Shown: positions 1-64,000 of the stretch, in pieces
Layout of the letters: every line of letters starts with the position of its first letter
How positions within the stretch are numbered: the first letter of the stretch is position 1
NCBI GenBank assembly: GCA_963847445.1
Contig: CAWJZV010000048.1
Coordinates: 192,001 to 256,000, forward strand
Length of the DNA: 64,000 nt
Direction of reading: 5' to 3'
Origin: an uncultured delta proteobacterium
GTDB taxonomy: Bacteria > Desulfobacterota > Binatia > UBA9968
Made by a program: the position numbers and the translations under genes
The notes under the pieces: model-generated
Seen by the model: the letters and a program-made list of their open reading frames with translations, nothing else
The model's database searches: none
Told to the model about the DNA's origin: nothing

Positions 1-793
1 GCAGCAGTATTCCCGGCCAGCCCGGGCCGAGCACCACGTCCATGGTTCCCGCCGGCGCGTCTTCGGCGCTCAGGTTCAACACCGCCTGGCGCACCGCTTC
101 GCGGGCGTAGCGCTCATAATCGCGGCCGTCGACAAAGAAGCCGAACTCCACCCGCCCGCCGCCGCCGAAGCTGCCGACCTGGCGGTTGCCGTTTTCTTCG
201 ACGATGCAGGTGACGTTGAGGCGCGTCAGCGGCTGGATATCGCCGACCACCATGCCCTGCGACGACGCGACGAGGATCACTTTGTACTCGGCGCCGATGG
301 AGGCGAAACACGTTTTTCACCCGCGGGTCGAGGGCGCGGGTAAACTTATCGATCTCGTAAAGCAGCGCAACTTTCCTGTCCAGCGGAACGTCGTTGACCG
401 GCGTCTTGATCGCGTAGAGATCATGGGCCGCGCCGGGCTGCTGGCCCACTCTGCGCCGGCACTTGCGCCGGCCGGTTCTGGGCAATGTATTGCGCCGTGC
501 GGGCGGCGATCTTCGAGATTCTCGATGGTGATGTCGTCGGTGTAGGCGTAACCGGTCTTGGTTTCCGCCAGCACGCGCACGCCGACGCCGTTGGACGTCG
601 ACTGGGAACAGTTCTTGACCATCCCCTCTTCCAGACTGATGCCTTCGTTGCGCCGGTATTCGAAAAACAGGTCGGCGTAGTCGGCTTTCTTGCCCATGGC
701 CGCGTCGAGGACCTTTTCCAAGTCGTGGTTGCGGATGCCGAAGTTTCGATCGAAGAAGAATTGGGCTGGAACCGGTGCGTCTGCCATGGCCAT
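1..793 (-). CDS. tldD: TldD metalloprotease, N-terminal part (frameshifted, runs off window start)
   Basis: ADYADLFFEYRRNEGISLEEGMVK and GVGVRVLAETKTGYAY match the TldD/PmbA N-terminus; continues in other frames (KVALLYEIDKFTRALDPRV; GTMDVVLGPGWPGILL near base 1). Confidence 0.85.
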
Positions 794-924
794 TTCACCT
801 CGCTTATAACTTCACAAGATAGAGGATTTACAGCCAAAAACCAGCGTCTTGCAGTCTAATAATCTGTTGATCGCAGTGACGCCGTTGGGCTAGTATTTGC
901 GCATCAAATCATAGGTAGAGGACC

Positions 925-1993
925 ATGGCACAGAAAAAAATCGTTCACATCGTCGGCACCGGCACCATCGGCGAGCCGCTGGTCTGCATTCTTTCCACCT
1001 TTAAGGAGCAGTTTGGCATCGACGAAGTGACCTTTCATAAGCGCACGCCGTTGCTGACCGACCGCTCGAAAGTACTGGTGTCCTGCGACAAGGGCGCCAA
1101 ACTCGCCGTCGACAAGGAGCGCTGGCAGAAATTTGTCGACATGGGCATGACGCCCACCCTCGAAGCCGAGGAAGCGATCGAGCGCGCCAGCGTCGTCATC
1201 GATTGCACGCCCGGTGGGCAATCAGAATAAGGAAAAACTTTATAACAAGTACGCCAACAACGGCCGCGGCTTTATCGCCCAGGGCAGCGAAGATGGCTTC
1301 GGCAAGAAATACGCACGCGGCATCAACGACAAGGCCCTGGTCAAAGGCCAGGACCAGTTCATCCAGGTCGTCAGCTGCAATACCCACAACTTGGCAGTGC
1401 TGATCGACACCATCGCGTTGGGACCAGAGAAGGAAGACAACCTGGCCGAGAGCCGCTTCGTGTGCATGCGGCGCGCCAACGATTTAAGCCAAGAAGGCGA
1501 TTTCATTCCGGCGCCCGAAGCGGGCAAACATGACGATCCACAGTTCGGCACCCATCAGGGACATGACGCCCACGCGTTATTCAAGACCATGGGACTGGAT
1601 TTGAATATTTTCTCCTCGGCTTTGAAGCTCAACACCCAGTACATGCACACGATTCATTTCAACTTGCGGCTGCGCCGCGCCATCGACATGGACGAACTAA
1701 TGCGCCGGTTCCGCTCGACGCGCCGAGTGGCGATGACCAACAAGGCGTCGTCGGCTTCGGTGTTTTCCTTCGGCCGCGATCATGGTCTGTTCGGCAGGAT
1801 TCTCAACCAGACGGTGATCGTCGCCCAGAGCCTGGCGATCCATAACGACAAGGAAGTCATCGGCACCTGTTTCACGCCGCAGGATGGCAATTCGCTCTTG
1901 AGCAGCATCGCCGCGTCGTTGTGGTTTCTGTACCCCGACTCCTACGAGGAGAAATTGGCGCCCGTGCGGCCGTATTTTTTCAGCGAGATCTAA
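925..1993 (+). CDS. Class II (archaeal-type) glyceraldehyde-3-phosphate dehydrogenase-like protein; one frameshift near 1214
   Basis: Rossmann motif VHIVGTGTIG, VVIDCTP, catalytic-type VVSCNTH, then MRRAND and GTHQGHD, resembling the archaeal GAPDH motifs VVSCNT / RRxxDP / PSHHGPD. Confidence 0.7.
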
Positions 1994-2011
1994 GAGCAAA
2001 TTAGTTCGGTG

Positions 2012-2049
2012 AAAAGGGATCGAAGGCCGGCGCTTTCGGTCCCTTTTTT
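2012..2049. terminator. Probable bidirectional intrinsic terminator
   Basis: AAAAGGGATCGAAGGC...GCTTTCGGTCCCTTTTTT hairpin with A and T tails, between convergent genes. Confidence 0.6.
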
Positions 2050-2513
2050 ATTGGCTGACATCGGCATTGAAGCCGTCGAACTGCACGCGAGTCGCCGGCT
2101 TTGAAGCCATGCCGCTTCGACAGACCGCCGTTGATTTCAAACACGAACTGACTTTTGCCGTCGACGGACCGCGGGTCGAGGGAAAATGGCGTGGCTTGCT
2201 CGACGATGCCGACGATCTTACGGTCGCGGCCGATGAAGATCATGTCCAACGACCGCGGCGTGTTCTTCATCCAGAAGGACTGCTGCGACTCGCTGGGAAA
2301 GAGAAAGATCATGCCGCGGTCGTCGGCCAGTTCGGTGCGGTACATCAAGCCCATCTCGCGCTTGCCCGGAGTGTCGGCGACTTCCACCTGAAAGCCGACT
2401 TGGCGGCCGTCTTTGGTGGTGATCGTCACTTTGGGTTGGGCATCGCAGGCGGATACTGCGAATACCAAAGAGCCAGACAAAAACGCGTCAAGCGCACTGC
2501 CATAGTTGCGCAT
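2048..2513 (-). CDS. DUF192 family protein (possible lipoprotein); frameshift near 3' end
   Basis: VEVADTPGKREMGLMYR, GMIFLF, FWMKNT and LDMIFI are typical DUF192 motifs. Confidence 0.85.
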
Positions 2514-2514
2514 G

Positions 2515-4518
2515 TTACTTGCTCAGGCTGCGGGCGACGATCTCGGCCACATCCAAAACTTCCATGGCGGTCTCCGGCTCTTCCTTCGCAGTCTCTTCGG
2601 TGAGCATGCGCATGCAAAACGGACAGCCGGTGGCAACGGTTTTGGCGCCGGTCTGTTTCAGCTCACGGTAGCGGTTGGTGCTGACCCGCTCTTTGCCTTT
2701 TTCTTCTTCTTTCCAGAACTGGCCGCCGCCGGCGCCGCAGCAAAAACTGTTGCTGCGATTGCGGCTGGGCTCGGTCAACTTGGCACCGGTGGACTCGATC
2801 AGGCGCGCGGCTGATCGAAGATGCCGTTATGCCGGCCCAGATAGCAGGGGTCGTGATAGGTCACCGAGCCGTTGCCATCGCTGGTGAGCTTCAGCTTGCC
2901 GCGTCTCGACCAGCTCAGTCGATGAAGTCGGTGTGATGCTTGACGACGTAATTGCCGCCAAACTGCGGGATACTCATTGGCAATGGTGTGAAAACAATGC
3001 GGACATGTAGTGACGATGGTTTTGGCTTTGATCTCGTTCAACACGCCGATATTTTCTTCGGCCATCTGGACGAATAGATATTCGTTGCCGGTGCGCCGCG
3101 CCGTGTCGCCGGTGCATTTCTCGTCCTTGCCGATCACCGCCCAGTCCAGTCCGGCGGCGTTGAAGATCGTCGCCATGCTCTGGGCGATCTTTTGCGCCCG
3201 CGGATCGAAGGCGACGGCACAACCGACCCAGTAGAGCACTTCCGGATCGGGCTTTGTCCGCCAACGTCGGCACCGCAAACGGCAATCCCTTCGTCCAGGC
3301 GAGCCGCTCATCGACCGGCCATGCCGAATGGGTTGCCGGCCCGCTCCATGTGATTGAAAGTATTTTGCAGTCCTTTGGGAAACTCCGCCGCGCCCAGCAC
3401 GCGCTCGCGGCGCACGTCGATGATATGCAGCATCTGCTCGTTGCCCACCGGACAGACTTCAATGCAAGCGTTGCAGGTCGTGCAGGCCCAGGCCGACTCT
3501 TCGTTGAGCGCGAAGTCGAGCAGCGGCCGCGGGCTCTCTTGGCCTTGGGAAAAGCTCGGAAAAATCTTGTTGAGCTCGTAGCGCTCGTTGATCAGCATGG
3601 CCGCCGGGCTCAGCGCCTTGCCGGTGTTGGATGCCGGACAGACATCCTGGCAGCGGTTGCACATGATGCAGCTGTAGGAATCCAACAGCCGCGGCCAGGT
3701 GAAGTCCTCTAGTTTTGCCGCGCCGAAGGTTTCTTCTTTCTCGAAGTCCATCGGTTGCAGCACGCCGGGCTTGTCTTTTTTCAAAGCCAAATTGATCGGC
3801 GCGAGAAATATATGAATATGTTTGGAGCGCGGAAAATAGGGAATGAACAGCAAGATCGAACCGAGGGCGCCCCACCAGAAAAAATGGTTGAGAAAATTCG
3901 AGGACGCCGGGAGCGAAACCAGTGAACAGTCCGGCAAACAGCGAGCCGACCGGTTGAAACGGATCGCTGCCCTGCTGGGCCAGTTGCGTCGCCTTGAACA
4001 GCAGCCTGCAGCCGACGTGAAAGATGATAAAGCACGCGACAAAGGTCGAGTCGCGAAATATGCCGGCGCGCACTTCCGGTTGCACCGGAGTATTCTCGGC
4101 AAATGCGAAATCCTGCGGCTTAACCAGCAGACGGCGAATCACCATGCCGACCATGCCGGTCAGCACACTGGCGGTGAGCAGATCGCCGGCGATATTGAAA
4201 GGATTCCAGAGACCGCCGCGCGCATGGATACCGAAGAAGCCTTCGAGAACATCGACAAGGTTAACCAGGAAGTAAAAAATAAAACCGTAGAAGATCATCG
4301 CGTGGAGCAACGACACCACCGGCCGTTTCTTGAACACGCTTTGTTGGGTCAAGACAATCCACAGGGCACGGCGAATGCGGTCGGCGAGATTGTCGAAGCG
4401 CGCATCCGGCTTGCCCCGGGCGATCGCCCGGTAAACGTCGTAAAGTCTTGCTGCCGCCGTAGTAGAGCGAGCCGGCGGCGAGCAGAACAAACGAAATCTT
4501 TTCAAGTGTCGTCAACAT
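2515..4518 (-). CDS. Membrane-bound Fe-S oxidoreductase (FadF/HdrD-like: TM region, 2x4Fe-4S, CCG domains); several frameshifts
   Basis: CIMCNRCQDVCP, CTTCNACIEVCP, YWVGC, TTCPHC, YHDPCYLGR, CCGAGGG and GCPFC spread over adjacent frames. Confidence 0.85.
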
Positions 4519-4807
4519 CGCGGTGCAGACCGCCCTCCGTTTCAATCCTTACTTAACGTTGACAGAACGACTTTGTCAAAATATCGGCGAGAAATTATCA
4601 CTAGCGCGGCAAATCCCCCGCCACCCCACCACATTTCAAGCGACCGAAACCGGCTGTGCTACAGCGCTGAGCCTATTGCAATCACCACAAAGGATAGGAA
4701 GACAAAAGTCGGGGCATAAAATCTTATCCCGACGAAACCTTCGTGTCCTAACTGGTAAGCTGTCCTTTGCGAATTGCGTTCTTTGCACGGCAATAGCTCA
4801 AAGATTG

Positions 4808-4998
4808 CTGGCTTGCGCAAATTTTCCGCAGCGGCATCGTAGGCTGCGTGCTCAATGGAGAATCCGATCTCACCACGAAGGACACGAAGAGCACGAAGTT
4901 CGGAGTACTAATTTTCCGAACATCGTGTCCTTCGTGAGCTTCGTGGCGAAAACTCTTTGCATTTGGTTGCGGCTCTGCCGCGCTATGATCTTCGTGGT
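4808..4998. repeat. Composite palindromic intergenic repeat (CACGAAG/CTTCGTG nonamer arms plus a GCGGC-N3-GCCGC hairpin)
   Basis: caccacgaag-gacacgaag-agcacgaag...cttcgtg-agcttcgtgg; shares GGCTTGCGCAAATTTT and GGTTGCGGCTnnGCCGCrCTATG with 59430-59730. Confidence 0.65.
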
Positions 4999-5035
4999 CA
5001 ACCCTATCCCTAGTTGCACGGTCGCTCAGCGACAA

Positions 5036-5818
5036 TTACGCGGCAAAGCCCAAACGGCGCGACAGTTCATCGCCGGCCCGCAGCAAGCTCGGCGTGATAT
5101 CCTTGTCGATCGCGTCATCGATCAGCCGCTGACTCGGGCCCACCACGGCCAGCGTGCCGACCAACGTGCGCGTATAGTCGCGGATCGGCACCGCCACCGA
5201 GTTCACCTCTTCGGTAAACTCGCCTTTTTCGACGGCGTAGCCCGGTCGAGACGATTTGACCGATATGCTCGTCCAAAGCGCTGCGCTCGACGATCGTCTT
5301 GTCGGTGAAACGTTCGAGCCGTTCGGCGAGGGTCTGACGCAGCGCGCCGTCGGCTTCGAATGCCAAGTGAATCTTTCCCGCCGCCGTGCAATGGGCCGGC
5401 AACGCCGTGCCCAGGAACGACACCACCCGCACGGCGCGTTGCGGCTCGACAAAATCCAGCGGCATGATGACACCGCCCTTGCGGATGCCGACATAAACGC
5501 TTTCTCTGGTCGATTTCGCCAAGCGATTCAAGGATCGTCCGGGATTGCATCAGCAAACCCATCTGGTGAATGTAGGTCTGGCCGATTTGCAGACACTTCG
5601 AGTCCAAGCCGGTAGTTTTCCGAGGATTTGTTCTGTTCGATATAGCCGCGCGCTTCGAGGGTCGCCAGCAGGCGAAACACGTTGTTCTTGTGCAGCTTCA
5701 AACGCTTACTGAGTTCGGTGACGCCGATCTCGTCGACGTTGCCGCTGAACTGTTCCAAGACATCGAGCGCATGGGACACCGATTGAATGACGTAATTAGC
5801 TTTCTCGCGCCGAACCAT
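5036..5818 (-). CDS. IclR family transcriptional regulator (frameshifted)
   Basis: IQSVSHALDVLE, GVTELSKRLKLHKNNVFRLLATL (HTH), PAHCTAAGK, GYAVEKGEF and SVAVPI. Confidence 0.9.
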
Positions 5819-6181
5819 GTTGCCTCCATGAACCGATTAAGACCGCCCGCCGGCTAGCATCGAGAGCAGTTAACAAATCCAGCCAGAAATGGCGTTTTAA
5901 GCTAACCCAAGGAGCTTGTCAAACCATGGAAAATCGCGGTCGAGCAGCCGCACCACGGTCCATTGCTTGGCCATTAGCCGACGAGTGCCAAGGACCGATA
6001 ATCAACCAGTGTCGCAAATTGGCACCAACGCAGCCGGACAATGCGGCGATGGCGCGGCTCGATCTCCGCAGCAGTGAAAAAATTTCTACGCTTGCCGCAT
6101 CGACACAAAATGCCGGGTCAAGCGAATAGACGTCCAGGCAACCGGCCGACGATACTCTATCAGCAGCAGCCTGCAGCGCCC

Positions 6182-6210
6182 TTGACGCGTCAACATCAAT
6201 GCGGCACTAT
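6182..6210 (+). promoter_or_regulatory. Candidate sigma70 promoter of the trp leader, with a 12-bp palindrome over the -35 box
   Basis: TTGACG-N17-CACTAT; TTGACGCGTCAA (6182-6193) is a perfect palindrome; the predicted start site falls at about the ATG at 6218. Confidence 0.4.
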
Positions 6211-6217
6211 GCCGGTC

Positions 6218-6348
6218 ATGACGCGCATTGCGAATAATGTTTGGCCTGGCTGGCGGCGCTGGTGTTGGAACCAGCCAGCACCATGGCTGAATGCGTCTGT
6301 CGATCGAACTGACAAAAGGGCCATAGGTGAATCACTTATGGCCCTTTT
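6218..6348 (+). promoter_or_regulatory. trpL: Tryptophan attenuator: Trp-rich leader, pause hairpin, antiterminator and terminator
   Basis: Leader MTRIANNVWPGWRRWCWNQPAPW has 5 TGG codons. GGTGTTGG(6261-68) pairs with CCAGCACC(6275-82); CACCATGGC(6279-87) pairs with GCCATaGGTG(6320-29); 16-bp terminator stem 6314-6348 ends in TTTT, 13 bp before the trpE ATG. Confidence 0.75.
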
Positions 6349-6361
6349 AATTTATTGCGCA

Positions 6362-7852
6362 ATGATCCAACCAAGCTTCAAAGAATTCTGCCGGCTCGCC
6401 AAGCAGGGCAACTTAGTGCCGATCTATCAAGAACTCTTGATGGACCTGGAAACCCCGCTGTCGTTTTTCAAGCGTCTCGAGCGCGACCGTTATGCGTTCA
6501 TTTTAGAAAGCGTCGAAGGCAGCGAGCGCTGGGCGCGCTATTCGTTTCTCGGCACCCGGCCGCAGCGGATCTTCAAAGCGCGCGGCAACCAAGTCGAAAT
6601 CATCGACAACGGCAAGGTCAGAAAATGGCAAACCGACGCGCCGCTAAAAGCGCTGGAAGAACTGCTGAAGGATTACCGGCCAGTGCCGGTGCCCGGCGTT
6701 CCGCCTTTTTTCGGCGGCGCCCTGGGCTACGTCGCCTACGATGCCGTCGAGCAATTTCACGGCATCGTCAACGACAAGAAAGATCCCCTCGGCATGCCCG
6801 AGATTTTCTTCTTGTTCGTGCAAACCCTGGTCGCCTTCGACAATCTCAAACACACCATCAAAGTGATCGACAACGTCCAGATCGAACCCGGCACGAATTT
6901 GCGCCGCGCCTACGATGGCGCGGTTAAGCGAATTCACAAAGTCATCTCGACGCTACAGAAAAAACCGCGCGGCATCGAACCGCGCGACTTGAGCCCGGCC
7001 AGCGGCAAGCGCAAATTCCGCTCCAATTTGAGCCCCAAAGCATTTCACCAGGCGGTCAACCGGGCCAAGGAATATATCAAAGCCGGCGACATCATTCAGA
7101 CCGTGCTGTGCCAAAGACTGGAAACCGAAACCGACAGCGATCCGTTCGAAATCTATCGCGCCCTGAGATTCGTCAATCCGTCGCCCTACATGTATTACCT
7201 GGAGTTGGAGGACCTGCGGGTCATCGGCTCGTCGCCGGAAACCATGGTGCGCCTCACCGGCGATACCATCGAGCTGCGCCCCATCGCCGGCACCCGCCGG
7301 CGCGGCGCCACGCCGGAAGAAGAACGCGAGCTCGAAGCCGAACTGCTGGCGGACCCGAAAGAACGCGCCGAGCATATCATGCTGGTCGACCTCGGCCGCA
7401 ACGATGTCGGCCGGGTCGCCGCCATCGGCAGCGTCGAAGTCAACGAGCTGATGGCCATCGAACGCTATTCCCATGTCATCCATATCGTCTCCAACGTGCG
7501 CGGCAAGCTGGCCGCAGGACAAAACCCCCTTCGATCTGTTCGTCTCGGCCTTTCCCGCCGGCACCGTCTCCGGGCGCGCCGAAGATCCGCGCCATGCAGA
7601 TCATCGCCGAGCTGGAACCGCAAAAGCGCAGTCTCTACGCCGGCGCCATCGGCTACTTCGGCTACAACGGCAACTTGGACACCTGCATCGTCATCCGCAC
7701 CATCGTCATGAAAGGCAAGAAAGTTATTTATCAACGCCGGCGCCGGCATCGTCGCCGACTCCGATCCGGAGCTGGAGTACCAGGAGACCTTGAACAAAGC
7801 CCGCGCCATGCTGCGCGCCGTGGAGCTCGCCGAGCAGTGGAGGAAGCGATGA
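6362..7852 (+). CDS. trpE: Anthranilate synthase component I (two frameshifts near 3' end)
   Basis: [48 protein letters not shown] and GAPKIRAM. Confidence 0.95.
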
Positions 7853-8417
7853 TCCTGCTCATCGATAATTACGATTCCTTCACCTACAACCTGTACCATT
7901 ATCTGGGCGAGCTCGGCGCCGAGGTGCGGGTCGTCTACAACGACAAAATCAGCCTCGACGAGATCGCCGCGCTGCGGCCTGAGAAGATCGTCATCTCGCC
8001 GGGCCCATGCACGCCGAAGGAAGCCGGCATTTCCTGCGATGTCGATCAAGCGCTTCGGCGCGCAGACGCCGATTCTCGGCGTCTGCCTCGGCCATCAATC
8101 CATCGGCGCCGCCTACGGCGGCAGGATCGTCCGCGCGCCGTCGATCATGCATGGCAAGCTATCCGATGTCAGCCACGACGCCAAAACGATTTTCCGCGGC
8201 TTGAAAAACCCCTTCGCCGCCATGCGCTATCATTCGCTGGTGATCGATCCAAAGAGTTTACCGGCGGAACTGATCGTCAGCGCCCGCACCGACGACGGCG
8301 TGATCATGGCCGTGCGCCATCAGGAATTTCCCGGTCGAAGGCGTGCAGTTTCATCCGGAATCGATCCTCGCCGAAGAAGGCAAAAAGCTGCTGAAAAATT
8401 TTCTCGATAACTACTAA
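7849..8417 (+). CDS. trpG: Anthranilate synthase component II / glutamine amidotransferase (frameshifted)
   Basis: [32 protein letters not shown] and GVQFHPES; ATGA overlap with trpE. Confidence 0.9.
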
Positions 8418-8420
8418 AAG

Positions 8421-8844
8421 ATGAAGCTGCTGTGCTTCCAAGCCAAACGCTTTCGCTGGAAGACCCATTCAAAAACGCTTGCCCGATGTCGCCGACCAAG
8501 ACATCGACCAGGAAGTCTGTGAAACGGTCGTGGTGTTTCTCCACGCCGAAGCCGCCGACGGCGACGCCGAGAGAACGCGCCATCGGTGCTGCGCCAGAGC
8601 TTGAAGCATATCAAATGGCTCGCCAACAAACGCGAGTTGAAAAATATCGTGCTCCATTCCTTCACCCATCTTGGCGGCGCCACCGCTTCGCCCGCGTTGG
8701 CCGAATCTTTCATTGACCACGTTGCAGCAACGCTTGAGCGAGACCGGCTATCAAGTCTGGACCACGCCCTTCGGTTATTTTTGCGAGTGGGACTTGAGCG
8801 TCTACGGCGAGAGCCTCGCCAAGGTTTGGAAAGAGATTCACTGA
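8421..8844 (+). CDS. Free-standing archaeal-type threonyl-tRNA synthetase editing domain (DTD-like fold); frameshifted
   Basis: Joined frames read MKLLCFQAKRFRWK...VVVFLHAE...IVLHSFTHLG...TPFGYFCEWDLSVYGESLAKVWKEI, resembling the archaeal motifs IVLYPxAHL / PFGYYK / GHPLA. Confidence 0.8.
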
Positions 8845-8939
8845 AACCCGGCATGCTCAACTAACTCGCGAAATTTCGACCCAAGTTTGCCGACCGTGCT
8901 ATAATCTCCGACAGGAGATACAGATTTGGGAGGAATTCC

Positions 8940-9496
8940 ATGAAACTTTGACGGCAGAAAGATGAATTGCTGGAGCGATCGCATTGGCGATCCTCTTACT
9001 CGTCACCGGCCTGCAAAAAGGCCGAGGAAGCCGCGAGCCCCGACGATCTGCCCGACCTAAACAAACAAATCCGCCCCTACGTCACCATCGAAAACACCAA
9101 GTTGCGCAGCGGACCCGGTCCGCAGTTTCGCGGTATCGCCGACATTCCGGCCAACGCCAAGATCCATGTCGTTGGCCGCGACGGCGATTGGGCATTGATC
9201 GTCTCGAAGAAAGGCAATGCTCCGGGATTCATCGAACTGGCGGCGATCAAGCCCGGCGAAGGCGAAGCTGAAAAAGAAGCCGGAATTCGGCGAAGCAGCG
9301 CCGGGTCGAAGGTAGATACGAAGCAGTGGCCGATACCCAGGTGCGCAGCGGTCCCGGACTGCATTATCCGTCGCTTGCCGATATCGCCAAAGGCACCAAG
9401 CTCAACGTCGTCGATGAAGAAAAAGGCTGGTTGAAAGTCGAATCCAGACGCGGCAACAAACCCGGCTACGTCGAGGCGAGTTTGGCTAAGCCGTAA
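8940..9496 (+). CDS. Exported protein (probable lipoprotein) with two bacterial SH3 domains; frameshifted
   Basis: LRSGPG...KIHVVGRDGDWALI...PGFI and VRSGPG...KLNVVDEEKGWLKV...PGYV. Confidence 0.7.
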
Positions 9497-9528
9497 ACGA
9501 ATAGTCGACGCCGAATCGCTCGTCGACA

Positions 9529-10501
9529 CTAGATCTTCAACAACCTGCGCCGCCGTGCCGCCGAGCATATCTTCCCGGTTCTTCTCGCTGAGCGGCAATC
9601 TGGCGCACCGCTTCGACATAGTTGCGCAGCTCGCTCATCCCCTTTCCCGTGTCGGTGTTCACGCCGGTGAAGTCCTGCGGATAGTCGCTGGCGAAAACTA
9701 AACGCTCGGGGCGGATGCCTTCGAGGGCGCAGTTGAGCGCGGTGGTGCCGCCTTCGAAGCCGGCCATGTCGAAATAGACCATGTCGTAATATTCGCCGAA
9801 GGGCTTCTTGAGCGTGCCGAAGCGGTAACCTTTGCCGACCAGCCGGTCCTTCACCGCGGCGATGCCGCCACCGAAATGGGCCATGACGATTTTCAAGTCG
9901 GGATAACGGTCGTAAATGCCGCCGGCAATCAAGCGCGTCGTCGCCACGGTCAAGTCGACTTCGCGGCCCAGTACGCGCGGCAGATCGTAATCCTTCAAAT
10001 GCTCGTAGCCGGTGGGCACCAAGGCCGGATGGACAAACACCGGCAGCGTCGAGCTCGCAGGCCAATTCATACAAGTCGTAAAGCTTCGGCGAGTCGAGGG
10101 AGAGGCCGCCAACCTGCGAGGTGATCGTCATGCCGCGCAGCCCCAAGTCGGCGAGCGCCCGGCGCAGTTCGGCGATGGCGGATTTCCCCTCCAGCACTGG
10201 CGCCTGGGCCAAGCCGACAAAGTGGCGTGGATATTTTTTCTCGATCGCCGCCAGATCGTCGTTGATGAAGCGGCATTCATCGAGCGGCGCCGACCAGCCG
10301 AGCAGACAAGACAAGACCGAAACATCCACGCCCGCCTCGTCCATGTCTTGGAGCTGCAATTCCAAGTCGTAAAGCCGCTGGTGCATGGTCGTCGCCGGCA
10401 GTCCGCCTTCCTGCAGCAAAGTTCTGCCCGTGTCCGAATAGAGTCCGCGCTTTTTCGCCAACTGCGACTGGAATATAGTGATGTTGAAAATCGACAACCA
10501 T
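9529..10501 (-). CDS. Amidohydrolase_2 family protein (ACMSD/decarboxylase-like); frameshifted
   Basis: VDFQHHYIP, MDEAGVDVSVLS, PVFVHP, AHFGG and FASDYP. Confidence 0.85.
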
Positions 10502-10580
10502 GTCGGCTTCCTTTCGTTCGCTCAAGTGATTTCGGCGCGCTACCGCGTGATCGAGCGACGCAATGCCATGACTATGGCTA

Positions 10581-11952
10581 CTAGCCCAATCGGCACCAAC
10601 CAGGCAAATGCAAATTGCTGCGCGCCGGCAAACACCGCTTGAGATTACCAGATCTCGTCCACCGCCGGACATCCTCCATCAGCGCCACCGCTATGGTTGT
10701 GCCGACGGTCCCGGCGGCGGTGCCGAAGGAGCTCAACATCGCCGCCAAAACGCCGTAGTCCTCCTTGGCGACCGAAGCGAAGGCGAGCTTCTGATTGGCC
10801 GGGGTAAAAAATCCGATGCCGGCGCCGAGCAAAGCCAAGACCGCGCCGACCAGACGCAAAATCGGCATCGACACCCAAGCAGGCGTAGCTGGCGATGCCG
10901 GCAACGATCAAACCGATCCCGACCGCCGCCACCGACGAGGCATCGAAGCGATCGGCCAGGCGGCCGCTCAGCGGCGCCGCCAACGCCGTTGACAGCGGTA
11001 GGATCGCCAGCAGGAATCCAGCGGCTACGGCGCTGGCGCCAAGCACGTTTTGCAAATAGAGCGGCGCCGCCAAGGCGATCGGATTGTGGAGCATATGACT
11101 GAGGATCAGCGCGACGATAGCGGCGGACAGCATTTTATTGCGAAAAATCGCCACATCGACCAACGGCTTCGCGGTGCGCAGTTCGATGCCAGACGAAACC
11201 TACCAGCCAACCGTGGCGACGGCAAAGCACACGATCACCGGCAACGAACTCCAACCGAGGCGGGCGCCAAAACTCAAGCCGATTAACAGCGACGGATAAC
11301 CAAGCAGTAAGGCCAACGAGCCCCAGACGTCGAATTTCTCGGGCCGCTGTGCACCGGCGCCACGAAAGATTTTCACCACCGCCAATGTCACCGCCAAGCC
11401 GACGACAAAATTCATCCAGAAGATCCAGGTCCAGCCGCCCATTTGTAAGAGCAAACCGCCGACGGTCGGCCCAGACATGCGCCCGATGGCGATAGCCGAG
11501 GCGAAGGTGCCCAGCACCTGGCCGCGCCGCGCGGCGGCGAAACTGCCGGCCAACAACGCCGTCGACATCGGCAGCGCCATCGCCAGCCCAACCGCCATCA
11601 CCGCGCGCGCGATCAGCAGCTGCGGAAACGATAGCGCCAGCGCGCCCAAGCCGGCGCCGGCGGCGTAAAGCGCCACGCCAATCTTGTAGAGCCGGCGCTG
11701 GCCGAGAATACCGCCGGCACGGCCGAAACAGAACGACAAGCTGGAGATCGTCACCACGCCCATCAGCGTGACCCACTGGATCTCCGACAAACTATTGCCA
11801 AATTGTTTCTGAATCGCCGGTAGGGCGACGCTGATGCTGCCGAAACTGTTGAAGAATAGAAACGCCGCCAGACAGGTCACCGTGAGGATCGCCCGCTCTT
11901 CGGCGATGGATAGATGCTTTGGCGGCGTGGCGGTTTGACTTTGCGCGATCAT
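10581..11952 (-). CDS. MFS transporter, DHA2-like; frameshifted
   Basis: VALPAIQ, GRAGGILGQRR, GPTVGG, WTWIFWMN and GRLADRF; many TM segments. Confidence 0.85.
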
Positions 11953-12270
11953 GGAAGAAGGTCTTGGGGTAATTTTTCTTAGCCCAACTCAAGTCAGAGC
12001 GCCAGCGAACTGCCAAACCATGCGAGATTTTTTCCTGGGAACCAGCGCTCCTGCCGCTGGCAACGCAAACATGGCTAAACAGTTTTCGTAGCGATTCACC
12101 AATTTGTGCAGCCCTGCTCAACCGGAATACCCGGAAAACTGTCCGGCAAAGTATCTAATGATCGCTAGAAATCCCTTGCTTGTCTCTATGTAGCTAGCCT
12201 TGCGTCAAGTGGCATGGGTTTAGCGTTATTGAGTCATCAAACTCAGCCTCAAACTCGACGGGAGATCACT

Positions 12271-13840
12271 ATGGAGAGCATGTTCCTCTGGATCGTATTG
12301 TTTTCTGGAGCGACGGTACTGTTGCTCGGCCTTTTCTTGGTTGCGTCCGAGAAAGAGCTCAAGAAAAAACGCGGCGAAATAAATGATCTGGTGACCCGGC
12401 TCGATGGCGCTCGGACGGCGTCCGCCCCGGCCAGCAGCGAAGGCGGCGGCAACGGCGCCGAGGTCACCGGCCTCCGCGCCAAAAACCAAGAACTGAAAAA
12501 AGAAATGGCCTTGTTGCAAGACGATTTGGATGCCGCCCACCGGGCCATCGACGAGCTACGCTCCAATCAGCCGGCGGCGGCAAACGGCGCGACGCTCGGA
12601 GAAATCGCCCAGTTGCGCAACGCCAACAGCCAACTCGACGCTCAGGTCGAAGAGCTGCGCCGCCAGCTTGAAGCGAGCGCAGCGCAGCTCGAAACTGCCA
12701 GCGCAGCCGACCGCGGCGCCAGCGAACGGCAGACGCAGTTGGAAAATGCGCTCATCGATTTGAAACAGCAATTGGAAAAAAGCCAGGCACAAGTTCGTCA
12801 GCTGGAAAGCTCGCCTACGCCCGTGGTCGATGCGAGCGCCAGCGAAGCCAGCCACCAGGAAGAAAGCCAAAGGCTCCAGGCGAGAATCGCCGAGTTGGAA
12901 AACAGACTTGAGCGCCGGCGCCGAAATTACCCGCCAGCTCGACACCCTGCAGCGGCGCATCCGCGAGTCGGAGAAGCTGGAAAGCGAGCTGCGCGAGTCA
13001 CTGCGGCGGCGCGAAGAAGAGATTCCTCTAGTGGCAAGAGCGGATCGCCGCCAGCGAAGAAATCAAGAAGCGCCTGCTCGCCCTGCAGCCGGTTTACGAT
13101 CAGCTGGTCGCCAAACAAAGCTCGCTCATCGACCATCAACGCGCCTATCATGGCGAGCTAAAATCCTTCGCGCAATTTCTCTCGGCGTCCCACGACGGCA
13201 CCATAGCCGCGCCGACATCTATTCGATCTCCAATCCGAGCAGGAAACGGCCGCGCCGGCAGCGTTGCTGCACATGGCGGCGTCAGGCAACGGCCGCGATG
13301 TCCACCATGCCGCGACGGCATCGGTCCCTACCGCCCCCGCCAATGAAGAATTAACGCCCCCAGGCCAAGCGTGGTCTCGGTATTTTCCACGCTTTGATTG
13401 CCCTGGTGGTGTGCGGGGCCATGGCGGCGCTGTTCTGGAGCCAGAGCGGCGAGCAGCCGGTTATCCACGCCGCCAAACCGTTGACGCTAGCCGGTCCGGA
13501 GAAAAAAGCCGCGCCGACGCCGGTCCAGCTGAAGCGCGCGCCCGCAGGCGAAGCGGTCGCTTCGGCTACACTCGTCGGCAAGGCCAACGAGACAGCGGCG
13601 GCGCAACCGGCAAGACAAACCAAAGTACCGCCGGAGGCAGCCGCGGGCACTTACGAAGTCACTCGCAGCACCCGGGTCTTCGCCGCGCCTACAGAGTTTG
13701 CCCAGCAACTGGGCGAGATCGAACCCGGCCTTAAAGTAAACGTCGTCAACGCCCGCGATGGCTGGCTGGAGATCCACTCCAAACATGGCCGGCCGCCAGG
13801 ATATATCCGCAGCGACGCCGTGGCGCGAGTCGGCGGCTGA
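12271..13840 (+). CDS. Membrane-anchored long coiled-coil protein with a C-terminal SH3-like domain (one frameshifted gene, or two genes)
   Basis: N-terminal TM (MFLWIVLFSGATVLLLGLFLVA), heptad-rich region, a second hydrophobic segment, and C-terminal KVNVVNARDGWLEIHSKHGRPPGYI. Confidence 0.6.
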
Positions 13841-14005
13841 TCACAGCTCGCTGCACGGCAACCGACTTACACCTACGGTACTCGCCATTGCGATCGCCAG
13901 CGCGTTGTTAGACCACTCTCCTCAACGATTCCCTCGCTACTCTCGTCGAACTTAAAGCGCCTCGCGAAGCGCTTTCCGGCATAATCCGGTGCTGCAGCAT
14001 GCATC

Positions 14006-14165
14006 ATGACGAAGGATGTGAGTGAATTTTTTGCCAGCGAGAACATCGATCACGACCATCTATGCGGCCACTCCATGGCCGGCAAGGTGGCCCTGCAACG
14101 CGCCGCGGACAACGCCAGTTCCATCGATGGGCTGGTTGTCGTCGACATCGCGCCCCACACCACGC
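14006..14165 (+). pseudogene. Remnant of a YbfF-like alpha/beta hydrolase
   Basis: LCGHSMAGKVA...LVVVDIAP nucleophile-elbow segment, with no intact N- or C-terminus. Confidence 0.5.
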
Positions 14166-14500
14166 CGACCGCGCGCACGCCGGAAACCTTCCAGGGCCTC
14201 GTGCCACACGAGTTCACATCGTTCTCAAAGATAGCGAACCACCTGTGGCCTTTTCCGACAAAGCCGAAGAGGTTGCCGCAGCGCACCAGTAGTGGAATGA
14301 ATTGCGAAACGGTAGCGTCGTCCCTGACATTATCGGTTTGCGCGAGTGCTTCCATGGGCGACTCCTTCGGCTTGGGTGTACGGAGTTTGTCTTTCCCATA
14401 GCACCGATTTTTTCACCGCGCCAGTGAACACCTGGCGCGGTAGACCAACATTCGGCGCCGTGCTATGAGAAAGGCAACGCGTCGGACAAGGAGGTGAAGT

Positions 14501-14882
14501 ATGGCAAAACGCAAAAGCATTCATATTCCCGGAATGGAACATGGCGCGCCGATCCCCAACGGCGTGGTGATCGGCAACATGGTTTTCTCATCGGCGATCG
14601 GCGGCAAGGACGCCAAGACCGGCGTGATGTCGGACGATCCCGACGAACAGGCCGAAGCGATGTTCCGTAATTTACGACTTTTCATGGAGACGGTCGGCGG
14701 CTCGCTCGACAACATCGCTTACATGAAAGTCTATTTGAAAGATGAAAAATACCGCGACAACGTCAACGGCCCCTGGGAGAAAATGTTTCCCGATCGCCCA
14801 CGACCGCCCGGCCCGCCACGCGCTCAAAGTCGACCTGCGCGGCAAGAATTTGTTTCAGATCGAAGTAACCGCGGTGCTTTAG
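14501..14882 (+). CDS. RidA/YjgF family protein (frameshift near 14795)
   Basis: HGAPIPNGVVIGNMVFSSAIGG, EQAEAMFRNL, RPARH (catalytic-type Arg) and QIEVTAVL. Confidence 0.85.
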
Positions 14883-14899
14883 CGCGCGCTGCGCGCGCC

Positions 14900-14999
14900 G
14901 TTCAAGTTGTTCCAATCGTTCAAGACGTTCAAAACGATATCGGCAACGGGCGAATCTCAGACGGTTTGAACGACTTGAACTGCTGGAACGGTTTGAACC
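14900..14999. repeat. Inverted repeat built from 9-bp units (GTTCAAnnn x4 / nnnTTGAAC x4)
   Basis: gttcaagtt gttccaatc gttcaagac gttcaaaac ... ggtttgaac gacttgaac tgctggaac ggtttgaac. Confidence 0.75.
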
Positions 15000-15075
15000 A
15001 ACAAGGGTTAGATTGGTAGTGAGCTTCGCACAACACAACGAGTTGGAAGTTTTAAAAACATTAGGAGGATAAGTT

Positions 15076-15465
15076 ATGCCCATCGAAGTCATCGACATGG
15101 TCGATTTCGCCCATCAGGAGAAAAAGCGCAAGGAGATCTTCAACACGCCGCGCTTCCACGCCTGGATGCACTATTACAAACCCGGACATAAAGACGACAT
15201 GCACTGCCACAACGCCGATCAGACGTTTTACGTCATCGACGGCGAGTGCACCATGCGCTTCCCCGACGGCGGCAAAGCCGTGCTCAAACCCGGCATGGCC
15301 GCGACCATCACCGGCGGCTCGTTCTATCAGCTGGAAAATGCCAGCGACAAACCGATGATCATGATGGGCAACCGCTCCGGCCCGTCGGAGAATATTCAGA
15401 TCATCGACTACGTCACGCGCAAAGATGTCCGGCAAAAGGTTCAGGAAGAGTTCGCGAAGGCATAA
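15076..15465 (+). CDS. Cupin domain protein
   Basis: MHCHNADQTFYVIDGE cupin motif 1; strong RBS (AGGAGG). Confidence 0.85.
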   Translation: MPIEVIDMVDFAHQEKKRKEIFNTPRFHAWMHYYKPGHKDDMHCHNADQTFYVIDGECTMRFPDGGKAVLKPGMAATITGGSFYQLENASDKPMIMMGNRSGPSENIQIIDYVTRKDVRQKVQEEFAKA

Positions 15466-15470
15466 GAACT

Positions 15471-15570
15471 CGTTCCAATACGTTCAAAGGTTCAAGCCGT
15501 TCCAAGTCGTCTCGGAATTCCGATTCCGACAACGTTTGGAACGGCTGGAACATTTGGAACGATTGGAACG
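15471..15570. repeat. Second copy of the GTTC(A/C)A / T(T/G)GAAC nonamer inverted repeat
   Basis: cgttccaata cgttcaaag gttcaagcc gttccaagt ... gtttggaac ggctggaac atttggaac gattggaac; lies between convergent genes. Confidence 0.75.
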
Positions 15571-15579
15571 CGCTCGAGC

Positions 15580-16586
15580 TTAGAGCGCGTAAAGCCTTTT
15601 CGGATTGTCGTAGCTGATCTTGCGCTTCGCTGCCGTCGGGAATATCGTCGCGCTCGAGAAACTCATCGACGGCTTTCTTCATGCTGACGATGCCCTCGTG
15701 GGGAAAATCGGACGCCCAGAACAAACACTCGTCGCCGAGCAGTTCCAAATCACGGCCGGTGGTCATCTCTTCGCCGCACTGAAAATAAATCTGCCCGCGT
15801 TCGATCAGCTTCGCCGGCGGCAGCGCCTCGCCCATGCGGTTGCCCATCTTGCTCATCAGATACGGCACCCAGCCGCAGCCGGCTTCCAAGAAAGCGATTT
15901 TCAAATCCGGCAGTCGGCCGAGCAATCCGGAGAACATGAAGTTGGTGAACTGGCGCATCTGCGGCCAGACATGGGCCAGCGTCGCCGCCTCGCCGCGCCA
16001 CATGAACAGATCGTTGTTGCGCAAGGAATTCTGCGAGTGCACCGCGAGCATGCAGCCCAAACGATTGGCCTCTTCGTAGACCGGATGAAACTCCGGGTGG
16101 CCCAACGGCCGCGGCAAGCCGTCGGCCGGCAGCACCGCACCGACCATGCCGTAGTCTTTGACGACGCGGCGCAGCTCGGCGACCGCGGCTGGAACGTCTT
16201 GCATCGGCAGAATGGCGATGCCTTTCAAGCGCGGCTCGTGGCGCAGGAAGCGATCGTGCAGATAATCGTTGTAAGCCCTGCTCAAATCCACGGCGAAGTC
16301 GGTCATGCCGACCTGGCCGATATGCATGAAGCGCGTCGGATAAACCACCGCCGCTTCGAGCCTTCCGAGATCCAACGCCTGCTGCCAATCCTGCCAGCGT
16401 CGGAATCAAGAATGACGCGCCGATCCCCTCTCGGCCCGCCTGCCGGTGCCAGCCATGATGCGGCAGCAACGGGAAATACATCACCGCCTCGCGCCGCGCT
16501 TTGTAATAATCCGGCAGATACTCGTACACATCGCTCTCGACCTCGCGAATATGCCCATCGGCATCGATCATCTTCCAGTCAGCCAT
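15580..16586 (-). CDS. Amidohydrolase_2 family protein; frameshifted
   Basis: IDADGHIRE, AYNDYL, LAVH, FLEAGCGW and WASDFPH. Confidence 0.85.
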
Positions 16587-16629
16587 TTGACCCTCCATTC
16601 GTCTTTGCAGTCGAATTCGGAGAATTCCT

Positions 16630-16710
16630 CTCGCCAAGGCGCAAAGACGCCAAGTTCGGAAAAGAATTTATTTCTTAGAACCTTTGCGCCTTTGCGTCCT
16701 TTGCGGCCAG
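16630..16710. repeat. CGC(A/C)AAG / CTTTGCG nonamer inverted repeat
   Basis: cgccaaggcgcaaagacgccaagttcgga ... cctttgcgcctttgcgtcctttgcg; similar to 59570-59675. Confidence 0.65.
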
Positions 16711-16723
16711 ACATCTCTCCGAC

Positions 16724-17483
16724 TCACCCATCGGCGATCATCTCGCCGAATTTGCCGCAGAACTCGCCGATCGGCACCGTTATGAACGAAGTCCGCGACG
16801 CTGTCCAAGCGGGCCTTCTTCACGATTGATAATCGCCAACAGCGCGCCATTGCGTTTCGCCAGACCGGGAAACGACGCCGCCGGCTGCACCTGCAACGAC
16901 GAGCCCATGACGATGAAAACTTCCGCCTGCTCGGTCCATTCCTGCGCTACACGCATCGCCTGCTCGGGCATCGCTTGGCCGAAGGACACCGTCGCCGACT
17001 TGAGGATGCCGCCGCAGCTGTCGCACTTGGGCGAGGCGAAATCGCCGACTAGACTGTTAATGATCGGTTCCGGCGCGAATTCCTTGGTGCAGCTCATGCA
17101 GAGAATCTTACGGTTCGAGCCGTGCAGCTCGACGATCTTGTCGTCGGCAGACCGGCCATGCTGTGCAGGCCGTCGACATTTTGGGTGATCAGGCCGATCA
17201 ATTTTTCTTTCAAGCTTAGCGCTTGGATAAAATGATGACCGACGTTGGGTTTGGCATTGCTATATTGCTCCCAGCCGTCGAGGCGGCGCTTCCACGCTTC
17301 GATGCGCGCCGACTCGCTGGTCATGTATTCTTGAAACGTCACCGGCCGGTAGCGCGTCCAAATGCCGCCGGGGCTGCGAAAGTCCGGGATGCCGGACTCG
17401 GTGCTGATCCCCGCCCCGGTAAAAACCACGATCTCATCGCTCTCGCGAATCCTCGCAGCGAACTCGTCCAGCTTCATATGCAC
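16724..17483 (-). CDS. cobB: Sir2-family NAD-dependent protein deacylase; frameshifted
   Basis: TGAGISTESGIPDFRS, ITQNVDGLH, ELHGS, CxxC..CxxC and GSSLQVQPAA. Confidence 0.9.
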
Positions 17484-17522
17484 GGTTTATAGAACAGCCG
17501 GTGCGCCGCTGACAACCGAAAA

Positions 17523-18754
17523 CTAGTGCGTTACTCCTTTGATCGCGCGCGGCAGCTTGAGCGACATCGCGAGCACGCCCGCGGCGGTGATCAACAACCC
17601 GGTGATCGTAAAGCCCAGCGCAAAGAGTCCGGCGTCGCCCATCATGCCGATAAACGTCGGGATCGCGCCGCCGCCGATCAGGTAGCCAAACGGAATGGTG
17701 AAGCCGACCGCGAGATTGCGCGCTTGTGGCGGCGCGATCACCGCTAGCGCCGCGAAGCCGGCCGGGAAAAACCACACGGCGAGGGCCGGTTGGATGATCA
17801 CTACGGCGCTGATCCAATTGTCGGCGACGAAACCCAAAAGCAAAGTCAGAGCGCCGGTGACGATCAAACTCACCACCATGGTCCGCTTCGGCCCGAGCCG
17901 GTCCGAAGCCCAGCCGCCGAGCATGCCGAACACCGGCCCATAGGAACGCGACAAGGCCGTCACCGTGTTCGCCCAGCTCGCCTCGATATGGCGATCGCTC
18001 ACCAGATAGAGCGGCAACATGGCATAAATCCCAACGGTCGAACTGACGCCCATGCCGAAGAGCATCAACATGATCCAAAACGCCGACGTGCGCACCAGCA
18101 CACCGAAGGCGTTCGACGCCGGCGATTCGCCGGCGAATCGGCCGCCCTGGCCCATAGCGAGAGTAGCCGCATGGTGATCAGCACCGAGGCGCACACCAAC
18201 ACACCCAGCGCGGCACGCCAGGTCGAGTGATGGAGAAATAGTTCGGCGACGAACGGACCGGTGAAAAACGCCAGGTTGGGCGCCAGCTCGTGAATCGCGA
18301 TCGCTTTGCCCCAATGGCGTTGATCGACCAACGCGGTGATGGTCGCGATCGCCGACGGCATGTAAAGTCCGGCGGCCAATCCCAAGGCGTATAACCCGAG
18401 CCGCATCGCCCACAGGCTGGTCGACCCGGAAAGCAGGAACAGCGCCAGGCCGACACCGGTGCCGGAGAGGAGAATCGTCTGCCGATGGCTGGTGCGCGAC
18501 GAGAGAAATCCCGAACCGAGCAAACCCGAGAGATAACCGGCGGAGATCAAGAAGAAAAAAAAGCCCGCCTGGCCATGGCCGATCGCCAGCTCCTTTTCAA
18601 TCGTCGGCAACAGCGGCGAGAGAATCACCCGCGCGATGAAGTTGAGAAAAAAGATCGCCGTCAGAAAAAATACCGGCGCGACCTGTCGCCCAAATGACGC
18701 GCCGGATGCGGCCATCGGCGCGGCAATTTCCGCGCTGGCGCTTTTATTCGACAT
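17523..18754 (-). CDS. MFS transporter; one frameshift
   Basis: FFLNFIARVILSPLLP and GGWASDRLG; about 12 hydrophobic segments. Confidence 0.85.
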
Positions 18755-18858
18755 CGTCTTTGAGGTATCTTCGCGCTGCATCTTCGTAATCGAGACAATG
18801 TCTACAATGGGTTGGCCAAAGAAGCCAACGCCAAACATCGACAAATCCAGGAGGCACC

Positions 18859-19848
18859 ATGTTCGTTACAAGAATTGCGCTGGTCGCTCTACTCTTAACT
18901 GTCAGCGGCCTAACGAACCCGGCATTCTGCGCGACAACGCTGACACCCATGCGCTTGCTCTACCCGAGCTTCGCCGGCAGCTGGGCGACGGCGTGGATCG
19001 CCAAGGAAGCCGGATACTTCAGTGCCGAAGGGCTCGACGTCGAACTCGTCCGCGTCGGCGGCAGTAGCCGAATGGTTGCGGCAATGCTTGGCGGCAGCGC
19101 GCCGATCATTCAGGCCGGCGCCATTGCGGCGCTCACCGCCAACGTCGCCGGCGCCGACGTCGTGATCATCGGTTCTACGGGTACGGTCTCGCCCTTCCGT
19201 CTAATCGCGCGCCCGGAGATCAAGCAGCCGTCCGACTTGAAGGGCAAAAAGGCCGGTATCACAACTTTCGGCTCGACTTCCGATCAAGTCCTGCGCATCG
19301 CGCTCAAGCAGTTCAATCTCGACCCCAGCAAAGATGTCGCGCTGCTCACCTTCGGCGCGCAACCGGAGGCGTTCGCTGCGTTGATGAACGGCATCGTGCA
19401 AGTCGCCGCCCTCAGCTATCCACTTTATCCAAAGGCGATAAAAAGCGGCATGCGCGAGCTGGTCAATTTCGCCGATCTCGGTGTCGAGGACATCAACGGC
19501 ACCGTGATGACGACGCGCGCTTTCGTCGCCCAGCAACGCGATACGGGACTGCGCTTCATGCGCGCCTTCACGCGCGGCATGCAGCGTTATCGCACGGATA
19601 AAGAATTCAGCAAAAAAGTGTTGGCCAAGTACGGCAAGATCAATGACGAGGAAATCTTGGAAGGCACCTGGCAGGACTACGCGCCGACGTTGCAGAAAAC
19701 ACCGCGCCCGTCGCTCAAAGCGGTTCAGTTTATGATTGAGAATCAATTTGCCGGAAAAAAGCCGCTGCCAAAACCCGAACAGTTCGTCGACTTTTCGATT
19801 GTCGATCAATTGGAAAAGAGCGGCTTTTTCGATTCGCTTAATAAATAA
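18859..19848 (+). CDS. ABC transporter substrate-binding protein (SsuA/THI5/NMT1-like)
   Basis: Signal peptide, WIAKEAGYFSAEGLDVE, DLKGKKAGIT and FVDFSIV. Confidence 0.9.
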   Translation: MFVTRIALVALLLTVSGLTNPAFCATTLTPMRLLYPSFAGSWATAWIAKEAGYFSAEGLDVELVRVGGSSRMVAAMLGGSAPIIQAGAIAALTANVAGADVVIIGSTGTVSPFRLIARPEIKQPSDLKGKKAGITTFGSTSDQVLRIALKQFNLDPSKDVALLTFGAQPEAFAALMNGIVQVAALSYPLYPKAIKSGMRELVNFADLGVEDINGTVMTTRAFVAQQRDTGLRFMRAFTRGMQRYRTDKEFSKKVLAKYGKINDEEILEGTWQDYAPTLQKTPRPSLKAVQFMIENQFAGKKPLPKPEQFVDFSIVDQLEKSGFFDSLNK

Positions 19849-20037
19849 TTGAATAAACGCAGAGCGTTACGCAATGCGCCGGGCCAGCTCTTGGATTTGA
19901 TCCATCGAAACTTTCAATTCGCGAGTAAAGACGCGCGGCACACATTCGCCGCAGATTTCATTGGCGAGGTGACTGCTCAGTCTTGCGCGCTGGTTGCAAC
20001 CCACGCAGCCAGTTGAGCACTCAGCGGGGCATTTGAA

Positions 20038-23000
20038 CTATAAGAAACCCGTGTCAGAGCCACTTTCACAGATGACTTGAGCGAGTGCTTCGATACTCAC
20101 GCACAGCAATATCTGCGTGGCGGAAACCGCGCAGTCGAAGTCTTGACGGATACGGTTGGATAGAATCATCGCAACCAGGGAGTCCAGCCCCATCGCCATG
20201 AAACCTTGGTCACTGAAAATCGCCGATTCGGGATAGCCTGAGAGTTCCGCACACTGCGCTTGCAGATAGCGCACGACTTGTTGCAGGGTCAGCGCCGCTT
20301 TGTCGATGCCATCCATGGGTCCGGGAAGCGAACCGGATATCAATTTGCCATCGGCATGCGTGGTGACTCGTTGCAGCGAAGCTGCCAATCCCTGCTGGGT
20401 GATCGGCCGCAGACGAAAACCCTCCAATTGGGCGACCAGTTCTCCGGAATCATTCATAATCGACAAATCGGCAAGCACATTGTTTTCGCTATGCTCGCGA
20501 AGTTGCGCGTAGCACCAAGCCTGCTCGTGGCTCGCTTTGACGTCGTACAGCGACAGCACATCCAGTGAAAACGGCACAAAGGTTATCGAGTTTTGTCGCA
20601 GCTGCTCCTCGGTCTCGATGGTGGCGCAACAGTGCAGCACCTGGCAAGCGGCTTCGATCAGACCTGGGTGCAATCGATAACTGGCGGCGTCAAGGATCGT
20701 GGCGGGACAGACCGCTCGGCAGAGCGCTTCCTGATCGCCCTGCCAGATCGTTTCGATCCAGCGAAACGCCGACCCGGTTCCGCCCTGATTGGCCCAGATT
20801 CTTGAGTAGAACTCGCTGCGCGAAAGCGTCTCCGGGCAGCGCGCTTTGATGGCGTTCAAATCTATTGTAGGCAGCGCAGGAGTCGTCTTCTCCGGCAAAT
20901 GCGCCCGGCCCAAGCCAATCATGTGCGCTGTCCAGGGTTCACTGCCCATTGCCGCTTGGTTAACCTCGGCGCTGGTCAGCTCCAGACTCCAGCCCTGCGC
21001 GTCCGGCTTGAAAATCAACTGGACATCGCGCTCGCATCCGTCCGGCAATAACAAAGGACGCAACAGATAAAGATCTTCAAAGCGATAGCGATTACCTTGA
21101 GTGCCGCCGAGAAATTCCACCGCCTGGGCCAGCATGGCAAAATGGCATGCAGCCGGCGGCAAAGAGACGCCGAAAAGGCGGTGATCGTTGAGGAACTGCG
21201 GCGCGCTCTGGCTGAAACGAGATTCGAAACGGATCTCAGCCGCGCCGGGCAAGCGTAAACGCCGGCCGAGCAGAGGATGGCCGGCCGAATGATTCGCCGC
21301 GGTCGCGACACGATGTTGGGCATTGACCAGCGCACCGTCATACCAATAGCGCGAACGCTGATACGGATAGCTCGGCAAGGATACCGAGCGGAAGTTTTGT
21401 CCCTTTTGCAATGCCGGCCAATCCACCTGGACGCCGCGGACATACAAGCGCCCCACGGTTGCCAGCAAGGCCGCCCAATCGTTATCACCGCGGCGCAGGG
21501 TTGGCACCACGTCGAGCTTGTGCTGCGAAGAGGATTCTTGGGTCAGAAAAGAGAAGATCGCATCGGGGCCAATTTCCACAAACAGATCGCAGCCCGCTTG
21601 CACCATGGCGCGGAATCCCGCGGCAAATTGCACCGGTTGGCGCGCCTGCTGACACCAATAATCCGGGTCGGTGACTTCGGTTGTGACCGCGCGGCCATGC
21701 AAGTTGCCGATCAGACACAGTCTCGGCGCCCGCAGCTCGGTCTTGCTGATTAACTGCCGCAGCGGCGCCAAAACCGGCTCCATCTGCGCGGAATGAAACC
21801 CATGGGACACCGTCAGTTCACGGCAATAGGTTCCTTGCGCTTGCAGCATCGCTTGCAACCGGTCGATGGCGTCCGCCGCGCCGGAAAGCACCGTTTGACT
21901 GGGCGAGTTGATCGCCGCGATAGCTACTGCCGGGAACCTGCGCATCAGCGCATCGAGAGTGGTTTGCTCGGCGGTGACCGCAAGCATCTTGCCGGCACCG
22001 GGCAGCTGCTGCATCAACCGGCCGCGCGCGGCGGCCAATCGCAGCCCGTCCTCAAGCGTGAAAACTCCCGCGACACAGGCGGCGACATACTCGCCCAGGC
22101 TATGGCCCATGACGAACTTTGGTTTGATGCCCCACGATTGCAGCAGTTCAGCCAAGGCGAATTCAAGCGCAAAGAGAGCCGGCTGGGCATAGTCGGTGCG
22201 CTGAATCAGTTCGCCGGAAGCACCGAACATGACGTCGAGCAGCGGCCGTTCCAGATAATCGCGCAAAATTTCATCGCAGCGCTCGAGCACCCTGCGAAAA
22301 TCGGGGTTCGCCTGATAAATCTCTCGGCCCATATTGACGTATTGCGTGCCCTGCCCGGCAAATAGAAAGCCGATCTCGGGGTTGGCGGAAGTCACGGCTT
22401 TGCCGCGCCAACGCCGGTCCACTTCGCCCGACTCCTCGGTCCTGAGATAAACTCTCGCGCATCTGCTGCACCGACGTCACCGACAATCGCCGCGCGATGG
22501 GAATAATGGGATCGGCTTTTCTGACTTGCCGCGGCAATACCGGCCAGATCCGGCCATGGGATTCTGCGCAAGAAATTGGCGGTAACTGCCGGCCAATTCA
22601 TCCAACGCGGCCGCGGACGCAGCGGAGAAAGTCAGCAGATGAGCAGGCAACTCGGTCTGAACCGCAAGCGGTGCGGGCGGGCGCCGCGTCTTGCAAAACG
22701 ATGTGACAGTTGGTGCCGCCAATACCGAACGAAGAAACGCCCGCGATCCGGCGGTTCCCATCGGTCTGGCCAAGGTATGCAACCGGTCAACGATATAGAA
22801 TGGACTTGCATCCAGATCGATTTCCGGATTGGCTTTTTCGAAGTGCAACGTCGCGGGAATCTCACGGTGCTTTAGCGCCAGCACGGTTTTGATCAATCCG
22901 GCGATGCCCGCGGCGGCATCGAGGTGGCCGATATTGGTTTTCACCGAACCCATGCCGCAAACCCACCGCTCGCCGGCGCCGCGCCGAAATGCGCGAGCGA

Positions 23001-25863
23001 GCGCGGCAAATTCAATCGGGTCGCCCACCGGTGTGCCGGTTCCGTGCGCTTCGACGTAGCTGACATCCCACGGCCGCACCTCGGCGTGAGCTTGGGCGCG
23101 CGCGATAACCGCGGCCTGGCCGGTGACGCTGGGCGCGGCAAAGCTGGCTTTGTTCGAACCGTCGTTGTTGACCGCCCAGCCGCGAATCACCGCATCGATG
23201 CGGTCGCCATCGCGCTCGGCATCGCCAAGCCTTTTCAACACGACGGCGCCGACACCATCGCTGAATACGGTTCCCGTCGCTCTGGCATCGAAGGCGCGGC
23301 AATGGCCGTCTTGGGAATGGATCCCGCCCGCTTGGCGCGCAGAGTTGCCCGTTTGCGGAAACCTCACGGCGACACCGCCGGCGATGGCGATGTCGCACTG
23401 CCTGCTGCTCAGTGCCTGGCAGGCCTGGGCGACTGCGACTAACGATGTCGAACAGGCAGTCTGAACGTTGATACTCGGCCCGGTGAAACCCATCACGAAG
23501 GAGGTGCGCGTCGCCAGCGAATCGGTATCGTTGCTGATCGCCAACTGATGGGCTTCATCGCCGGTTCGCTGCAGCAGCGCATCGACGGCATCACGGCTGC
23601 CGCCGAGCAGATGCCAGAGATAGGTGCTTGCATTGCCGCCGGCAAACACGCCGATGTTGGCGTTAGCGCCGGCATATCCGGCCTCGCTGACCGGCAGTCC
23701 GGCGTCTTCGAGCGCACGATGAACGCACTCCAGCCACAAACGTTGCTGCGGATCGAGCATCTGCGCTTGCCGCGGCGTCAGGCGAAAAAGCGCGGCATCG
23801 AACTGATCGACATTGGCCAGCAATCCCCGGGCGGCCACCGCGTCTGGAACCCCTGCGGGGCTTGGCTCAGAAGACTCGCAGGCAAACACGGTCAGGCTCT
23901 CGACTCCCGCGCGCAGATTCTGCCAAAACTGTTCGATTGAATCGGCGCCGGGAAATCGCCCGGCCATGCCAATAATTGCGATGCTATGTGCGGGAGGCGC
24001 ATGATTCTCCTCGTTTGCGCCGGCAACGGTTTCTGGCGCAACCGGCCGATCGTCTTCTAACCAGTGCACCAGCGCGCGGATCGTCCTATGCTCGTAGACG
24101 CTGGTCACCGGCATCGCTAAGCCATGCCGCTCCTTGAACAGGGTCAAGAAGCGCGCGGCACGGATGGAATCGCCGCCTAAATCGAAGAACGAGTCGGTGA
24201 CGCCCACCTCATCGAGCTCCAAGACCGCCGACCAGATGCGCGCCATCTGTTGCTCGGTCTCGTTGCCCGGCGCAACGTAGTCGTTGGCGAGCCGAGGACG
24301 GTTTCGTCCCGGCGGCGGTAAGCTCGAGTAATCGACCTTGAGATCCTTGGTGAGCGGCAGCTCATCGACAAAGACAAAGGCGCTGGGCAGATGTGGCGTT
24401 GCGATACGGTCTGACAACGCTGCGCGAACCGCCCCGGCGCTCACGGCCGGGTCGGCCACGAGGTAAGCGCACAGCCTGCGCTCGCCAAGCTGATCCGAGA
24501 AATCACGGACAGCGGCCTGCTGAACTCCCGACACGCTGAGCAAGATTTTTTCAACATCTGCCGGAGCAACAAACTCGCCGCCGATGCGGAGGCGATGATC
24601 CATGCGTCCCAAATGAAATAGACAATCCCCTTCGCTCATGCGGCCGAGATCGCCGGTGCGATAGCGGCGCAAGCCATTGTCCAATTCAACGAAGCGTTGC
24701 GCAGTCAATGCGCCGTTGCGCCAGTAACCATTCGCCAAATAGCGGCTCTCGACGACAATCTCACCGGCGGCACCGAGCGGCAGCTCATGTCCCCGATCAT
24801 CGACCACCCGCACCGTCATATCCGTAACCGGGTAACCGACAGGCACCGATGCGCTTTCTTCGAGAGTCGTCTTTTTATCGACGAAGAACTGGCGCACCAG
24901 GCCACATTCGGTGGCGCCGAGACCGTTGACCAACGTGCAACTATCTTGGAAGTTCGCCTGAAAATGTTCGATGTCCAGCGGCGCCGCGCGATCACCCTCG
25001 AGTCGAATCAGCCGCACGGCGGGAAACCGGTTTAGCGGATCCGACAGTTGGCGAAAGATCGATGGCACGGCGTGAAACACGGTGACCCGTGCTCGCTGCA
25101 GCCATTGCGAGATTGCCGGCAAACCCTCACCTTGCAGATCGAATGGCGCAACCGCGGCGCCATTGAGCAGCGCGCCAAACAGACTGGAAACCGTGCCGCT
25201 GAAGCTCGGGTTCTGCACCAGACTCAAGATGTCGCCAGGCGCGAACTTGAGGCTATTGGTGTAGCGCAAAACATTATGCAGGACGTTACGATGACAATCC
25301 GCGACGCCCTTGGGCGCGCCGGTGGAGCCTGAGGTATAAAAAACATAGGCGAGCGTATCGGCAGAAACCAGTCGATCGACATTGTTGCCAGAGAAACCGT
25401 CGCGCGCCGCATGCGCTTGGATGACAGGGAAATCACTTCCAGCCAGGCCTCGAGCTAGGTCGAGATACTTACCATCGGCAACTAACATTCCTGGGGCCAA
25501 GTCTTTGATTATGCCGTTCAGCACCGCGTCGGGCAGACGCTGGTCCAACGGCGCGTAGCAAAGGCCCGCTTTGAGAATCGCCAGCGTCCAGACAACGGCC
25601 TGGTAGCCCTGATCCATCATCAAGGCTACTGGGCCGGAAACATTTTCCGCGGTCGCGAGCAGCAGGCGTGCGGCGCGATTGGCGGCAGCGTTCAATGCCG
25701 CATAGCTGACATCACCGGATGGCAGGCGCACCGCACAGCCATCGCCATATTGCTGAACTTGGCGCTCGAAGCGCTGGTGAATCGACTGGTCAATATCCGC
25801 CGCCGCAAACTCGACAAAGGTTTGGGGCGAGCGCAGTCCGCGTCGTGCTGTAAAATCGCTCAT
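20038..25863 (-). CDS. Hybrid NRPS-PKS: A-T-KS-AT-DH-ACP (frameshifts in the KS-AT linker, about 22380-22770)
   Basis: A: TSGSTGAPKG, YRTGDLG. T: FFDLGGDSI. KS: TACSTS, EAHGTGT, NIGHLDAAAG. AT: FAGQG, GHSLG, SHGFHS. DH: HPLLG, LNDHRLFG. ACP: MGLDSL. Confidence 0.9.
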
Positions 25864-25868
25864 GTCTA

Positions 25869-26936
25869 TTAGAGATGATCCAATTGTCGCCGCAGCAATG
25901 GCATCGCTTCATTCCAGTCAGGGCCAAGTTTGGCAAACGCCACCTGGCCAAACTTCAATCGCTCTGCCTCAGCGAGCAACGGCGCCAATTGGTCGCGGCA
26001 TTCTTCCGGACCGCCCGCCACATAGCAACGCTGCACCGCTTCATCGGGAATGAGCGCCGCGACCGCTTGAAGCGTCGCGCCGGCGGCGCGCGCTTGTTTC
26101 AACGAACTGACGAGCTTCGGCTCCACTCCCAAGACGCGCATCTCGTCATCCGAGTATCCCGCGCCTTCGAGCCCGAGCAGGATATTGGCAGCAAAAGGTT
26201 TGGCGAATTCTATCGCGCGGGCACGATCCCGAGCGATCGCGATATCGAGTTCGCATATCTCAAACAAATTCTTTCCAGGCTGATGCTCAGCCGCCGCACT
26301 ACGCTGAAGCGCCAATAAGTGATCGAGCCGGCCGCTGCGAACCAAGGGAATGTAATGGTCGCCGATCAGCGCCCCGTCCATGATCTCACCGGCAATTTTG
26401 AGTATCTTGGGAGCGTTGCCGCCGCAATAAAGTCGAATCGGCGCAGCCGGCGCAAACGCCAATCGAAACTCTTGTTCGGGATGAATATGGTGATAGGCGG
26501 CGCATACCGGGAAGTCGCGAAAGTAGACTGTTTCGCCACCCAGCAAAGCCTTGAGCGCCAACGTCGTCTCGCGCACCATCGCCAGCGGCTTGAGCATCTC
26601 GATCTGTCGGCCGGCGATCGCCGCTTCGCCGCGGGCGATGCCGACACTCAGTTCGCGCCCGTCGGTCAACTCCGAGAGCGCCGCCAGGCTGTCGGCGACA
26701 TCGACAGGATTGCGAAAATAAGGCACGAGAATCGACGTGCCTAATTTGATCGGCACCCGCGCCGCTATGGCTGTCAGCACAACCAAGACATTGCGTTGGC
26801 CTAGATTATCGTTAACCCAAACCTGCTTGAACCCTTCGCCATGCGCTCGCTGCGCCAGCCGAACCAGATCAGGCAACCTGTGCTGGCTGGCGCTTTGCAG
26901 GGCAAACTTTAAAGCAAATTCACCGCGAAATTTCAT
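25869..26936 (-). CDS. LLM-class flavin/F420-dependent oxidoreductase, Mer-like
   Basis: GFKQVWVND, IKLGTSILVPYFRNP, LSELTDGR and PKILKIAGEIMDG; ends 5 bp upstream of the NRPS-PKS start. Confidence 0.85.
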   Translation of the reverse strand: MKFRGEFALKFALQSASQHRLPDLVRLAQRAHGEGFKQVWVNDNLGQRNVLVVLTAIAARVPIKLGTSILVPYFRNPVDVADSLAALSELTDGRELSVGIARGEAAIAGRQIEMLKPLAMVRETTLALKALLGGETVYFRDFPVCAAYHHIHPEQEFRLAFAPAAPIRLYCGGNAPKILKIAGEIMDGALIGDHYIPLVRSGRLDHLLALQRSAAAEHQPGKNLFEICELDIAIARDRARAIEFAKPFAANILLGLEGAGYSDDEMRVLGVEPKLVSSLKQARAAGATLQAVAALIPDEAVQRCYVAGGPEECRDQLAPLLAEAERLKFGQVAFAKLGPDWNEAMPLLRRQLDHL

Positions 26937-27039
26937 GATCGACAATGTTGGCAAGAAGCCGTTTCCAGGCGCCGCTATCGACGCGCAAGTCCGGTTTCCG
27001 ACGTTGGACGTTGAACGAACTTCGCCACAGCTCATGCCC

Positions 27040-28172
27040 CTAGACCGCGCCCCAAACGTCGGTTGCGACCTGAACGATGAGTCTCAACTTGGCGATCTGA
27101 TCGTCCACCGTCAGCTTATTGCCCAGCACCGTGCTGGAGAAGCCGCACTGCGGGCTGATGCCGAGCTGGTCGAGGGGAACGAGTTTAGCGGCCTCGTCGA
27201 TGCGCCGTTTGAGATCGTCGGCGTTTTCCAACTGGCCGGTCTTGGTCGTGACCAAGCCGAGCATGAGACGCTTGCCCTTGGGCAGGTAGCGCAGCGGCGC
27301 GAAGTTGCCGGCCCGCGGCGAGTCGAATTCGAGGAAGTAACCGTCGACCTTCAATTCGTTGAATAACACTTCCGCCACCGGATCGTAGCCGCCTTCGGCC
27401 ACCCACGCGCTGGCGAAGTTGCCGCGGCACAGATGGGTGCACACCACCATGTTGGCAGGCCGGTCTTTGATGCACTCGTTGATCAGGTTGGCGTAGAGCG
27501 AAGGCAAGCGGTCGGGGTCTTCGCCAATTTTCTTGGCGCCTTCGCGCATCTTGGGATCGCAGAGATAAGCCAGGTTGGTATCGTCGATCTGCAAGTAGGT
27601 GCAGCCGGCCGCCGCCAGCGCGTGAATCTCTTCGCGATAGACGCGCGCCAGGTCGGTGAAAAAATCTCGCCATCTCAGGATACGCCGCGTCGCTCACGCC
27701 GCCGCGCCCACCGCGGAAATGCAGCACCGACGGCGACGGAATCGACAGCTTTGCGGTGACCTTGGTCACCGACTGAGTAAATTTGAAGTTCTCGACCTCA
27801 TGCTCGCGCACGCGGCTCAGTTTGCCGGTGACTTCAAATCGCGTCGGCGAGCGCTGCAAGTTGGCATCGCCGCCTTGAAACGATTTGTCGGCCTCCTCGG
27901 CGAGCCCTTCCTTGACCAAGACACCGTCGAATTTTCTGACGAAGTCGACATTCCACAGCTTGCGCCGATACTCGCCATCGGTGACCGCCTGCAGGCCGAG
28001 ATCTTCCTGCATCTTCACGACATCGCGAATGCAGCGGTCCTCGACCGCGCGCAGTTCGGCATCGGTGATCTCGCCGCGTTCGCGTTTCTCTCGGGCCTGC
28101 CAACAGCGCCGGCGGTCGTAGCAAACTGCCGACATGATCGGCGCGAAACGGCGGCTGTTTTTGCTCAGCCAT
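27040..28172 (-). CDS. Cobalamin-independent methionine synthase II family (single-barrel, YxjH-like); frameshifted
   Basis: PPFRADHVGSLLRP, TDGEYRR, LQIDD, THLCRGN, FLEFD and SPQCGF (Zn ligands). Confidence 0.9.
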
Positions 28173-28264
28173 AGGACTCTCCTATTTCTGCTATTCGCGC
28201 GAGGCTTTGAATTTGCAACACATTACGCTAATCTGGCAAACATCAGCACCCAGGAGCTCTCAAA

Positions 28265-29087
28265 ATGCGCACCGAACTTATCAGCATTGCCACCCCAACG
28301 CACCCGCTCGACGGCGCCTACTACACACCCGACGGGCCGAGCAAAGGCGCGGCGATGTATTGCCACGGCAATCAGATGAATTTCTACGTCTGCGCCGCGC
28401 GCTTTCTCGCGCCGCATATCACTGGACTAGGTTACGAGTATCTTGGCCTTCAACCGCCGCGGCCACGACTCGGTCAGCACCTTCGACAGCCGCGAATGCG
28501 TCGGCGGCGCCTATCAAACCGTCGCCGAAGGCGTCGAAGACAACGCGCTGGTAGCGAAATATTTGGCCGACAAAGGATTCGCCAATCCGATCGTCATCGG
28601 CCACAGCAACGGCGGCGTCCTCGCCGCCGAACATGTCGCGCATCATCCGGAGACCAAAGCGTTAATCTTGTTGTCCGCCCACACCGGCGGCAACCGCATG
28701 GTCCACCAGCGCGCCGCGCGCAATTATTCCCTCGCCGGCGATGTCGAGAAGCAAAGAAAAGAAGCCGAGGCCTTGGTCGCCGCCGGCAAACCCAGACAGC
28801 TCATGCTCATCCCCGCCTGGTGGTGGGTGATCTCCGCGCGCACTTTCCTCGACCGCCTGACCAACGCCCCCGACCTGCTGGAGAACGCCAAGAAAATCAC
28901 CTGCCCGGTGCTCTTCATCCGCGGCGACCAAGAGCCCAAAGAAAACTACCCCGCCGAAGAGTTCGCGAAAAATTGCCCCGGCCCCTGCGAAGTCGCGATC
29001 ATCCCCAACTGCGACCACTTCTATGTCGGCGCGGAGGATAAGGTTTCGAAGATCGTGACGGAGTGGTTGAAGAAAACGGTTGGTTAG
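28265..29087 (+). CDS. Alpha/beta hydrolase; one frameshift near 28440
   Basis: YCHG, FNRRGHD, IGHSNGG, PVLFIRGD and CDHFY. Confidence 0.85.
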
Positions 29088-29342
29088 GCGCTCTGCCGTG
29101 AAGGCGTTCGCCGTGGCTGATGCTTCCTGATGAGTCCCCCCAATGCCCGCAGAGCTTCATTCGCCTGTCGAGCCCCGGGAAACATGGCGGCAACGTCAGG
29201 GTCGAGGGTGATCACAATGGCACCCTTGGCGTAACGTGATGCGTACTTATTCGGTCGAGCTTGACTAAAGTCGTACTCTGGAAGAATTTCATCAACTCCA
29301 ACCCGGCGGCCTGACACTCTTTTTAATTTCGTTTTTCCTCAT
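29084..29342 (-). CDS. BrnA-like antitoxin (frameshift in an A-run near the 5' end)
   Basis: DEILPEYDFS...NKYA...ITLDPDVAAMF...NEALR; overlaps the end of a BrnT fragment. Confidence 0.6.
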
Positions 29343-29437
29343 ATTCTCTCCGCTCACGGCGCGTGGCTTTTCGCGCGCTGATTAGTCGAATCGCCTGCCC
29401 ACGCTCAGTGAACATCACAGCGAGTAGCCACCGCTGA
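29323..29437 (-). pseudogene. BrnT toxin, C-terminal remnant
   Basis: Manual translation gives WLLAVMFTERGQAIRLISARKATRRERREYEEKRN*; the N-terminus is replaced by a HigA fragment. Confidence 0.7.
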
Positions 29438-29585
29438 CTGGCTTACCCCCAACGGCTTGAGAAACTCCTGCAACAACATTTCCCCTGGATGTGTCGGTGG
29501 CCTGTTAGTAGGCAATCGACGCGCCACCTTACGCTGTGATGGTTTATTACGGCGATAAATCTTTGTGGTAGTCAACGATTTCAAG
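29432..29585 (-). pseudogene. HigB C-terminal stub followed by a HigA N-terminal stub
   Basis: Manual translation gives EIVDYH...* (29585-29547), then MARRLPTNRPPTHPGEMLLQEF/LKPLGVSQ (29527-29432). Confidence 0.7.
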
Positions 29586-29593
29586 AGGGCAAA

Positions 29594-29647
29594 GCTAACC
29601 GGCGCGCGGCGCTTTCCCGCGCGTCCGTGTTGAGCGTGTTGTTGGCC
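29594..29647 (-). mobile_element. Truncated attC-like integron recombination site
   Basis: Minus strand GGCCAAC-AACACGCTCAAC-ACGGACGCGCGGGAAAGCGCCGCGCGCC-GGTTAGC gives an R''/L''/L' layout with the final R' box missing; the DUF2442 stop lies inside it. Confidence 0.55.
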
Positions 29648-29945
29648 GCGACGAACGCTTCGCGAGCCATTTGCTGAATGACGCTTGGCTTTCCCCTGAC
29701 GCCTTTCCCGCTAACAGACCTTGGACACTGATATCCTCGTCGATATCCTCCCAATGAATACCGACGCCTCTGCCAATTAGGCGCCAATGCTTCCGCTCGG
29801 CCGATGACGCATGCGTCAAGCGCGGATACCATGCGAGAGGAACGGATATACTCCGACCATCGCTTAGGTCCACAGTTAGCGTGTCGTCCGATACGGCAAC
29901 GTTTTCAACAAAGGGAATTTCAATTTCGACCGCCGAAGTACTCAT
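29595..29945 (-). CDS. DUF2442 family protein (putative antitoxin)
   Basis: LTVDLSDGRSISVPLAWYPRL and GIHWEDIDEDISV. Confidence 0.9.
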   Translation of the reverse strand: MSTSAVEIEIPFVENVAVSDDTLTVDLSDGRSISVPLAWYPRLTHASSAERKHWRLIGRGVGIHWEDIDEDISVQGLLAGKASGESQASFSKWLAKRSSRPTTRSTRTRGKAPRAG

Positions 29946-30055
29946 CCCAAGCCTCCATTAGAACTTCTCGGTGATCGCTCACCAATCTTTCAATTCGCGC
30001 AATTTCTACGCGTGACAAACCGCCGCTGCTTTGGAGCCGAATCGAATCGAGCCAA
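29920..30055 (-). pseudogene. DUF4160 family protein, C-terminal remnant
   Basis: Manual translation gives WLDSIRLQSSGGLSRVEIARIERLVSDHREVLMEAWDEYFG; usual partner of DUF2442; the N-terminal HVHV region is absent. Confidence 0.65.
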
Positions 30056-30095
30056 TGTCTCCAGGGATTCGTACACCACGGACATCTCACCTGGC

Positions 30096-30903
30096 TTATG
30101 ATGAGATCCCGCCATCGCGCCTCATTGCTGTGCGTCGAAGTATCTCCGCCTCAACCTCACTCGCGATACGTCGCTCGATTGCGCCGGGATGCGGGCGCGG
30201 CCGGTCGATCGTTGCTTGATGCTTCGACCGCCGTCGCAACAACCAGGTAAGACATGCCGTTACGACGAGAACGACGCCTAGCAGAATTAGGATGCTAGGC
30301 GCGAAATCGAAAGCCCCCGGGGGCGGCGGCGGAGGGAGTGGTGTCGGCCCGGGTAGTTCTGGTTTTGGGGTTGATTGGGGCGCCTGCGGGGCGTTCAAGA
30401 TGAACAGACTCAAGGCCACAGCGCTTGCGAAACCCGCCGTGAGTCCAGCAAGGGATAACCAACGAGCGGCCTTTGGAGGGGATGTTGACGCCTTCGATGG
30501 CGCGCTTGCCTTACCGTCGTTATCCGACGAACGATCGAGCTGTGGTTCGCGCCCACCGTTCCTCGAAAGTCGATCCACTGAAACTCACCCAACGCTGGGG
30601 GTAGAGGAGTGGCATCCAGCAGAAGCGGCAAGAGATCCTTTTCTTGCTCGATGGCCGCTTTCCACTCCTTCGACACTTCGTCTGATCGCTGCGCATGATC
30701 GCACCAGAATACGACGACCAAATGGGATTCAGCTAGGGCCTCTGGCAATTTCGCTCCGCCATCTCTTACCCGGCTGAATGTCATCAATGTCCTGGAAGAC
30801 GAGGAGATTTGTTAACGCGGAGGAGCTTAACTACCGGAGCAACCAGCGACGCGTCAGCATGGCTATAGGACACAAAGACGTTTGTGCTCTGGCTAGGCAT
30901 CAT
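30096..30903 (-). CDS. TIR-domain protein with two C-terminal TM helices and a Pro-rich linker (frameshifted, possibly a pseudogene)
   Basis: Joined frames: VFVSYSHAD, VFQDIDDIQPGKRW, VVVFWC..SDEVSKEW, LLPLLLD and QWIDF, then two hydrophobic segments around PTPLPPPPPPG. Confidence 0.75.
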
Positions 30904-30961
30904 CAAGTAGGACTGCCGATACACCCACTAACAACCCGAGACGGCTTGAACGTCTGGATGG

Positions 30962-31695
30962 CTAGTCGTTTATTCCTTCATCGCCGGCCACTCGCGCAGC
31001 AACCTGCCGTACCCGCTCATCGGATATTTGATAACCAAGCTTCGACAGCACATACCAAAACATCGCCGGGTTGCTGGCGATCACGGTGGCATTGAGCTCC
31101 GACTCGATCCGTTCGAGACATTTGACCGGATCGAGCACCGCGCCTTGGAAATAGATCGCGTCGACTTTGCCGACGGCGGCCAAGTTCTTCTTGGTGAGAT
31201 CGAAGACTTCGTCCGGCGTCATCCGTTTGGGCACGGCGAGTTCATCGAAGGAATTGGGCGACATCGCGGTCACGCCGGCTTTGGCGAGATGGGCGACGAT
31301 CAGGTCATTCAACTTTGCATCGAAGGGCGTGAGCAGAAGAACTTTGGGCGCCGAGTAAACTCGCAGCGCCGCGACACAAGCATTGAGCGCCGTGGTGAAA
31401 GGGATCGACACCGCCGCTTTCAAATCGTCGAACAGTCCCGGATTCAACACTTCGGTCGGCGCGGCGGTGAGAATCAGACCGTCCCATTTGCGCTCGGCGA
31501 TGAACTCTTTCACTCGCCGCAGAATGACTTCCTTCTTGTCGGAGATCTCGTACAGCGATTTGCCGTAAAGCTGTAGCCCCTGGAAGTCGATCTCGATCTC
31601 CTTGGGCACGATGGGCAGGAAACTATTGTAATGCGGCATGGAACTCGACCCGCCGCTGACGAAACCGATACGCGCTTTGATACGCCTTCAGCCAT
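30962..31695 (-). CDS. Maleate isomerase / arylmalonate decarboxylase (Asp/Glu racemase-fold)-like protein; frameshifts at both ends
   Basis: IPFTTALNACVAAL, KVLLLTPF, DAIYF and IESELNATVIASNPAMFW. Confidence 0.7.
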
Positions 31696-31746
31696 CTTAT
31701 CCTCCAAGCGATCCTCGATCCTTCCATCCTCAATCTCTCGACCTGC

Positions 31747-32214
31747 CTATTTCTTCTTCGCCTTATACGCGTCGATCGCCTTCTTCAGATCCTCGAACTC
31801 CTCGCACTTGCCGAAGAACGGACAGGCTTTCTTCAACGCCGCCAACTGTTTCTCGGCGTTGTCCGGCTGATTCATGTCGAGATAGAGTTCGCCCAAGTAT
31901 TCATGCGCGTAGCGATGATTCGAGTCGAGCTTGAGCGCGCGTTGATAATGCTCCATGGATTTGTCGAAGACGTTGGTCTTGCGGTAGGCGTAGCCGAGCA
32001 TGCTGTGGGCGTCGGCGTCGTTGGGCAGTTCCTGAACCGCTTTGGTCAAATGTCCCACTGCGCCTTTGTAATCCTTCGCATCGATCGCTTTGCGCGCCGC
32101 CACGACGTTGGGATTTTCCGTTTTCCCTTTCGGCTCGGGCAAATCGGCAAACGCAATCGTCTGCCATGCCAACAATCCGACCGCAACAACCATGCAGCGA
32201 AACCAATACTTCAT
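31747..32214 (-). CDS. Exported tetratricopeptide-repeat protein
   Basis: Signal peptide, NDADAHSMLGYAYRK and AHEYLGELYL. Confidence 0.85.
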   Translation of the reverse strand: MKYWFRCMVVAVGLLAWQTIAFADLPEPKGKTENPNVVAARKAIDAKDYKGAVGHLTKAVQELPNDADAHSMLGYAYRKTNVFDKSMEHYQRALKLDSNHRYAHEYLGELYLDMNQPDNAEKQLAALKKACPFFGKCEEFEDLKKAIDAYKAKKK

Positions 32215-32346
32215 AGAACCTCCGTTAAGTGGTTATCGATATCTTCGGATGTTACCCGTGAGCAAGCTGTCCCGCAATACTCAATCATGCCGATCTCTAT
32301 CACTAGTCTCGTTCGTTAAGAAGAATGCGGCATTTAGTTCGGACTA

Positions 32347-32490
32347 TCCCCTCTTTGGAAAAGAGGGGCCAGGGGAGATTTTCTTGCTTCCGAACGGCTC
32401 CATCGTCGCAGAACATAACCGATCTACTGCGAGAAAACGCCCCACACGAGAAACAAATCCCCCTTGATCCCCCTTTTCCAAACGGGGAAT
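32347..32490. repeat. Pair of REP-like CCCC(T/C)TTT-n-AAAnGGGG palindromes
   Basis: atcccctctttggaaaagaggggccaggggagattt and aaatcccccttgatcccccttttccaaacggggaa, in inverted arrangement. Confidence 0.55.
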
Positions 32491-32601
32491 CGGTCATCGT
32501 TAGCGATTCGCTTCTTCAGCTCCGTGTCTAGCCAATAACCAATGGGTGATTTCACCTAGCGCAACTTGATCTAGCTTTGCCCGGATCTCGCAAGTCGGCG
32601 G

Positions 32602-33569
32602 CTATGCTGCTTTCTCAGCTCCGCTCTGACTTCGCGCAACATCGTTAGATCGACCAAGCGATCCGACGGAATCTCCGCGCGTGATGCCGGACTCCTGGCG
32701 AATCTTGTCGATGATCGATTTCAAAACCGGCTCTTCGATATCGCCGTCGGGGTTGAGCACTTGCGCAGGATCTTGTAGGTATCGACGGCGACTTTCTGGC
32801 TCCAGGCCGAAATCTTTCTGTAAATAGGCGACCACGTCAGTTTCGTTTTTGACGATCGCTTCCATGCTGCGCAAGGTGGCGCGGATCATCGCCTTGACCT
32901 GCTCGCGGCTGATCTTTGAATGACTCACCCGCGCCACCAATGCCACCCTGCAGGTCGCGCACGTCGTAAGTGTTGCCGAGATCGACGTAGCCCGCCAACG
33001 TCGCCATCGAAGTATACGGCGGCGTCAGAATCACCGCGTCGGTCGGCTTTGGCCGAGCAGCGCCGTATAACTATTCGCCGTGGTGTTGGTCGAGACATAA
33101 GCAACCTTTTCGTTGCCGTCAGGCCATCTTCATCACCGTCATGCGCCGCGTAGTGCGCCAAAGAACCGATACCGCTGACCGAGACGTTTTTGATCCGCGC
33201 CGGCGTCATGCCGGGCTGACCGATCAGGCTGAAACTCAAGCGCGTTTGAATGAAATGTAATCCGTGCGCAGCGGCAAGCCCTTCATGGCGGCGCGCAAAG
33301 ACACTCCGCCGGCCGCGGCGTAGTCGACCTCGCCCGCCAGAAGCGCCGTCACGCCGAGGGGCGGGCGCATGACGATGATCTCCAGATCGATGCCTTCCCG
33401 CGCGAACAACCCCTTCGCTTTGCCGAAATAATACGGCAACAACGTCAGCGCCTTGGCCGGCACCGTCAGCCGCACTTTTTCCAGCGGCTTCCCTTGTTGC
33501 GCGCCGACCTTGGGCGGCATCGCAAGCAAGAAAGCCAGCAACAACAATTTCACTGCGCCTTTTGTCCAA
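32602..33569 (-). CDS. ABC transporter substrate-binding protein (SsuA/THI5-like); several frameshifts
   Basis: YFGKAKGLFAREGIDLEI, ALLAGEVDY and VKAMIRATLRS. Confidence 0.75.
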
Positions 33570-33573
33570 CGGC

Positions 33574-33700
33574 AGGGCGCCCCGCCGGTCGCCCCTACTC
33601 TGACGCCGCCAATCATCATAATTGTGTTCCCGTCAATTCGAATGTCGTTACCAGAGCCACGCCACCGCCACCCCCAGGGCGAATCATGATTCGCCCCTAC
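33574..33700. repeat. Two GTAG-type REP-like palindromes (third copy at 44668-44690)
   Basis: agggcg...cgcccctac twice (GTAGGGGCG...CGCCCT on the minus strand); gtaggggcaac-taga-cgttgccc at 44668. Confidence 0.55.
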
Positions 33701-33792
33701 GTCGGATTTCCTCTAGGGATCGTTTTTTGCGCCCTTTGCGCTCTTTGCGGTGATACATTCTGCGAAGTCCGAGTCTTCTCATTTTTTGTAAT

Positions 33793-35235
33793 CTATGTGC
33801 CCTTTGTGGTTAAATCTCTTTCTTCCCCGCCAGAGCTCGCGGCAAATTTCTTCGTGACTTTGTCTTTCAACTCCTTGCTCGCGCCCGAGACTTTGGGAAA
33901 CTCGTTGATCCATTCATAGGGCCGGCAGGCGTCGATGATGCCGCGCGACTGGAAGCCGCGCTCGCTCGGCGGGATGATCGGATCGATGGGATTGCTCCAG
34001 CAGCGGCGCAGGATGTCGATGTCTTTCGCCGGGTCGGTGCGCGTGCACAGCGCCCACAGGAGTTCGTTGCTGTCCCAGATATCGATATCGTCGTCGACCA
34101 CCATGACGTAGCGTGTCAGCAGCGCCGCGGCGCGGCATTGCGACGCGATCAACGCCGCTTGCCGGGCATGGCCGGGATAGCGTTGCTTGATCGACAAGGC
34201 GACCAGCAAGCGGGTTTGATGATAGGCGACGCTGCGCACGTCCGGCACGCCGGCCTTGTCGAGGTAGTTCCAGATATAAGCGGCGCGGATCAAATTATTT
34301 TCCGCCCCCGGCGCCGGCTTGAACGGCGGCGCGCCGGTCATGATCGGATCGTTGCGGTACATGAGCCGCTTCACTTTGAGCATCGGCTCCGAGCGCAGAC
34401 CGCCGGCGTAGTAACCGGTGAACTCGCCGAACGGTCCTTCGGGGATACTCGTGCCGGGCAACACTTCGCCCTCGATGACGATTTCCGAATAGGCCGGGAT
34501 CGGCAGGCCGGTGTGTTTGCCCAGGATCACTTCATAGGGTTCGCCGCGCACGCCGCCGGCATAGTCGTATTCGGACTCGCCCGCCGGGATTTCCATCTGG
34601 CCGAAGAACCACAGCAGCGGATCGGGACCGAAACTGATGGCCACGGGAAACGGCTGGCCCTTGTCGAAATATTTTTGCCGGTGAATATGGCCGTGATGGC
34701 CCGGCGAGATGTAGAGCGCCAGCGTATCTTTATCGTGCACCATGACGCGGTAACAGCCGACGTTGATCCAGCCTTCGTCGGGGTCGCGGCTGATGGTCGT
34801 GTCCATGGAGCCGATGTAGCGGCCGCCGTCGCCCTCATGCCACCACGGCACCGGCAAGGACAATAGATCTATATCTTTGCCTTCGAAAACATTTTCCAAC
34901 ACCGGCCCGCTATCGACGACCCGCGGCGGCAGCAAGGTCGGATGGTCGAGACGCTTCTTCCAGGCGTCGATGAACTGATCGCGCGTGTAATCCAGCGGCA
35001 GATGGTTGGTCAAGCATTGGCGCTTGAGCGTCGGATTGTGCACGCCGGTGAGCACGCGCCGCCCCGCCGGATAGTCTTTGATCTTGTCGAACAGCACCGC
35101 CGGCGGCGGATTGGACTGCGCCGCGACTTCGGCCACCGCGCCGATCTCCTGGTTCCAGTCGGCGCCCTCCACCACCCGCAACTCGCCAAACGAATCGACG
35201 CCGTCCAACCATCCGCGCAGATCACGATAATGCAT
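33793..35235 (-). CDS. UbiD family (prFMN-dependent) decarboxylase
   Basis: DLRGWL, PAVLFDKIKDY, NVGCYR, EIVIEG, EGPFGEFTGYY and VVDDDID. Confidence 0.95.
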   Translation of the reverse strand: MHYRDLRGWLDGVDSFGELRVVEGADWNQEIGAVAEVAAQSNPPPAVLFDKIKDYPAGRRVLTGVHNPTLKRQCLTNHLPLDYTRDQFIDAWKKRLDHPTLLPPRVVDSGPVLENVFEGKDIDLLSLPVPWWHEGDGGRYIGSMDTTISRDPDEGWINVGCYRVMVHDKDTLALYISPGHHGHIHRQKYFDKGQPFPVAISFGPDPLLWFFGQMEIPAGESEYDYAGGVRGEPYEVILGKHTGLPIPAYSEIVIEGEVLPGTSIPEGPFGEFTGYYAGGLRSEPMLKVKRLMYRNDPIMTGAPPFKPAPGAENNLIRAAYIWNYLDKAGVPDVRSVAYHQTRLLVALSIKQRYPGHARQAALIASQCRAAALLTRYVMVVDDDIDIWDSNELLWALCTRTDPAKDIDILRRCWSNPIDPIIPPSERGFQSRGIIDACRPYEWINEFPKVSGASKELKDKVTKKFAASSGGEERDLTTKGT

Positions 35236-35616
35236 TCCGCCTCCTTCGAACCGTGGCGATCTTAGAACGGACAATGCCTCGGCACAACCGTTCAATGTCT
35301 CAATCGAGCATGGTGAGTATCACTCGCGACTAGGCGAAGTGAAGATCCGTCAGGCCGGCGCGGACCGGCATCGCACGCATCATCCATCTGGATACCGTTT
35401 TCCAACGGTATGCCGGACGCTGTCGGCCACTTGGGTTCCGGCTTCCGCCGGAATGACGGATGGGGAAACGACTTCGAGTCGGAAGATTAACAATCCCTCT
35501 GTTTGGAGCGAAGCGTTGTTCAACTCCATACTTTCGCGCAGCGGGTTGTTTGTATATAGTTACGCCATCGATCCGGACCGTGCGCCGAAAAGCAAAACCA
35601 TCGGAGGACAATTTCC

Positions 35617-36900
35617 ATGTCGAAACCTTATCTAAATCGCACTGTCCTCGCGGCCAGCCTCGCCGTGGTTTGGTCCTGCGCAACGGCGACCGACAGTCCG
35701 CCGCAGCGCTACGCCGCCGGCACCGGCCCGGCCGACCAACTTCAGTTGCCCGCGCCATTCGACACGCCGTCGGTGCGCAACCAATCGAAAGTGATCGGCT
35801 GGCCCCAAGGCAGAACGCCCACGGCCGCGCCGGGCTTCGAAGTCAGCCTGTTCGCCGACAAACTCGCCAATCCGCGTCAGACCTATGTGCTGCCAAACAA
35901 AGACGTCCTCGTGGTGGAAAGCATTCGCGAGTGGCCCGGCCGCGCCGATCGGCCGGAAAAGTCGGCCAATCGCATCACGCTGTTCCGCGACACCGACAAC
36001 GACGGCAAGCCCGACTTGCGGGAAACCTTTCTCACGGATTTGAACATGCCCGAAGGCATGCTGCTGCTCGGCAATTGGTTCTATGTCGGCAACACCGACG
36101 CCGTGGTTCGCTATCCCTATCGCGCCGGACAGACGAAGATCGACGGCAAAGGCGAAAAGATTATCGATCTGCCGGCCGGCGGCCATCACACCCGCACGCT
36201 CAGCGCCGATCCGGCGGGCAAGAAAATTTACGTCGCCATCGGCTCCGCCTCCAACGTCGACGAAGAAAACGCTTGGGAAAAAGATCAACGGCGCGCCGGT
36301 ATTATCGAAATCAATCCCGACGGCAGCGGCATGCGGATATTCGCCAGAGGTCTGCGCAATCCCGTCGGCATGGACTGGGAACCGAGAACCAAGACTCTCT
36401 GGACCGTCGTCAATGAACGCGATTTACTCGGCGACGATCTCGTGCCGGACTATCTCACCAGCGTGAAAGACGGCGCGTTTTACGGCTGGCCCTACTCGTA
36501 CTTTGGCCCGATCGAAGACCCGCGCAAGAAAGGCCAACGCCCCGACCTCGTCGCCAAAGCGATCAAACCCGACTACGCCTTGGGCTCGCACACCGCGTCA
36601 CTCGGCTTGGCATTCTACAACGGCAAAGCATTTCCTCAACGCTATCAAGGCGGCGCGTTCATCGGCATGCACGGCTCGTGGAACCGCTCCAAGATGGTCG
36701 GCTACAAAGTCGCGTTCGTGCCGTTCGCCAACGGCAAACCCGCCGGACCCATCGAAGACATCCTCACCGGCTTCATCGCCGACGAGAGCAAGTTCGAAGC
36801 CTACGGCCGGCCGGTCGGCGTCACCGTCTTACCTGACGGCTCGCTGCTCGTCGCCGACGACAGCGGCGGCAAAGTCTGGCGCGTCACGGCAAAGAAATAA
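35617..36900 (+). CDS. PQQ-dependent sugar / sorbosone dehydrogenase family lipoprotein (beta-propeller)
   Basis: GLRNPVG, LWTVVNERD, FYGWPYSY, HGSWNRS and GRPVGV. Confidence 0.9.
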   Translation: MSKPYLNRTVLAASLAVVWSCATATDSPPQRYAAGTGPADQLQLPAPFDTPSVRNQSKVIGWPQGRTPTAAPGFEVSLFADKLANPRQTYVLPNKDVLVVESIREWPGRADRPEKSANRITLFRDTDNDGKPDLRETFLTDLNMPEGMLLLGNWFYVGNTDAVVRYPYRAGQTKIDGKGEKIIDLPAGGHHTRTLSADPAGKKIYVAIGSASNVDEENAWEKDQRRAGIIEINPDGSGMRIFARGLRNPVGMDWEPRTKTLWTVVNERDLLGDDLVPDYLTSVKDGAFYGWPYSYFGPIEDPRKKGQRPDLVAKAIKPDYALGSHTASLGLAFYNGKAFPQRYQGGAFIGMHGSWNRSKMVGYKVAFVPFANGKPAGPIEDILTGFIADESKFEAYGRPVGVTVLPDGSLLVADDSGGKVWRVTAKK

Positions 36901-36919
36901 CCAACGAGAAGAAGATGTT

Positions 36920-37130
36920 ACAACACAGAGCGCACGGAGATCACAGAGCAAGTGCCGGTCGCGAGCAGCCCCGTTGGAAATCGAATAATTTACCGCAGAG
37001 TACGCGAAGGGCGCAAAGTTCCGAGCTCTTTGTAGCGTATGGCATACGCCCTTCCTCACAGCGAAGGATGAACTTTGGTTTCACCGCGAAGGGCACCAAG
37101 GTTCGGATAATTTGAAATCCGACCTTCGTG
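36920..37130. repeat. Cluster of degenerate nonamer repeat arms (CACAGAG / CGCGAAG families)
   Basis: cacagagcgcacggagatcacagag; ccgcagagtacgcgaagggcgcaaag; ggttcggataattt..tccgaccttcgtg, which matches 59457-59487. Confidence 0.55.
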
Positions 37131-37571
37131 ACCAACGTCAAAGCTGGCGCGCTCTACGGCTGGCCCTATTCGTATTTCGGCCAGAACGAAGATCCACGCA
37201 AAAAAGGCCAACGCCCCGACCTGGTCGCCAAACCGATCAATCCGGACTTCGCCCTAGGCGTCCATACCGCGCCGCTGCGGCTGGCATTCTACAACGGTAA
37301 ATCCTTCCCGCGCGCTACCAGGGCGGCGCCTTCGTCGGCCTGCATGGATGATGGAATAGATCGAGATTGGTCGGTTACAAGGTTGTTTTTGTGTCTTTCG
37401 CCAACGGTAAGCCAAGCGGCGCCATGGAAGACTTCCTCATCGGCTTCTTGCCCAACCCAAAAGCCTACGAAGTCCACGGCCGCCCGGTCGGCGTCGCCGT
37501 CTGGACCGACGGCTCGCTGCTCGTCCGCGACGACGGCAGCAATAAAGGCTGGCGTCAGCGTGAAGAAATAG
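37128..37571 (+). pseudogene. Degenerate partial duplicate of the C-terminal third of the upstream dehydrogenase
   Basis: YGWPYSYFGQNEDPRKKGQRPDLVAK vs YGWPYSYFGPIEDPRKKGQRPDLVAK; no start or RBS; frameshifts. Confidence 0.85.
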
Positions 37572-37687
37572 GCAGCGGGCAAGAGTCAACAGCTTGACGA
37601 AAATCCGGCAAAGTTCGAACTTTAAACTTCGTCATATTCCTTTCACGACTCGTTTCGTGGTCCAGAAGTTCATAGAATCCTGCTATC

Positions 37688-37770
37688 GTCATGCCGGCGA
37701 ATGCCGGCATCCATCTTCATCTTCGGTTCGCCGGCGATAAATCTGGATTCCGGCTGCGCGGGAATGACGG
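37688..37770. repeat. GTCAT-CCGGC...GGAATGAC REP-like doublet (partial copy at about 35350-35460)
   Basis: gtcatgccggcgaatgccggcatcca ... tggattccggctgcgcgggaatgac. Confidence 0.6.
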
Positions 37771-37874
37771 AAAAGGCTTTGCGGTTTTTGCCCGCAATCT
37801 TGAGACAACTCACTAGCGGCAGCAACCGCGATTCAACGATCTTCCCACCACTCCACTACTCCAACACTGCTTGC

Positions 37875-38609
37875 TCACGTCCTGCCCACTTCCAACAACT
37901 GCCCGGAGACATAATCGGAGTCGCTGGTGGCAAAAAACAGAAACGCCGGCGCGATCGCTTCCGGCGGCACCAACTCCCGTTCGCGCCGGGCGATGCCCAA
38001 CTGTTCGCGGCGGAACTTGGTCAGCTCCTCGGTCATGCGCGTGTCGGCCGCCGGCGAGATGCAGTTGACCTGGATGTTGTGCGACTTGAGTTCGTTGGCG
38101 GCATTTTTGGTCAAGGCGATGATACCGCCCTTGGCCGCCGCATAGTCGGCGACGCCGTAGGAGCCGCGCAATGCCGAAGGCGCGGCGAGATTGATGATCT
38201 TGCCTTTCTGCTGTTGCTTCATGATCGGGATCACCGCTTGGGTGCAATTGAACGTGCCCTTCAAGTGCACGCCCAAGGTCTCGTCCCAGCGTTCTTCGGT
38301 GATATTTTCCAGCGGTGCTAGTCGGAGAATGCCGGCGTTATTCACCAGCACATCGATACGCCCCCACTTGGCGAGCATCGTTTGCACCAGCTTGTCGATG
38401 TCGCCGCGGCGCGTCACGTCGGCGAGCATGGAGATACAATCGCCACCCAGCGCGGTGATATCCCGCTCGGCTCTTTCCAGCGTATCGCGATCCTGCACCG
38501 CCGTGATCGCCACCCGTGCCCCCTCCCTTGCAAACCTCAGCGCCACTGCCCGGCCGATGCCGCGGCTACCGCCGGTGACGATCGCCACTTGTCCGTCGAG
38601 TCTACCCAT
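37875..38609 (-). CDS. Short-chain dehydrogenase/reductase (FabG-like)
   Basis: TGGSRGIG, NNAG, YAAAK and VNCISP. Confidence 0.9.
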   Translation of the reverse strand: MGRLDGQVAIVTGGSRGIGRAVALRFAREGARVAITAVQDRDTLERAERDITALGGDCISMLADVTRRGDIDKLVQTMLAKWGRIDVLVNNAGILRLAPLENITEERWDETLGVHLKGTFNCTQAVIPIMKQQQKGKIINLAAPSALRGSYGVADYAAAKGGIIALTKNAANELKSHNIQVNCISPAADTRMTEELTKFRREQLGIARRERELVPPEAIAPAFLFFATSDSDYVSGQLLEVGRT

Positions 38610-38719
38610 AAGAATATTGCGCACTCCTTTGCTGCTGGTGAAATTAGTCTAGAAGACGACAATTGCGCAAGCTCAGCGAGTTTGGTACGAAGCGCCATCG
38701 GATTGCATGAGGTGTCTTT

Positions 38720-39706
38720 ATGCCGCGACCCTGCGCATTAGCTATGACGATAGTCCTGTTAAGCGCGCTGTTCTTAGCGCCGGCCTCGGCGCAAATGAAA
38801 GTGCGGCTAAACTGGTCGGCCATCGCCGCCGGCCAGAGCGGCATCTGGATCGCCCATGACGAGGGACTTTTCAAGAAAAACGGCCTCGACGTCGAGCTGC
38901 TGCATATTCCGTCGAGCTCCCTGATCATTCAAACTATTCTTGCCGGCGAGGTTGCGATTTCCTATGTCGACGGGCGCAACACGATTCAGTCCAACCTAAC
39001 CGGTTCCGATATGGTGCTCATCGCCGGCGTGACCAATCGCTTTCCCTTCACTTTCATGGCGCGCCCGGAATTCAAGCGCGTCAGTGAATTGCGCGGCAAA
39101 CGCATCGGCGTCACCCGCGTCGGCTCCTCGACCCACACCGTGACGCTCTACGTGCTCAACCAGGCCGGACTCAAACCGGGCGACTACGAAATAGTTCCTT
39201 TGGGTGAAGTGCCGAATATCTTGATCGCCCTCGCCGCCGGCAGGATCGACGCCGGCCCGCTGTCGTCGCCAACGACCATCCGCGGGCGCAAGGCCGGCTT
39301 AGTCGAACTCGCGACTCCGGCGAAAGACGGTCCGGAATATGTTTCCATCGCCGTCGGCGCCACCCGCGCCTACATTCGCAGCAATCCGGAAATCGTCCGC
39401 CGCTTCATGCGCGCCTACGCCGAAGCCGTGCATCTTTTCAAATCCAACAAACCGATAGCGCTAAAAACATTGCAAAAATACACCCGCGTCACCGACCTGG
39501 AGATCCTCGAAGAAACCCATAAAGAATATCGCGAGTTGATCGAATCGGTCCCCTACCCGAGTCGCCGCGGCATCGAAACCATCCTCGCCGAGTTGGCCGC
39601 CAGCGATCCCAAAGCGCGCCAAGCCAAGCCGGATGATTTCGTCGACCGGCGATTCGTCGCGGAGCTAGAGCGAGACGGGTTCTTCAAGAAGCTGGGAGCA
39701 AAGTAG
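38720..39706 (+). CDS. ABC transporter substrate-binding protein (SsuA/THI5-like)
   Basis: ATG CCG CGA CCC reads on the + strand at 38720, so the '-' label in the ORF track is wrong; WIAHDEGLFKKNGLDVE and ELRGKRIGV. Confidence 0.9.
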   Translation: MPRPCALAMTIVLLSALFLAPASAQMKVRLNWSAIAAGQSGIWIAHDEGLFKKNGLDVELLHIPSSSLIIQTILAGEVAISYVDGRNTIQSNLTGSDMVLIAGVTNRFPFTFMARPEFKRVSELRGKRIGVTRVGSSTHTVTLYVLNQAGLKPGDYEIVPLGEVPNILIALAAGRIDAGPLSSPTTIRGRKAGLVELATPAKDGPEYVSIAVGATRAYIRSNPEIVRRFMRAYAEAVHLFKSNKPIALKTLQKYTRVTDLEILEETHKEYRELIESVPYPSRRGIETILAELAASDPKARQAKPDDFVDRRFVAELERDGFFKKLGAK

Positions 39707-39773
39707 TTAAACCGGCAACATATAAATGCCCGTCCCCAGCCCTGGGGGAAGCAAGACGGCGCCGCCTGGTAGC

Positions 39774-40859
39774 TTAGATGAGCTTTTTCTCAAGCAGGAA
39801 TCTGTAGATTACTTGCGCAACGAGACTATGTCCCTTTTCATTCCAATGAATGTCTACCGGAAAATAGAATGCTTCTCCGCGCAATCCTCGCGCTTTTAAC
39901 GTTGGAGTTAAATCGAGGCACAAAAGATTGCGCGCGCCGCAATACGCCGCAATTGTTTTATTGAGTCGGTTAACGCGTTCTTTAAAGACGTCAGTCGACT
40001 TTATTCGTTCCTTGGCGAGTTCCCAATACACTTCTTCTTTTTGTGGGAAGTAAAGCAGGATGAAGGTTGCGTTAGTGCGTTTGCTCTCTTGGTAAGCATC
40101 TTCAATCTGCCTTGCTATGCCAGCCCAGGCTGACGCAAATTCTTGATCTGCAATTGCGTACGGATCGCGCAACCGTCGATCCAGCAGCTTGAGACCGATC
40201 GTGTGTCGCCGGTCATTTGTCCCGCCTTTGTTAAGGGAGCGGAAGACGGTGTTAAAAATATTGTAGCTGGCCGAGTAACGCGCCATGAATCCTTTTGCGG
40301 TCATCCGTTGTTTGCGATTGACCGGCGGCGCTTCAAAACGTACCCCATCCCTCAGGTCATTGGAGAACAGCGCATAGAAAACAACCTTGGGACGCAACCG
40401 CACTCCATATTTTTGCAAAACTCGCGTGTACTGATGCGGGCCATGGCCGGGCACGCCAAAATTTATGATCTCGCGATTTGTCAGTCGCGCCAGCTGCGCC
40501 ACCCACGTCGCCTCTTGGTCAACGCCTGCGCCAAATGTGAACGAATCTCCAAAGGCGGCTCCCCAAGCAGGGCCGCCTAAGGTTCCGCCGCGAAACCCTG
40601 CGCTGGGAAAATTCAATCGGGTTTGTATCCGGAAGCTGAACTCCTCGCCGGGGAAATAGTAATCAGTTTGGGGCCGGATCATATTGCCAATTGGCGGATC
40701 CTTGACGTAGTAGGTGTCTCCTTCCATCAGAACAACCAGATTTCGCAATGGGCCGGGCAAGAGATGACTCGGCAAAAGATAGACGGTAAGATCGAAAGCG
40801 CCCAAGGTAAACAAGGTGCTCAACAGCACGAGCGCCGTTTTAGCGAGAAAGCTTTTCAC
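39774..40859 (-). CDS. Membrane-anchored SGNH/GDSL hydrolase-like (AlgJ/AlgX-like) protein
   Basis: FGDSFTFG, INFGVPG, FSND and DIHWNEKGH. Confidence 0.85.
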   Translation of the reverse strand: MKSFLAKTALVLLSTLFTLGAFDLTVYLLPSHLLPGPLRNLVVLMEGDTYYVKDPPIGNMIRPQTDYYFPGEEFSFRIQTRLNFPSAGFRGGTLGGPAWGAAFGDSFTFGAGVDQEATWVAQLARLTNREIINFGVPGHGPHQYTRVLQKYGVRLRPKVVFYALFSNDLRDGVRFEAPPVNRKQRMTAKGFMARYSASYNIFNTVFRSLNKGGTNDRRHTIGLKLLDRRLRDPYAIADQEFASAWAGIARQIEDAYQESKRTNATFILLYFPQKEEVYWELAKERIKSTDVFKERVNRLNKTIAAYCGARNLLCLDLTPTLKARGLRGEAFYFPVDIHWNEKGHSLVAQVIYRFLLEKKLI

Positions 40860-41460
40860 GATTTCTTTACTTTGAAACTAAGACTTAATGCGAGAAATAC
40901 GGTGTCAACGCCGCAGCGAAATGTCCTAGCTGACGCCAGCGGTAATATGGCCACCGCAGCCAACCCGAAACACAAGAGAAATCGTCGCTAGGAAGAGCAT
41001 CCAAATCTGCCGATGCATATTCAATAATCATATACGCGAGAATTTTATGGCGCAAGCATTTCGTCGTTGGCCGCAGCTCCATCGCGGCGCATCTTGCATC
41101 CCGCTATTTCTTATATAGCCGGTCGAAATCTCCGATATCATCGAGCTCGTTGATAAAACGCAGAACGGCAAAATCTTCGGCCTTCGCTCCGTTGGCTCTC
41201 AGGTCTCGCCATGATCGTATTCAATCCCTCCGAGGTCGCGCTTGATACATCGCCGGCGGCGCCAGCACGGTGGTCTGCACGCGTTGGTTTCCATGGCGTG
41301 CGGTCGCCCCTCTCAGAGAGCAGACACAGGGATTTGCCCTTTGACGATGCGTTGAATCCAGAGTGGACCACTGCCGGTATCCCTTTCCGCTTGACTGCGC
41401 ATACCCATTCCCTGTTAAAGTAGCCGTAACAGCACAGCAGGAGGAGGTTCCCCGGCAACT

Positions 41461-41862
41461 ATGGCTATACCTGGAGAAAAAGCGATTCAGATGGTGCGCA
41501 ATGCGCATACCCAAGCGGCGCAGTTGGACATTGCCGTGACTGCGGTGGTGGTCGACCAGAGTGGTCGCATGATCGCGCTCGGGCGCATGGACAAAGCGCG
41601 GCCGATCACGGTAGAGATCGCCCTTAACAAAGGTTACACTGCGGCGAGCTTCCAGCAGCAGACCAAAGACTTGGCCGGCGTGGCCAACCAAGCCTGGTTT
41701 CAAAGTCTGGTGGTGTCGAGCAGCGGCAAAGTAATGCCGGGTGGCGGCGCCATACCGGTGGTCGAAGGCGGCAACGTCGTCGGCGCCATCGCAGTCTCGG
41801 GCGGCACCGACGATCAAGATCAAAAATGCGCCGAAGTGGCGCTGGCGGCTTATCAAGGATGA
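41461..41862 (+). CDS. GlcG/HbpS (DUF336) heme/cobalamin-binding family protein
   Basis: AVVVDQSG, RMD, IALNKGYTAA, GGAIPV and VGAIAVSGGTDDQD; RBS AGGAGG. Confidence 0.9.
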   Translation: MAIPGEKAIQMVRNAHTQAAQLDIAVTAVVVDQSGRMIALGRMDKARPITVEIALNKGYTAASFQQQTKDLAGVANQAWFQSLVVSSSGKVMPGGGAIPVVEGGNVVGAIAVSGGTDDQDQKCAEVALAAYQG

Positions 41863-41963
41863 AGTGACAGTGATGCGAGACAGAGACCGCCCCGGCGCTT
41901 TCTTAACTTTCTTTCTCTGTCTCTATCTCATGGCTCTGTCTGACTAAACCCGGAGGGCAAACG

Positions 41964-43277
41964 ATGTCCAAAGTTGAAACTCCCAACCCAAACAACGGCA
42001 ACGGTAGCGGCGAGTTCCCGACGCCCTATCTCGGCCGCACCGTGCGCATCGTCGGCAAGTTTGAAAACGTCGACATGAATCAGTCGCCGCACCCGAAAAA
42101 TCAGCGCGGCGAACTGGGCAAGCCGTTGTTCAATTGGTATCACAACACGGTGTCCAAAGATCCACTGACCAGGGTATCGGCGCCAAACCATTTCGCCGAC
42201 CGCAGACATTTCTTGAGCACGGTGGTCAACCAGGCGGCCAAGGGCAAAATCAATCCGCAGAAAGTTCCGGTGAACGATCCCGCCGCCATGGCGCGCCATA
42301 TCAAAGCGGTAGCGCACTACATGGGCGCGGATATCGTCCGCATCGCCAAGGCCCATCCAAATTATCTTTATGCTGCCGGCGGCGGCCGCTATGTCCAAGA
42401 CGGCACGGCCAAGGACGATTACGCATCCCACACGCCGGAGCAGATGGCGCGCAAATTTCCCTACATCATCATGGCGACCACCGCGTGGGACTACAACAAA
42501 CTGCAAGCGCACCGCCATCTGATCGGCGACGCCGCCTATCACATCTCGCAAATCAAGGGCAACATGATCCTGAAAGCCCTTGAAGGTTACATCAAAGAAC
42601 TCGGCTACACGGCGCTGCGCGGCGTGGCGGTGCCCCAAGCGGTGGGCGTTGCCTCCGGCGTCGGCGAGTTAGGCCGTAACGGGCTGGTCATCAGCAAGGA
42701 ATACGGCGCCCGCGTGCATATGCCCGACCCGATCATGACCGATCTGCCGCTCGTGGGTGACGAGCCAATCGACATCGGCGTCGACGATTTCTGCAAAGTC
42801 TGCCGCAAGTGCGCCAACACCTGCCCGACCAATAGCATTCCAGTGGGCGACAAGGTCGTCCACAACGGCGTCGAGAAATACAAGATCAACTGGCTCACCT
42901 GCTACAAGCTGCGCCCCTACGTGCACGATCACTGGGGCAGCTGCCTGACCTGCGCCACGGTCTGTCCCTACACCAAGCCGAAAACCTGGTGGCACAACCT
43001 GGCGACTTCGTCATTGCACTATTGCCCCTACGTCCTGCGCCCGGTGCTGGTGAAGTTTCTCAAATGGGTCGATGACCGATTCTGGGGTTTGGTGCGTAAC
43101 GCGCGGGTGACTTGGCTGGGCTACGATTCCGGCGTCAAACCCGGCGAGCATGCCTGCACTGTCGCCGGCTGCAACGCGTCGCATGAGAAAGCCGGCGCCA
43201 AAGCGGTCGCCGGCAGCGTCGGCTACTATGCGCCGCTCAAGGAAAACACCAATCGATTCGTCAAGCGGGAACCGTAA
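41964..43277 (+). CDS. Reductive dehalogenase-like (RdhA/QueG superfamily) cobalamin and 2x4Fe-4S protein, without a Tat signal
   Basis: IKAVAHYMGADIV, YIKELGY, SGVGELGRNG, TDLPL, FCKVCRKCANTCP and C-X11-CLTCATVCP; ORF intact. Confidence 0.85.
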   Translation: MSKVETPNPNNGNGSGEFPTPYLGRTVRIVGKFENVDMNQSPHPKNQRGELGKPLFNWYHNTVSKDPLTRVSAPNHFADRRHFLSTVVNQAAKGKINPQKVPVNDPAAMARHIKAVAHYMGADIVRIAKAHPNYLYAAGGGRYVQDGTAKDDYASHTPEQMARKFPYIIMATTAWDYNKLQAHRHLIGDAAYHISQIKGNMILKALEGYIKELGYTALRGVAVPQAVGVASGVGELGRNGLVISKEYGARVHMPDPIMTDLPLVGDEPIDIGVDDFCKVCRKCANTCPTNSIPVGDKVVHNGVEKYKINWLTCYKLRPYVHDHWGSCLTCATVCPYTKPKTWWHNLATSSLHYCPYVLRPVLVKFLKWVDDRFWGLVRNARVTWLGYDSGVKPGEHACTVAGCNASHEKAGAKAVAGSVGYYAPLKENTNRFVKREP

Positions 43278-43870
43278 GTGGCTTTGAAGTTTCCCTGGTC
43301 CGGCAAGGACTCCCACAAGGACGATCCCTTCTGGGAGTTTTTCATCAATACGCCGCCCGCCGATCTCACTAATACGGTGACGGAACTGATCCGCAATGCA
43401 CCGGCGGGGAATATTTTCCCCAATAAAGCCGAGCTGCACACGCCCGAGATCACCTCCAGTCATGTCAAAGGCATGGCGCAGTACTTCGGCACGGAGCTGA
43501 TCGGCATCGCCAAGCTTGATGATCGTTCCCCTCGCCCGATGCGCCAGCGGGCAAGGACGAGGACAACGAATTTCCGTTCGCCATCCTGTGCGCCGTCCAT
43601 GCCGACTACGACCCGCGCCAAGCCAAAGGCATCGGCGGCCAGATGCCGGTGCAAAACGGCTTGTTCATCACTTTTGTCTTGAGTTCATGGATTCGCGAAT
43701 TGGGCTTTCGCGCCACAGTGGTGCGCGACGCCAACGTCGACGCGCTGGCGGCCAAAGCAGGCTTGGGAACGTTGAATGGCAATGGCCGGCTGGTCAGCCG
43801 CGAATTCGGCGCCCAGGTTTACGTCGCCGATGCGATCTACACCGATCTGCCGCTAGCCGCGGACGGCTAG
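43278..43870 (+). CDS. RdhA-core paralogue lacking the Fe-S domain (about 197 aa; frameshift near 43550)
   Basis: HVKGMAQYFGTELIGIA, WIRELGF and AGLGTLNGNG..SREFGAQV..TDLPLAADG*; stops where the ferredoxin domain would begin. Confidence 0.75.
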
Positions 43871-43981
43871 GCCTTCGGCCATTCCAGATTACAAATTTCA
43901 GATTTTCAAATTGCCGATCCGAACTCTGGAATATGTAATTTGGAATCTGGAATTAGATATTTCGAGCGAAGCGAGGACCCC

Positions 43982-44645
43982 GTGCCCTACATCATCACCG
44001 AACTTTGTACCAATGACGGCGCCTGCGTCGAAGTTTGTCCGGTAGCTTGCATCCACACTAAACCGGGCGCGCCGCAATTCTACGTCGACCCGGAAGTCTG
44101 CATCGACTGCGAGCAGTGCGAGATCGTCTGCCCGGTGGACGCGATATTCAAAGACGTGGATATTCCCGCCCAATACGCCTACGCCATCGAAGTGAACGCG
44201 GCATTCTTCCGGCAGAACAAAGCGGCCATCGGCCCGGTGCCCTTCGCTACCGCCTGGGCTATGATCGAGTCCGCCCAAGAGTACGCCAGCCTGGTCGGCA
44301 GCGCGATCACCGCCGTGGTGGTCGACGAGGCCGGCGCACCCATAGCGGTCGGCAAGATGGACAAGGCCGAAGCGAGAAGCGCCGAGTTGGCGTTCAACAA
44401 GGCCTACACCGCCGCCGCGTTTCACGTCTCAACTACTGAATTGGTGCCGCAAGCGCGCCAGGCCTGGCTACGCAGCCTGATGATTTCGCACCGCGGCAAG
44501 ATTTTGCCCATGGCCGGCGCCCTGCCGATCGTCAACGGCGTCACCATCGTCGGCGCCATCGGCATCGCCGGCGCCAGCCGTCCGGAACAAGATCGCCCTG
44601 TGCTGCCGCGCCGGCATGTCAGTGTGGGAAAACCACGGCCATTGA
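43982..44645 (+). CDS. FdxA-like ferredoxin fused to a GlcG/HbpS domain (frameshift near 3' end)
   Basis: PYIITELCTNDGACVEVCPVACI...CIDCEQCEIVCPVDAI, then AVVVDEAG, LAFNKAYTAA and VGAIGIAG in the same frame. Confidence 0.85.
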
Positions 44646-44708
44646 TAAACACTGCCGCGTTGATTTCGTAGGGGCAACTAGACGTTGCCCAGGGCAGGTT
44701 AAAAGACC

Positions 44709-45884
44709 ATGCCGCAAACCATCGACCAGAAATCGCTTTTCTCCGAAACCAATCTATTTAGCCAAGGCGTGCAGGCAGGTGAATTCACATTCCTCGCCCA
44801 AGATGGGCGCGGCCCGGATGGCACCGTCAGAGCAGCACTGTCCGCCGAACAAGAAGTACGCCAATGTCTTGTCAATCTCGACATGGGGCTGCGCGCATGC
44901 GGCCAATCATCGGCTGACTTGATAAGTCTCGCGGTATATCTTTCCGACTACGGCGATGCTGCCGCCGTGGCCAAGACGTTGCGGGATCGCTTCGGCAACG
45001 ATGCCCCAGCCGTAAATTTCGTCGGCGTCAACGGCCTCGACGGCGGCTGCCGCGTGCGTATGGATGCCATCGCCACCAGCAGCGAAGATCGCGAAACGTT
45101 GCACATCGCGGATCTGCCGCTGTCCATCGGCGCCGGTTGTCATGGCGTGCGCGTCGGCGCTTGGTTTTTTCTCTCTGGCACAGACGCCGCAAAAGGCGAC
45201 GGCCGTATCGCCACGCCGTCGTCGATTCAAAGCCAAACCACCGAAGTCCTCACGCGCATTGGCAAGATTCTCGCCAGACATAAACTCGGCCTCGGCAATC
45301 TCTGCCGCACCTTCATGTTCATGCCAGGCACCCAGCACCGTCCCGGCTACGGCGAGGCGCGCAAGAAAGTTTACCAAGGCGTATTCACCGAGGATGCTTA
45401 CCCGCCCAACTCCGGCATCTACATCCGCAGCCTCGGCGAAAACATTCTGCTGCGCTCCATGGCCATCGCCTACCGCGGCGAGCAGAGAATCGTAACAAGT
45501 CCCAAAGTGCGCCTGGCGCCCGGCTCATTTTCACAATCGGTGCGGGTTGGTAATTGGCTACTGCTCGCGGGCCAAGATGCCGTAACGTTCGACCGGGTGG
45601 TGGAATGTGAAGGCAGCCTCGCCGGCCAAACCGAAGCGACACTGCGCCACACCAAAGACATCGTCGAAGCCGCCGGCGGCACTCTCGACGACATCGTCAA
45701 GACCACTGTGTATTTGGTTGAAGGATCTAGTCGCGCAGAATTCACCGAAGCGTATCGCAGGTTCTTCGCCGCCCACAGCCGCAACAGCACCATGCCCGCT
45801 GGCTTAACCGTGGTCGTCGAAGAGCTATCGCCGCGCTGCTCCGTAGAGATCGATTCGGTAGCTTACTTGCCAACCCGAAATTAA
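44709..45884 (+). CDS. Protein of three tandem Rid/YjgF domains
   Basis: Three repeats: FSQGVQAGEFTFLA / CHGVRVGAWFFLSG / FSQSVRVGNWLLLAGQ; ends VEIDSVAY. Confidence 0.85.
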   Translation: MPQTIDQKSLFSETNLFSQGVQAGEFTFLAQDGRGPDGTVRAALSAEQEVRQCLVNLDMGLRACGQSSADLISLAVYLSDYGDAAAVAKTLRDRFGNDAPAVNFVGVNGLDGGCRVRMDAIATSSEDRETLHIADLPLSIGAGCHGVRVGAWFFLSGTDAAKGDGRIATPSSIQSQTTEVLTRIGKILARHKLGLGNLCRTFMFMPGTQHRPGYGEARKKVYQGVFTEDAYPPNSGIYIRSLGENILLRSMAIAYRGEQRIVTSPKVRLAPGSFSQSVRVGNWLLLAGQDAVTFDRVVECEGSLAGQTEATLRHTKDIVEAAGGTLDDIVKTTVYLVEGSSRAEFTEAYRRFFAAHSRNSTMPAGLTVVVEELSPRCSVEIDSVAYLPTRN

Positions 45885-45903
45885 TCGGCGGCTAAAATAA
45901 CGG

Positions 45904-46275
45904 TTAGTCCAGCAGGATTAGAAATAGACCGACGATCACAACCACCGCGGCAAAGGAGGCGATCGCCGCCGCCGCCGGACCGAGGGGAAAAACGAACACA
46001 ACCAGGATGGTGCCGGCGCATAGCGCAATGAAGGCAGCGATGATCGCCTTCACCCACATCTCACCGGTAAGAACCCTGTCCGGCCGCAATTTACTTACCG
46101 TGCCGAGCCAATCTATCGGTAGCGATCCCGTTTGCTCAACCGCGCCGGCGCCTGGGTTGGCCGCTTGGGCTTTGCGCCGCTTCACCGCCCAGTGCCGCAA
46201 TAGCATCCAGACCATTAGTGCCAGCAGCACAACAAGAACCACTGAATACGATATTACCGCCTGCTCTAGACTCAT
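45904..46275 (-). CDS. Hypothetical membrane protein (3 TM)
   Basis: Three long hydrophobic segments; no family recognised. Confidence 0.55.
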   Translation of the reverse strand: MSLEQAVISYSVVLVVLLALMVWMLLRHWAVKRRKAQAANPGAGAVEQTGSLPIDWLGTVSKLRPDRVLTGEMWVKAIIAAFIALCAGTILVVFVFPLGPAAAAIASFAAVVVIVGLFLILLD

Positions 46276-46458
46276 CGCGCTTGATCCATCTTCACAGAGT
46301 AGGTTCTGTGACCGTTTCCCTCACTGCGAATATTAAACGATCTGAACCCCAGTGTTCCAACGCCGGTGGCGGGATTTTGCCCTTTTGAGTTCATTTAACG
46401 ACAACGATTGTCAGCCTTGCCACCGACGGTTGAGCGCGCGAGCCAAGAACCTTGCCGC

Positions 46459-47466
46459 CTACTTAACTTCCCCTGGAAATAGCTTGGACGCATGGTCGCG
46501 GTTCACCGCCTGAATAAACGAGTTGTCGTAGAAGCGTTTCGGATCGGCGCCCTTGCCTCGACCGTCCGGCGCATCGTCAAGCACGACCCGGATCGCCGCT
46601 GGATCGACGGTCAGATCCTTGTTCCAAACGCGCAACCCTTGCTGGTAATTATCCGCGAGGATTTTGGCGTCGGTGACTTTGGAGTATTTGGATTCGAGCT
46701 TGCTGGCATACTCTTCGTCGTCGATGGCGCGTTTCACGCCATCCAACAGTCCCATCAAAAATGCCCTGATGGTGTTGGGATTTTTTTGCGCGAACTCGCG
46801 CGTCACCGCGGTGCCAGGGCCGATGATTTTCAATCCTTCTTTGTAAAAATCGACGATCACCGGATAGCCTTTTTGCTTGGCCATGTCGGATTGCGGCGGC
46901 GTGTTGATCATGGCGTCAGAGTTGCCCAGTGTAAACGTCGAAAACGCCTGCGCGGGTGTACCGTGAAACATCAACTTGATGTCCTTGGGAATCTCCATCC
47001 CGTACTTCCGTGCCGTCCCGCGCATGGCGATCTCGCCGAAAGCGCCGGGCGAGGTCGTCGCCACCGTCTTGCCGCGCAAGGCATCGAAGCTGGTGACGCC
47101 TTTCTGGCCGAATAGCATGAGCGAACTCTTGTCGACGCCGGCGGCGACATAAATAATATCCGCACCGGCGAGCGTCGCCATCATCGCCGCCGACCCGCCC
47201 TGGTAAATATCGATCTTGTTGGAGATCAATCCCTGCACCGCGACAGCGGCGCTGACCGCGGAAATGTTAACGCTCAATCCATATTTATTGAAGTACCCCG
47301 CCTCATGGGCGATCAAAAGCGGCATCGTCGTATGGGCGAACGCAGCCACGGCGATATCGAGACTCTTCTTTTCCGGTTTGCCCGTCTGCGCACCGGCATT
47401 GGCAATTAAAAAGGCCAGCAGCGCCGACCCCCAGACAATTCCCCGAAGTGAAAACCTCATTACCAT
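46459..47466 (-). CDS. ABC transporter substrate-binding protein (SsuA/THI5-like)
   Basis: LIAHEAGYFNKYGL, LRGKTVAT and FYDNSFI. Confidence 0.9.
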   Translation of the reverse strand: MVMRFSLRGIVWGSALLAFLIANAGAQTGKPEKKSLDIAVAAFAHTTMPLLIAHEAGYFNKYGLSVNISAVSAAVAVQGLISNKIDIYQGGSAAMMATLAGADIIYVAAGVDKSSLMLFGQKGVTSFDALRGKTVATTSPGAFGEIAMRGTARKYGMEIPKDIKLMFHGTPAQAFSTFTLGNSDAMINTPPQSDMAKQKGYPVIVDFYKEGLKIIGPGTAVTREFAQKNPNTIRAFLMGLLDGVKRAIDDEEYASKLESKYSKVTDAKILADNYQQGLRVWNKDLTVDPAAIRVVLDDAPDGRGKGADPKRFYDNSFIQAVNRDHASKLFPGEVK

Positions 47467-47559
47467 AAACCGTTCAACCTCCTGACTCCTGAGTCCTGAC
47501 TTCTACTCCTCACCCCTCACCCTTACTTTTTGGTTGCGGCTTGGTCATTTCGCTTCGGC

Positions 47560-48142
47560 CAATACCTGCCGCAACAGGGTAAAATCGATGACATCATCCG
47601 CCTTCACTTCTTTCCCCGTGGTCTGTTTGATCAAGCCGAGTTGGTTTTTAATCGCGCTATCCTTGCCCAAGCGAAAGAACCCGACGGGCCAGCATCGGTG
47701 CTGGGCTTCGCTCAATAACAAGGATGACCAACTCTATAAGATCAGCCGTGAATTATTCAAATCGCAAGCGGTGGTTTTTTTCGTCTCCGTTCGATGGGGG
47801 CAAACGAACAGCGTATATCAGCGCCTCTTCGAACGCATTAGCTGGATCGAGAACAGAGTTACCTCACTTGGAGAAAAGCCGATACCTCAGCTTAAGAAGC
47901 TTGAAGCGGGCATCGTCCTGTTCGGTCACAACTGGAACGACGAACAAGTTCTGAAGACTCAGCAGCAGAACTTCGAATGGTTCGGCTGGAAAACACCCGA
48001 GGCGCTTAGCTTCAACTGGCAATACACCGAAGATGCGGATGAGGAATCTCCCGAGTCCTACCGTGATGCGGTATCAGAATTCGGTGTTCTGCTACAGTTG
48101 GCGCTCCCACACAAGGCTGCATCCGTTAAGGTCCCCCGATAA
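47560..48142 (+). pseudogene. 5'-degraded flavodoxin-fold / NADPH-dependent FMN reductase-like gene
   Basis: HRCWASLNNKDDQLYKI, AVVFFVSVRWG and YQRLFERISWIEN; no credible start, scrambled N-terminus. Confidence 0.55.
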
Positions 48143-48367
48143 CCCCCCCTTTTGTTTTGCTTGACGCTATTCCTTCGGATCTGCCATCGATCAACAAGCC
48201 CAAAATTCAAGCGCTGCCAAACGCTCCATCGCCCAAGACAACACCGGGATTGTCATCAAACAGAAACTCGATTGACAACTTTCTAGTCCGGCGATATTGC
48301 TCGCGTCAGAAAAAAGGTGCTTGAATTGTCCTATACAGAAACACCTGACTGAATTGCGCGACGTACG

Positions 48368-49156
48368 ATGGGCGACATGACAACGAGTCCCTATCCACCG
48401 TTCGACGGGGTCGAGCCCTACGGCACCGTCCGTTCGGTTGCCGACGAACGGGCGCACCGCAAGCGGATGTGTGCGCTCGGATACCGCATCTTCGGCGCGA
48501 TGCGGTGGGGAATGCTCGGCGACGGTCATATTTCGGCCCGTGACCCCGAGTTCACCGATCACTTCTGGCTGCTCGACTGGGGTGTCCCCTTCAGCGCGGC
48601 GACGGTCCACCAGTTGGTGCTGGTGGGGCCCGGTGGCGAGGTGAAGGATGCCGACGGCAACGCGACCGGTGCCGTCAACACGGCCGGCTACAACATCCAC
48701 CATCCGCTGCTCGCTGCCCGTCCCGACGTCGTCAGCGCATCTCACACCCACACAGCCTTCGGCACGCCATGGTCGGCCAACGTCGAGCCGTTCCGCGCCC
48801 TCAGTCAGGAGGCCTGTGCCTTCGTGTTCGACCAGGCCCTTTTCAACGATGAGGAGGTGGAAGTGCTTTCGATCGATGGCGGCAGTCGCATAGCCGCAGC
48901 ACTCGGCAACAAGAAGTTCTGCATCCTGCGCAACCACGGCCTGCTCACGGTCGGCCGGTCGGTGGAGGAATCGGTTGGCTGGTTCGTGATGGCCGAGCGG
49001 GTGGCCGAGGTCCACGTGAAAGCGCCAAATGGGCGATCGATCTCTGACGAGGCCACTGCCGCTGCGGCGTCGACACTTGCCCTTGACGCCGTCGGATGGC
49101 GGATGTTCCAGTGGCTCCAGCGGTCGCTTGTTGCCGATCGATCGGTGGTCGACTGA
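48368..49156 (+). CDS. Class II aldolase/adducin family protein
   Basis: GHISARDP, IHHPL..ARPDV, SHTHT and LRNHGLLTVG. Confidence 0.9.
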   Translation: MGDMTTSPYPPFDGVEPYGTVRSVADERAHRKRMCALGYRIFGAMRWGMLGDGHISARDPEFTDHFWLLDWGVPFSAATVHQLVLVGPGGEVKDADGNATGAVNTAGYNIHHPLLAARPDVVSASHTHTAFGTPWSANVEPFRALSQEACAFVFDQALFNDEEVEVLSIDGGSRIAAALGNKKFCILRNHGLLTVGRSVEESVGWFVMAERVAEVHVKAPNGRSISDEATAAAASTLALDAVGWRMFQWLQRSLVADRSVVD

Positions 49157-49402
49157 ACAGCGCGGCCCGCCAGCTGCACAGGCGTCACACCGGGAGCGGC
49201 TCGCGGTGACTAAGTCTGCAGCGTGGAACCTCTATGTCTGCTTGCTGAGAGTCTACAAGTGTGCTGGACTAAGTGTGCTGGGTCGGACCAAGGCAATCTG
49301 TTGATTTAACAACACAAGGTTGCTTAAAAGGCATCGTTTAACAGCTTAGAGGTGGCTTTTTACACCGATAAAGCGACCTCCAAGAAAAACGCTGCCGCGC
49401 GC

Positions 49403-49661
49403 CAACGCTGAACAACTGCGGCCGGTTTTAAACGTTCCACCGCTACGCTCAGTTCAAGTGGTTCCAATCGTCAGCAGATGATTTAGGAAACGGAAACTTA
49501 CTTCTGGCGATCTGCTTCTATCTCTGAGGACTATCTTGCTGCGCGAACCGTCCGACACTTGTGCTGGCAAATTCACTGGCAAGAACGGCGCTCTGAGGAC
49601 ACCAAACATCATTCTCTGGGATGAAAGCTTCGAAGATGCGAGGACATAGGCTGGTCCGACC
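49403..49661. repeat. Copy 1 of a modular intergenic unit
   Basis: 49403-49522 is a near-identical direct repeat of 52189-52305; 49522-49549 and 49616-49661 match 54189-54216 and 54249-54294. Confidence 0.8.
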
Positions 49662-49878
49662 CCGTAAAGCACAGTAAACCACATGTTCGGACTTGGTAGC
49701 ACACTGCGTCCGCGTGGCCGGCCGCGGAATGAGCGAAAAAGCAGCCTGTCCCCGTTTTAGATCCCTTTTTAGATCATCCTTTTTGCTAAACCGGCGCTTA
49801 AAGGTTTTCCTTGTGATGCCGATTTAACGGAGGAATCGGCATCGCGACTACACCACCGACGAGCATCAGGAGCGTCAA

Positions 49879-50877
49879 ATGCAGGAAATTCCCATCAAAA
49901 ATATCATGAGCACGGAGGTTCGATGCGCTTCGCTGTCGACGCCTCTTTCACAGGTCATCCAGTCGATGAAACGACGCCATCAGTCGTGTGCGGTCATTAC
50001 CGAGAACGGTCGGCCCGTAGGAATAGTCACTGAACGCGATATTGTTCGCCAGGTGACAGAGCTGATCGACAAAGGTAGAGGGTACGATCCGGCGGTGAGT
50101 TCAGTCATGTCTGCGCCGCCGATCACGATTCATGAGAACGCGACTTTTTTCGAAGCTCTGGTGGTCGCCAAATCCAACCGAATCCGCCACATACCGGTCA
50201 TCGACAGCCGCGGTGAATTGGCCGGTATCGTCACCTATAGCGATCTGGTCGCAGCTCATTTCCAGGTCATCAATCGCTACACGGAGATTCTTGAACGGGA
50301 GGTTGCCTCCCGCACCGAGCAATTGACTGAGGCAAACGAGAAACTTCGGGAACTCTCTTTGGAGGATGGTCTACTCAAGATCGGCAACCGACGGTCCATG
50401 GAGGTCGACCTCAATCACACCCATTCTGCCGCGGTGCGCTACCGCCGTTCCTATGCTGTCATTCTATTCGATGTCGACTATTTTAAGCTTTACAACGATC
50501 ACTACGGCCACGCGGGGGGCGACCGAGTATTGCAGCAAATCAGCGGCTATCTAAAAGACGCCGTTCGGAAATCGGATCGCGTCTATCGCTATGGGGGAGA
50601 GGAAATACTGGTGTTGCTGCCGGAAACTTCACAAGACCATGCTCACACTGTGGCACGACGACTTGTTGAGGGGATTGCGAATTGCTGTATTCCACACGAG
50701 GCACACCCACTGAAAGTCCTAACGGTCAGTGGCGGCGTCAGTTTGTCGGACGAGACAGACGGCGAGGAATGGAACCGCGTGGTGCAGCGCGCCGACAGCG
50801 CCCTATACCAGGCAAAACATCGTGGGCGAAACCGGATTGTAGTCTTTGAATTCGACTCACCCCTGGCCACAAACTAG
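49879..50877 (+). CDS. Diguanylate cyclase with an N-terminal CBS pair
   Basis: GIVTERD and GIVTYSD (CBS); DVDYFKLYNDHYGH, RKSD I-site and RYGGEEI. Confidence 0.92.
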   Translation: MQEIPIKNIMSTEVRCASLSTPLSQVIQSMKRRHQSCAVITENGRPVGIVTERDIVRQVTELIDKGRGYDPAVSSVMSAPPITIHENATFFEALVVAKSNRIRHIPVIDSRGELAGIVTYSDLVAAHFQVINRYTEILEREVASRTEQLTEANEKLRELSLEDGLLKIGNRRSMEVDLNHTHSAAVRYRRSYAVILFDVDYFKLYNDHYGHAGGDRVLQQISGYLKDAVRKSDRVYRYGGEEILVLLPETSQDHAHTVARRLVEGIANCCIPHEAHPLKVLTVSGGVSLSDETDGEEWNRVVQRADSALYQAKHRGRNRIVVFEFDSPLATN

Positions 50878-51067
50878 ATTGCACACAGCAACTTGAGAAT
50901 CAGGCCTTGAAACTTGCAAGTGTGGAATCTTTCTGCCTGCTTGCTATTGAACCCAAAAGTTTCTGAGCGCAAAACAGAGTGACCCGAGACACTGTATTTG
51001 CCGATCTTTATGTAGCTGATAGGATGCGGCGAGCCAATTTTGTCGATCATGGCGGCTGCGGCCGCCA

Positions 51068-52114
51068 TTGAAAGGATCCCTGATGGTTTTGGTCCGCCAA
51101 CTCGACCGGCATGTCGCCGCCCGAACATTTGTCACCGCCGTTTTCACATTGCTGGCCGTCGCTTTGCCATTATTTTCCTGCCAGGCCGCGGCGGCGCCCA
51201 CTAAAATCGTCATCAGCTACGCGATCCTGAGCGAGCGCGAGGGCGTGCTCATGGTCGCCCGCGATCAGGGCTTTTTCGCCAGGCAGGGACTCGATGTCGA
51301 GTTGGTTTACATGCCGAGCGCGCCAATTTCCCTGGCAGCCATGGCCCGCGGCGACTCCCAGGTCAACACCGGTTCAGCCTCGGGGGCCATCCTCGGTGCC
51401 ATGGCCGGCGGACTGGATCTGGTTTTCGTCGCCGGGCTGGTCAATAAACTAACCGGCGTCATCGTCACCGGGCCGAGTATCAACAGCCCGGCCGATCTCA
51501 AGGGCAAGACCATCGGCGTGACCAGCATCGGCGGCGGCAACTGGGTGTTTACCATGCTCGCGCTCGAACATTGGAAGCTCGATGTCAAACGCGACAATAT
51601 AACCATCCGCGTCATCGGCAACGACTCGGTGCGCGCCCAGGCGATCACCAACGGCACCATCGACGCGACCCAGCTTTCCGCCTACTCGTTGGTGACGCCG
51701 TTGAAGCGCCAGGGGGCTCGGGTGCTGGCCGACCTGCCGGATCTGGGGGTGCCCTACCAGGGGGTGACGGTTTTTACCCGGCGCAGCTATCTCAATCAAA
51801 ACCCTGATACGGTGGAAAAACTGTTGACCGCGATCGTCGAAGCCATCGCCTTTATCCAGGACCCGGCGAATAAAGCCGCGGTGTTGCGCAGCTTGTCCAA
51901 AGGGCTGCGCCTGGCCAAACCCGAAGACAGCGCCGAGGGATACGAAAGCGTCAAGCCGCTGTTCGAACGGAAGATTTATCCGACGGTCGAGGGCGTGCGC
52001 AATACGATTCGACTGCTCGGCATGAGCAACGAAAAGATTCGCAATCTGCGGCCCGAAGAGATCATCGACGATCGCATCGTCCGGCGCTTGGAGCAGAAGG
52101 GGTTGTTTCGTTAG
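51068..52114 (+). CDS. ABC transporter substrate-binding protein (SsuA/THI5-like)
   Basis: VARDQGFFARQGLDVE, DLKGKTIGV and IIDDRIV. Confidence 0.9.
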   Translation: MKGSLMVLVRQLDRHVAARTFVTAVFTLLAVALPLFSCQAAAAPTKIVISYAILSEREGVLMVARDQGFFARQGLDVELVYMPSAPISLAAMARGDSQVNTGSASGAILGAMAGGLDLVFVAGLVNKLTGVIVTGPSINSPADLKGKTIGVTSIGGGNWVFTMLALEHWKLDVKRDNITIRVIGNDSVRAQAITNGTIDATQLSAYSLVTPLKRQGARVLADLPDLGVPYQGVTVFTRRSYLNQNPDTVEKLLTAIVEAIAFIQDPANKAAVLRSLSKGLRLAKPEDSAEGYESVKPLFERKIYPTVEGVRNTIRLLGMSNEKIRNLRPEEIIDDRIVRRLEQKGLFR

Positions 52115-52140
52115 GTAGTCGCAGTCGCGACCGGTCAAAT

Positions 52141-52437
52141 CGTTCAACCCGCTGGTTCTTCGTTCAAGTGGGCCGCGCTGCGACGGGGCAACGCTGAACA
52201 ACCGCGGCCGGTTTCAAACGTTCCACCGCTACGCTCAGTTCAAGTCGTTCCAATCGTTAGCAGATTTGGGAAACGGAAACTTACTTCGGGCTATCTGCTT
52301 CTATCCCATTGCGGCGCCGCGCTTTGACGCCAAAGACCAACCCGGTCATTGGTGAGCCTGTCGAACCATTGAACGGCTTGCCTTCGATAAGTCTCAGGCC
52401 CTGAGCATGCCGAAGGGAACGTTTTGAACTCTCTGAA
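52141..52437. repeat. Copy 2 of the modular intergenic unit, with a nested CCTTCG...CGAAGG REP-like hairpin
   Basis: Matches 49403-49522 and 54153-54197; contains ccttcgataagtctcaggccctgagcatgccgaaggg. Confidence 0.8.
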
Positions 52438-52481
52438 GAATAAGCTGCCACGCATGCTAGGGCATTCATCGTCTCACAACT

Positions 52482-52796
52482 TCATTCGCTTTTAAGCCCA
52501 TCACGAAAGGCAATCGCTTCCAGTTCCACCCGGACAGCGTCCATGACGGGAACCACGGGGCGCGCCTCGAATTCAAAAGCAGGCAACATCGAGCAGAACT
52601 TGTGCACCGCCAAAGGATCGTCGCAATCCAGCATCATATATCCACCCCAGTCGCCCACTCGTACAACGAACAACTCGATCTTGAAATTGGCGGGCGCCTG
52701 CCATTGAGTGAATACCTCCAGGATCCGCTTCTGGGCATTTTCGTATTCTGCAGGCGAACCTTGCGGGCGTTCGGACCACGTGATCATGTATTTCAT
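52482..52796 (-). CDS. DUF3303-like small protein
   Basis: MKYMITW...GGYMMLDCDD...FEFEARPVV. Confidence 0.7.
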   Translation of the reverse strand: MKYMITWSERPQGSPAEYENAQKRILEVFTQWQAPANFKIELFVVRVGDWGGYMMLDCDDPLAVHKFCSMLPAFEFEARPVVPVMDAVRVELEAIAFRDGLKSE

Positions 52797-52925
52797 GAAT
52801 TTATCTTGCCTTTCTTGTTCGACTAACTTCGTTTCTGTTGGTGTGACCGTCTCACCGCAGGTCCGAACTGGCGGAAATATCGCCAGCCAAACCGACGCGG
52901 CAAAATCCAAAAACCGGCTCGTGGT

Positions 52926-53375
52926 CTAACTATCTGGAATTTTCGCCTCGACAAGTTTCGCCAGAAGAGTGAGCGATTCCTGCCAGCCGAGATAGCAAGC
53001 CTCGGCAGGAATGACATCGGGCACCCCTTCTTGCACGATGTTCAACTCAGTCCCGACCGATACCTTCTTCAAGGTTACCGTCACCTGAAGTTCCCCTGGC
53101 AGGTTCGGGTCGTCAAATTTGTCCGTGTAGCGAATGCGTTCGTGCGGCACCAGTTCGAGATACGTGCCGCCGAAGGAGTGGCTATGTCCGGTGGTGAAAT
53201 TCGTGAACGACATCTTGTGGGTGCCGCCGACCTTGGCGTCCAAGTGGTGAACCTTGCCGGTGAATCCGTTTGGCGGAAGCCATTTGGCCATCGCGTCGGC
53301 GTCGAGGAACGCCCGATAGATTCTCTCAGGCGTCGCACGGAGCACGCGGTGAAGGCGGATGGTGTTTGTCGACAT
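52926..53375 (-). CDS. SRPBCC/AHSA1 family protein
   Basis: IRLHRVLRATPERIYRAFLD, KWLPP, GTYLELVPHERI and CYLGWQESL. Confidence 0.9.
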   Translation of the reverse strand: MSTNTIRLHRVLRATPERIYRAFLDADAMAKWLPPNGFTGKVHHLDAKVGGTHKMSFTNFTTGHSHSFGGTYLELVPHERIRYTDKFDDPNLPGELQVTVTLKKVSVGTELNIVQEGVPDVIPAEACYLGWQESLTLLAKLVEAKIPDS

Positions 53376-53441
53376 GATTTCATTTCCTTTCGATGGGTGG
53401 TGTTGTATGCAGTGATAAATTTTTTGCAGTGGCCGATCGCC

Positions 53442-53498
53442 GCCTAACGTTGAGTTCGGTGACTGCCGAAGGCAGTCTGCTGGCACGAAAGGTTGCGG
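53442..53498 (-). mobile_element. attC-like integron recombination site (degenerate)
   Basis: Minus strand CCGCAAC-CTTTCGTGCCAGCA-GACTGCCTTCGGCAGTC-ACCGAACTCAAC-GTTAGGC has a canonical R' GTTAGGC, an AAC-ending R'' and a central hairpin. Confidence 0.65.
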
Positions 53499-53549
53499 TG
53501 ACGTATTTCCTGCTGTGATCTTGATTGTGAACGTTGTGAACACAGAATG

Positions 53550-53945
53550 CTAGACATCGGTTTTGCCAAATCGAGGAATGCCTTGATTCTGGCCGGGAGG
53601 ATCGAGGACTGTTTCGTCCAACGCGAGCGGCTCTCCGATCCATTGCGCTAGACTGGTGTGGTCAGCGACATCATCTTGCGTGAGCGGGTGGACAAGAACG
53701 GTTAGCCCACTGGAAGAAAGCAACGGGATAACTACCTTCAATGCCGCGGCCAAGAAGTGCACTTCAAACTGCGGCTTGGGGTGTGGCCCAACACTCTGGT
53801 CGCGCATTGCACCAACGAAGAGCAAGCTGGTTAGAACTCCGCTGGCTCGCATCGCGTCGAGCTGTTGATGAAGCCGCTCAGCAACGGCTCGGCTGCGTGG
53901 CTCATAATACACATGGGCGTGGTATGGTGCGCTGGGTTCGTTCAC
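53550..53945 (-). CDS. DOPA 4,5-dioxygenase family protein
   Basis: YHAHVYY, VGPHP..QFEV, LTVLVHPLT and DHT...WIG. Confidence 0.85.
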   Translation of the reverse strand: MNEPSAPYHAHVYYEPRSRAVAERLHQQLDAMRASGVLTSLLFVGAMRDQSVGPHPKPQFEVHFLAAALKVVIPLLSSSGLTVLVHPLTQDDVADHTSLAQWIGEPLALDETVLDPPGQNQGIPRFGKTDV

Positions 53946-54152
53946 GGCGTACTCATTCCGGCGAGTTGTTGGCAATGCATCGCGTTCTCACTCCGGCAGT
54001 TGCGGCCACGTTGGCCTCCTATCCCGCTCGGGCCGCAGCCTATTTCGGCTACCAGGCCACAGTCAAGTTGGTTTACGGTTTGGGTGAGAGGCGCAGTCCA
54101 GACGTTAGTAACGCCGGATCGAACCAAAGCAACCTCTTGATTTGACAATCCA

Positions 54153-54294
54153 AGGTGAGCCTGTCGAGCCACTTGAACGTTTTGAACTCTCTGAGGACTA
54201 CGTTGGTGCGCGAACCAGAAATGAGGCTCTGACACAAAAACACAATCGCTGGGAAGAAAGCGTCGATGATGCTAGGACATAGCTGGGTGCGACC
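54153..54294. repeat. Copy 3 of the modular intergenic unit
   Basis: ggtgagcctgtcga..gaacgttttgaactctctga is shared with 52351-52437; downstream blocks are shared with 49522-49661. Confidence 0.7.
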
Positions 54295-54324
54295 GGTGAA
54301 CTCATTGCGTTTTGATTTCTGAAT

Positions 54325-55137
54325 ATGGCGAATCGAGTCTTTCTCATCGCGCTTGGCCGCGCCTTCGGCGGAGCGCTCATTTTCACCTTGCCCATGCTCA
54401 TGACGATGGAGATGTGGTGGCTTGGCTTCTCCATGCCACCTTGGAAACTCGCTCTCTTACTGTTGGCCACCCTACCGCTCTTGATCGGGCTCTCTCATTA
54501 CATGGGCTTTGAGGACACGTTCGGGTTCAAAGACGATGCCCTGGACTCCTTTGTGGCGCTGGCGGTGGGATTCATTGCCGCGGCCGTGAGCCTGGCGCTT
54601 TTTTCGGTGATTGACAGCGAAATGTCGATGCAAGAGATCATCGGGAAAATATCGATTCAGGCGGTGCCGGGCAGCATCGGTGCGATGTTTGCGCAAAGCG
54701 AATTTGGCGGGGACGAGAAACAGCAGCGGGAAAAACAGCGCCACGCCGGCTATTTCGGAGAAATTTTTATCATGGCGGCAGGAGCGCTCTTCCTCGCTTT
54801 CAACCTTGCTCCGACGGATGAGATCATGTTGATCGGCCATCAAATGAGCCCCTGGCACTCGATCGCGCTGGTCGTGGTCTCTCTCCTCGTCATGCATGCA
54901 TTTGTCTATTCGGTCGAGTTCCTGGGAAGCGCGCCGGTCCCGGAGGGAGCCTCGCGGCGCGGCATCTTCGTGCGCTATACGGTCGTGGGCTATGCTATTG
55001 TATTGCTGATGAGCGCCTACATGCTTTGGACCTTTGGTCGAACCGACGGCTTGCCGATCGGTCAAGTGATATCGCCTTTGATCGTGCTCGGCTTTCCATC
55101 GGCCGTCGGCGCGGCAGCCGCAAGGCTAATTCTTTAA
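54325..55137 (+). CDS. TIGR02587-like (DUF2391) integral membrane protein
   Basis: RAFGGALIFTLPMLMTMEMWWLG, AFNLAPTDE and LGFPSAVGAAAARLIL. Confidence 0.85.
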   Translation: MANRVFLIALGRAFGGALIFTLPMLMTMEMWWLGFSMPPWKLALLLLATLPLLIGLSHYMGFEDTFGFKDDALDSFVALAVGFIAAAVSLALFSVIDSEMSMQEIIGKISIQAVPGSIGAMFAQSEFGGDEKQQREKQRHAGYFGEIFIMAAGALFLAFNLAPTDEIMLIGHQMSPWHSIALVVVSLLVMHAFVYSVEFLGSAPVPEGASRRGIFVRYTVVGYAIVLLMSAYMLWTFGRTDGLPIGQVISPLIVLGFPSAVGAAAARLIL

Positions 55138-55147
55138 CTGCACCGCC

Positions 55148-55631
55148 ATGGCGACGCGCGCTAAGAAACCAGATCAAAAACGGCGCCACAGCGACAACGA
55201 AGGCGCGCTGCCGGGCAGTTCACGCTCCGGTTTTTCCGGCAATACGCAAGAGTCTCAAGCCATTCCTGCTTTGGAATGGATCATGGGGGGCATAGGCTTT
55301 TTGATCATTGCCTGCGTGCTCGGGTTCCTGCTGTATACGGGGATCAACGAAGACCATCCGGTGCCCGACGTGAAAATTGTCGGTGGATTCAGTGCTGCGA
55401 ATTCGCAACGGTTATCTAGTTCGTGTGACTGCGACGAACGAGGGCGGCTTGACTGCAGGGGGAGTGATCGTCGAAGGCGAGCTGCGCAAGGGCGCGGAGC
55501 CGGTAGAGCGCAGCGAAGCGGTGATCGAGTTTCTTCCGCCGCGCTCAAAGAAGCGCGCTGGTCTCTTCTTTAGCAGGGATCCAAACCAATTCGAGCTCAA
55601 GCTGCGCCCGCTCGGATATGAGGAACAGTAG
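55148..55631 (+). CDS. TIGR02588-like protein; one frameshift
   Basis: LEW..GG, NEGGLTA..V.VEGEL and GLFFSRDP...GYEE; usual partner of TIGR02587. Confidence 0.8.
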
Positions 55632-55758
55632 TTTTTGGAACAGGCGAGAATTCGATCAACCGCTTTGCTCGTTCAACATGTTGCAGAGCGTCGCAAACTT
55701 GATTATGTGAAATGGCAAAACCAAACGACTCGCAAAACAGCATCTGGAGGAAGTAACA

Positions 55759-56817
55759 ATGAAAAAAACCTGCATCCCGGTGGTTACTCTAAGTATTTTC
55801 TTGGGGCTGATATTTCTTTGGCCTGCCGTTGGTCCGGCGCAGACGCCTTTCTATGACGGCAAGACATTGACGGTCGTGCTCAGCACCGATCCCGCGGGAA
55901 CTTCGTCGGTTCGCCTCAGACCCTTGATTCCCTATTTGCGCAAACACATTCCCGGCAATCCAACCATCGTGGTCGATTATATGGAGGGCGGCGGCGGTCG
56001 TAAGGGGGCAAACCATGTTTTTAGAAGCGCTCGCCCTGACGGTTTGACCGTCGGCGCCTTGAGCGGTTCGGTGATCGCGCTGAGCATTATGGGCGAGAGC
56101 GGCGTCATGTACGATATCAACAAGTTCATCTATCTCGGCGCCACTGAAGGCGTCGCTCATCAAGTGTTTTATACGAGGAAAGAACTTGGTCTGGACAGCC
56201 TGGATAAGCTGCGGGCGGCGAGCGGGATCAGGTTGGGCGCCCAGTCCGTGGGCCATTCCGGATACGTCGCCGGTCGGGTGTTTGCCTACTTGATGGGATT
56301 GAAAGAGCCGAAATTTGCCACCGGCTATACCGGTCCCGAACTCGACGTGGCGCTGCTCCGCGGCGAGATCGATGCCCGGTCGAATCTGGCGACTTCGATT
56401 TTGATGCGCAACTCGGACTGGCTGGACAAGGGGACGATGAATTTTCACTCCATCGTGGAAATTCCCAAAGGATCGAAGCATCCCCGCTTCGCCAAACTCG
56501 CCGAGCTCGAGAGCTTCGCAAAATCCGATACCGACCGAAAGCTCGTTACCGTATTCCGCTCCTTTCGAAATGCCGGGGCGCCGTTCGTTGTGCCCCCCGG
56601 GACGCCCAAAGACCGGGTAGAGATACTGCGGGAGGCGATGCGGCGGGCATTTAAAGATCCCGAATTTCTCGCCGACTACAAGAAAATTATCCGGGAGGAT
56701 TTCGAACCGGTGATGCCGGAAGAGGTCGATCAGGCGATTCGCGAGATCCCGCGCGACCCCGAGATCAACGAATTGGTCAAGAAACTCTCCGGGCCGGGTC
56801 CGATGCCTTTGCGATAA
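55759..56817 (+). CDS. Tripartite tricarboxylate transporter substrate-binding protein (Bug/TctC-like)
   Basis: FYDGKT, KHIPGNPTIVV, ARPDGLT and PPGTPKDRVEILR. Confidence 0.85.
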   Translation: MKKTCIPVVTLSIFLGLIFLWPAVGPAQTPFYDGKTLTVVLSTDPAGTSSVRLRPLIPYLRKHIPGNPTIVVDYMEGGGGRKGANHVFRSARPDGLTVGALSGSVIALSIMGESGVMYDINKFIYLGATEGVAHQVFYTRKELGLDSLDKLRAASGIRLGAQSVGHSGYVAGRVFAYLMGLKEPKFATGYTGPELDVALLRGEIDARSNLATSILMRNSDWLDKGTMNFHSIVEIPKGSKHPRFAKLAELESFAKSDTDRKLVTVFRSFRNAGAPFVVPPGTPKDRVEILREAMRRAFKDPEFLADYKKIIREDFEPVMPEEVDQAIREIPRDPEINELVKKLSGPGPMPLR

Positions 56818-56994
56818 CGGACAGGCACGTTTTGACTAACTGCACACCGGCGGCTGGTTTGCCTACTTCGTTCGGCGTGACGCAGCCACATGGCGTCGTT
56901 GATTGGATGAGGCAGAGGCGCCAGCCGTCGGTTACCGCGCGAATTAACAAAGACTGAACACCACTGCGATGGTTTCGCAGATCATCACGAGTAG

Positions 56995-58553
56995 TTAGGC
57001 AGCCGGCGCGGACAGTTCCACCAGCGCCTTTGGCAGACCGTCAACGATATCCGACGCAATCAGTCCGATCGGCCCCTTGGCTTCAGCGGCGCGGTCACCG
57101 ACATAGCCGTGTAAAAAAACGCCGAGCTTCATCGCATCCTCGGCGGACATCCCCTGCCCCAGGAGTGCGGCGATGATTCCCGCCAGGACATCGCCCATGC
57201 CGCCGCTGGCCATGCCGGGATTTCCAGTTGGATTAACGAATACCTTGCCGTCCGCCGTGGCGATCACCGTCCGCGCGCCCTTCAGCACCACATGACAGCG
57301 GTGCGCGGTGGCGAAACCGCGCGCGACCTCGATGCGGTCGGCATTGACGTCAGAGGTGCTCTTGCCGATCAGCCGAGCCATCTCGCCCGGATGGGGCGTG
57401 AGGATCGGCGCCGTCTGAGCGCGGCGCAGGCGGTCCAAGTCAAGCGCCAGATTATTCAAACCGTCCGCATCGATGACCCACGGCATAGCTACATTGCGCA
57501 ACAGCCAGCGGGTCGCCGATTGGGTCGCGTCGCTGACACCGATGCCGGGGCCAAAAAGCAAAACTGTTTTTGCGCTCGATCAAACGCCGCCAATCGGCGT
57601 CGCTCAGCATTTCCAACTGCTCGCACGTTTCATCGCCCAATGGCTCGGTCATCACTTCGACCAGCGCGCCGGCGAAGATCCCATTCAACGCGCGCGGCGC
57701 GGCGAGGGTCACCAGACCTGCGCCAGTGCGCATCGCCGCGCGGCAAGCCAAGATCGCCGCGCCGGTCTTCCCTCTCGCCCCGGCGACCACCAGCAGATGG
57801 CCGTAGGTGCCCTTATGCGTGTCCGATTGGCGCCGCGGCACCAACCAACGAACGGTTTCTCGATCGAGCAGGTCGATTTGCGGCGCGACTTCGGCCAGCG
57901 CGCGGCTATCGATGCCGATGTCGGCAACGACCAACTCGCCGACGTGAGTTAAACCCGGATGAATCACCTCGCCGAGTTTCGCATAACCCAGGGCCACCGT
58001 CATCTCGGCTTGAATCGCCACGCCCAACGGCTGTCCGGTGTCGCTGTCCATGCCGGAGGGAATATCGACGGCGACAGTGGGCAGGCCGGATGCGTTCATC
58101 AGTGTGATCGCTTCGCCGAACAGACCGGCGACGGCGTTCTTCAAGCCGGTGCCGAGAATCGCGTCGACCAAAAGGCCGTGCCTGGCGAAACTTTGACCTG
58201 AGCAACTCCAGCCCGCTGCCGTCGATTTCTGTAACCTTGCCTTTGAGTTTGCTCCAGGCGCGCAGATTATGCGCCGCGTCGGCCGTAAGCTCCTCGCGCC
58301 GCGCCAGTAACGCGACCTCGCAGGGGATGCGCTTTTTTTTCAACAGCCGGGCGACGACAAAACCATCGCCGCCATTGTTGCCCTTGCCGGCAACGATCAA
58401 CACGCCTTTCTTGGCGGCTCGCGCGAAACGCTCGAGGATCGCCGCCGCGATACCCGCGCCGGCACGCTCCATCAGCGTCAAGCTCGGCGTCGCATACTTC
58501 TCGATCGTCAAGCGATCCAGCTCGCGCATCTGTGCGGCGGTGACAACAATCAT
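56995..58553 (-). CDS. nnr: Bifunctional NAD(P)H-hydrate epimerase/dehydratase; two frameshifts
   Basis: LMERAG, GKGNNGGDG, VDAILGTG, DIPSG, HKGTYG, IDADGL, LTPHPGE and ASGGMGDVL. Confidence 0.95.
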
Positions 58554-58644
58554 GGTTTCAATTTTCGGAGTTAAGACTCGTTTGGGATTCCGGTCCGAGC
58601 CCTTGAACTTTTGAACCCTTGAACCTTGAACGAAATACTTCGGA

Positions 58645-59371
58645 TCACGAGCCGCGAGCGCGGCGCAGCAGCGTCTTCATTTCGCGCACGGCTTGTTGCA
58701 TGCCGACCAGCACCGCCCGGGCGATGATGCTGTGGCCGATGTTGAGCTCGACGATTTCTGGAATAGCCGCTATCGGCAGGACATTGTCATAATCGAGGCC
58801 ATGGCCGCCATGGACTTCGAGGCCCAGCCGCTTGGCGAGTTGCGCGCCGGCGATAATCTTGCGCAGTTCCCTTTGGCGCTTTGCCCCATTGGCATTGCAG
58901 TAGCTGCCGGTATGAATCTCGATGCCATGGGCGCCGGTGTCCCTGGCGCATTCGATCTGCTCTTGGTCTGGGTCGATGAACAGCGACACCTCGACACCGC
59001 GCGATTGCAAACGAGTTACCGCGTCCTTGATCTTACGTTTATGTGCGACAACATTGAGCCCGCCTTCGGTGGTCAGCTCCTGGCGTTTCTCCGGCACGAA
59101 GCAAGCGTTTTGCGGCCGAAGTTTCCCGGCGAAGCGCACCATCGCCGCCGTCACCGCCATCTCCAGATTGACTTTGGTTTTGCCTCGTTCCATCAAGCGC
59201 CGCACGTCATGCTCCTGGATATGGCGGCGGTCTTCGCGCAGGTGCACGGTAATGCCGTTGGCGCCGGCCTTCTCGGCGAGCAGCGCTGCCGCCACCGGAT
59301 CGGGGAGCTTCGGCTAGCCGCGCCTGGCGCACCGTGGCGACATGATCGACGTTGACGCCCAAGCGGATCAT
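58645..59371 (-). CDS. pdxJ: Pyridoxine 5'-phosphate synthase; frameshift near 59305
   Basis: RLGVNVDHVATVRQAR, ITVHLREDRRHI, VPEKRQELTTEGGL and ELNIGH. Confidence 0.95.
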
Positions 59372-59429
59372 GGATTATGACTCTTCATCTGCTTGTGTCG
59401 ATTGAGTCAGAAATTGGAACGGATTCATT

Positions 59430-59730
59430 CACCACGAAGGCACGAGGGACACGAAGGGTTCGGATAATTTCAACTCCGAACTTCGTGATCTTCGTACTAC
59501 CATACCTCGAAATGTACGCGGCTTGCGCAAATTTTGCGGTGCCAGAATACTGAACATGGGATCGACTACTCGCAAAGGCGCCAAGCTCGCCAAGTTCGGA
59601 GGGAAGAGATGCAATATCTTGAAGAATTTATTCACCGTTATTTTCCGACCTTTGCGGACCTTTGCGTCTTTGCGAGAGATATTCCGAGTTTCGGTTGCGG
59701 CTTCGCCGCACTATGTCCTTCGTGATGAAA
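59430..59730. repeat. Nested palindromic repeats between glmM and pdxJ
   Basis: CACGAAG arms; the CTTCGTG arm is interrupted by about 220 bp containing a CGCAAAG/CTTTGCG element and ending GGTTGCGGCTTCGCCGCACTATG. Confidence 0.7.
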
Positions 59731-59764
59731 ACTCTTTTCGCGACCAGCACTGACTCGTCTCGTT

Positions 59765-61213
59765 TTACCTGCCCACTTCGGCGCGAATCTCATCGGCGAT
59801 GCTCTGGGCCATGGCGCGGATCCTTTTTTCGTCCTCGCCTTCCAACATCACCCGGGCCAACAGCTCGGTGCCCGAGTAGCGCACCAGCACCCGGCCGCGC
59901 CCGGCCAGGCTGCGCTCGATCTCGCCGATCTGCTGCTGCACCTTGGCCATGTGCTCGAAATCTCTCTTTTCCTTGACCTTAATGTTGAGCAGTACCTGCG
60001 GCAGCCGCTTCATGACGGTCTTCAACTCGCTCAACCGTTTACGCTTTTCGACCATCAGAGCGAGCATCTGCAAAGAAGTAATGGCGCCGTCACCGGTGCT
60101 GTTATGGTCGAGATAAAGGATATGGCCGGATTGTTCGCCGCCGAGATTAAAGTTACCGGCGAGCATTTTTTCGACCACGTATCGATCGCCCACTTGAGCG
60201 CGCACGACTTCGAGGCCGGCCTTGTGCATCGCCAGCTCAAGGCCCAAGTTGCTCATCACGGTGGCGACCACGCCGTTGCCTTTAAGAGTGCCCTTCTCTT
60301 TCATGTCGAGGGCCGAGATCGCCAGCACCTGGTCGCCGTCGAGAATCTCGCCGGTGTCATCGACGAACACGGCGCGGTCGGCGTCGCCGTCCAAGGCGAC
60401 GGCGAAGTCGGCGCCCTCGTGCAGCAACATTTCGCGCGCGGTTTCGGGATAGAGCGCGCCACAGCGCCGGTTGATGTTCTCGCCGTCGGGCTGGACGCCG
60501 ATGGCTAAGACTTCGGCGCCCAATTCAGTCAACACTTCCGGCACGACTTTGTAAGCGGCGCCGTGGCCGCAGTCGACGACGATCTTCAACCCTTCCAAGG
60601 TCAGATGGCGCGGATAACTGTTCTTGAGAAAAACATTGTAACGGCCGACGGCGTCCTGAATACGCGAAGCTTTGCCGATCTCGGCGGCGGTCGGCCGGGA
60701 CTCTTCGGTCTCGCCGCTAAAAATCATTTCCTCCATGCGCGCTTCGACTTCGTCGGGAAGTTTAAAACCGTCCCAGGAAAAAAACTTGATGCCGTTGTCT
60801 TGATAGGGGTTATGCGAGGCCGAGATCACCACGCCGGCATCGGCGCGCATGCTGCGGGTGAGAAATGCCACCCCCGGCGTCGGCAACGGACCGACCAGCA
60901 ACACGTCGGCGCCCATGGAAACGATCCCCGAGGCCAGCGCGGTCTCGAGCATGTAGCCCGAGAGCCGGGTATCCTTGCCGATGAGAATCTTGAAGCGATG
61001 CTTGTCGGTCTCGCCGTTGCGGCGGGCGAACGCCGGCGACGGCATGCGGCCGGGCAGATCTCGCTCCGATTCAGATAAAACCTTGGCGATGGCGCGGCCG
61101 AGCTTGAGCGCCATCTCCGAGGTCATGGGCTCTTGATTGGCGACGCCGCGCACGCCGTCGGTGCCGAACAGTTGGCGCGTCAATTTTTTCTTATTTCGTG
61201 GCGGTTGATTCAT
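59765..61213 (-). CDS. glmM: Phosphoglucosamine mutase
   Basis: [29 protein letters not shown] and GGEQSGH. Confidence 0.97.
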
Positions 61214-61237
61214 CCTGGTTGACTCCTCGATTGCGAT

Positions 61238-62167
61238 TCACGGCGCCGGCTTGGCGATCCGAACCCTGACGCTGAGCGGCCTTTGTTCGACGACCTCGAT
61301 ACCCGCCGGCAATTTGATTACTGGAGCCAGACTATGTTCGCCTGGGGCCAACCCCGTCAAACTCAAAGTAACCGTGTCTGCATTCAATTGTAGCTTGTCG
61401 ACGATACTTTTGGCACCGGCGACGCGTAAAAAAACCGTCCTCGGCGAAAACGTGAACAGCCCTTTATATCCCTGCGTGTTGATCTCGACCTGGGCGAAGT
61501 CGCGGCTGGCCTGCTCTTCTTCGAGGGCAACGGCAATCTCCACCTGGTCGGGCGAGAAGGTAAGCGGTTTGCCATCGGTCGCCAGCCGCACTTGACGCTT
61601 GGGGACACCGCGGGTCTCGTGCAGATCCACCGGCACGGTTTCCACCGCCGTGAGGCGGCGCACTTCTTCCGCCGGCCCCTGCACGGTCACCCGTGCCGGC
61701 TGCACCGTGGTTTGGGCGACGCGGAACCCCGCCGCGGGCTTGCCCGATAAGCGCACCGAAACCGGCAGGGTCAGCTTGATCACCGGCTCCATGCGCAGAT
61801 GGACCACCGGCGGGGTAATGCGCGCCACCGTCACGCCGCGCGGGATATTGAACAAACTGCCACCCAAAGGATAGCTGAGCGACCCAGGCTTGGCGCTGGT
61901 GAGATCGAGCGACAGTTTCATTTCATCGGCATCGATGGTCGAAACCAACGTGCGCGGTCCGGTGACGCGCAAGGCCACGAAATCGACACGATTATCCATC
62001 ACCATGAGATCGCCGGGAATATTGCGAAACTCCACCGGCACTTCGATGGAGCGCTCGATATCGCGGTGGCCGGCGAGCCAAAGCCCCACGGCGATGGTCA
62101 AGGCCAGCGCCTTGAGGCCGAAGTTGCTGCCGGCCAGCGCGACGATCTTTTCCCAGAGCTGTTTCAT
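61238..62167 (-). CDS. cdaR: CdaR/YbbR-domain regulator of diadenylate cyclase
   Basis: N-terminal KALALTIAVGLW, beta-rich YbbR-like repeats, and position between cdaA and glmM. Confidence 0.85.
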   Translation of the reverse strand: MKQLWEKIVALAGSNFGLKALALTIAVGLWLAGHRDIERSIEVPVEFRNIPGDLMVMDNRVDFVALRVTGPRTLVSTIDADEMKLSLDLTSAKPGSLSYPLGGSLFNIPRGVTVARITPPVVHLRMEPVIKLTLPVSVRLSGKPAAGFRVAQTTVQPARVTVQGPAEEVRRLTAVETVPVDLHETRGVPKRQVRLATDGKPLTFSPDQVEIAVALEEEQASRDFAQVEINTQGYKGLFTFSPRTVFLRVAGAKSIVDKLQLNADTVTLSLTGLAPGEHSLAPVIKLPAGIEVVEQRPLSVRVRIAKPAP

Positions 62168-62922
62168 GACTTGATCAAATCCCGCAACGCTGAACGCAGC
62201 CTGGTGCCATCGATATTTTCGGTGACATTGCCGCCGACCACCAGCGCCACGGTGCCTTCCTGCTCCGACACCACGACCGCGACGGCATCGGTCTCCTCGG
62301 TGACGCCAAGGGCGGCACGATGGCGCGTGCCCCAGGATTTACGCAGGTGCGGATTGGTGCTGAGCGGCAGCAAACAGCGCACCGCGGTCACCCGGTTTTT
62401 TTGAATCACCAGGGCGCCGTCATGAATCGGCGAATGGGGCAGAAAGACGCTTTCCAACAGCTCACGGCTGACCCAAGCATCGAGCCGCGTGCCGATCTCC
62501 ATGAATTCGCTCAAGCCGACATCCCGTTGAAAGACCACCAAAGCGCCGACACGCTTGCTGGCGAGGGATAACGCCGCCTGGGCGACCTCTTCGATGACAT
62601 CTTCGTGGCGCTGCTGGGAACGCTCCAGCGTCGCGAACAACGGCGCGGTGCCGACCTGGGTGAGCGCGCGGCGAATGTCGCTCTGAAAGATCACGATGAT
62701 CACCAAGATGATCGAACTCAGGAAGTTATCGAGGATCCAGTTGAGCGTGAACAACCCGAGAATGCGGGATGACACGTAGGCGACCAAAATGACCGCCAAG
62801 CCGATAATCATTTGCATCGCCCGGCTGCCGCGCACGATCTGCAGCGCCCGGTAGACCAGGAAAGTGATGATGCCGATATCGAGCAGGTCTTGCCAGCGGA
62901 TTTGGTGCAGCAGCTCTAGCAT
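62164..62922 (-). CDS. cdaA: Diadenylate cyclase
   Basis: 3 TM segments, IFQSDIRRAL, HDGA, GTRHRAA and VVSE. Confidence 0.95.
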   Translation of the reverse strand: MLELLHQIRWQDLLDIGIITFLVYRALQIVRGSRAMQMIIGLAVILVAYVSSRILGLFTLNWILDNFLSSIILVIIVIFQSDIRRALTQVGTAPLFATLERSQQRHEDVIEEVAQAALSLASKRVGALVVFQRDVGLSEFMEIGTRLDAWVSRELLESVFLPHSPIHDGALVIQKNRVTAVRCLLPLSTNPHLRKSWGTRHRAALGVTEETDAVAVVVSEQEGTVALVVGGNVTENIDGTRLRSALRDLIKS

Positions 62923-62933
62923 TCGCGCCTCGG

Positions 62934-63872
62934 CTACTGGTGAAAACCGAATCGCAGCGCGTCGGCAACCCGTACCGCCCGGCAAGTTGCCGCGACATCG
63001 TGGACGCGGATGATATTGGCGCCGCCGAGCACCGCCGCCACCGCGGCGGCCAGACTGCCTTCGAGCCGCTGGTCCGGCTCGAGACCGAGAATCCTGCCGA
63101 TAAAAGCCTTGCGCGAGACGCCCACCAGCAACGGCTGCCCGAGGGCGGCGAGCATCGACAGGCCGCGCAGTAGTTGAAGGTTGTGCTCGACGGTCTTGCC
63201 GAAACCGATACCAGGATCGAGCACGATCGCCTCGGCATCGACACCGGCATCCATGGCGTCGTAGAGCCGCTCGGCGAGAAAGTCTCGCACCTCGCGCACG
63301 ACATCGCCATACTGAGGATCGATCTGCATGGTTCGCGGCGTGCCCTGCATGTGCATCAAAATCACCGGGACCTTTTCGCTGGCAACCAACTGCGCCATCG
63401 CCGGATCGAAACTCAGGGCGCTGATGTCGTTGACCATGTCGGCGCCGGCATCGAGAGCGGCGCGGGCCACCGGCGCTTTGTAACTATCGATGGAGATCGG
63501 CAGCGCGCACTGCCGGCGCAAACCTTGGATCACCGGAAGCACGCGGGCCAGCTCGTCGGCTTGCGCCACCGGCGCGGCGGCGGGGCGCGAAGACTCGCCG
63601 CCGATGTCGATAATGTCGGCGCCGGCTTGCGCCATCGCCAAACCATCGGCAATCGCCCGGCCGGTGTCGAAGTGACGGCCACCGTCAAAGAAGGAATCCG
63701 GCGTGACGTTGAGCACCGCCATCACCGCGGTGCGGCGCGCGAAATCGATCCGGCCATGGCGCATTTTCAGCTCGCGGCTGCCATCCGATGCCATCGGCAC
63801 CAACGGATTGAAGGTGCCCACGGTCCGGTTCAAATCTGGCGGATTGCTTTGGGACATCGCTGGAACCGACAT
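62934..63872 (-). CDS. folP: Dihydropteroate synthase (start uncertain)
   Basis: LNVTPDSF, IDIGGESSRP, DPGIGFGK, GVSRK and IRVHDV. Confidence 0.95.
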   Translation of the reverse strand: MSVPAMSQSNPPDLNRTVGTFNPLVPMASDGSRELKMRHGRIDFARRTAVMAVLNVTPDSFFDGGRHFDTGRAIADGLAMAQAGADIIDIGGESSRPAAAPVAQADELARVLPVIQGLRRQCALPISIDSYKAPVARAALDAGADMVNDISALSFDPAMAQLVASEKVPVILMHMQGTPRTMQIDPQYGDVVREVRDFLAERLYDAMDAGVDAEAIVLDPGIGFGKTVEHNLQLLRGLSMLAALGQPLLVGVSRKAFIGRILGLEPDQRLEGSLAAAVAAVLGGANIIRVHDVAATCRAVRVADALRFGFHQ

Positions 63873-64000
63873 GTAAAATAAATAGCAGCCAGAGGCAAGT
63901 TAATGCCGCAATCAATAAACAGTTACGCCGGCTCGGTCGATTGCCGACGCCGGCGTATCGCAGCTAATTGGGCAGGTGGAGTTGGGAAACCGCAGCTCCC

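Follow-up and report, generated by a model that had tools for sequence, protein, structure and literature searches.

The window, the whole 64,000-nucleotide stretch of DNA that was analysed, carries five genes (g1 to g5) in the same orientation, exactly where the earlier note had placed them. The features of this locus are as follows:

41461..41862, + strand: g1, stand-alone GlcG/HbpS-like (DUF336) protein, 133 aa (PF03928, E 8.9e-28)
41964..43277, + strand: g2, Tat-less RdhA-like core with a two-[4Fe-4S] domain, 437 aa (TIGR02486 and structure model)
42549..42551, + strand: Gln196 codon of g2, where dehalogenases have their catalytic Tyr (NpRdhA Y426)
42717..42719, + strand: His252 codon of g2 (YGARVH), at the position of the PceA GPNVR arginine and NpRdhA K488
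42792..42968, + strand: two Fe-S cluster motifs of g2 (C277-C287-P; C313, C327-C334-P)
43278..43540, + strand: first piece of g3 (frame 0), N-terminal part of an Fe-S-less RdhA core (96% identity to the copy in the related genome G003)
43541, + strand: 1-nt deletion that breaks g3 in a length-variable linker (from comparison with G003 and G014)
43542..43870, + strand: second piece of g3 (frame 2), to the stop at 43870 (TIGR02486, 35.6 bits)
43982..44671, + strand: g4, 7Fe-type ferredoxin with a C-terminal GlcG/HbpS-like domain in fusion (PF03928), frame-shifted near 44593
44709..45884, + strand: g5, three fused Rid (YjgF/L-PSP) domains, 391 aa (PF01042)
45904-46275, opposite strand: small ORF with three hydrophobic segments, just downstream of the cassette

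The gene set, the domain assignments and an unusual histidine in g2 agree with the earlier description, whereas g3 is not a single open frame and g4 differs in its start and end. The accompanying interpretation, a soluble B12-dependent reductive system, held in part, as set out below.

A conserved cassette around an RdhA-like protein

The g2 protein scored 156.5 bits against the RDH model TIGR02486, just below the cut-off of 160.35, and 58 bits against the QueG model TIGR00276 (cut-off 200), while PF13486 gave no match at E <= 0.01. Phmmer searches retrieved PceA (1.3e-26) and NpRdhA (2.5e-25), but identity to any solved dehalogenase was at most 25% (24-25% for NpRdhA). The structure model of g2 (pLDDT 82.6) superposed on residues 269-637 of NpRdhA from Nitratireductor pacificus (PDB 4RAS, 6ZXU-6ZY1) with Z 34.2 and an rmsd of 2.7 A over 344 residues, so that the core and two-[4Fe-4S] fold is common to both. 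Scores were Z ~30 for PceA and 14.9 for QueG (5D08, 5D6S), again separating g2 from QueG, with which it shares membership of a superfamily; QueG is a cytoplasmic B12 and two-[4Fe-4S] enzyme that reduces a non-halogen substrate.

All eight cluster cysteines are present in g2, as had been claimed for both Fe-S motifs. All 93 sequences compared share C277, C280, C283, C287 and C313, along with the cofactor scaffold residues G232, G234, R238, G248 and T259; C327, C330 and C334 are found, together with E235, in at least 90% of them. Fe-S motifs and the core glycine/arginine motifs are likewise common to g2 and the respiratory RdhA enzymes (PceA of Sulfurospirillum multivorans, 4UQU; RDH complex 8Q4H), which have the same fold (Z about 30-32). 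Unlike the respiratory RdhA/RdhB systems, however, the cassette has neither a Tat signal nor a co-oriented rdhB, and a homodimer is not expected for g2. The g2 sequence has no C-terminal reductase. It also has no RR motif and no hydrophobic N-terminus, which supports the proposed cytoplasmic location and resembles NpRdhA, BhbA and JtRdhA, all cytoplasmic proteins without a Tat signal. The absence of a small hydrophobic rdhB was correct for the coding strand of the cassette, although the ORF at 45904-46275 does encode three hydrophobic segments; it has no family match and is present in only 5 of 26 loci.

Gene order was compared in two overlapping sets of loci. In the first, all 16 loci have g1, g2 and g3, and 15 have g4; in the second, g1 and g2 are present in 26 of 26 and g4 in 25. 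The triple-Rid gene follows the cassette in 6/16 and 5/26 loci, respectively, so the conserved unit has four genes rather than the five of the described operon: g1 to g4 form the cassette and g5 is a variable appendix. The stop codon of g2 directly adjoins the GTG start codon of g3. Orthologues were detected at E <= 1e-200 in 27 of 60 relatives, and a search of 200 further genomes sampled from the phylum gave none; genomes may carry several related paralogues of ~40% identity, six in the case of G275. RNA-library contigs from three studies, which derive from relatives rather than the present strain and may be contaminating DNA, share 95-98% identity with g1, g2 and g4, and two of them cross the g2/g3 junction. 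The region 6 kb upstream of the cassette contains a gene for a UbiD-type aromatic decarboxylase, which is found in 9 of the 26 loci. The organism encodes CobS and six B12-binding domains. In agreement with the view that the gene set belongs to no described pathway, a literature search found no description of it and no paper combining 'reductive dehalogenase' with GlcG or DUF336.

The active site of g2

The catalytic dyad of NpRdhA is Y426/K488, and a K488Q variant is inactive (accessible text of PMC7565698). In g2 these positions are occupied by Gln196 and His252, and S422 is replaced by His185; the respiratory Tyr/Arg pair is also missing. HMMER likewise pairs Y426 with Gln196, and the alignments to 4uqu and 4ras agree on His252. 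Both replacements are present in 28 of 28 orthologues, whereas 60 of 63 generic RdhA representatives have Tyr at the first position and 59 of 63 have Arg or Lys at the second. This confirms the histidine that the earlier note had read in YGARVH and shows an altered active site. A FastTree phylogeny separates the g2 clade from the Tyr/Arg-bearing representatives with a support of 96.

Other switches invariant within the clade are W175, R184, E207, A230, Y306 and R317, and five pocket residues change from Met/Pro/Ala/Trp/Trp to Trp/Arg/Glu/Tyr/Arg. With Tyr to Gln and Lys/Arg to His across the clade and a more polar pocket, a classical organohalide is probably not the substrate. R317 is the retained equivalent of NpRdhA R552, which binds the substrate hydroxyl (PMC7565698, in part). 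Tyr192 and His193, one helical turn before Gln196, could be alternative proton donors, so g2 may have kept dehalogenase chemistry.

Partner genes and frame breaks

In 38 distinct orthologues (171-205 aa, 48 invariant columns), g3 is intact and reads through in one frame. The second piece of the local g3 ends with TDLPLAADG, exactly at the point where the Fe-S domain starts in g2. The assignment of g3 as an Fe-S-less RdhA-core paralogue holds; the uninterrupted frame assumed for the local copy is broken by the deletion. A model of the intact G003 protein aligned with the N-terminal domain of NpRdhA (4ras_B residues 55-220) with Z 14.2 and an rmsd of 3.0 A over 139 residues. That domain is described, in the portion of PMC10463259 consulted, as a vestigial core duplication that is unable to bind cobalamin and mimics the PceA dimer interface. 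It is an N-terminal fusion in NpRdhA, whereas in the cassette it is a separate gene that follows the catalytic one.

The start of g4 is most likely the GTG at 43982, behind a GAGGA motif, rather than 43940. Intact g4 is represented by 33 distinct orthologues of 218-221 aa (220 aa in relatives), and the corresponding stop here would be 44643-44645. An extra T near 44593 puts the last ~25 residues out of frame, so the ferredoxin-GlcG fusion described previously stands in its domains but not in its boundaries. The system has a dedicated ferredoxin, of the 7Fe type. A ferredoxin is also encoded near 'truncated' catabolic RdhAs (according to part of PMC10463259), but the cassette differs from NpRdhA in lacking a PDOR domain, in the GlcG domain attached to its ferredoxin and in the further GlcG gene that opens the operon. 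Both g1, whose best solved relatives are 2a2l, NahX (9jth), PduO-C (5cx7) and EfgA (6bws), and the C-terminal half of g4 belong clearly to the GlcG/HbpS/PduO-C family (DUF336, PF03928); the literature search found no such protein as the neighbour of an RdhA-type enzyme or as a fused part of its electron path. The three PF01042 stretches predicted in g5 were confirmed, and triple-Rid proteins of about 390 aa form 521 clusters.

Neither indel was seen in any relative or public contig examined. DNA contigs of sequencing runs X1, X2 and X3 do not contain the extra base of g4, and in an X8 contig the same span shows a single gap. With g3 and g4 both frame-broken in the window, the local copy may be inactive. 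A decaying pseudo-operon with real, recent mutations is a serious though doubtful prospect: both indels are unique to this assembly, rpoB and rpoC (8 kb) contain no frame break, there is no coding indel relative to G003 in g1, g2, g5 and two neighbouring genes, and contig C16 carries a third RDH-like gene whose frame is broken as well. However, the pieces of g3 and g4 retain 93-96% identity to G003, those of g3 have no stops in their own frames, and the two sites (the length-variable linker in g3 and a SNP cluster at 44596-44600 in g4) are where close strains differ. Positions of this kind are where a mixed-strain consensus can be expected to go wrong. The block C4:86125-88300 has frame breaks in all four compared MAGs, differing among them, and the best-matching sequencing run contained only 0.46 of the sampled words. 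On balance, a consensus error is the more likely cause.

Proposed function and alternatives

In the mechanism we propose, catalysis falls to g2, which would carry a base-off corrinoid together with two [4Fe-4S] clusters. The structural match suggests that g3 docks on g2 like the vestigial domain of NpRdhA, and the g4 ferredoxin likely supplies electrons. Tetrapyrrole binding, of heme or corrinoid, is predicted for the GlcG half of g4 as well as for g1. Aquocobalamin is a ligand of HbpS, and PduO-C forms a fusion with an adenosyltransferase (both from excerpts of PMC4923194); by analogy the GlcG domains would handle a cofactor, but family members also have unrelated roles, as in the formaldehyde sensor EfgA (PMC8153426, in part). 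Both key catalytic residues of the family are missing, so g2 likely reduces another compound, although the retained R317, the sub-threshold RDH score and the lack of a PF13486 match weigh against the proposal.

A genuine catabolic dehalogenase of halogenated phenolics or aromatic acids, with Tyr192, His193 and His252 as an alternative proton relay, is unlikely given the loss of both dyad residues in every orthologue, the inactivity of K488Q NpRdhA (as the available part of PMC7565698 states), the remodelled pocket and a score under the RDH cut-off. It would fit the closest structures, those of the catabolic NpRdhA (Z 34), the kept substrate-binding arginine, the vestigial core partner and the UbiD-type gene upstream. 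The multiple paralogues also fit, since several per genome are typical of catabolic families. Were the corrinoid instead the substrate, the cassette would correspond in bacteria to CblC/CblD (MMACHC/MMADHC), reducing or stripping incoming cobalamins and handing them on via GlcG. The g2 and g3 models do align with MMACHC and MMADHC (Z 7.2 and 8.8), a pair in which one protein is likewise an active core, with the same ancient fold, and the other a degenerate paralogue; the substrate-protonating dyad is gone, and the cobalamin links of HbpS and PduO-C point the same way. We consider this improbable, as the similarity is at the fold level only (8-12% identity; Z values of 7-9 are no higher than a common fold can give), and the MMACHC/MMADHC pair lacks an Fe-S domain and processes a cofactor rather than catalysing a reaction. 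Moreover, searches of the window and of the region upstream of g1 revealed no cobalamin riboswitch, no B12 genes adjoin the cassette, and the failure to find orthologues in the 200 sampled genomes would be odd for a housekeeping trafficking system.

A non-canonical epoxyqueuosine reductase replacing QueG was considered because QueG belongs to the same superfamily and this genome (G000) has QueA over the cut-off but neither QueG over the cut-off nor QueH. The assembly is, however, 91.8% complete, the g2 scores for QueG are low in both sequence and structure, and 52 of 61 relatives have a canonical QueG that passes the cut-off, among them the cassette carriers G003, G004, G014, G021, G037 and G041. 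Because relatives carry canonical QueG besides the cassette, g2 is not QueG, and this role is highly improbable.

We therefore favour, with a probability of roughly 0.55, a soluble split corrinoid/Fe-S reductase of the reductive-dehalogenase superfamily with its own ferredoxin, encoded by a conserved operon of soil bacteria and probably acting on a polar non-halogen substrate.

Gene content and family membership of the cassette

ORF listing and family scans of the region 41461-45884 recovered all five co-oriented genes that the earlier note had described from the sequence alone. These are designated g1 to g5 here, and g1 to g4 are referred to as the cassette.

Features of the cassette and its surroundings (window coordinates; g1 to g5 are co-oriented)
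33793-35295, minus strand: UbiD-family (prFMN-type) decarboxylase, 6 kb upstream of the cassette
38720-39706, 46459-47466 and 51068-52114: three NMT1/THI5-like periplasmic binding-protein genes around the cassette
41461-41862: g1, GlcG/HbpS-like (PF03928, E = 8.9e-28)
41964-43277: g2, RdhA-like, 437 aa
43278-43870: g3, Fe-S-less RdhA core, frame broken
43982 (likely GTG start) to the intact stop at 44643-44645: g4, 7Fe-type ferredoxin plus PF03928
up to 45884: g5, three PF01042 (Rid) stretches
45904-46275, minus strand: ORF with three hydrophobic segments, converging on g5

The two GlcG domains that had been proposed scored 97.3 bits (g1) and 83 bits (g4) against PF03928, for which the cut-off is 25, and the description of g5 as a triple Rid protein was borne out by three PF01042 domains. 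The likely start codon of g4 is the GTG at 43982, which has a GAGGA ahead of it.

The g2 protein scored 156.5 bits against the reductive dehalogenase model TIGR02486, under the cut-off of 160.35, and the family scan gave no PF13486 match at E ≤ 0.01. Its distinction from the epoxyqueuosine reductase QueG, which the earlier note had left to be checked, was clear: g2 reached 58 bits against TIGR00276 (cut-off 200) and did not group there. Both Fe-S motifs attributed to g2 were seen in the alignment (conserved Cys 277, 280, 283, 287, 313, 327, 330 and 334). The features reported as absent were absent here too: the sequence has neither an RR motif nor a hydrophobic N-terminus that would mark a Tat signal, the family scan detected no C-terminal reductase or PDOR fusion, and there is no co-oriented rdhB, as the sole small hydrophobic ORF (45904-46275) runs on the opposite strand. 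A scan of eleven ORFs on either side of the cassette (33793 to 52114) turned up no ferredoxin reductase, and the g4 ferredoxin::GlcG gene adjoins the RdhA-like pair g2/g3.

A search of 1.84 billion representative proteins returned 2091 g2-like sequences at E ≤ 1e-3 and 60 at E ≤ 1e-30. The clade to which g2 itself belongs comprised few clusters (top full-length match, 54% identity), beyond which lie a paralogue clade at ~41% identity and then generic RdhA-like proteins at 32–36%. In a FastTree phylogeny of 93 sequences, an analysis that the earlier note had proposed, 28 orthologues and 2 paralogues were split from 63 generic representatives with a support of 96, a local support value as are all others in this tree.

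Relatives of the window's organism also carry a second RdhA-like clade (loci L030-L033 and genome G275) with ~40% identity to g2, likewise without the catalytic Tyr, in which a plain ferredoxin comes next in place of g3/g4. Up to six copies occur in one relative (G275), and NMT1/THI5-like paralogues also adjoin these genes in L030-L033. A third RDH-like gene is present in the window's own genome, G000 (contig C16:40547-41453; L077:1314-2220, minus strand), where it gives a partial TIGR02486 match of 107 bits; this copy has a frameshift just ahead of the second Fe-S motif, while the frames of its relatives are intact (~300–330 aa).

Predicted structures and the active site

The structural model of g2 (pLDDT 82.6, pTM 0.84) could be superposed on residues 269-637 of the catabolic dehalogenase NpRdhA (4ras_B) with Z 34.2 and an rmsd of 2.7 Å over 344 residues, compared with Z ~30 for the respiratory enzyme PceA (4uqu), 14.9 for QueG and 7.2 for MMACHC. 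As in RdhA proteins, the corrinoid-core fold of g2 precedes a domain for two [4Fe-4S] clusters, which holds the eight Cys. For g3, the intact copy from the related genome G003 was modelled (pLDDT 75.5), and this matched the N-terminal domain of NpRdhA (4ras_B residues 55-220) with Z 14.2 and an rmsd of 3.0 Å over 139 residues; in other NpRdhA entries the match covered residues 39-220 or 42-220. Scores were lower against the cores of PceA (Z 13) and QueG (Z 12.8) and against CblD (Z 8.8). The view of g3 as an Fe-S-less paralogue of the RdhA core therefore stands for the fold, as modelled from the G003 copy, but g3 is not a single ORF in the window.

Passages of PMC10463259 describe a vestigial core duplication in catabolic RdhAs that is incapable of cobalamin binding and mimics the dimer interface of respiratory RdhAs. 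Taken with this description, the model matches indicate that g2 and g3 reproduce the two parts of NpRdhA, here as separate polypeptides and in reversed order. Whereas the vestigial core of NpRdhA, BhbA and JtRdhA lies within the same polypeptide, g2 matches NpRdhA over residues 269-637 only, and the cassette devotes a separate gene, g3, to the vestigial core. The g2 stop codon abuts the g3 start codon, and we infer that the two proteins bind each other.

Active-site residues were counted in columns of the 93-sequence alignment (28 orthologues, 63 generic representatives). The position of the catalytic Tyr (Y246 in PceA, Y426 in NpRdhA) is occupied by Gln196 in 28/28 orthologues and by Tyr in 60/63 generic representatives. 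The His of the YGARVH motif, which had been noticed earlier at a site expected to be basic, proved equally constant: His252 is found in all 28 orthologues and Arg or Lys in 59 of the 63 generic representatives. HMMER alignment placed both the arginine of the PceA GPNVR motif and K488 of NpRdhA on His252, and aligned Y426, S422 and R552 of NpRdhA with Gln196, His185 and Arg317, respectively. As stated in parts of PMC7565698, Y426 and K488 form the catalytic dyad of NpRdhA, the K488Q variant is inactive, and the substrate hydroxyl is bound by S422, K488 and R552. Other clade-invariant switches (Met to Trp175, Pro to Arg184, Ala to Glu207, Asp to Ala230, Trp to Tyr306 and Trp to Arg317) make for a more polar pocket, while the core glycine/arginine motifs and cysteines are the same as in generic representatives. 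Tyr192 and His193, one helical turn ahead of Gln196, could serve as substitute proton donors.

Conservation of the gene order and frame breaks in g3 and g4

Orthologues of g2 (E ≤ 1e-200, 74–98% identity) were found in 27 of 60 sampled relatives, namely 25 from the window's family (f1) and the two genomes that represent genus g8 of family f2; family f3 had none in 19 genomes. A sample of 200 other genomes from the phylum yielded no orthologue at E ≤ 1e-60. Metagenome-assembled genomes (MAGs) bearing the NCBI labels Acidiferrales (G061) and Udaeobacter (G062), together with two of those labelled Binatia (G037 and G041), are, by placement, GTDB relatives of the window's own genome, so that no cross-phylum spread was seen in this within-phylum sampling. 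The NCBI labels of loci L047, L067, L073 and L074 (Acidiferrales, Binatia, Binatia and Udaeobacter, respectively) conflict with their GTDB placement. The nearest Atlas cluster is mostly Chloroflexota, which serves as a lead only.

Across 16 orthologous loci, g1-g2-g3 were present in every case, g4 in 15 and the triple Rid gene in 6; in addition to one g4 copy cut by a contig end, genome G029 had none within 4.5 kb. Counts were similar in another set of 26 loci, all longer than 12 kb and partly shared with the first (g1 and g2 in 26/26, g4 in 25/26, triple Rid in 5/26). The five-gene order proposed earlier thus holds for g1 to g4 but not for the triple Rid gene, whose presence in a minority of loci makes four genes the conserved unit. 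Neighbour analysis of the 26 loci revealed no further tightly linked gene. The hydrophobic ORF at 45904-46275, which has no Pfam or NCBIfam match, occurs in 5/26, the same count as the triple Rid gene, and NMT1-type binding proteins occur in 11–13. A UbiD-like decarboxylase lies within 10 kb in 9/26, possibly a weak hint of a link to aromatic acids. RNA-library contigs from three studies match parts of g1, g2 and g4 with 95–98% identity and two of them span the g2/g3 junction; these contigs come from relatives, and DNA carry-over is possible.

Three-frame translation showed that g3 runs for ~83 codons in frame 0, from 43278 to ~43540, and continues in frame 2 as far as the 43870 stop. Aligned with the DNA of three congeners, the window has a 1-nt deletion at 43541, in a linker of strain-variable length. 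In g4, one extra base near 44593 puts the last ~25 residues out of frame; the intact C-terminus would read ...CCRAGMSVWENHGH. Against G003, these are the sole indels that shift a coding frame in 6.2 kb of aligned sequence. Elsewhere, g3 is uninterrupted in 38 distinct orthologous sequences (171–205 aa), and g4 measures 218–221 aa in 33.

We consider a consensus (assembly) artefact somewhat more likely (probability roughly 0.6) than real lesions in g3 and g4, which are a plausible though less favoured explanation. DNA contigs from three public runs have one base fewer across 44593-44595, one of them with just one further difference in 187 nt, and a contig from a fourth run has one gap within 43939-44633. 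The best public run contained 0.46 of the sampled words, which makes this comparison one with relatives only. Both indel sites (43541 and 44593) coincide with positions that vary among close strains. Neither rpoB nor rpoC has a frame break. Separately, a ~2.1 kb conserved block (G000 C4:86125-88300 and loci L036, L038 and L039) has frame breaks that differ in 4/4 MAGs, suggesting indel errors in these assemblies.

Partner proteins and possible functions

The closest solved structures for the ferredoxin part of g4 are the 7Fe ferredoxins 1bc6 (4.9e-19) and 2v2k; this part matches Pfam Fer4 and scores below the cut-off of the NCBIfam FdxA equivalogs (68 bits versus 125). Fusions of the g4 type are widespread (806 clusters at E ≤ 1e-10) and fixed in length, nearly all of the best 120 of the 806 clusters being 220–221 aa. 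The three-domain Rid family to which g5 belongs comprises 521 clusters of ~390 aa. In RidA imine deaminases, the active-site Arg (R105 in E. coli) has a catalytic role. Domain 3 of g5 aligns a Gly opposite the Arg of the PH0854 PAR motif, and PAV and PPN were seen by eye at the corresponding site of domains 1 and 2. With this Arg missing, g5 probably does not act as a canonical imine deaminase.

Among the GlcG-family structures to which g1 is related are 2a2l, NahX, PduO-C, EfgA and HbpS. According to parts of PMC4923194, PduO-C binds heme and is required for efficient 1,2-propanediol use, and HbpS has a Kd of 34 uM for aquocobalamin. The GlcG domains of g1 and g4 may act in tetrapyrrole binding or in electron transfer. 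G000 has eight PF03928 genes in total, six besides g1 and g4 (contigs C4, C9, C22, C30 and C46 are among those listed), including a tandem pair at C46:260363-261229.

A role for g2 as a stand-in for QueG would fit the gene content of G000, which has QueA but yielded no QueH and no QueG above the cut-off. We reject it, since canonical QueG exceeds the cut-off in 52/61 relatives, cassette carriers included; the gap in G000 probably reflects a MAG completeness of 91.8%. A more radical proposal is that the cassette does not dehalogenate at all but serves to handle corrinoids, as a bacterial counterpart of the CblC/CblD pair: cobalamin would be reduced and passed on by the core of RdhA descent and its degenerate partner, working with a ferredoxin of their own and two tetrapyrrole-binding GlcG domains. 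The organism is a corrinoid user: its genome encodes CobS and six B12-binding domains. Rfam searches of the whole window found neither a cobalamin riboswitch nor any other family at gathering score, and upstream of g1 gave just a chance snoRNA match (E 4.2); the proposal gained nothing from this. We consider it improbable. Its less extreme version is that the cassette represents a new class of B12-dependent reductase acting on a polar, non-halogen metabolite.

The earlier statement that this gene set belongs to no described pathway agrees with our literature search, which covered papers without their supplements and found none joining 'reductive dehalogenase' with GlcG or DUF336. Among the matches listed that name Binatota, Binatia or Desulfobacterota_B, reductive dehalogenase is unmentioned, and the literature on HbpS and on catabolic RdhA yielded nothing on the cassette. 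Within the RdhA superfamily, the g1 to g4 cassette stands as a real, conserved and apparently unstudied variant, marked by a rebuilt active site and unusual partners.

To our knowledge, every characterised member of the RdhA branch removes halogens, and QueG is the only member known to us with another substrate. The exchange of both catalytic residues, together with partners unseen with other members, points to a further type of B12/Fe-S reaction. As a natural 'split' catabolic-dehalogenase architecture, the cassette could reveal the purpose of the vestigial core domain. It could also reveal how soluble RdhA-family enzymes are supplied with electrons; for NpRdhA, a passage in PMC10463259 reports that in vitro reconstitution of the cognate electron pathway was unsuccessful. 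The poorly understood DUF336/GlcG family, in turn, would gain a concrete biochemical context.
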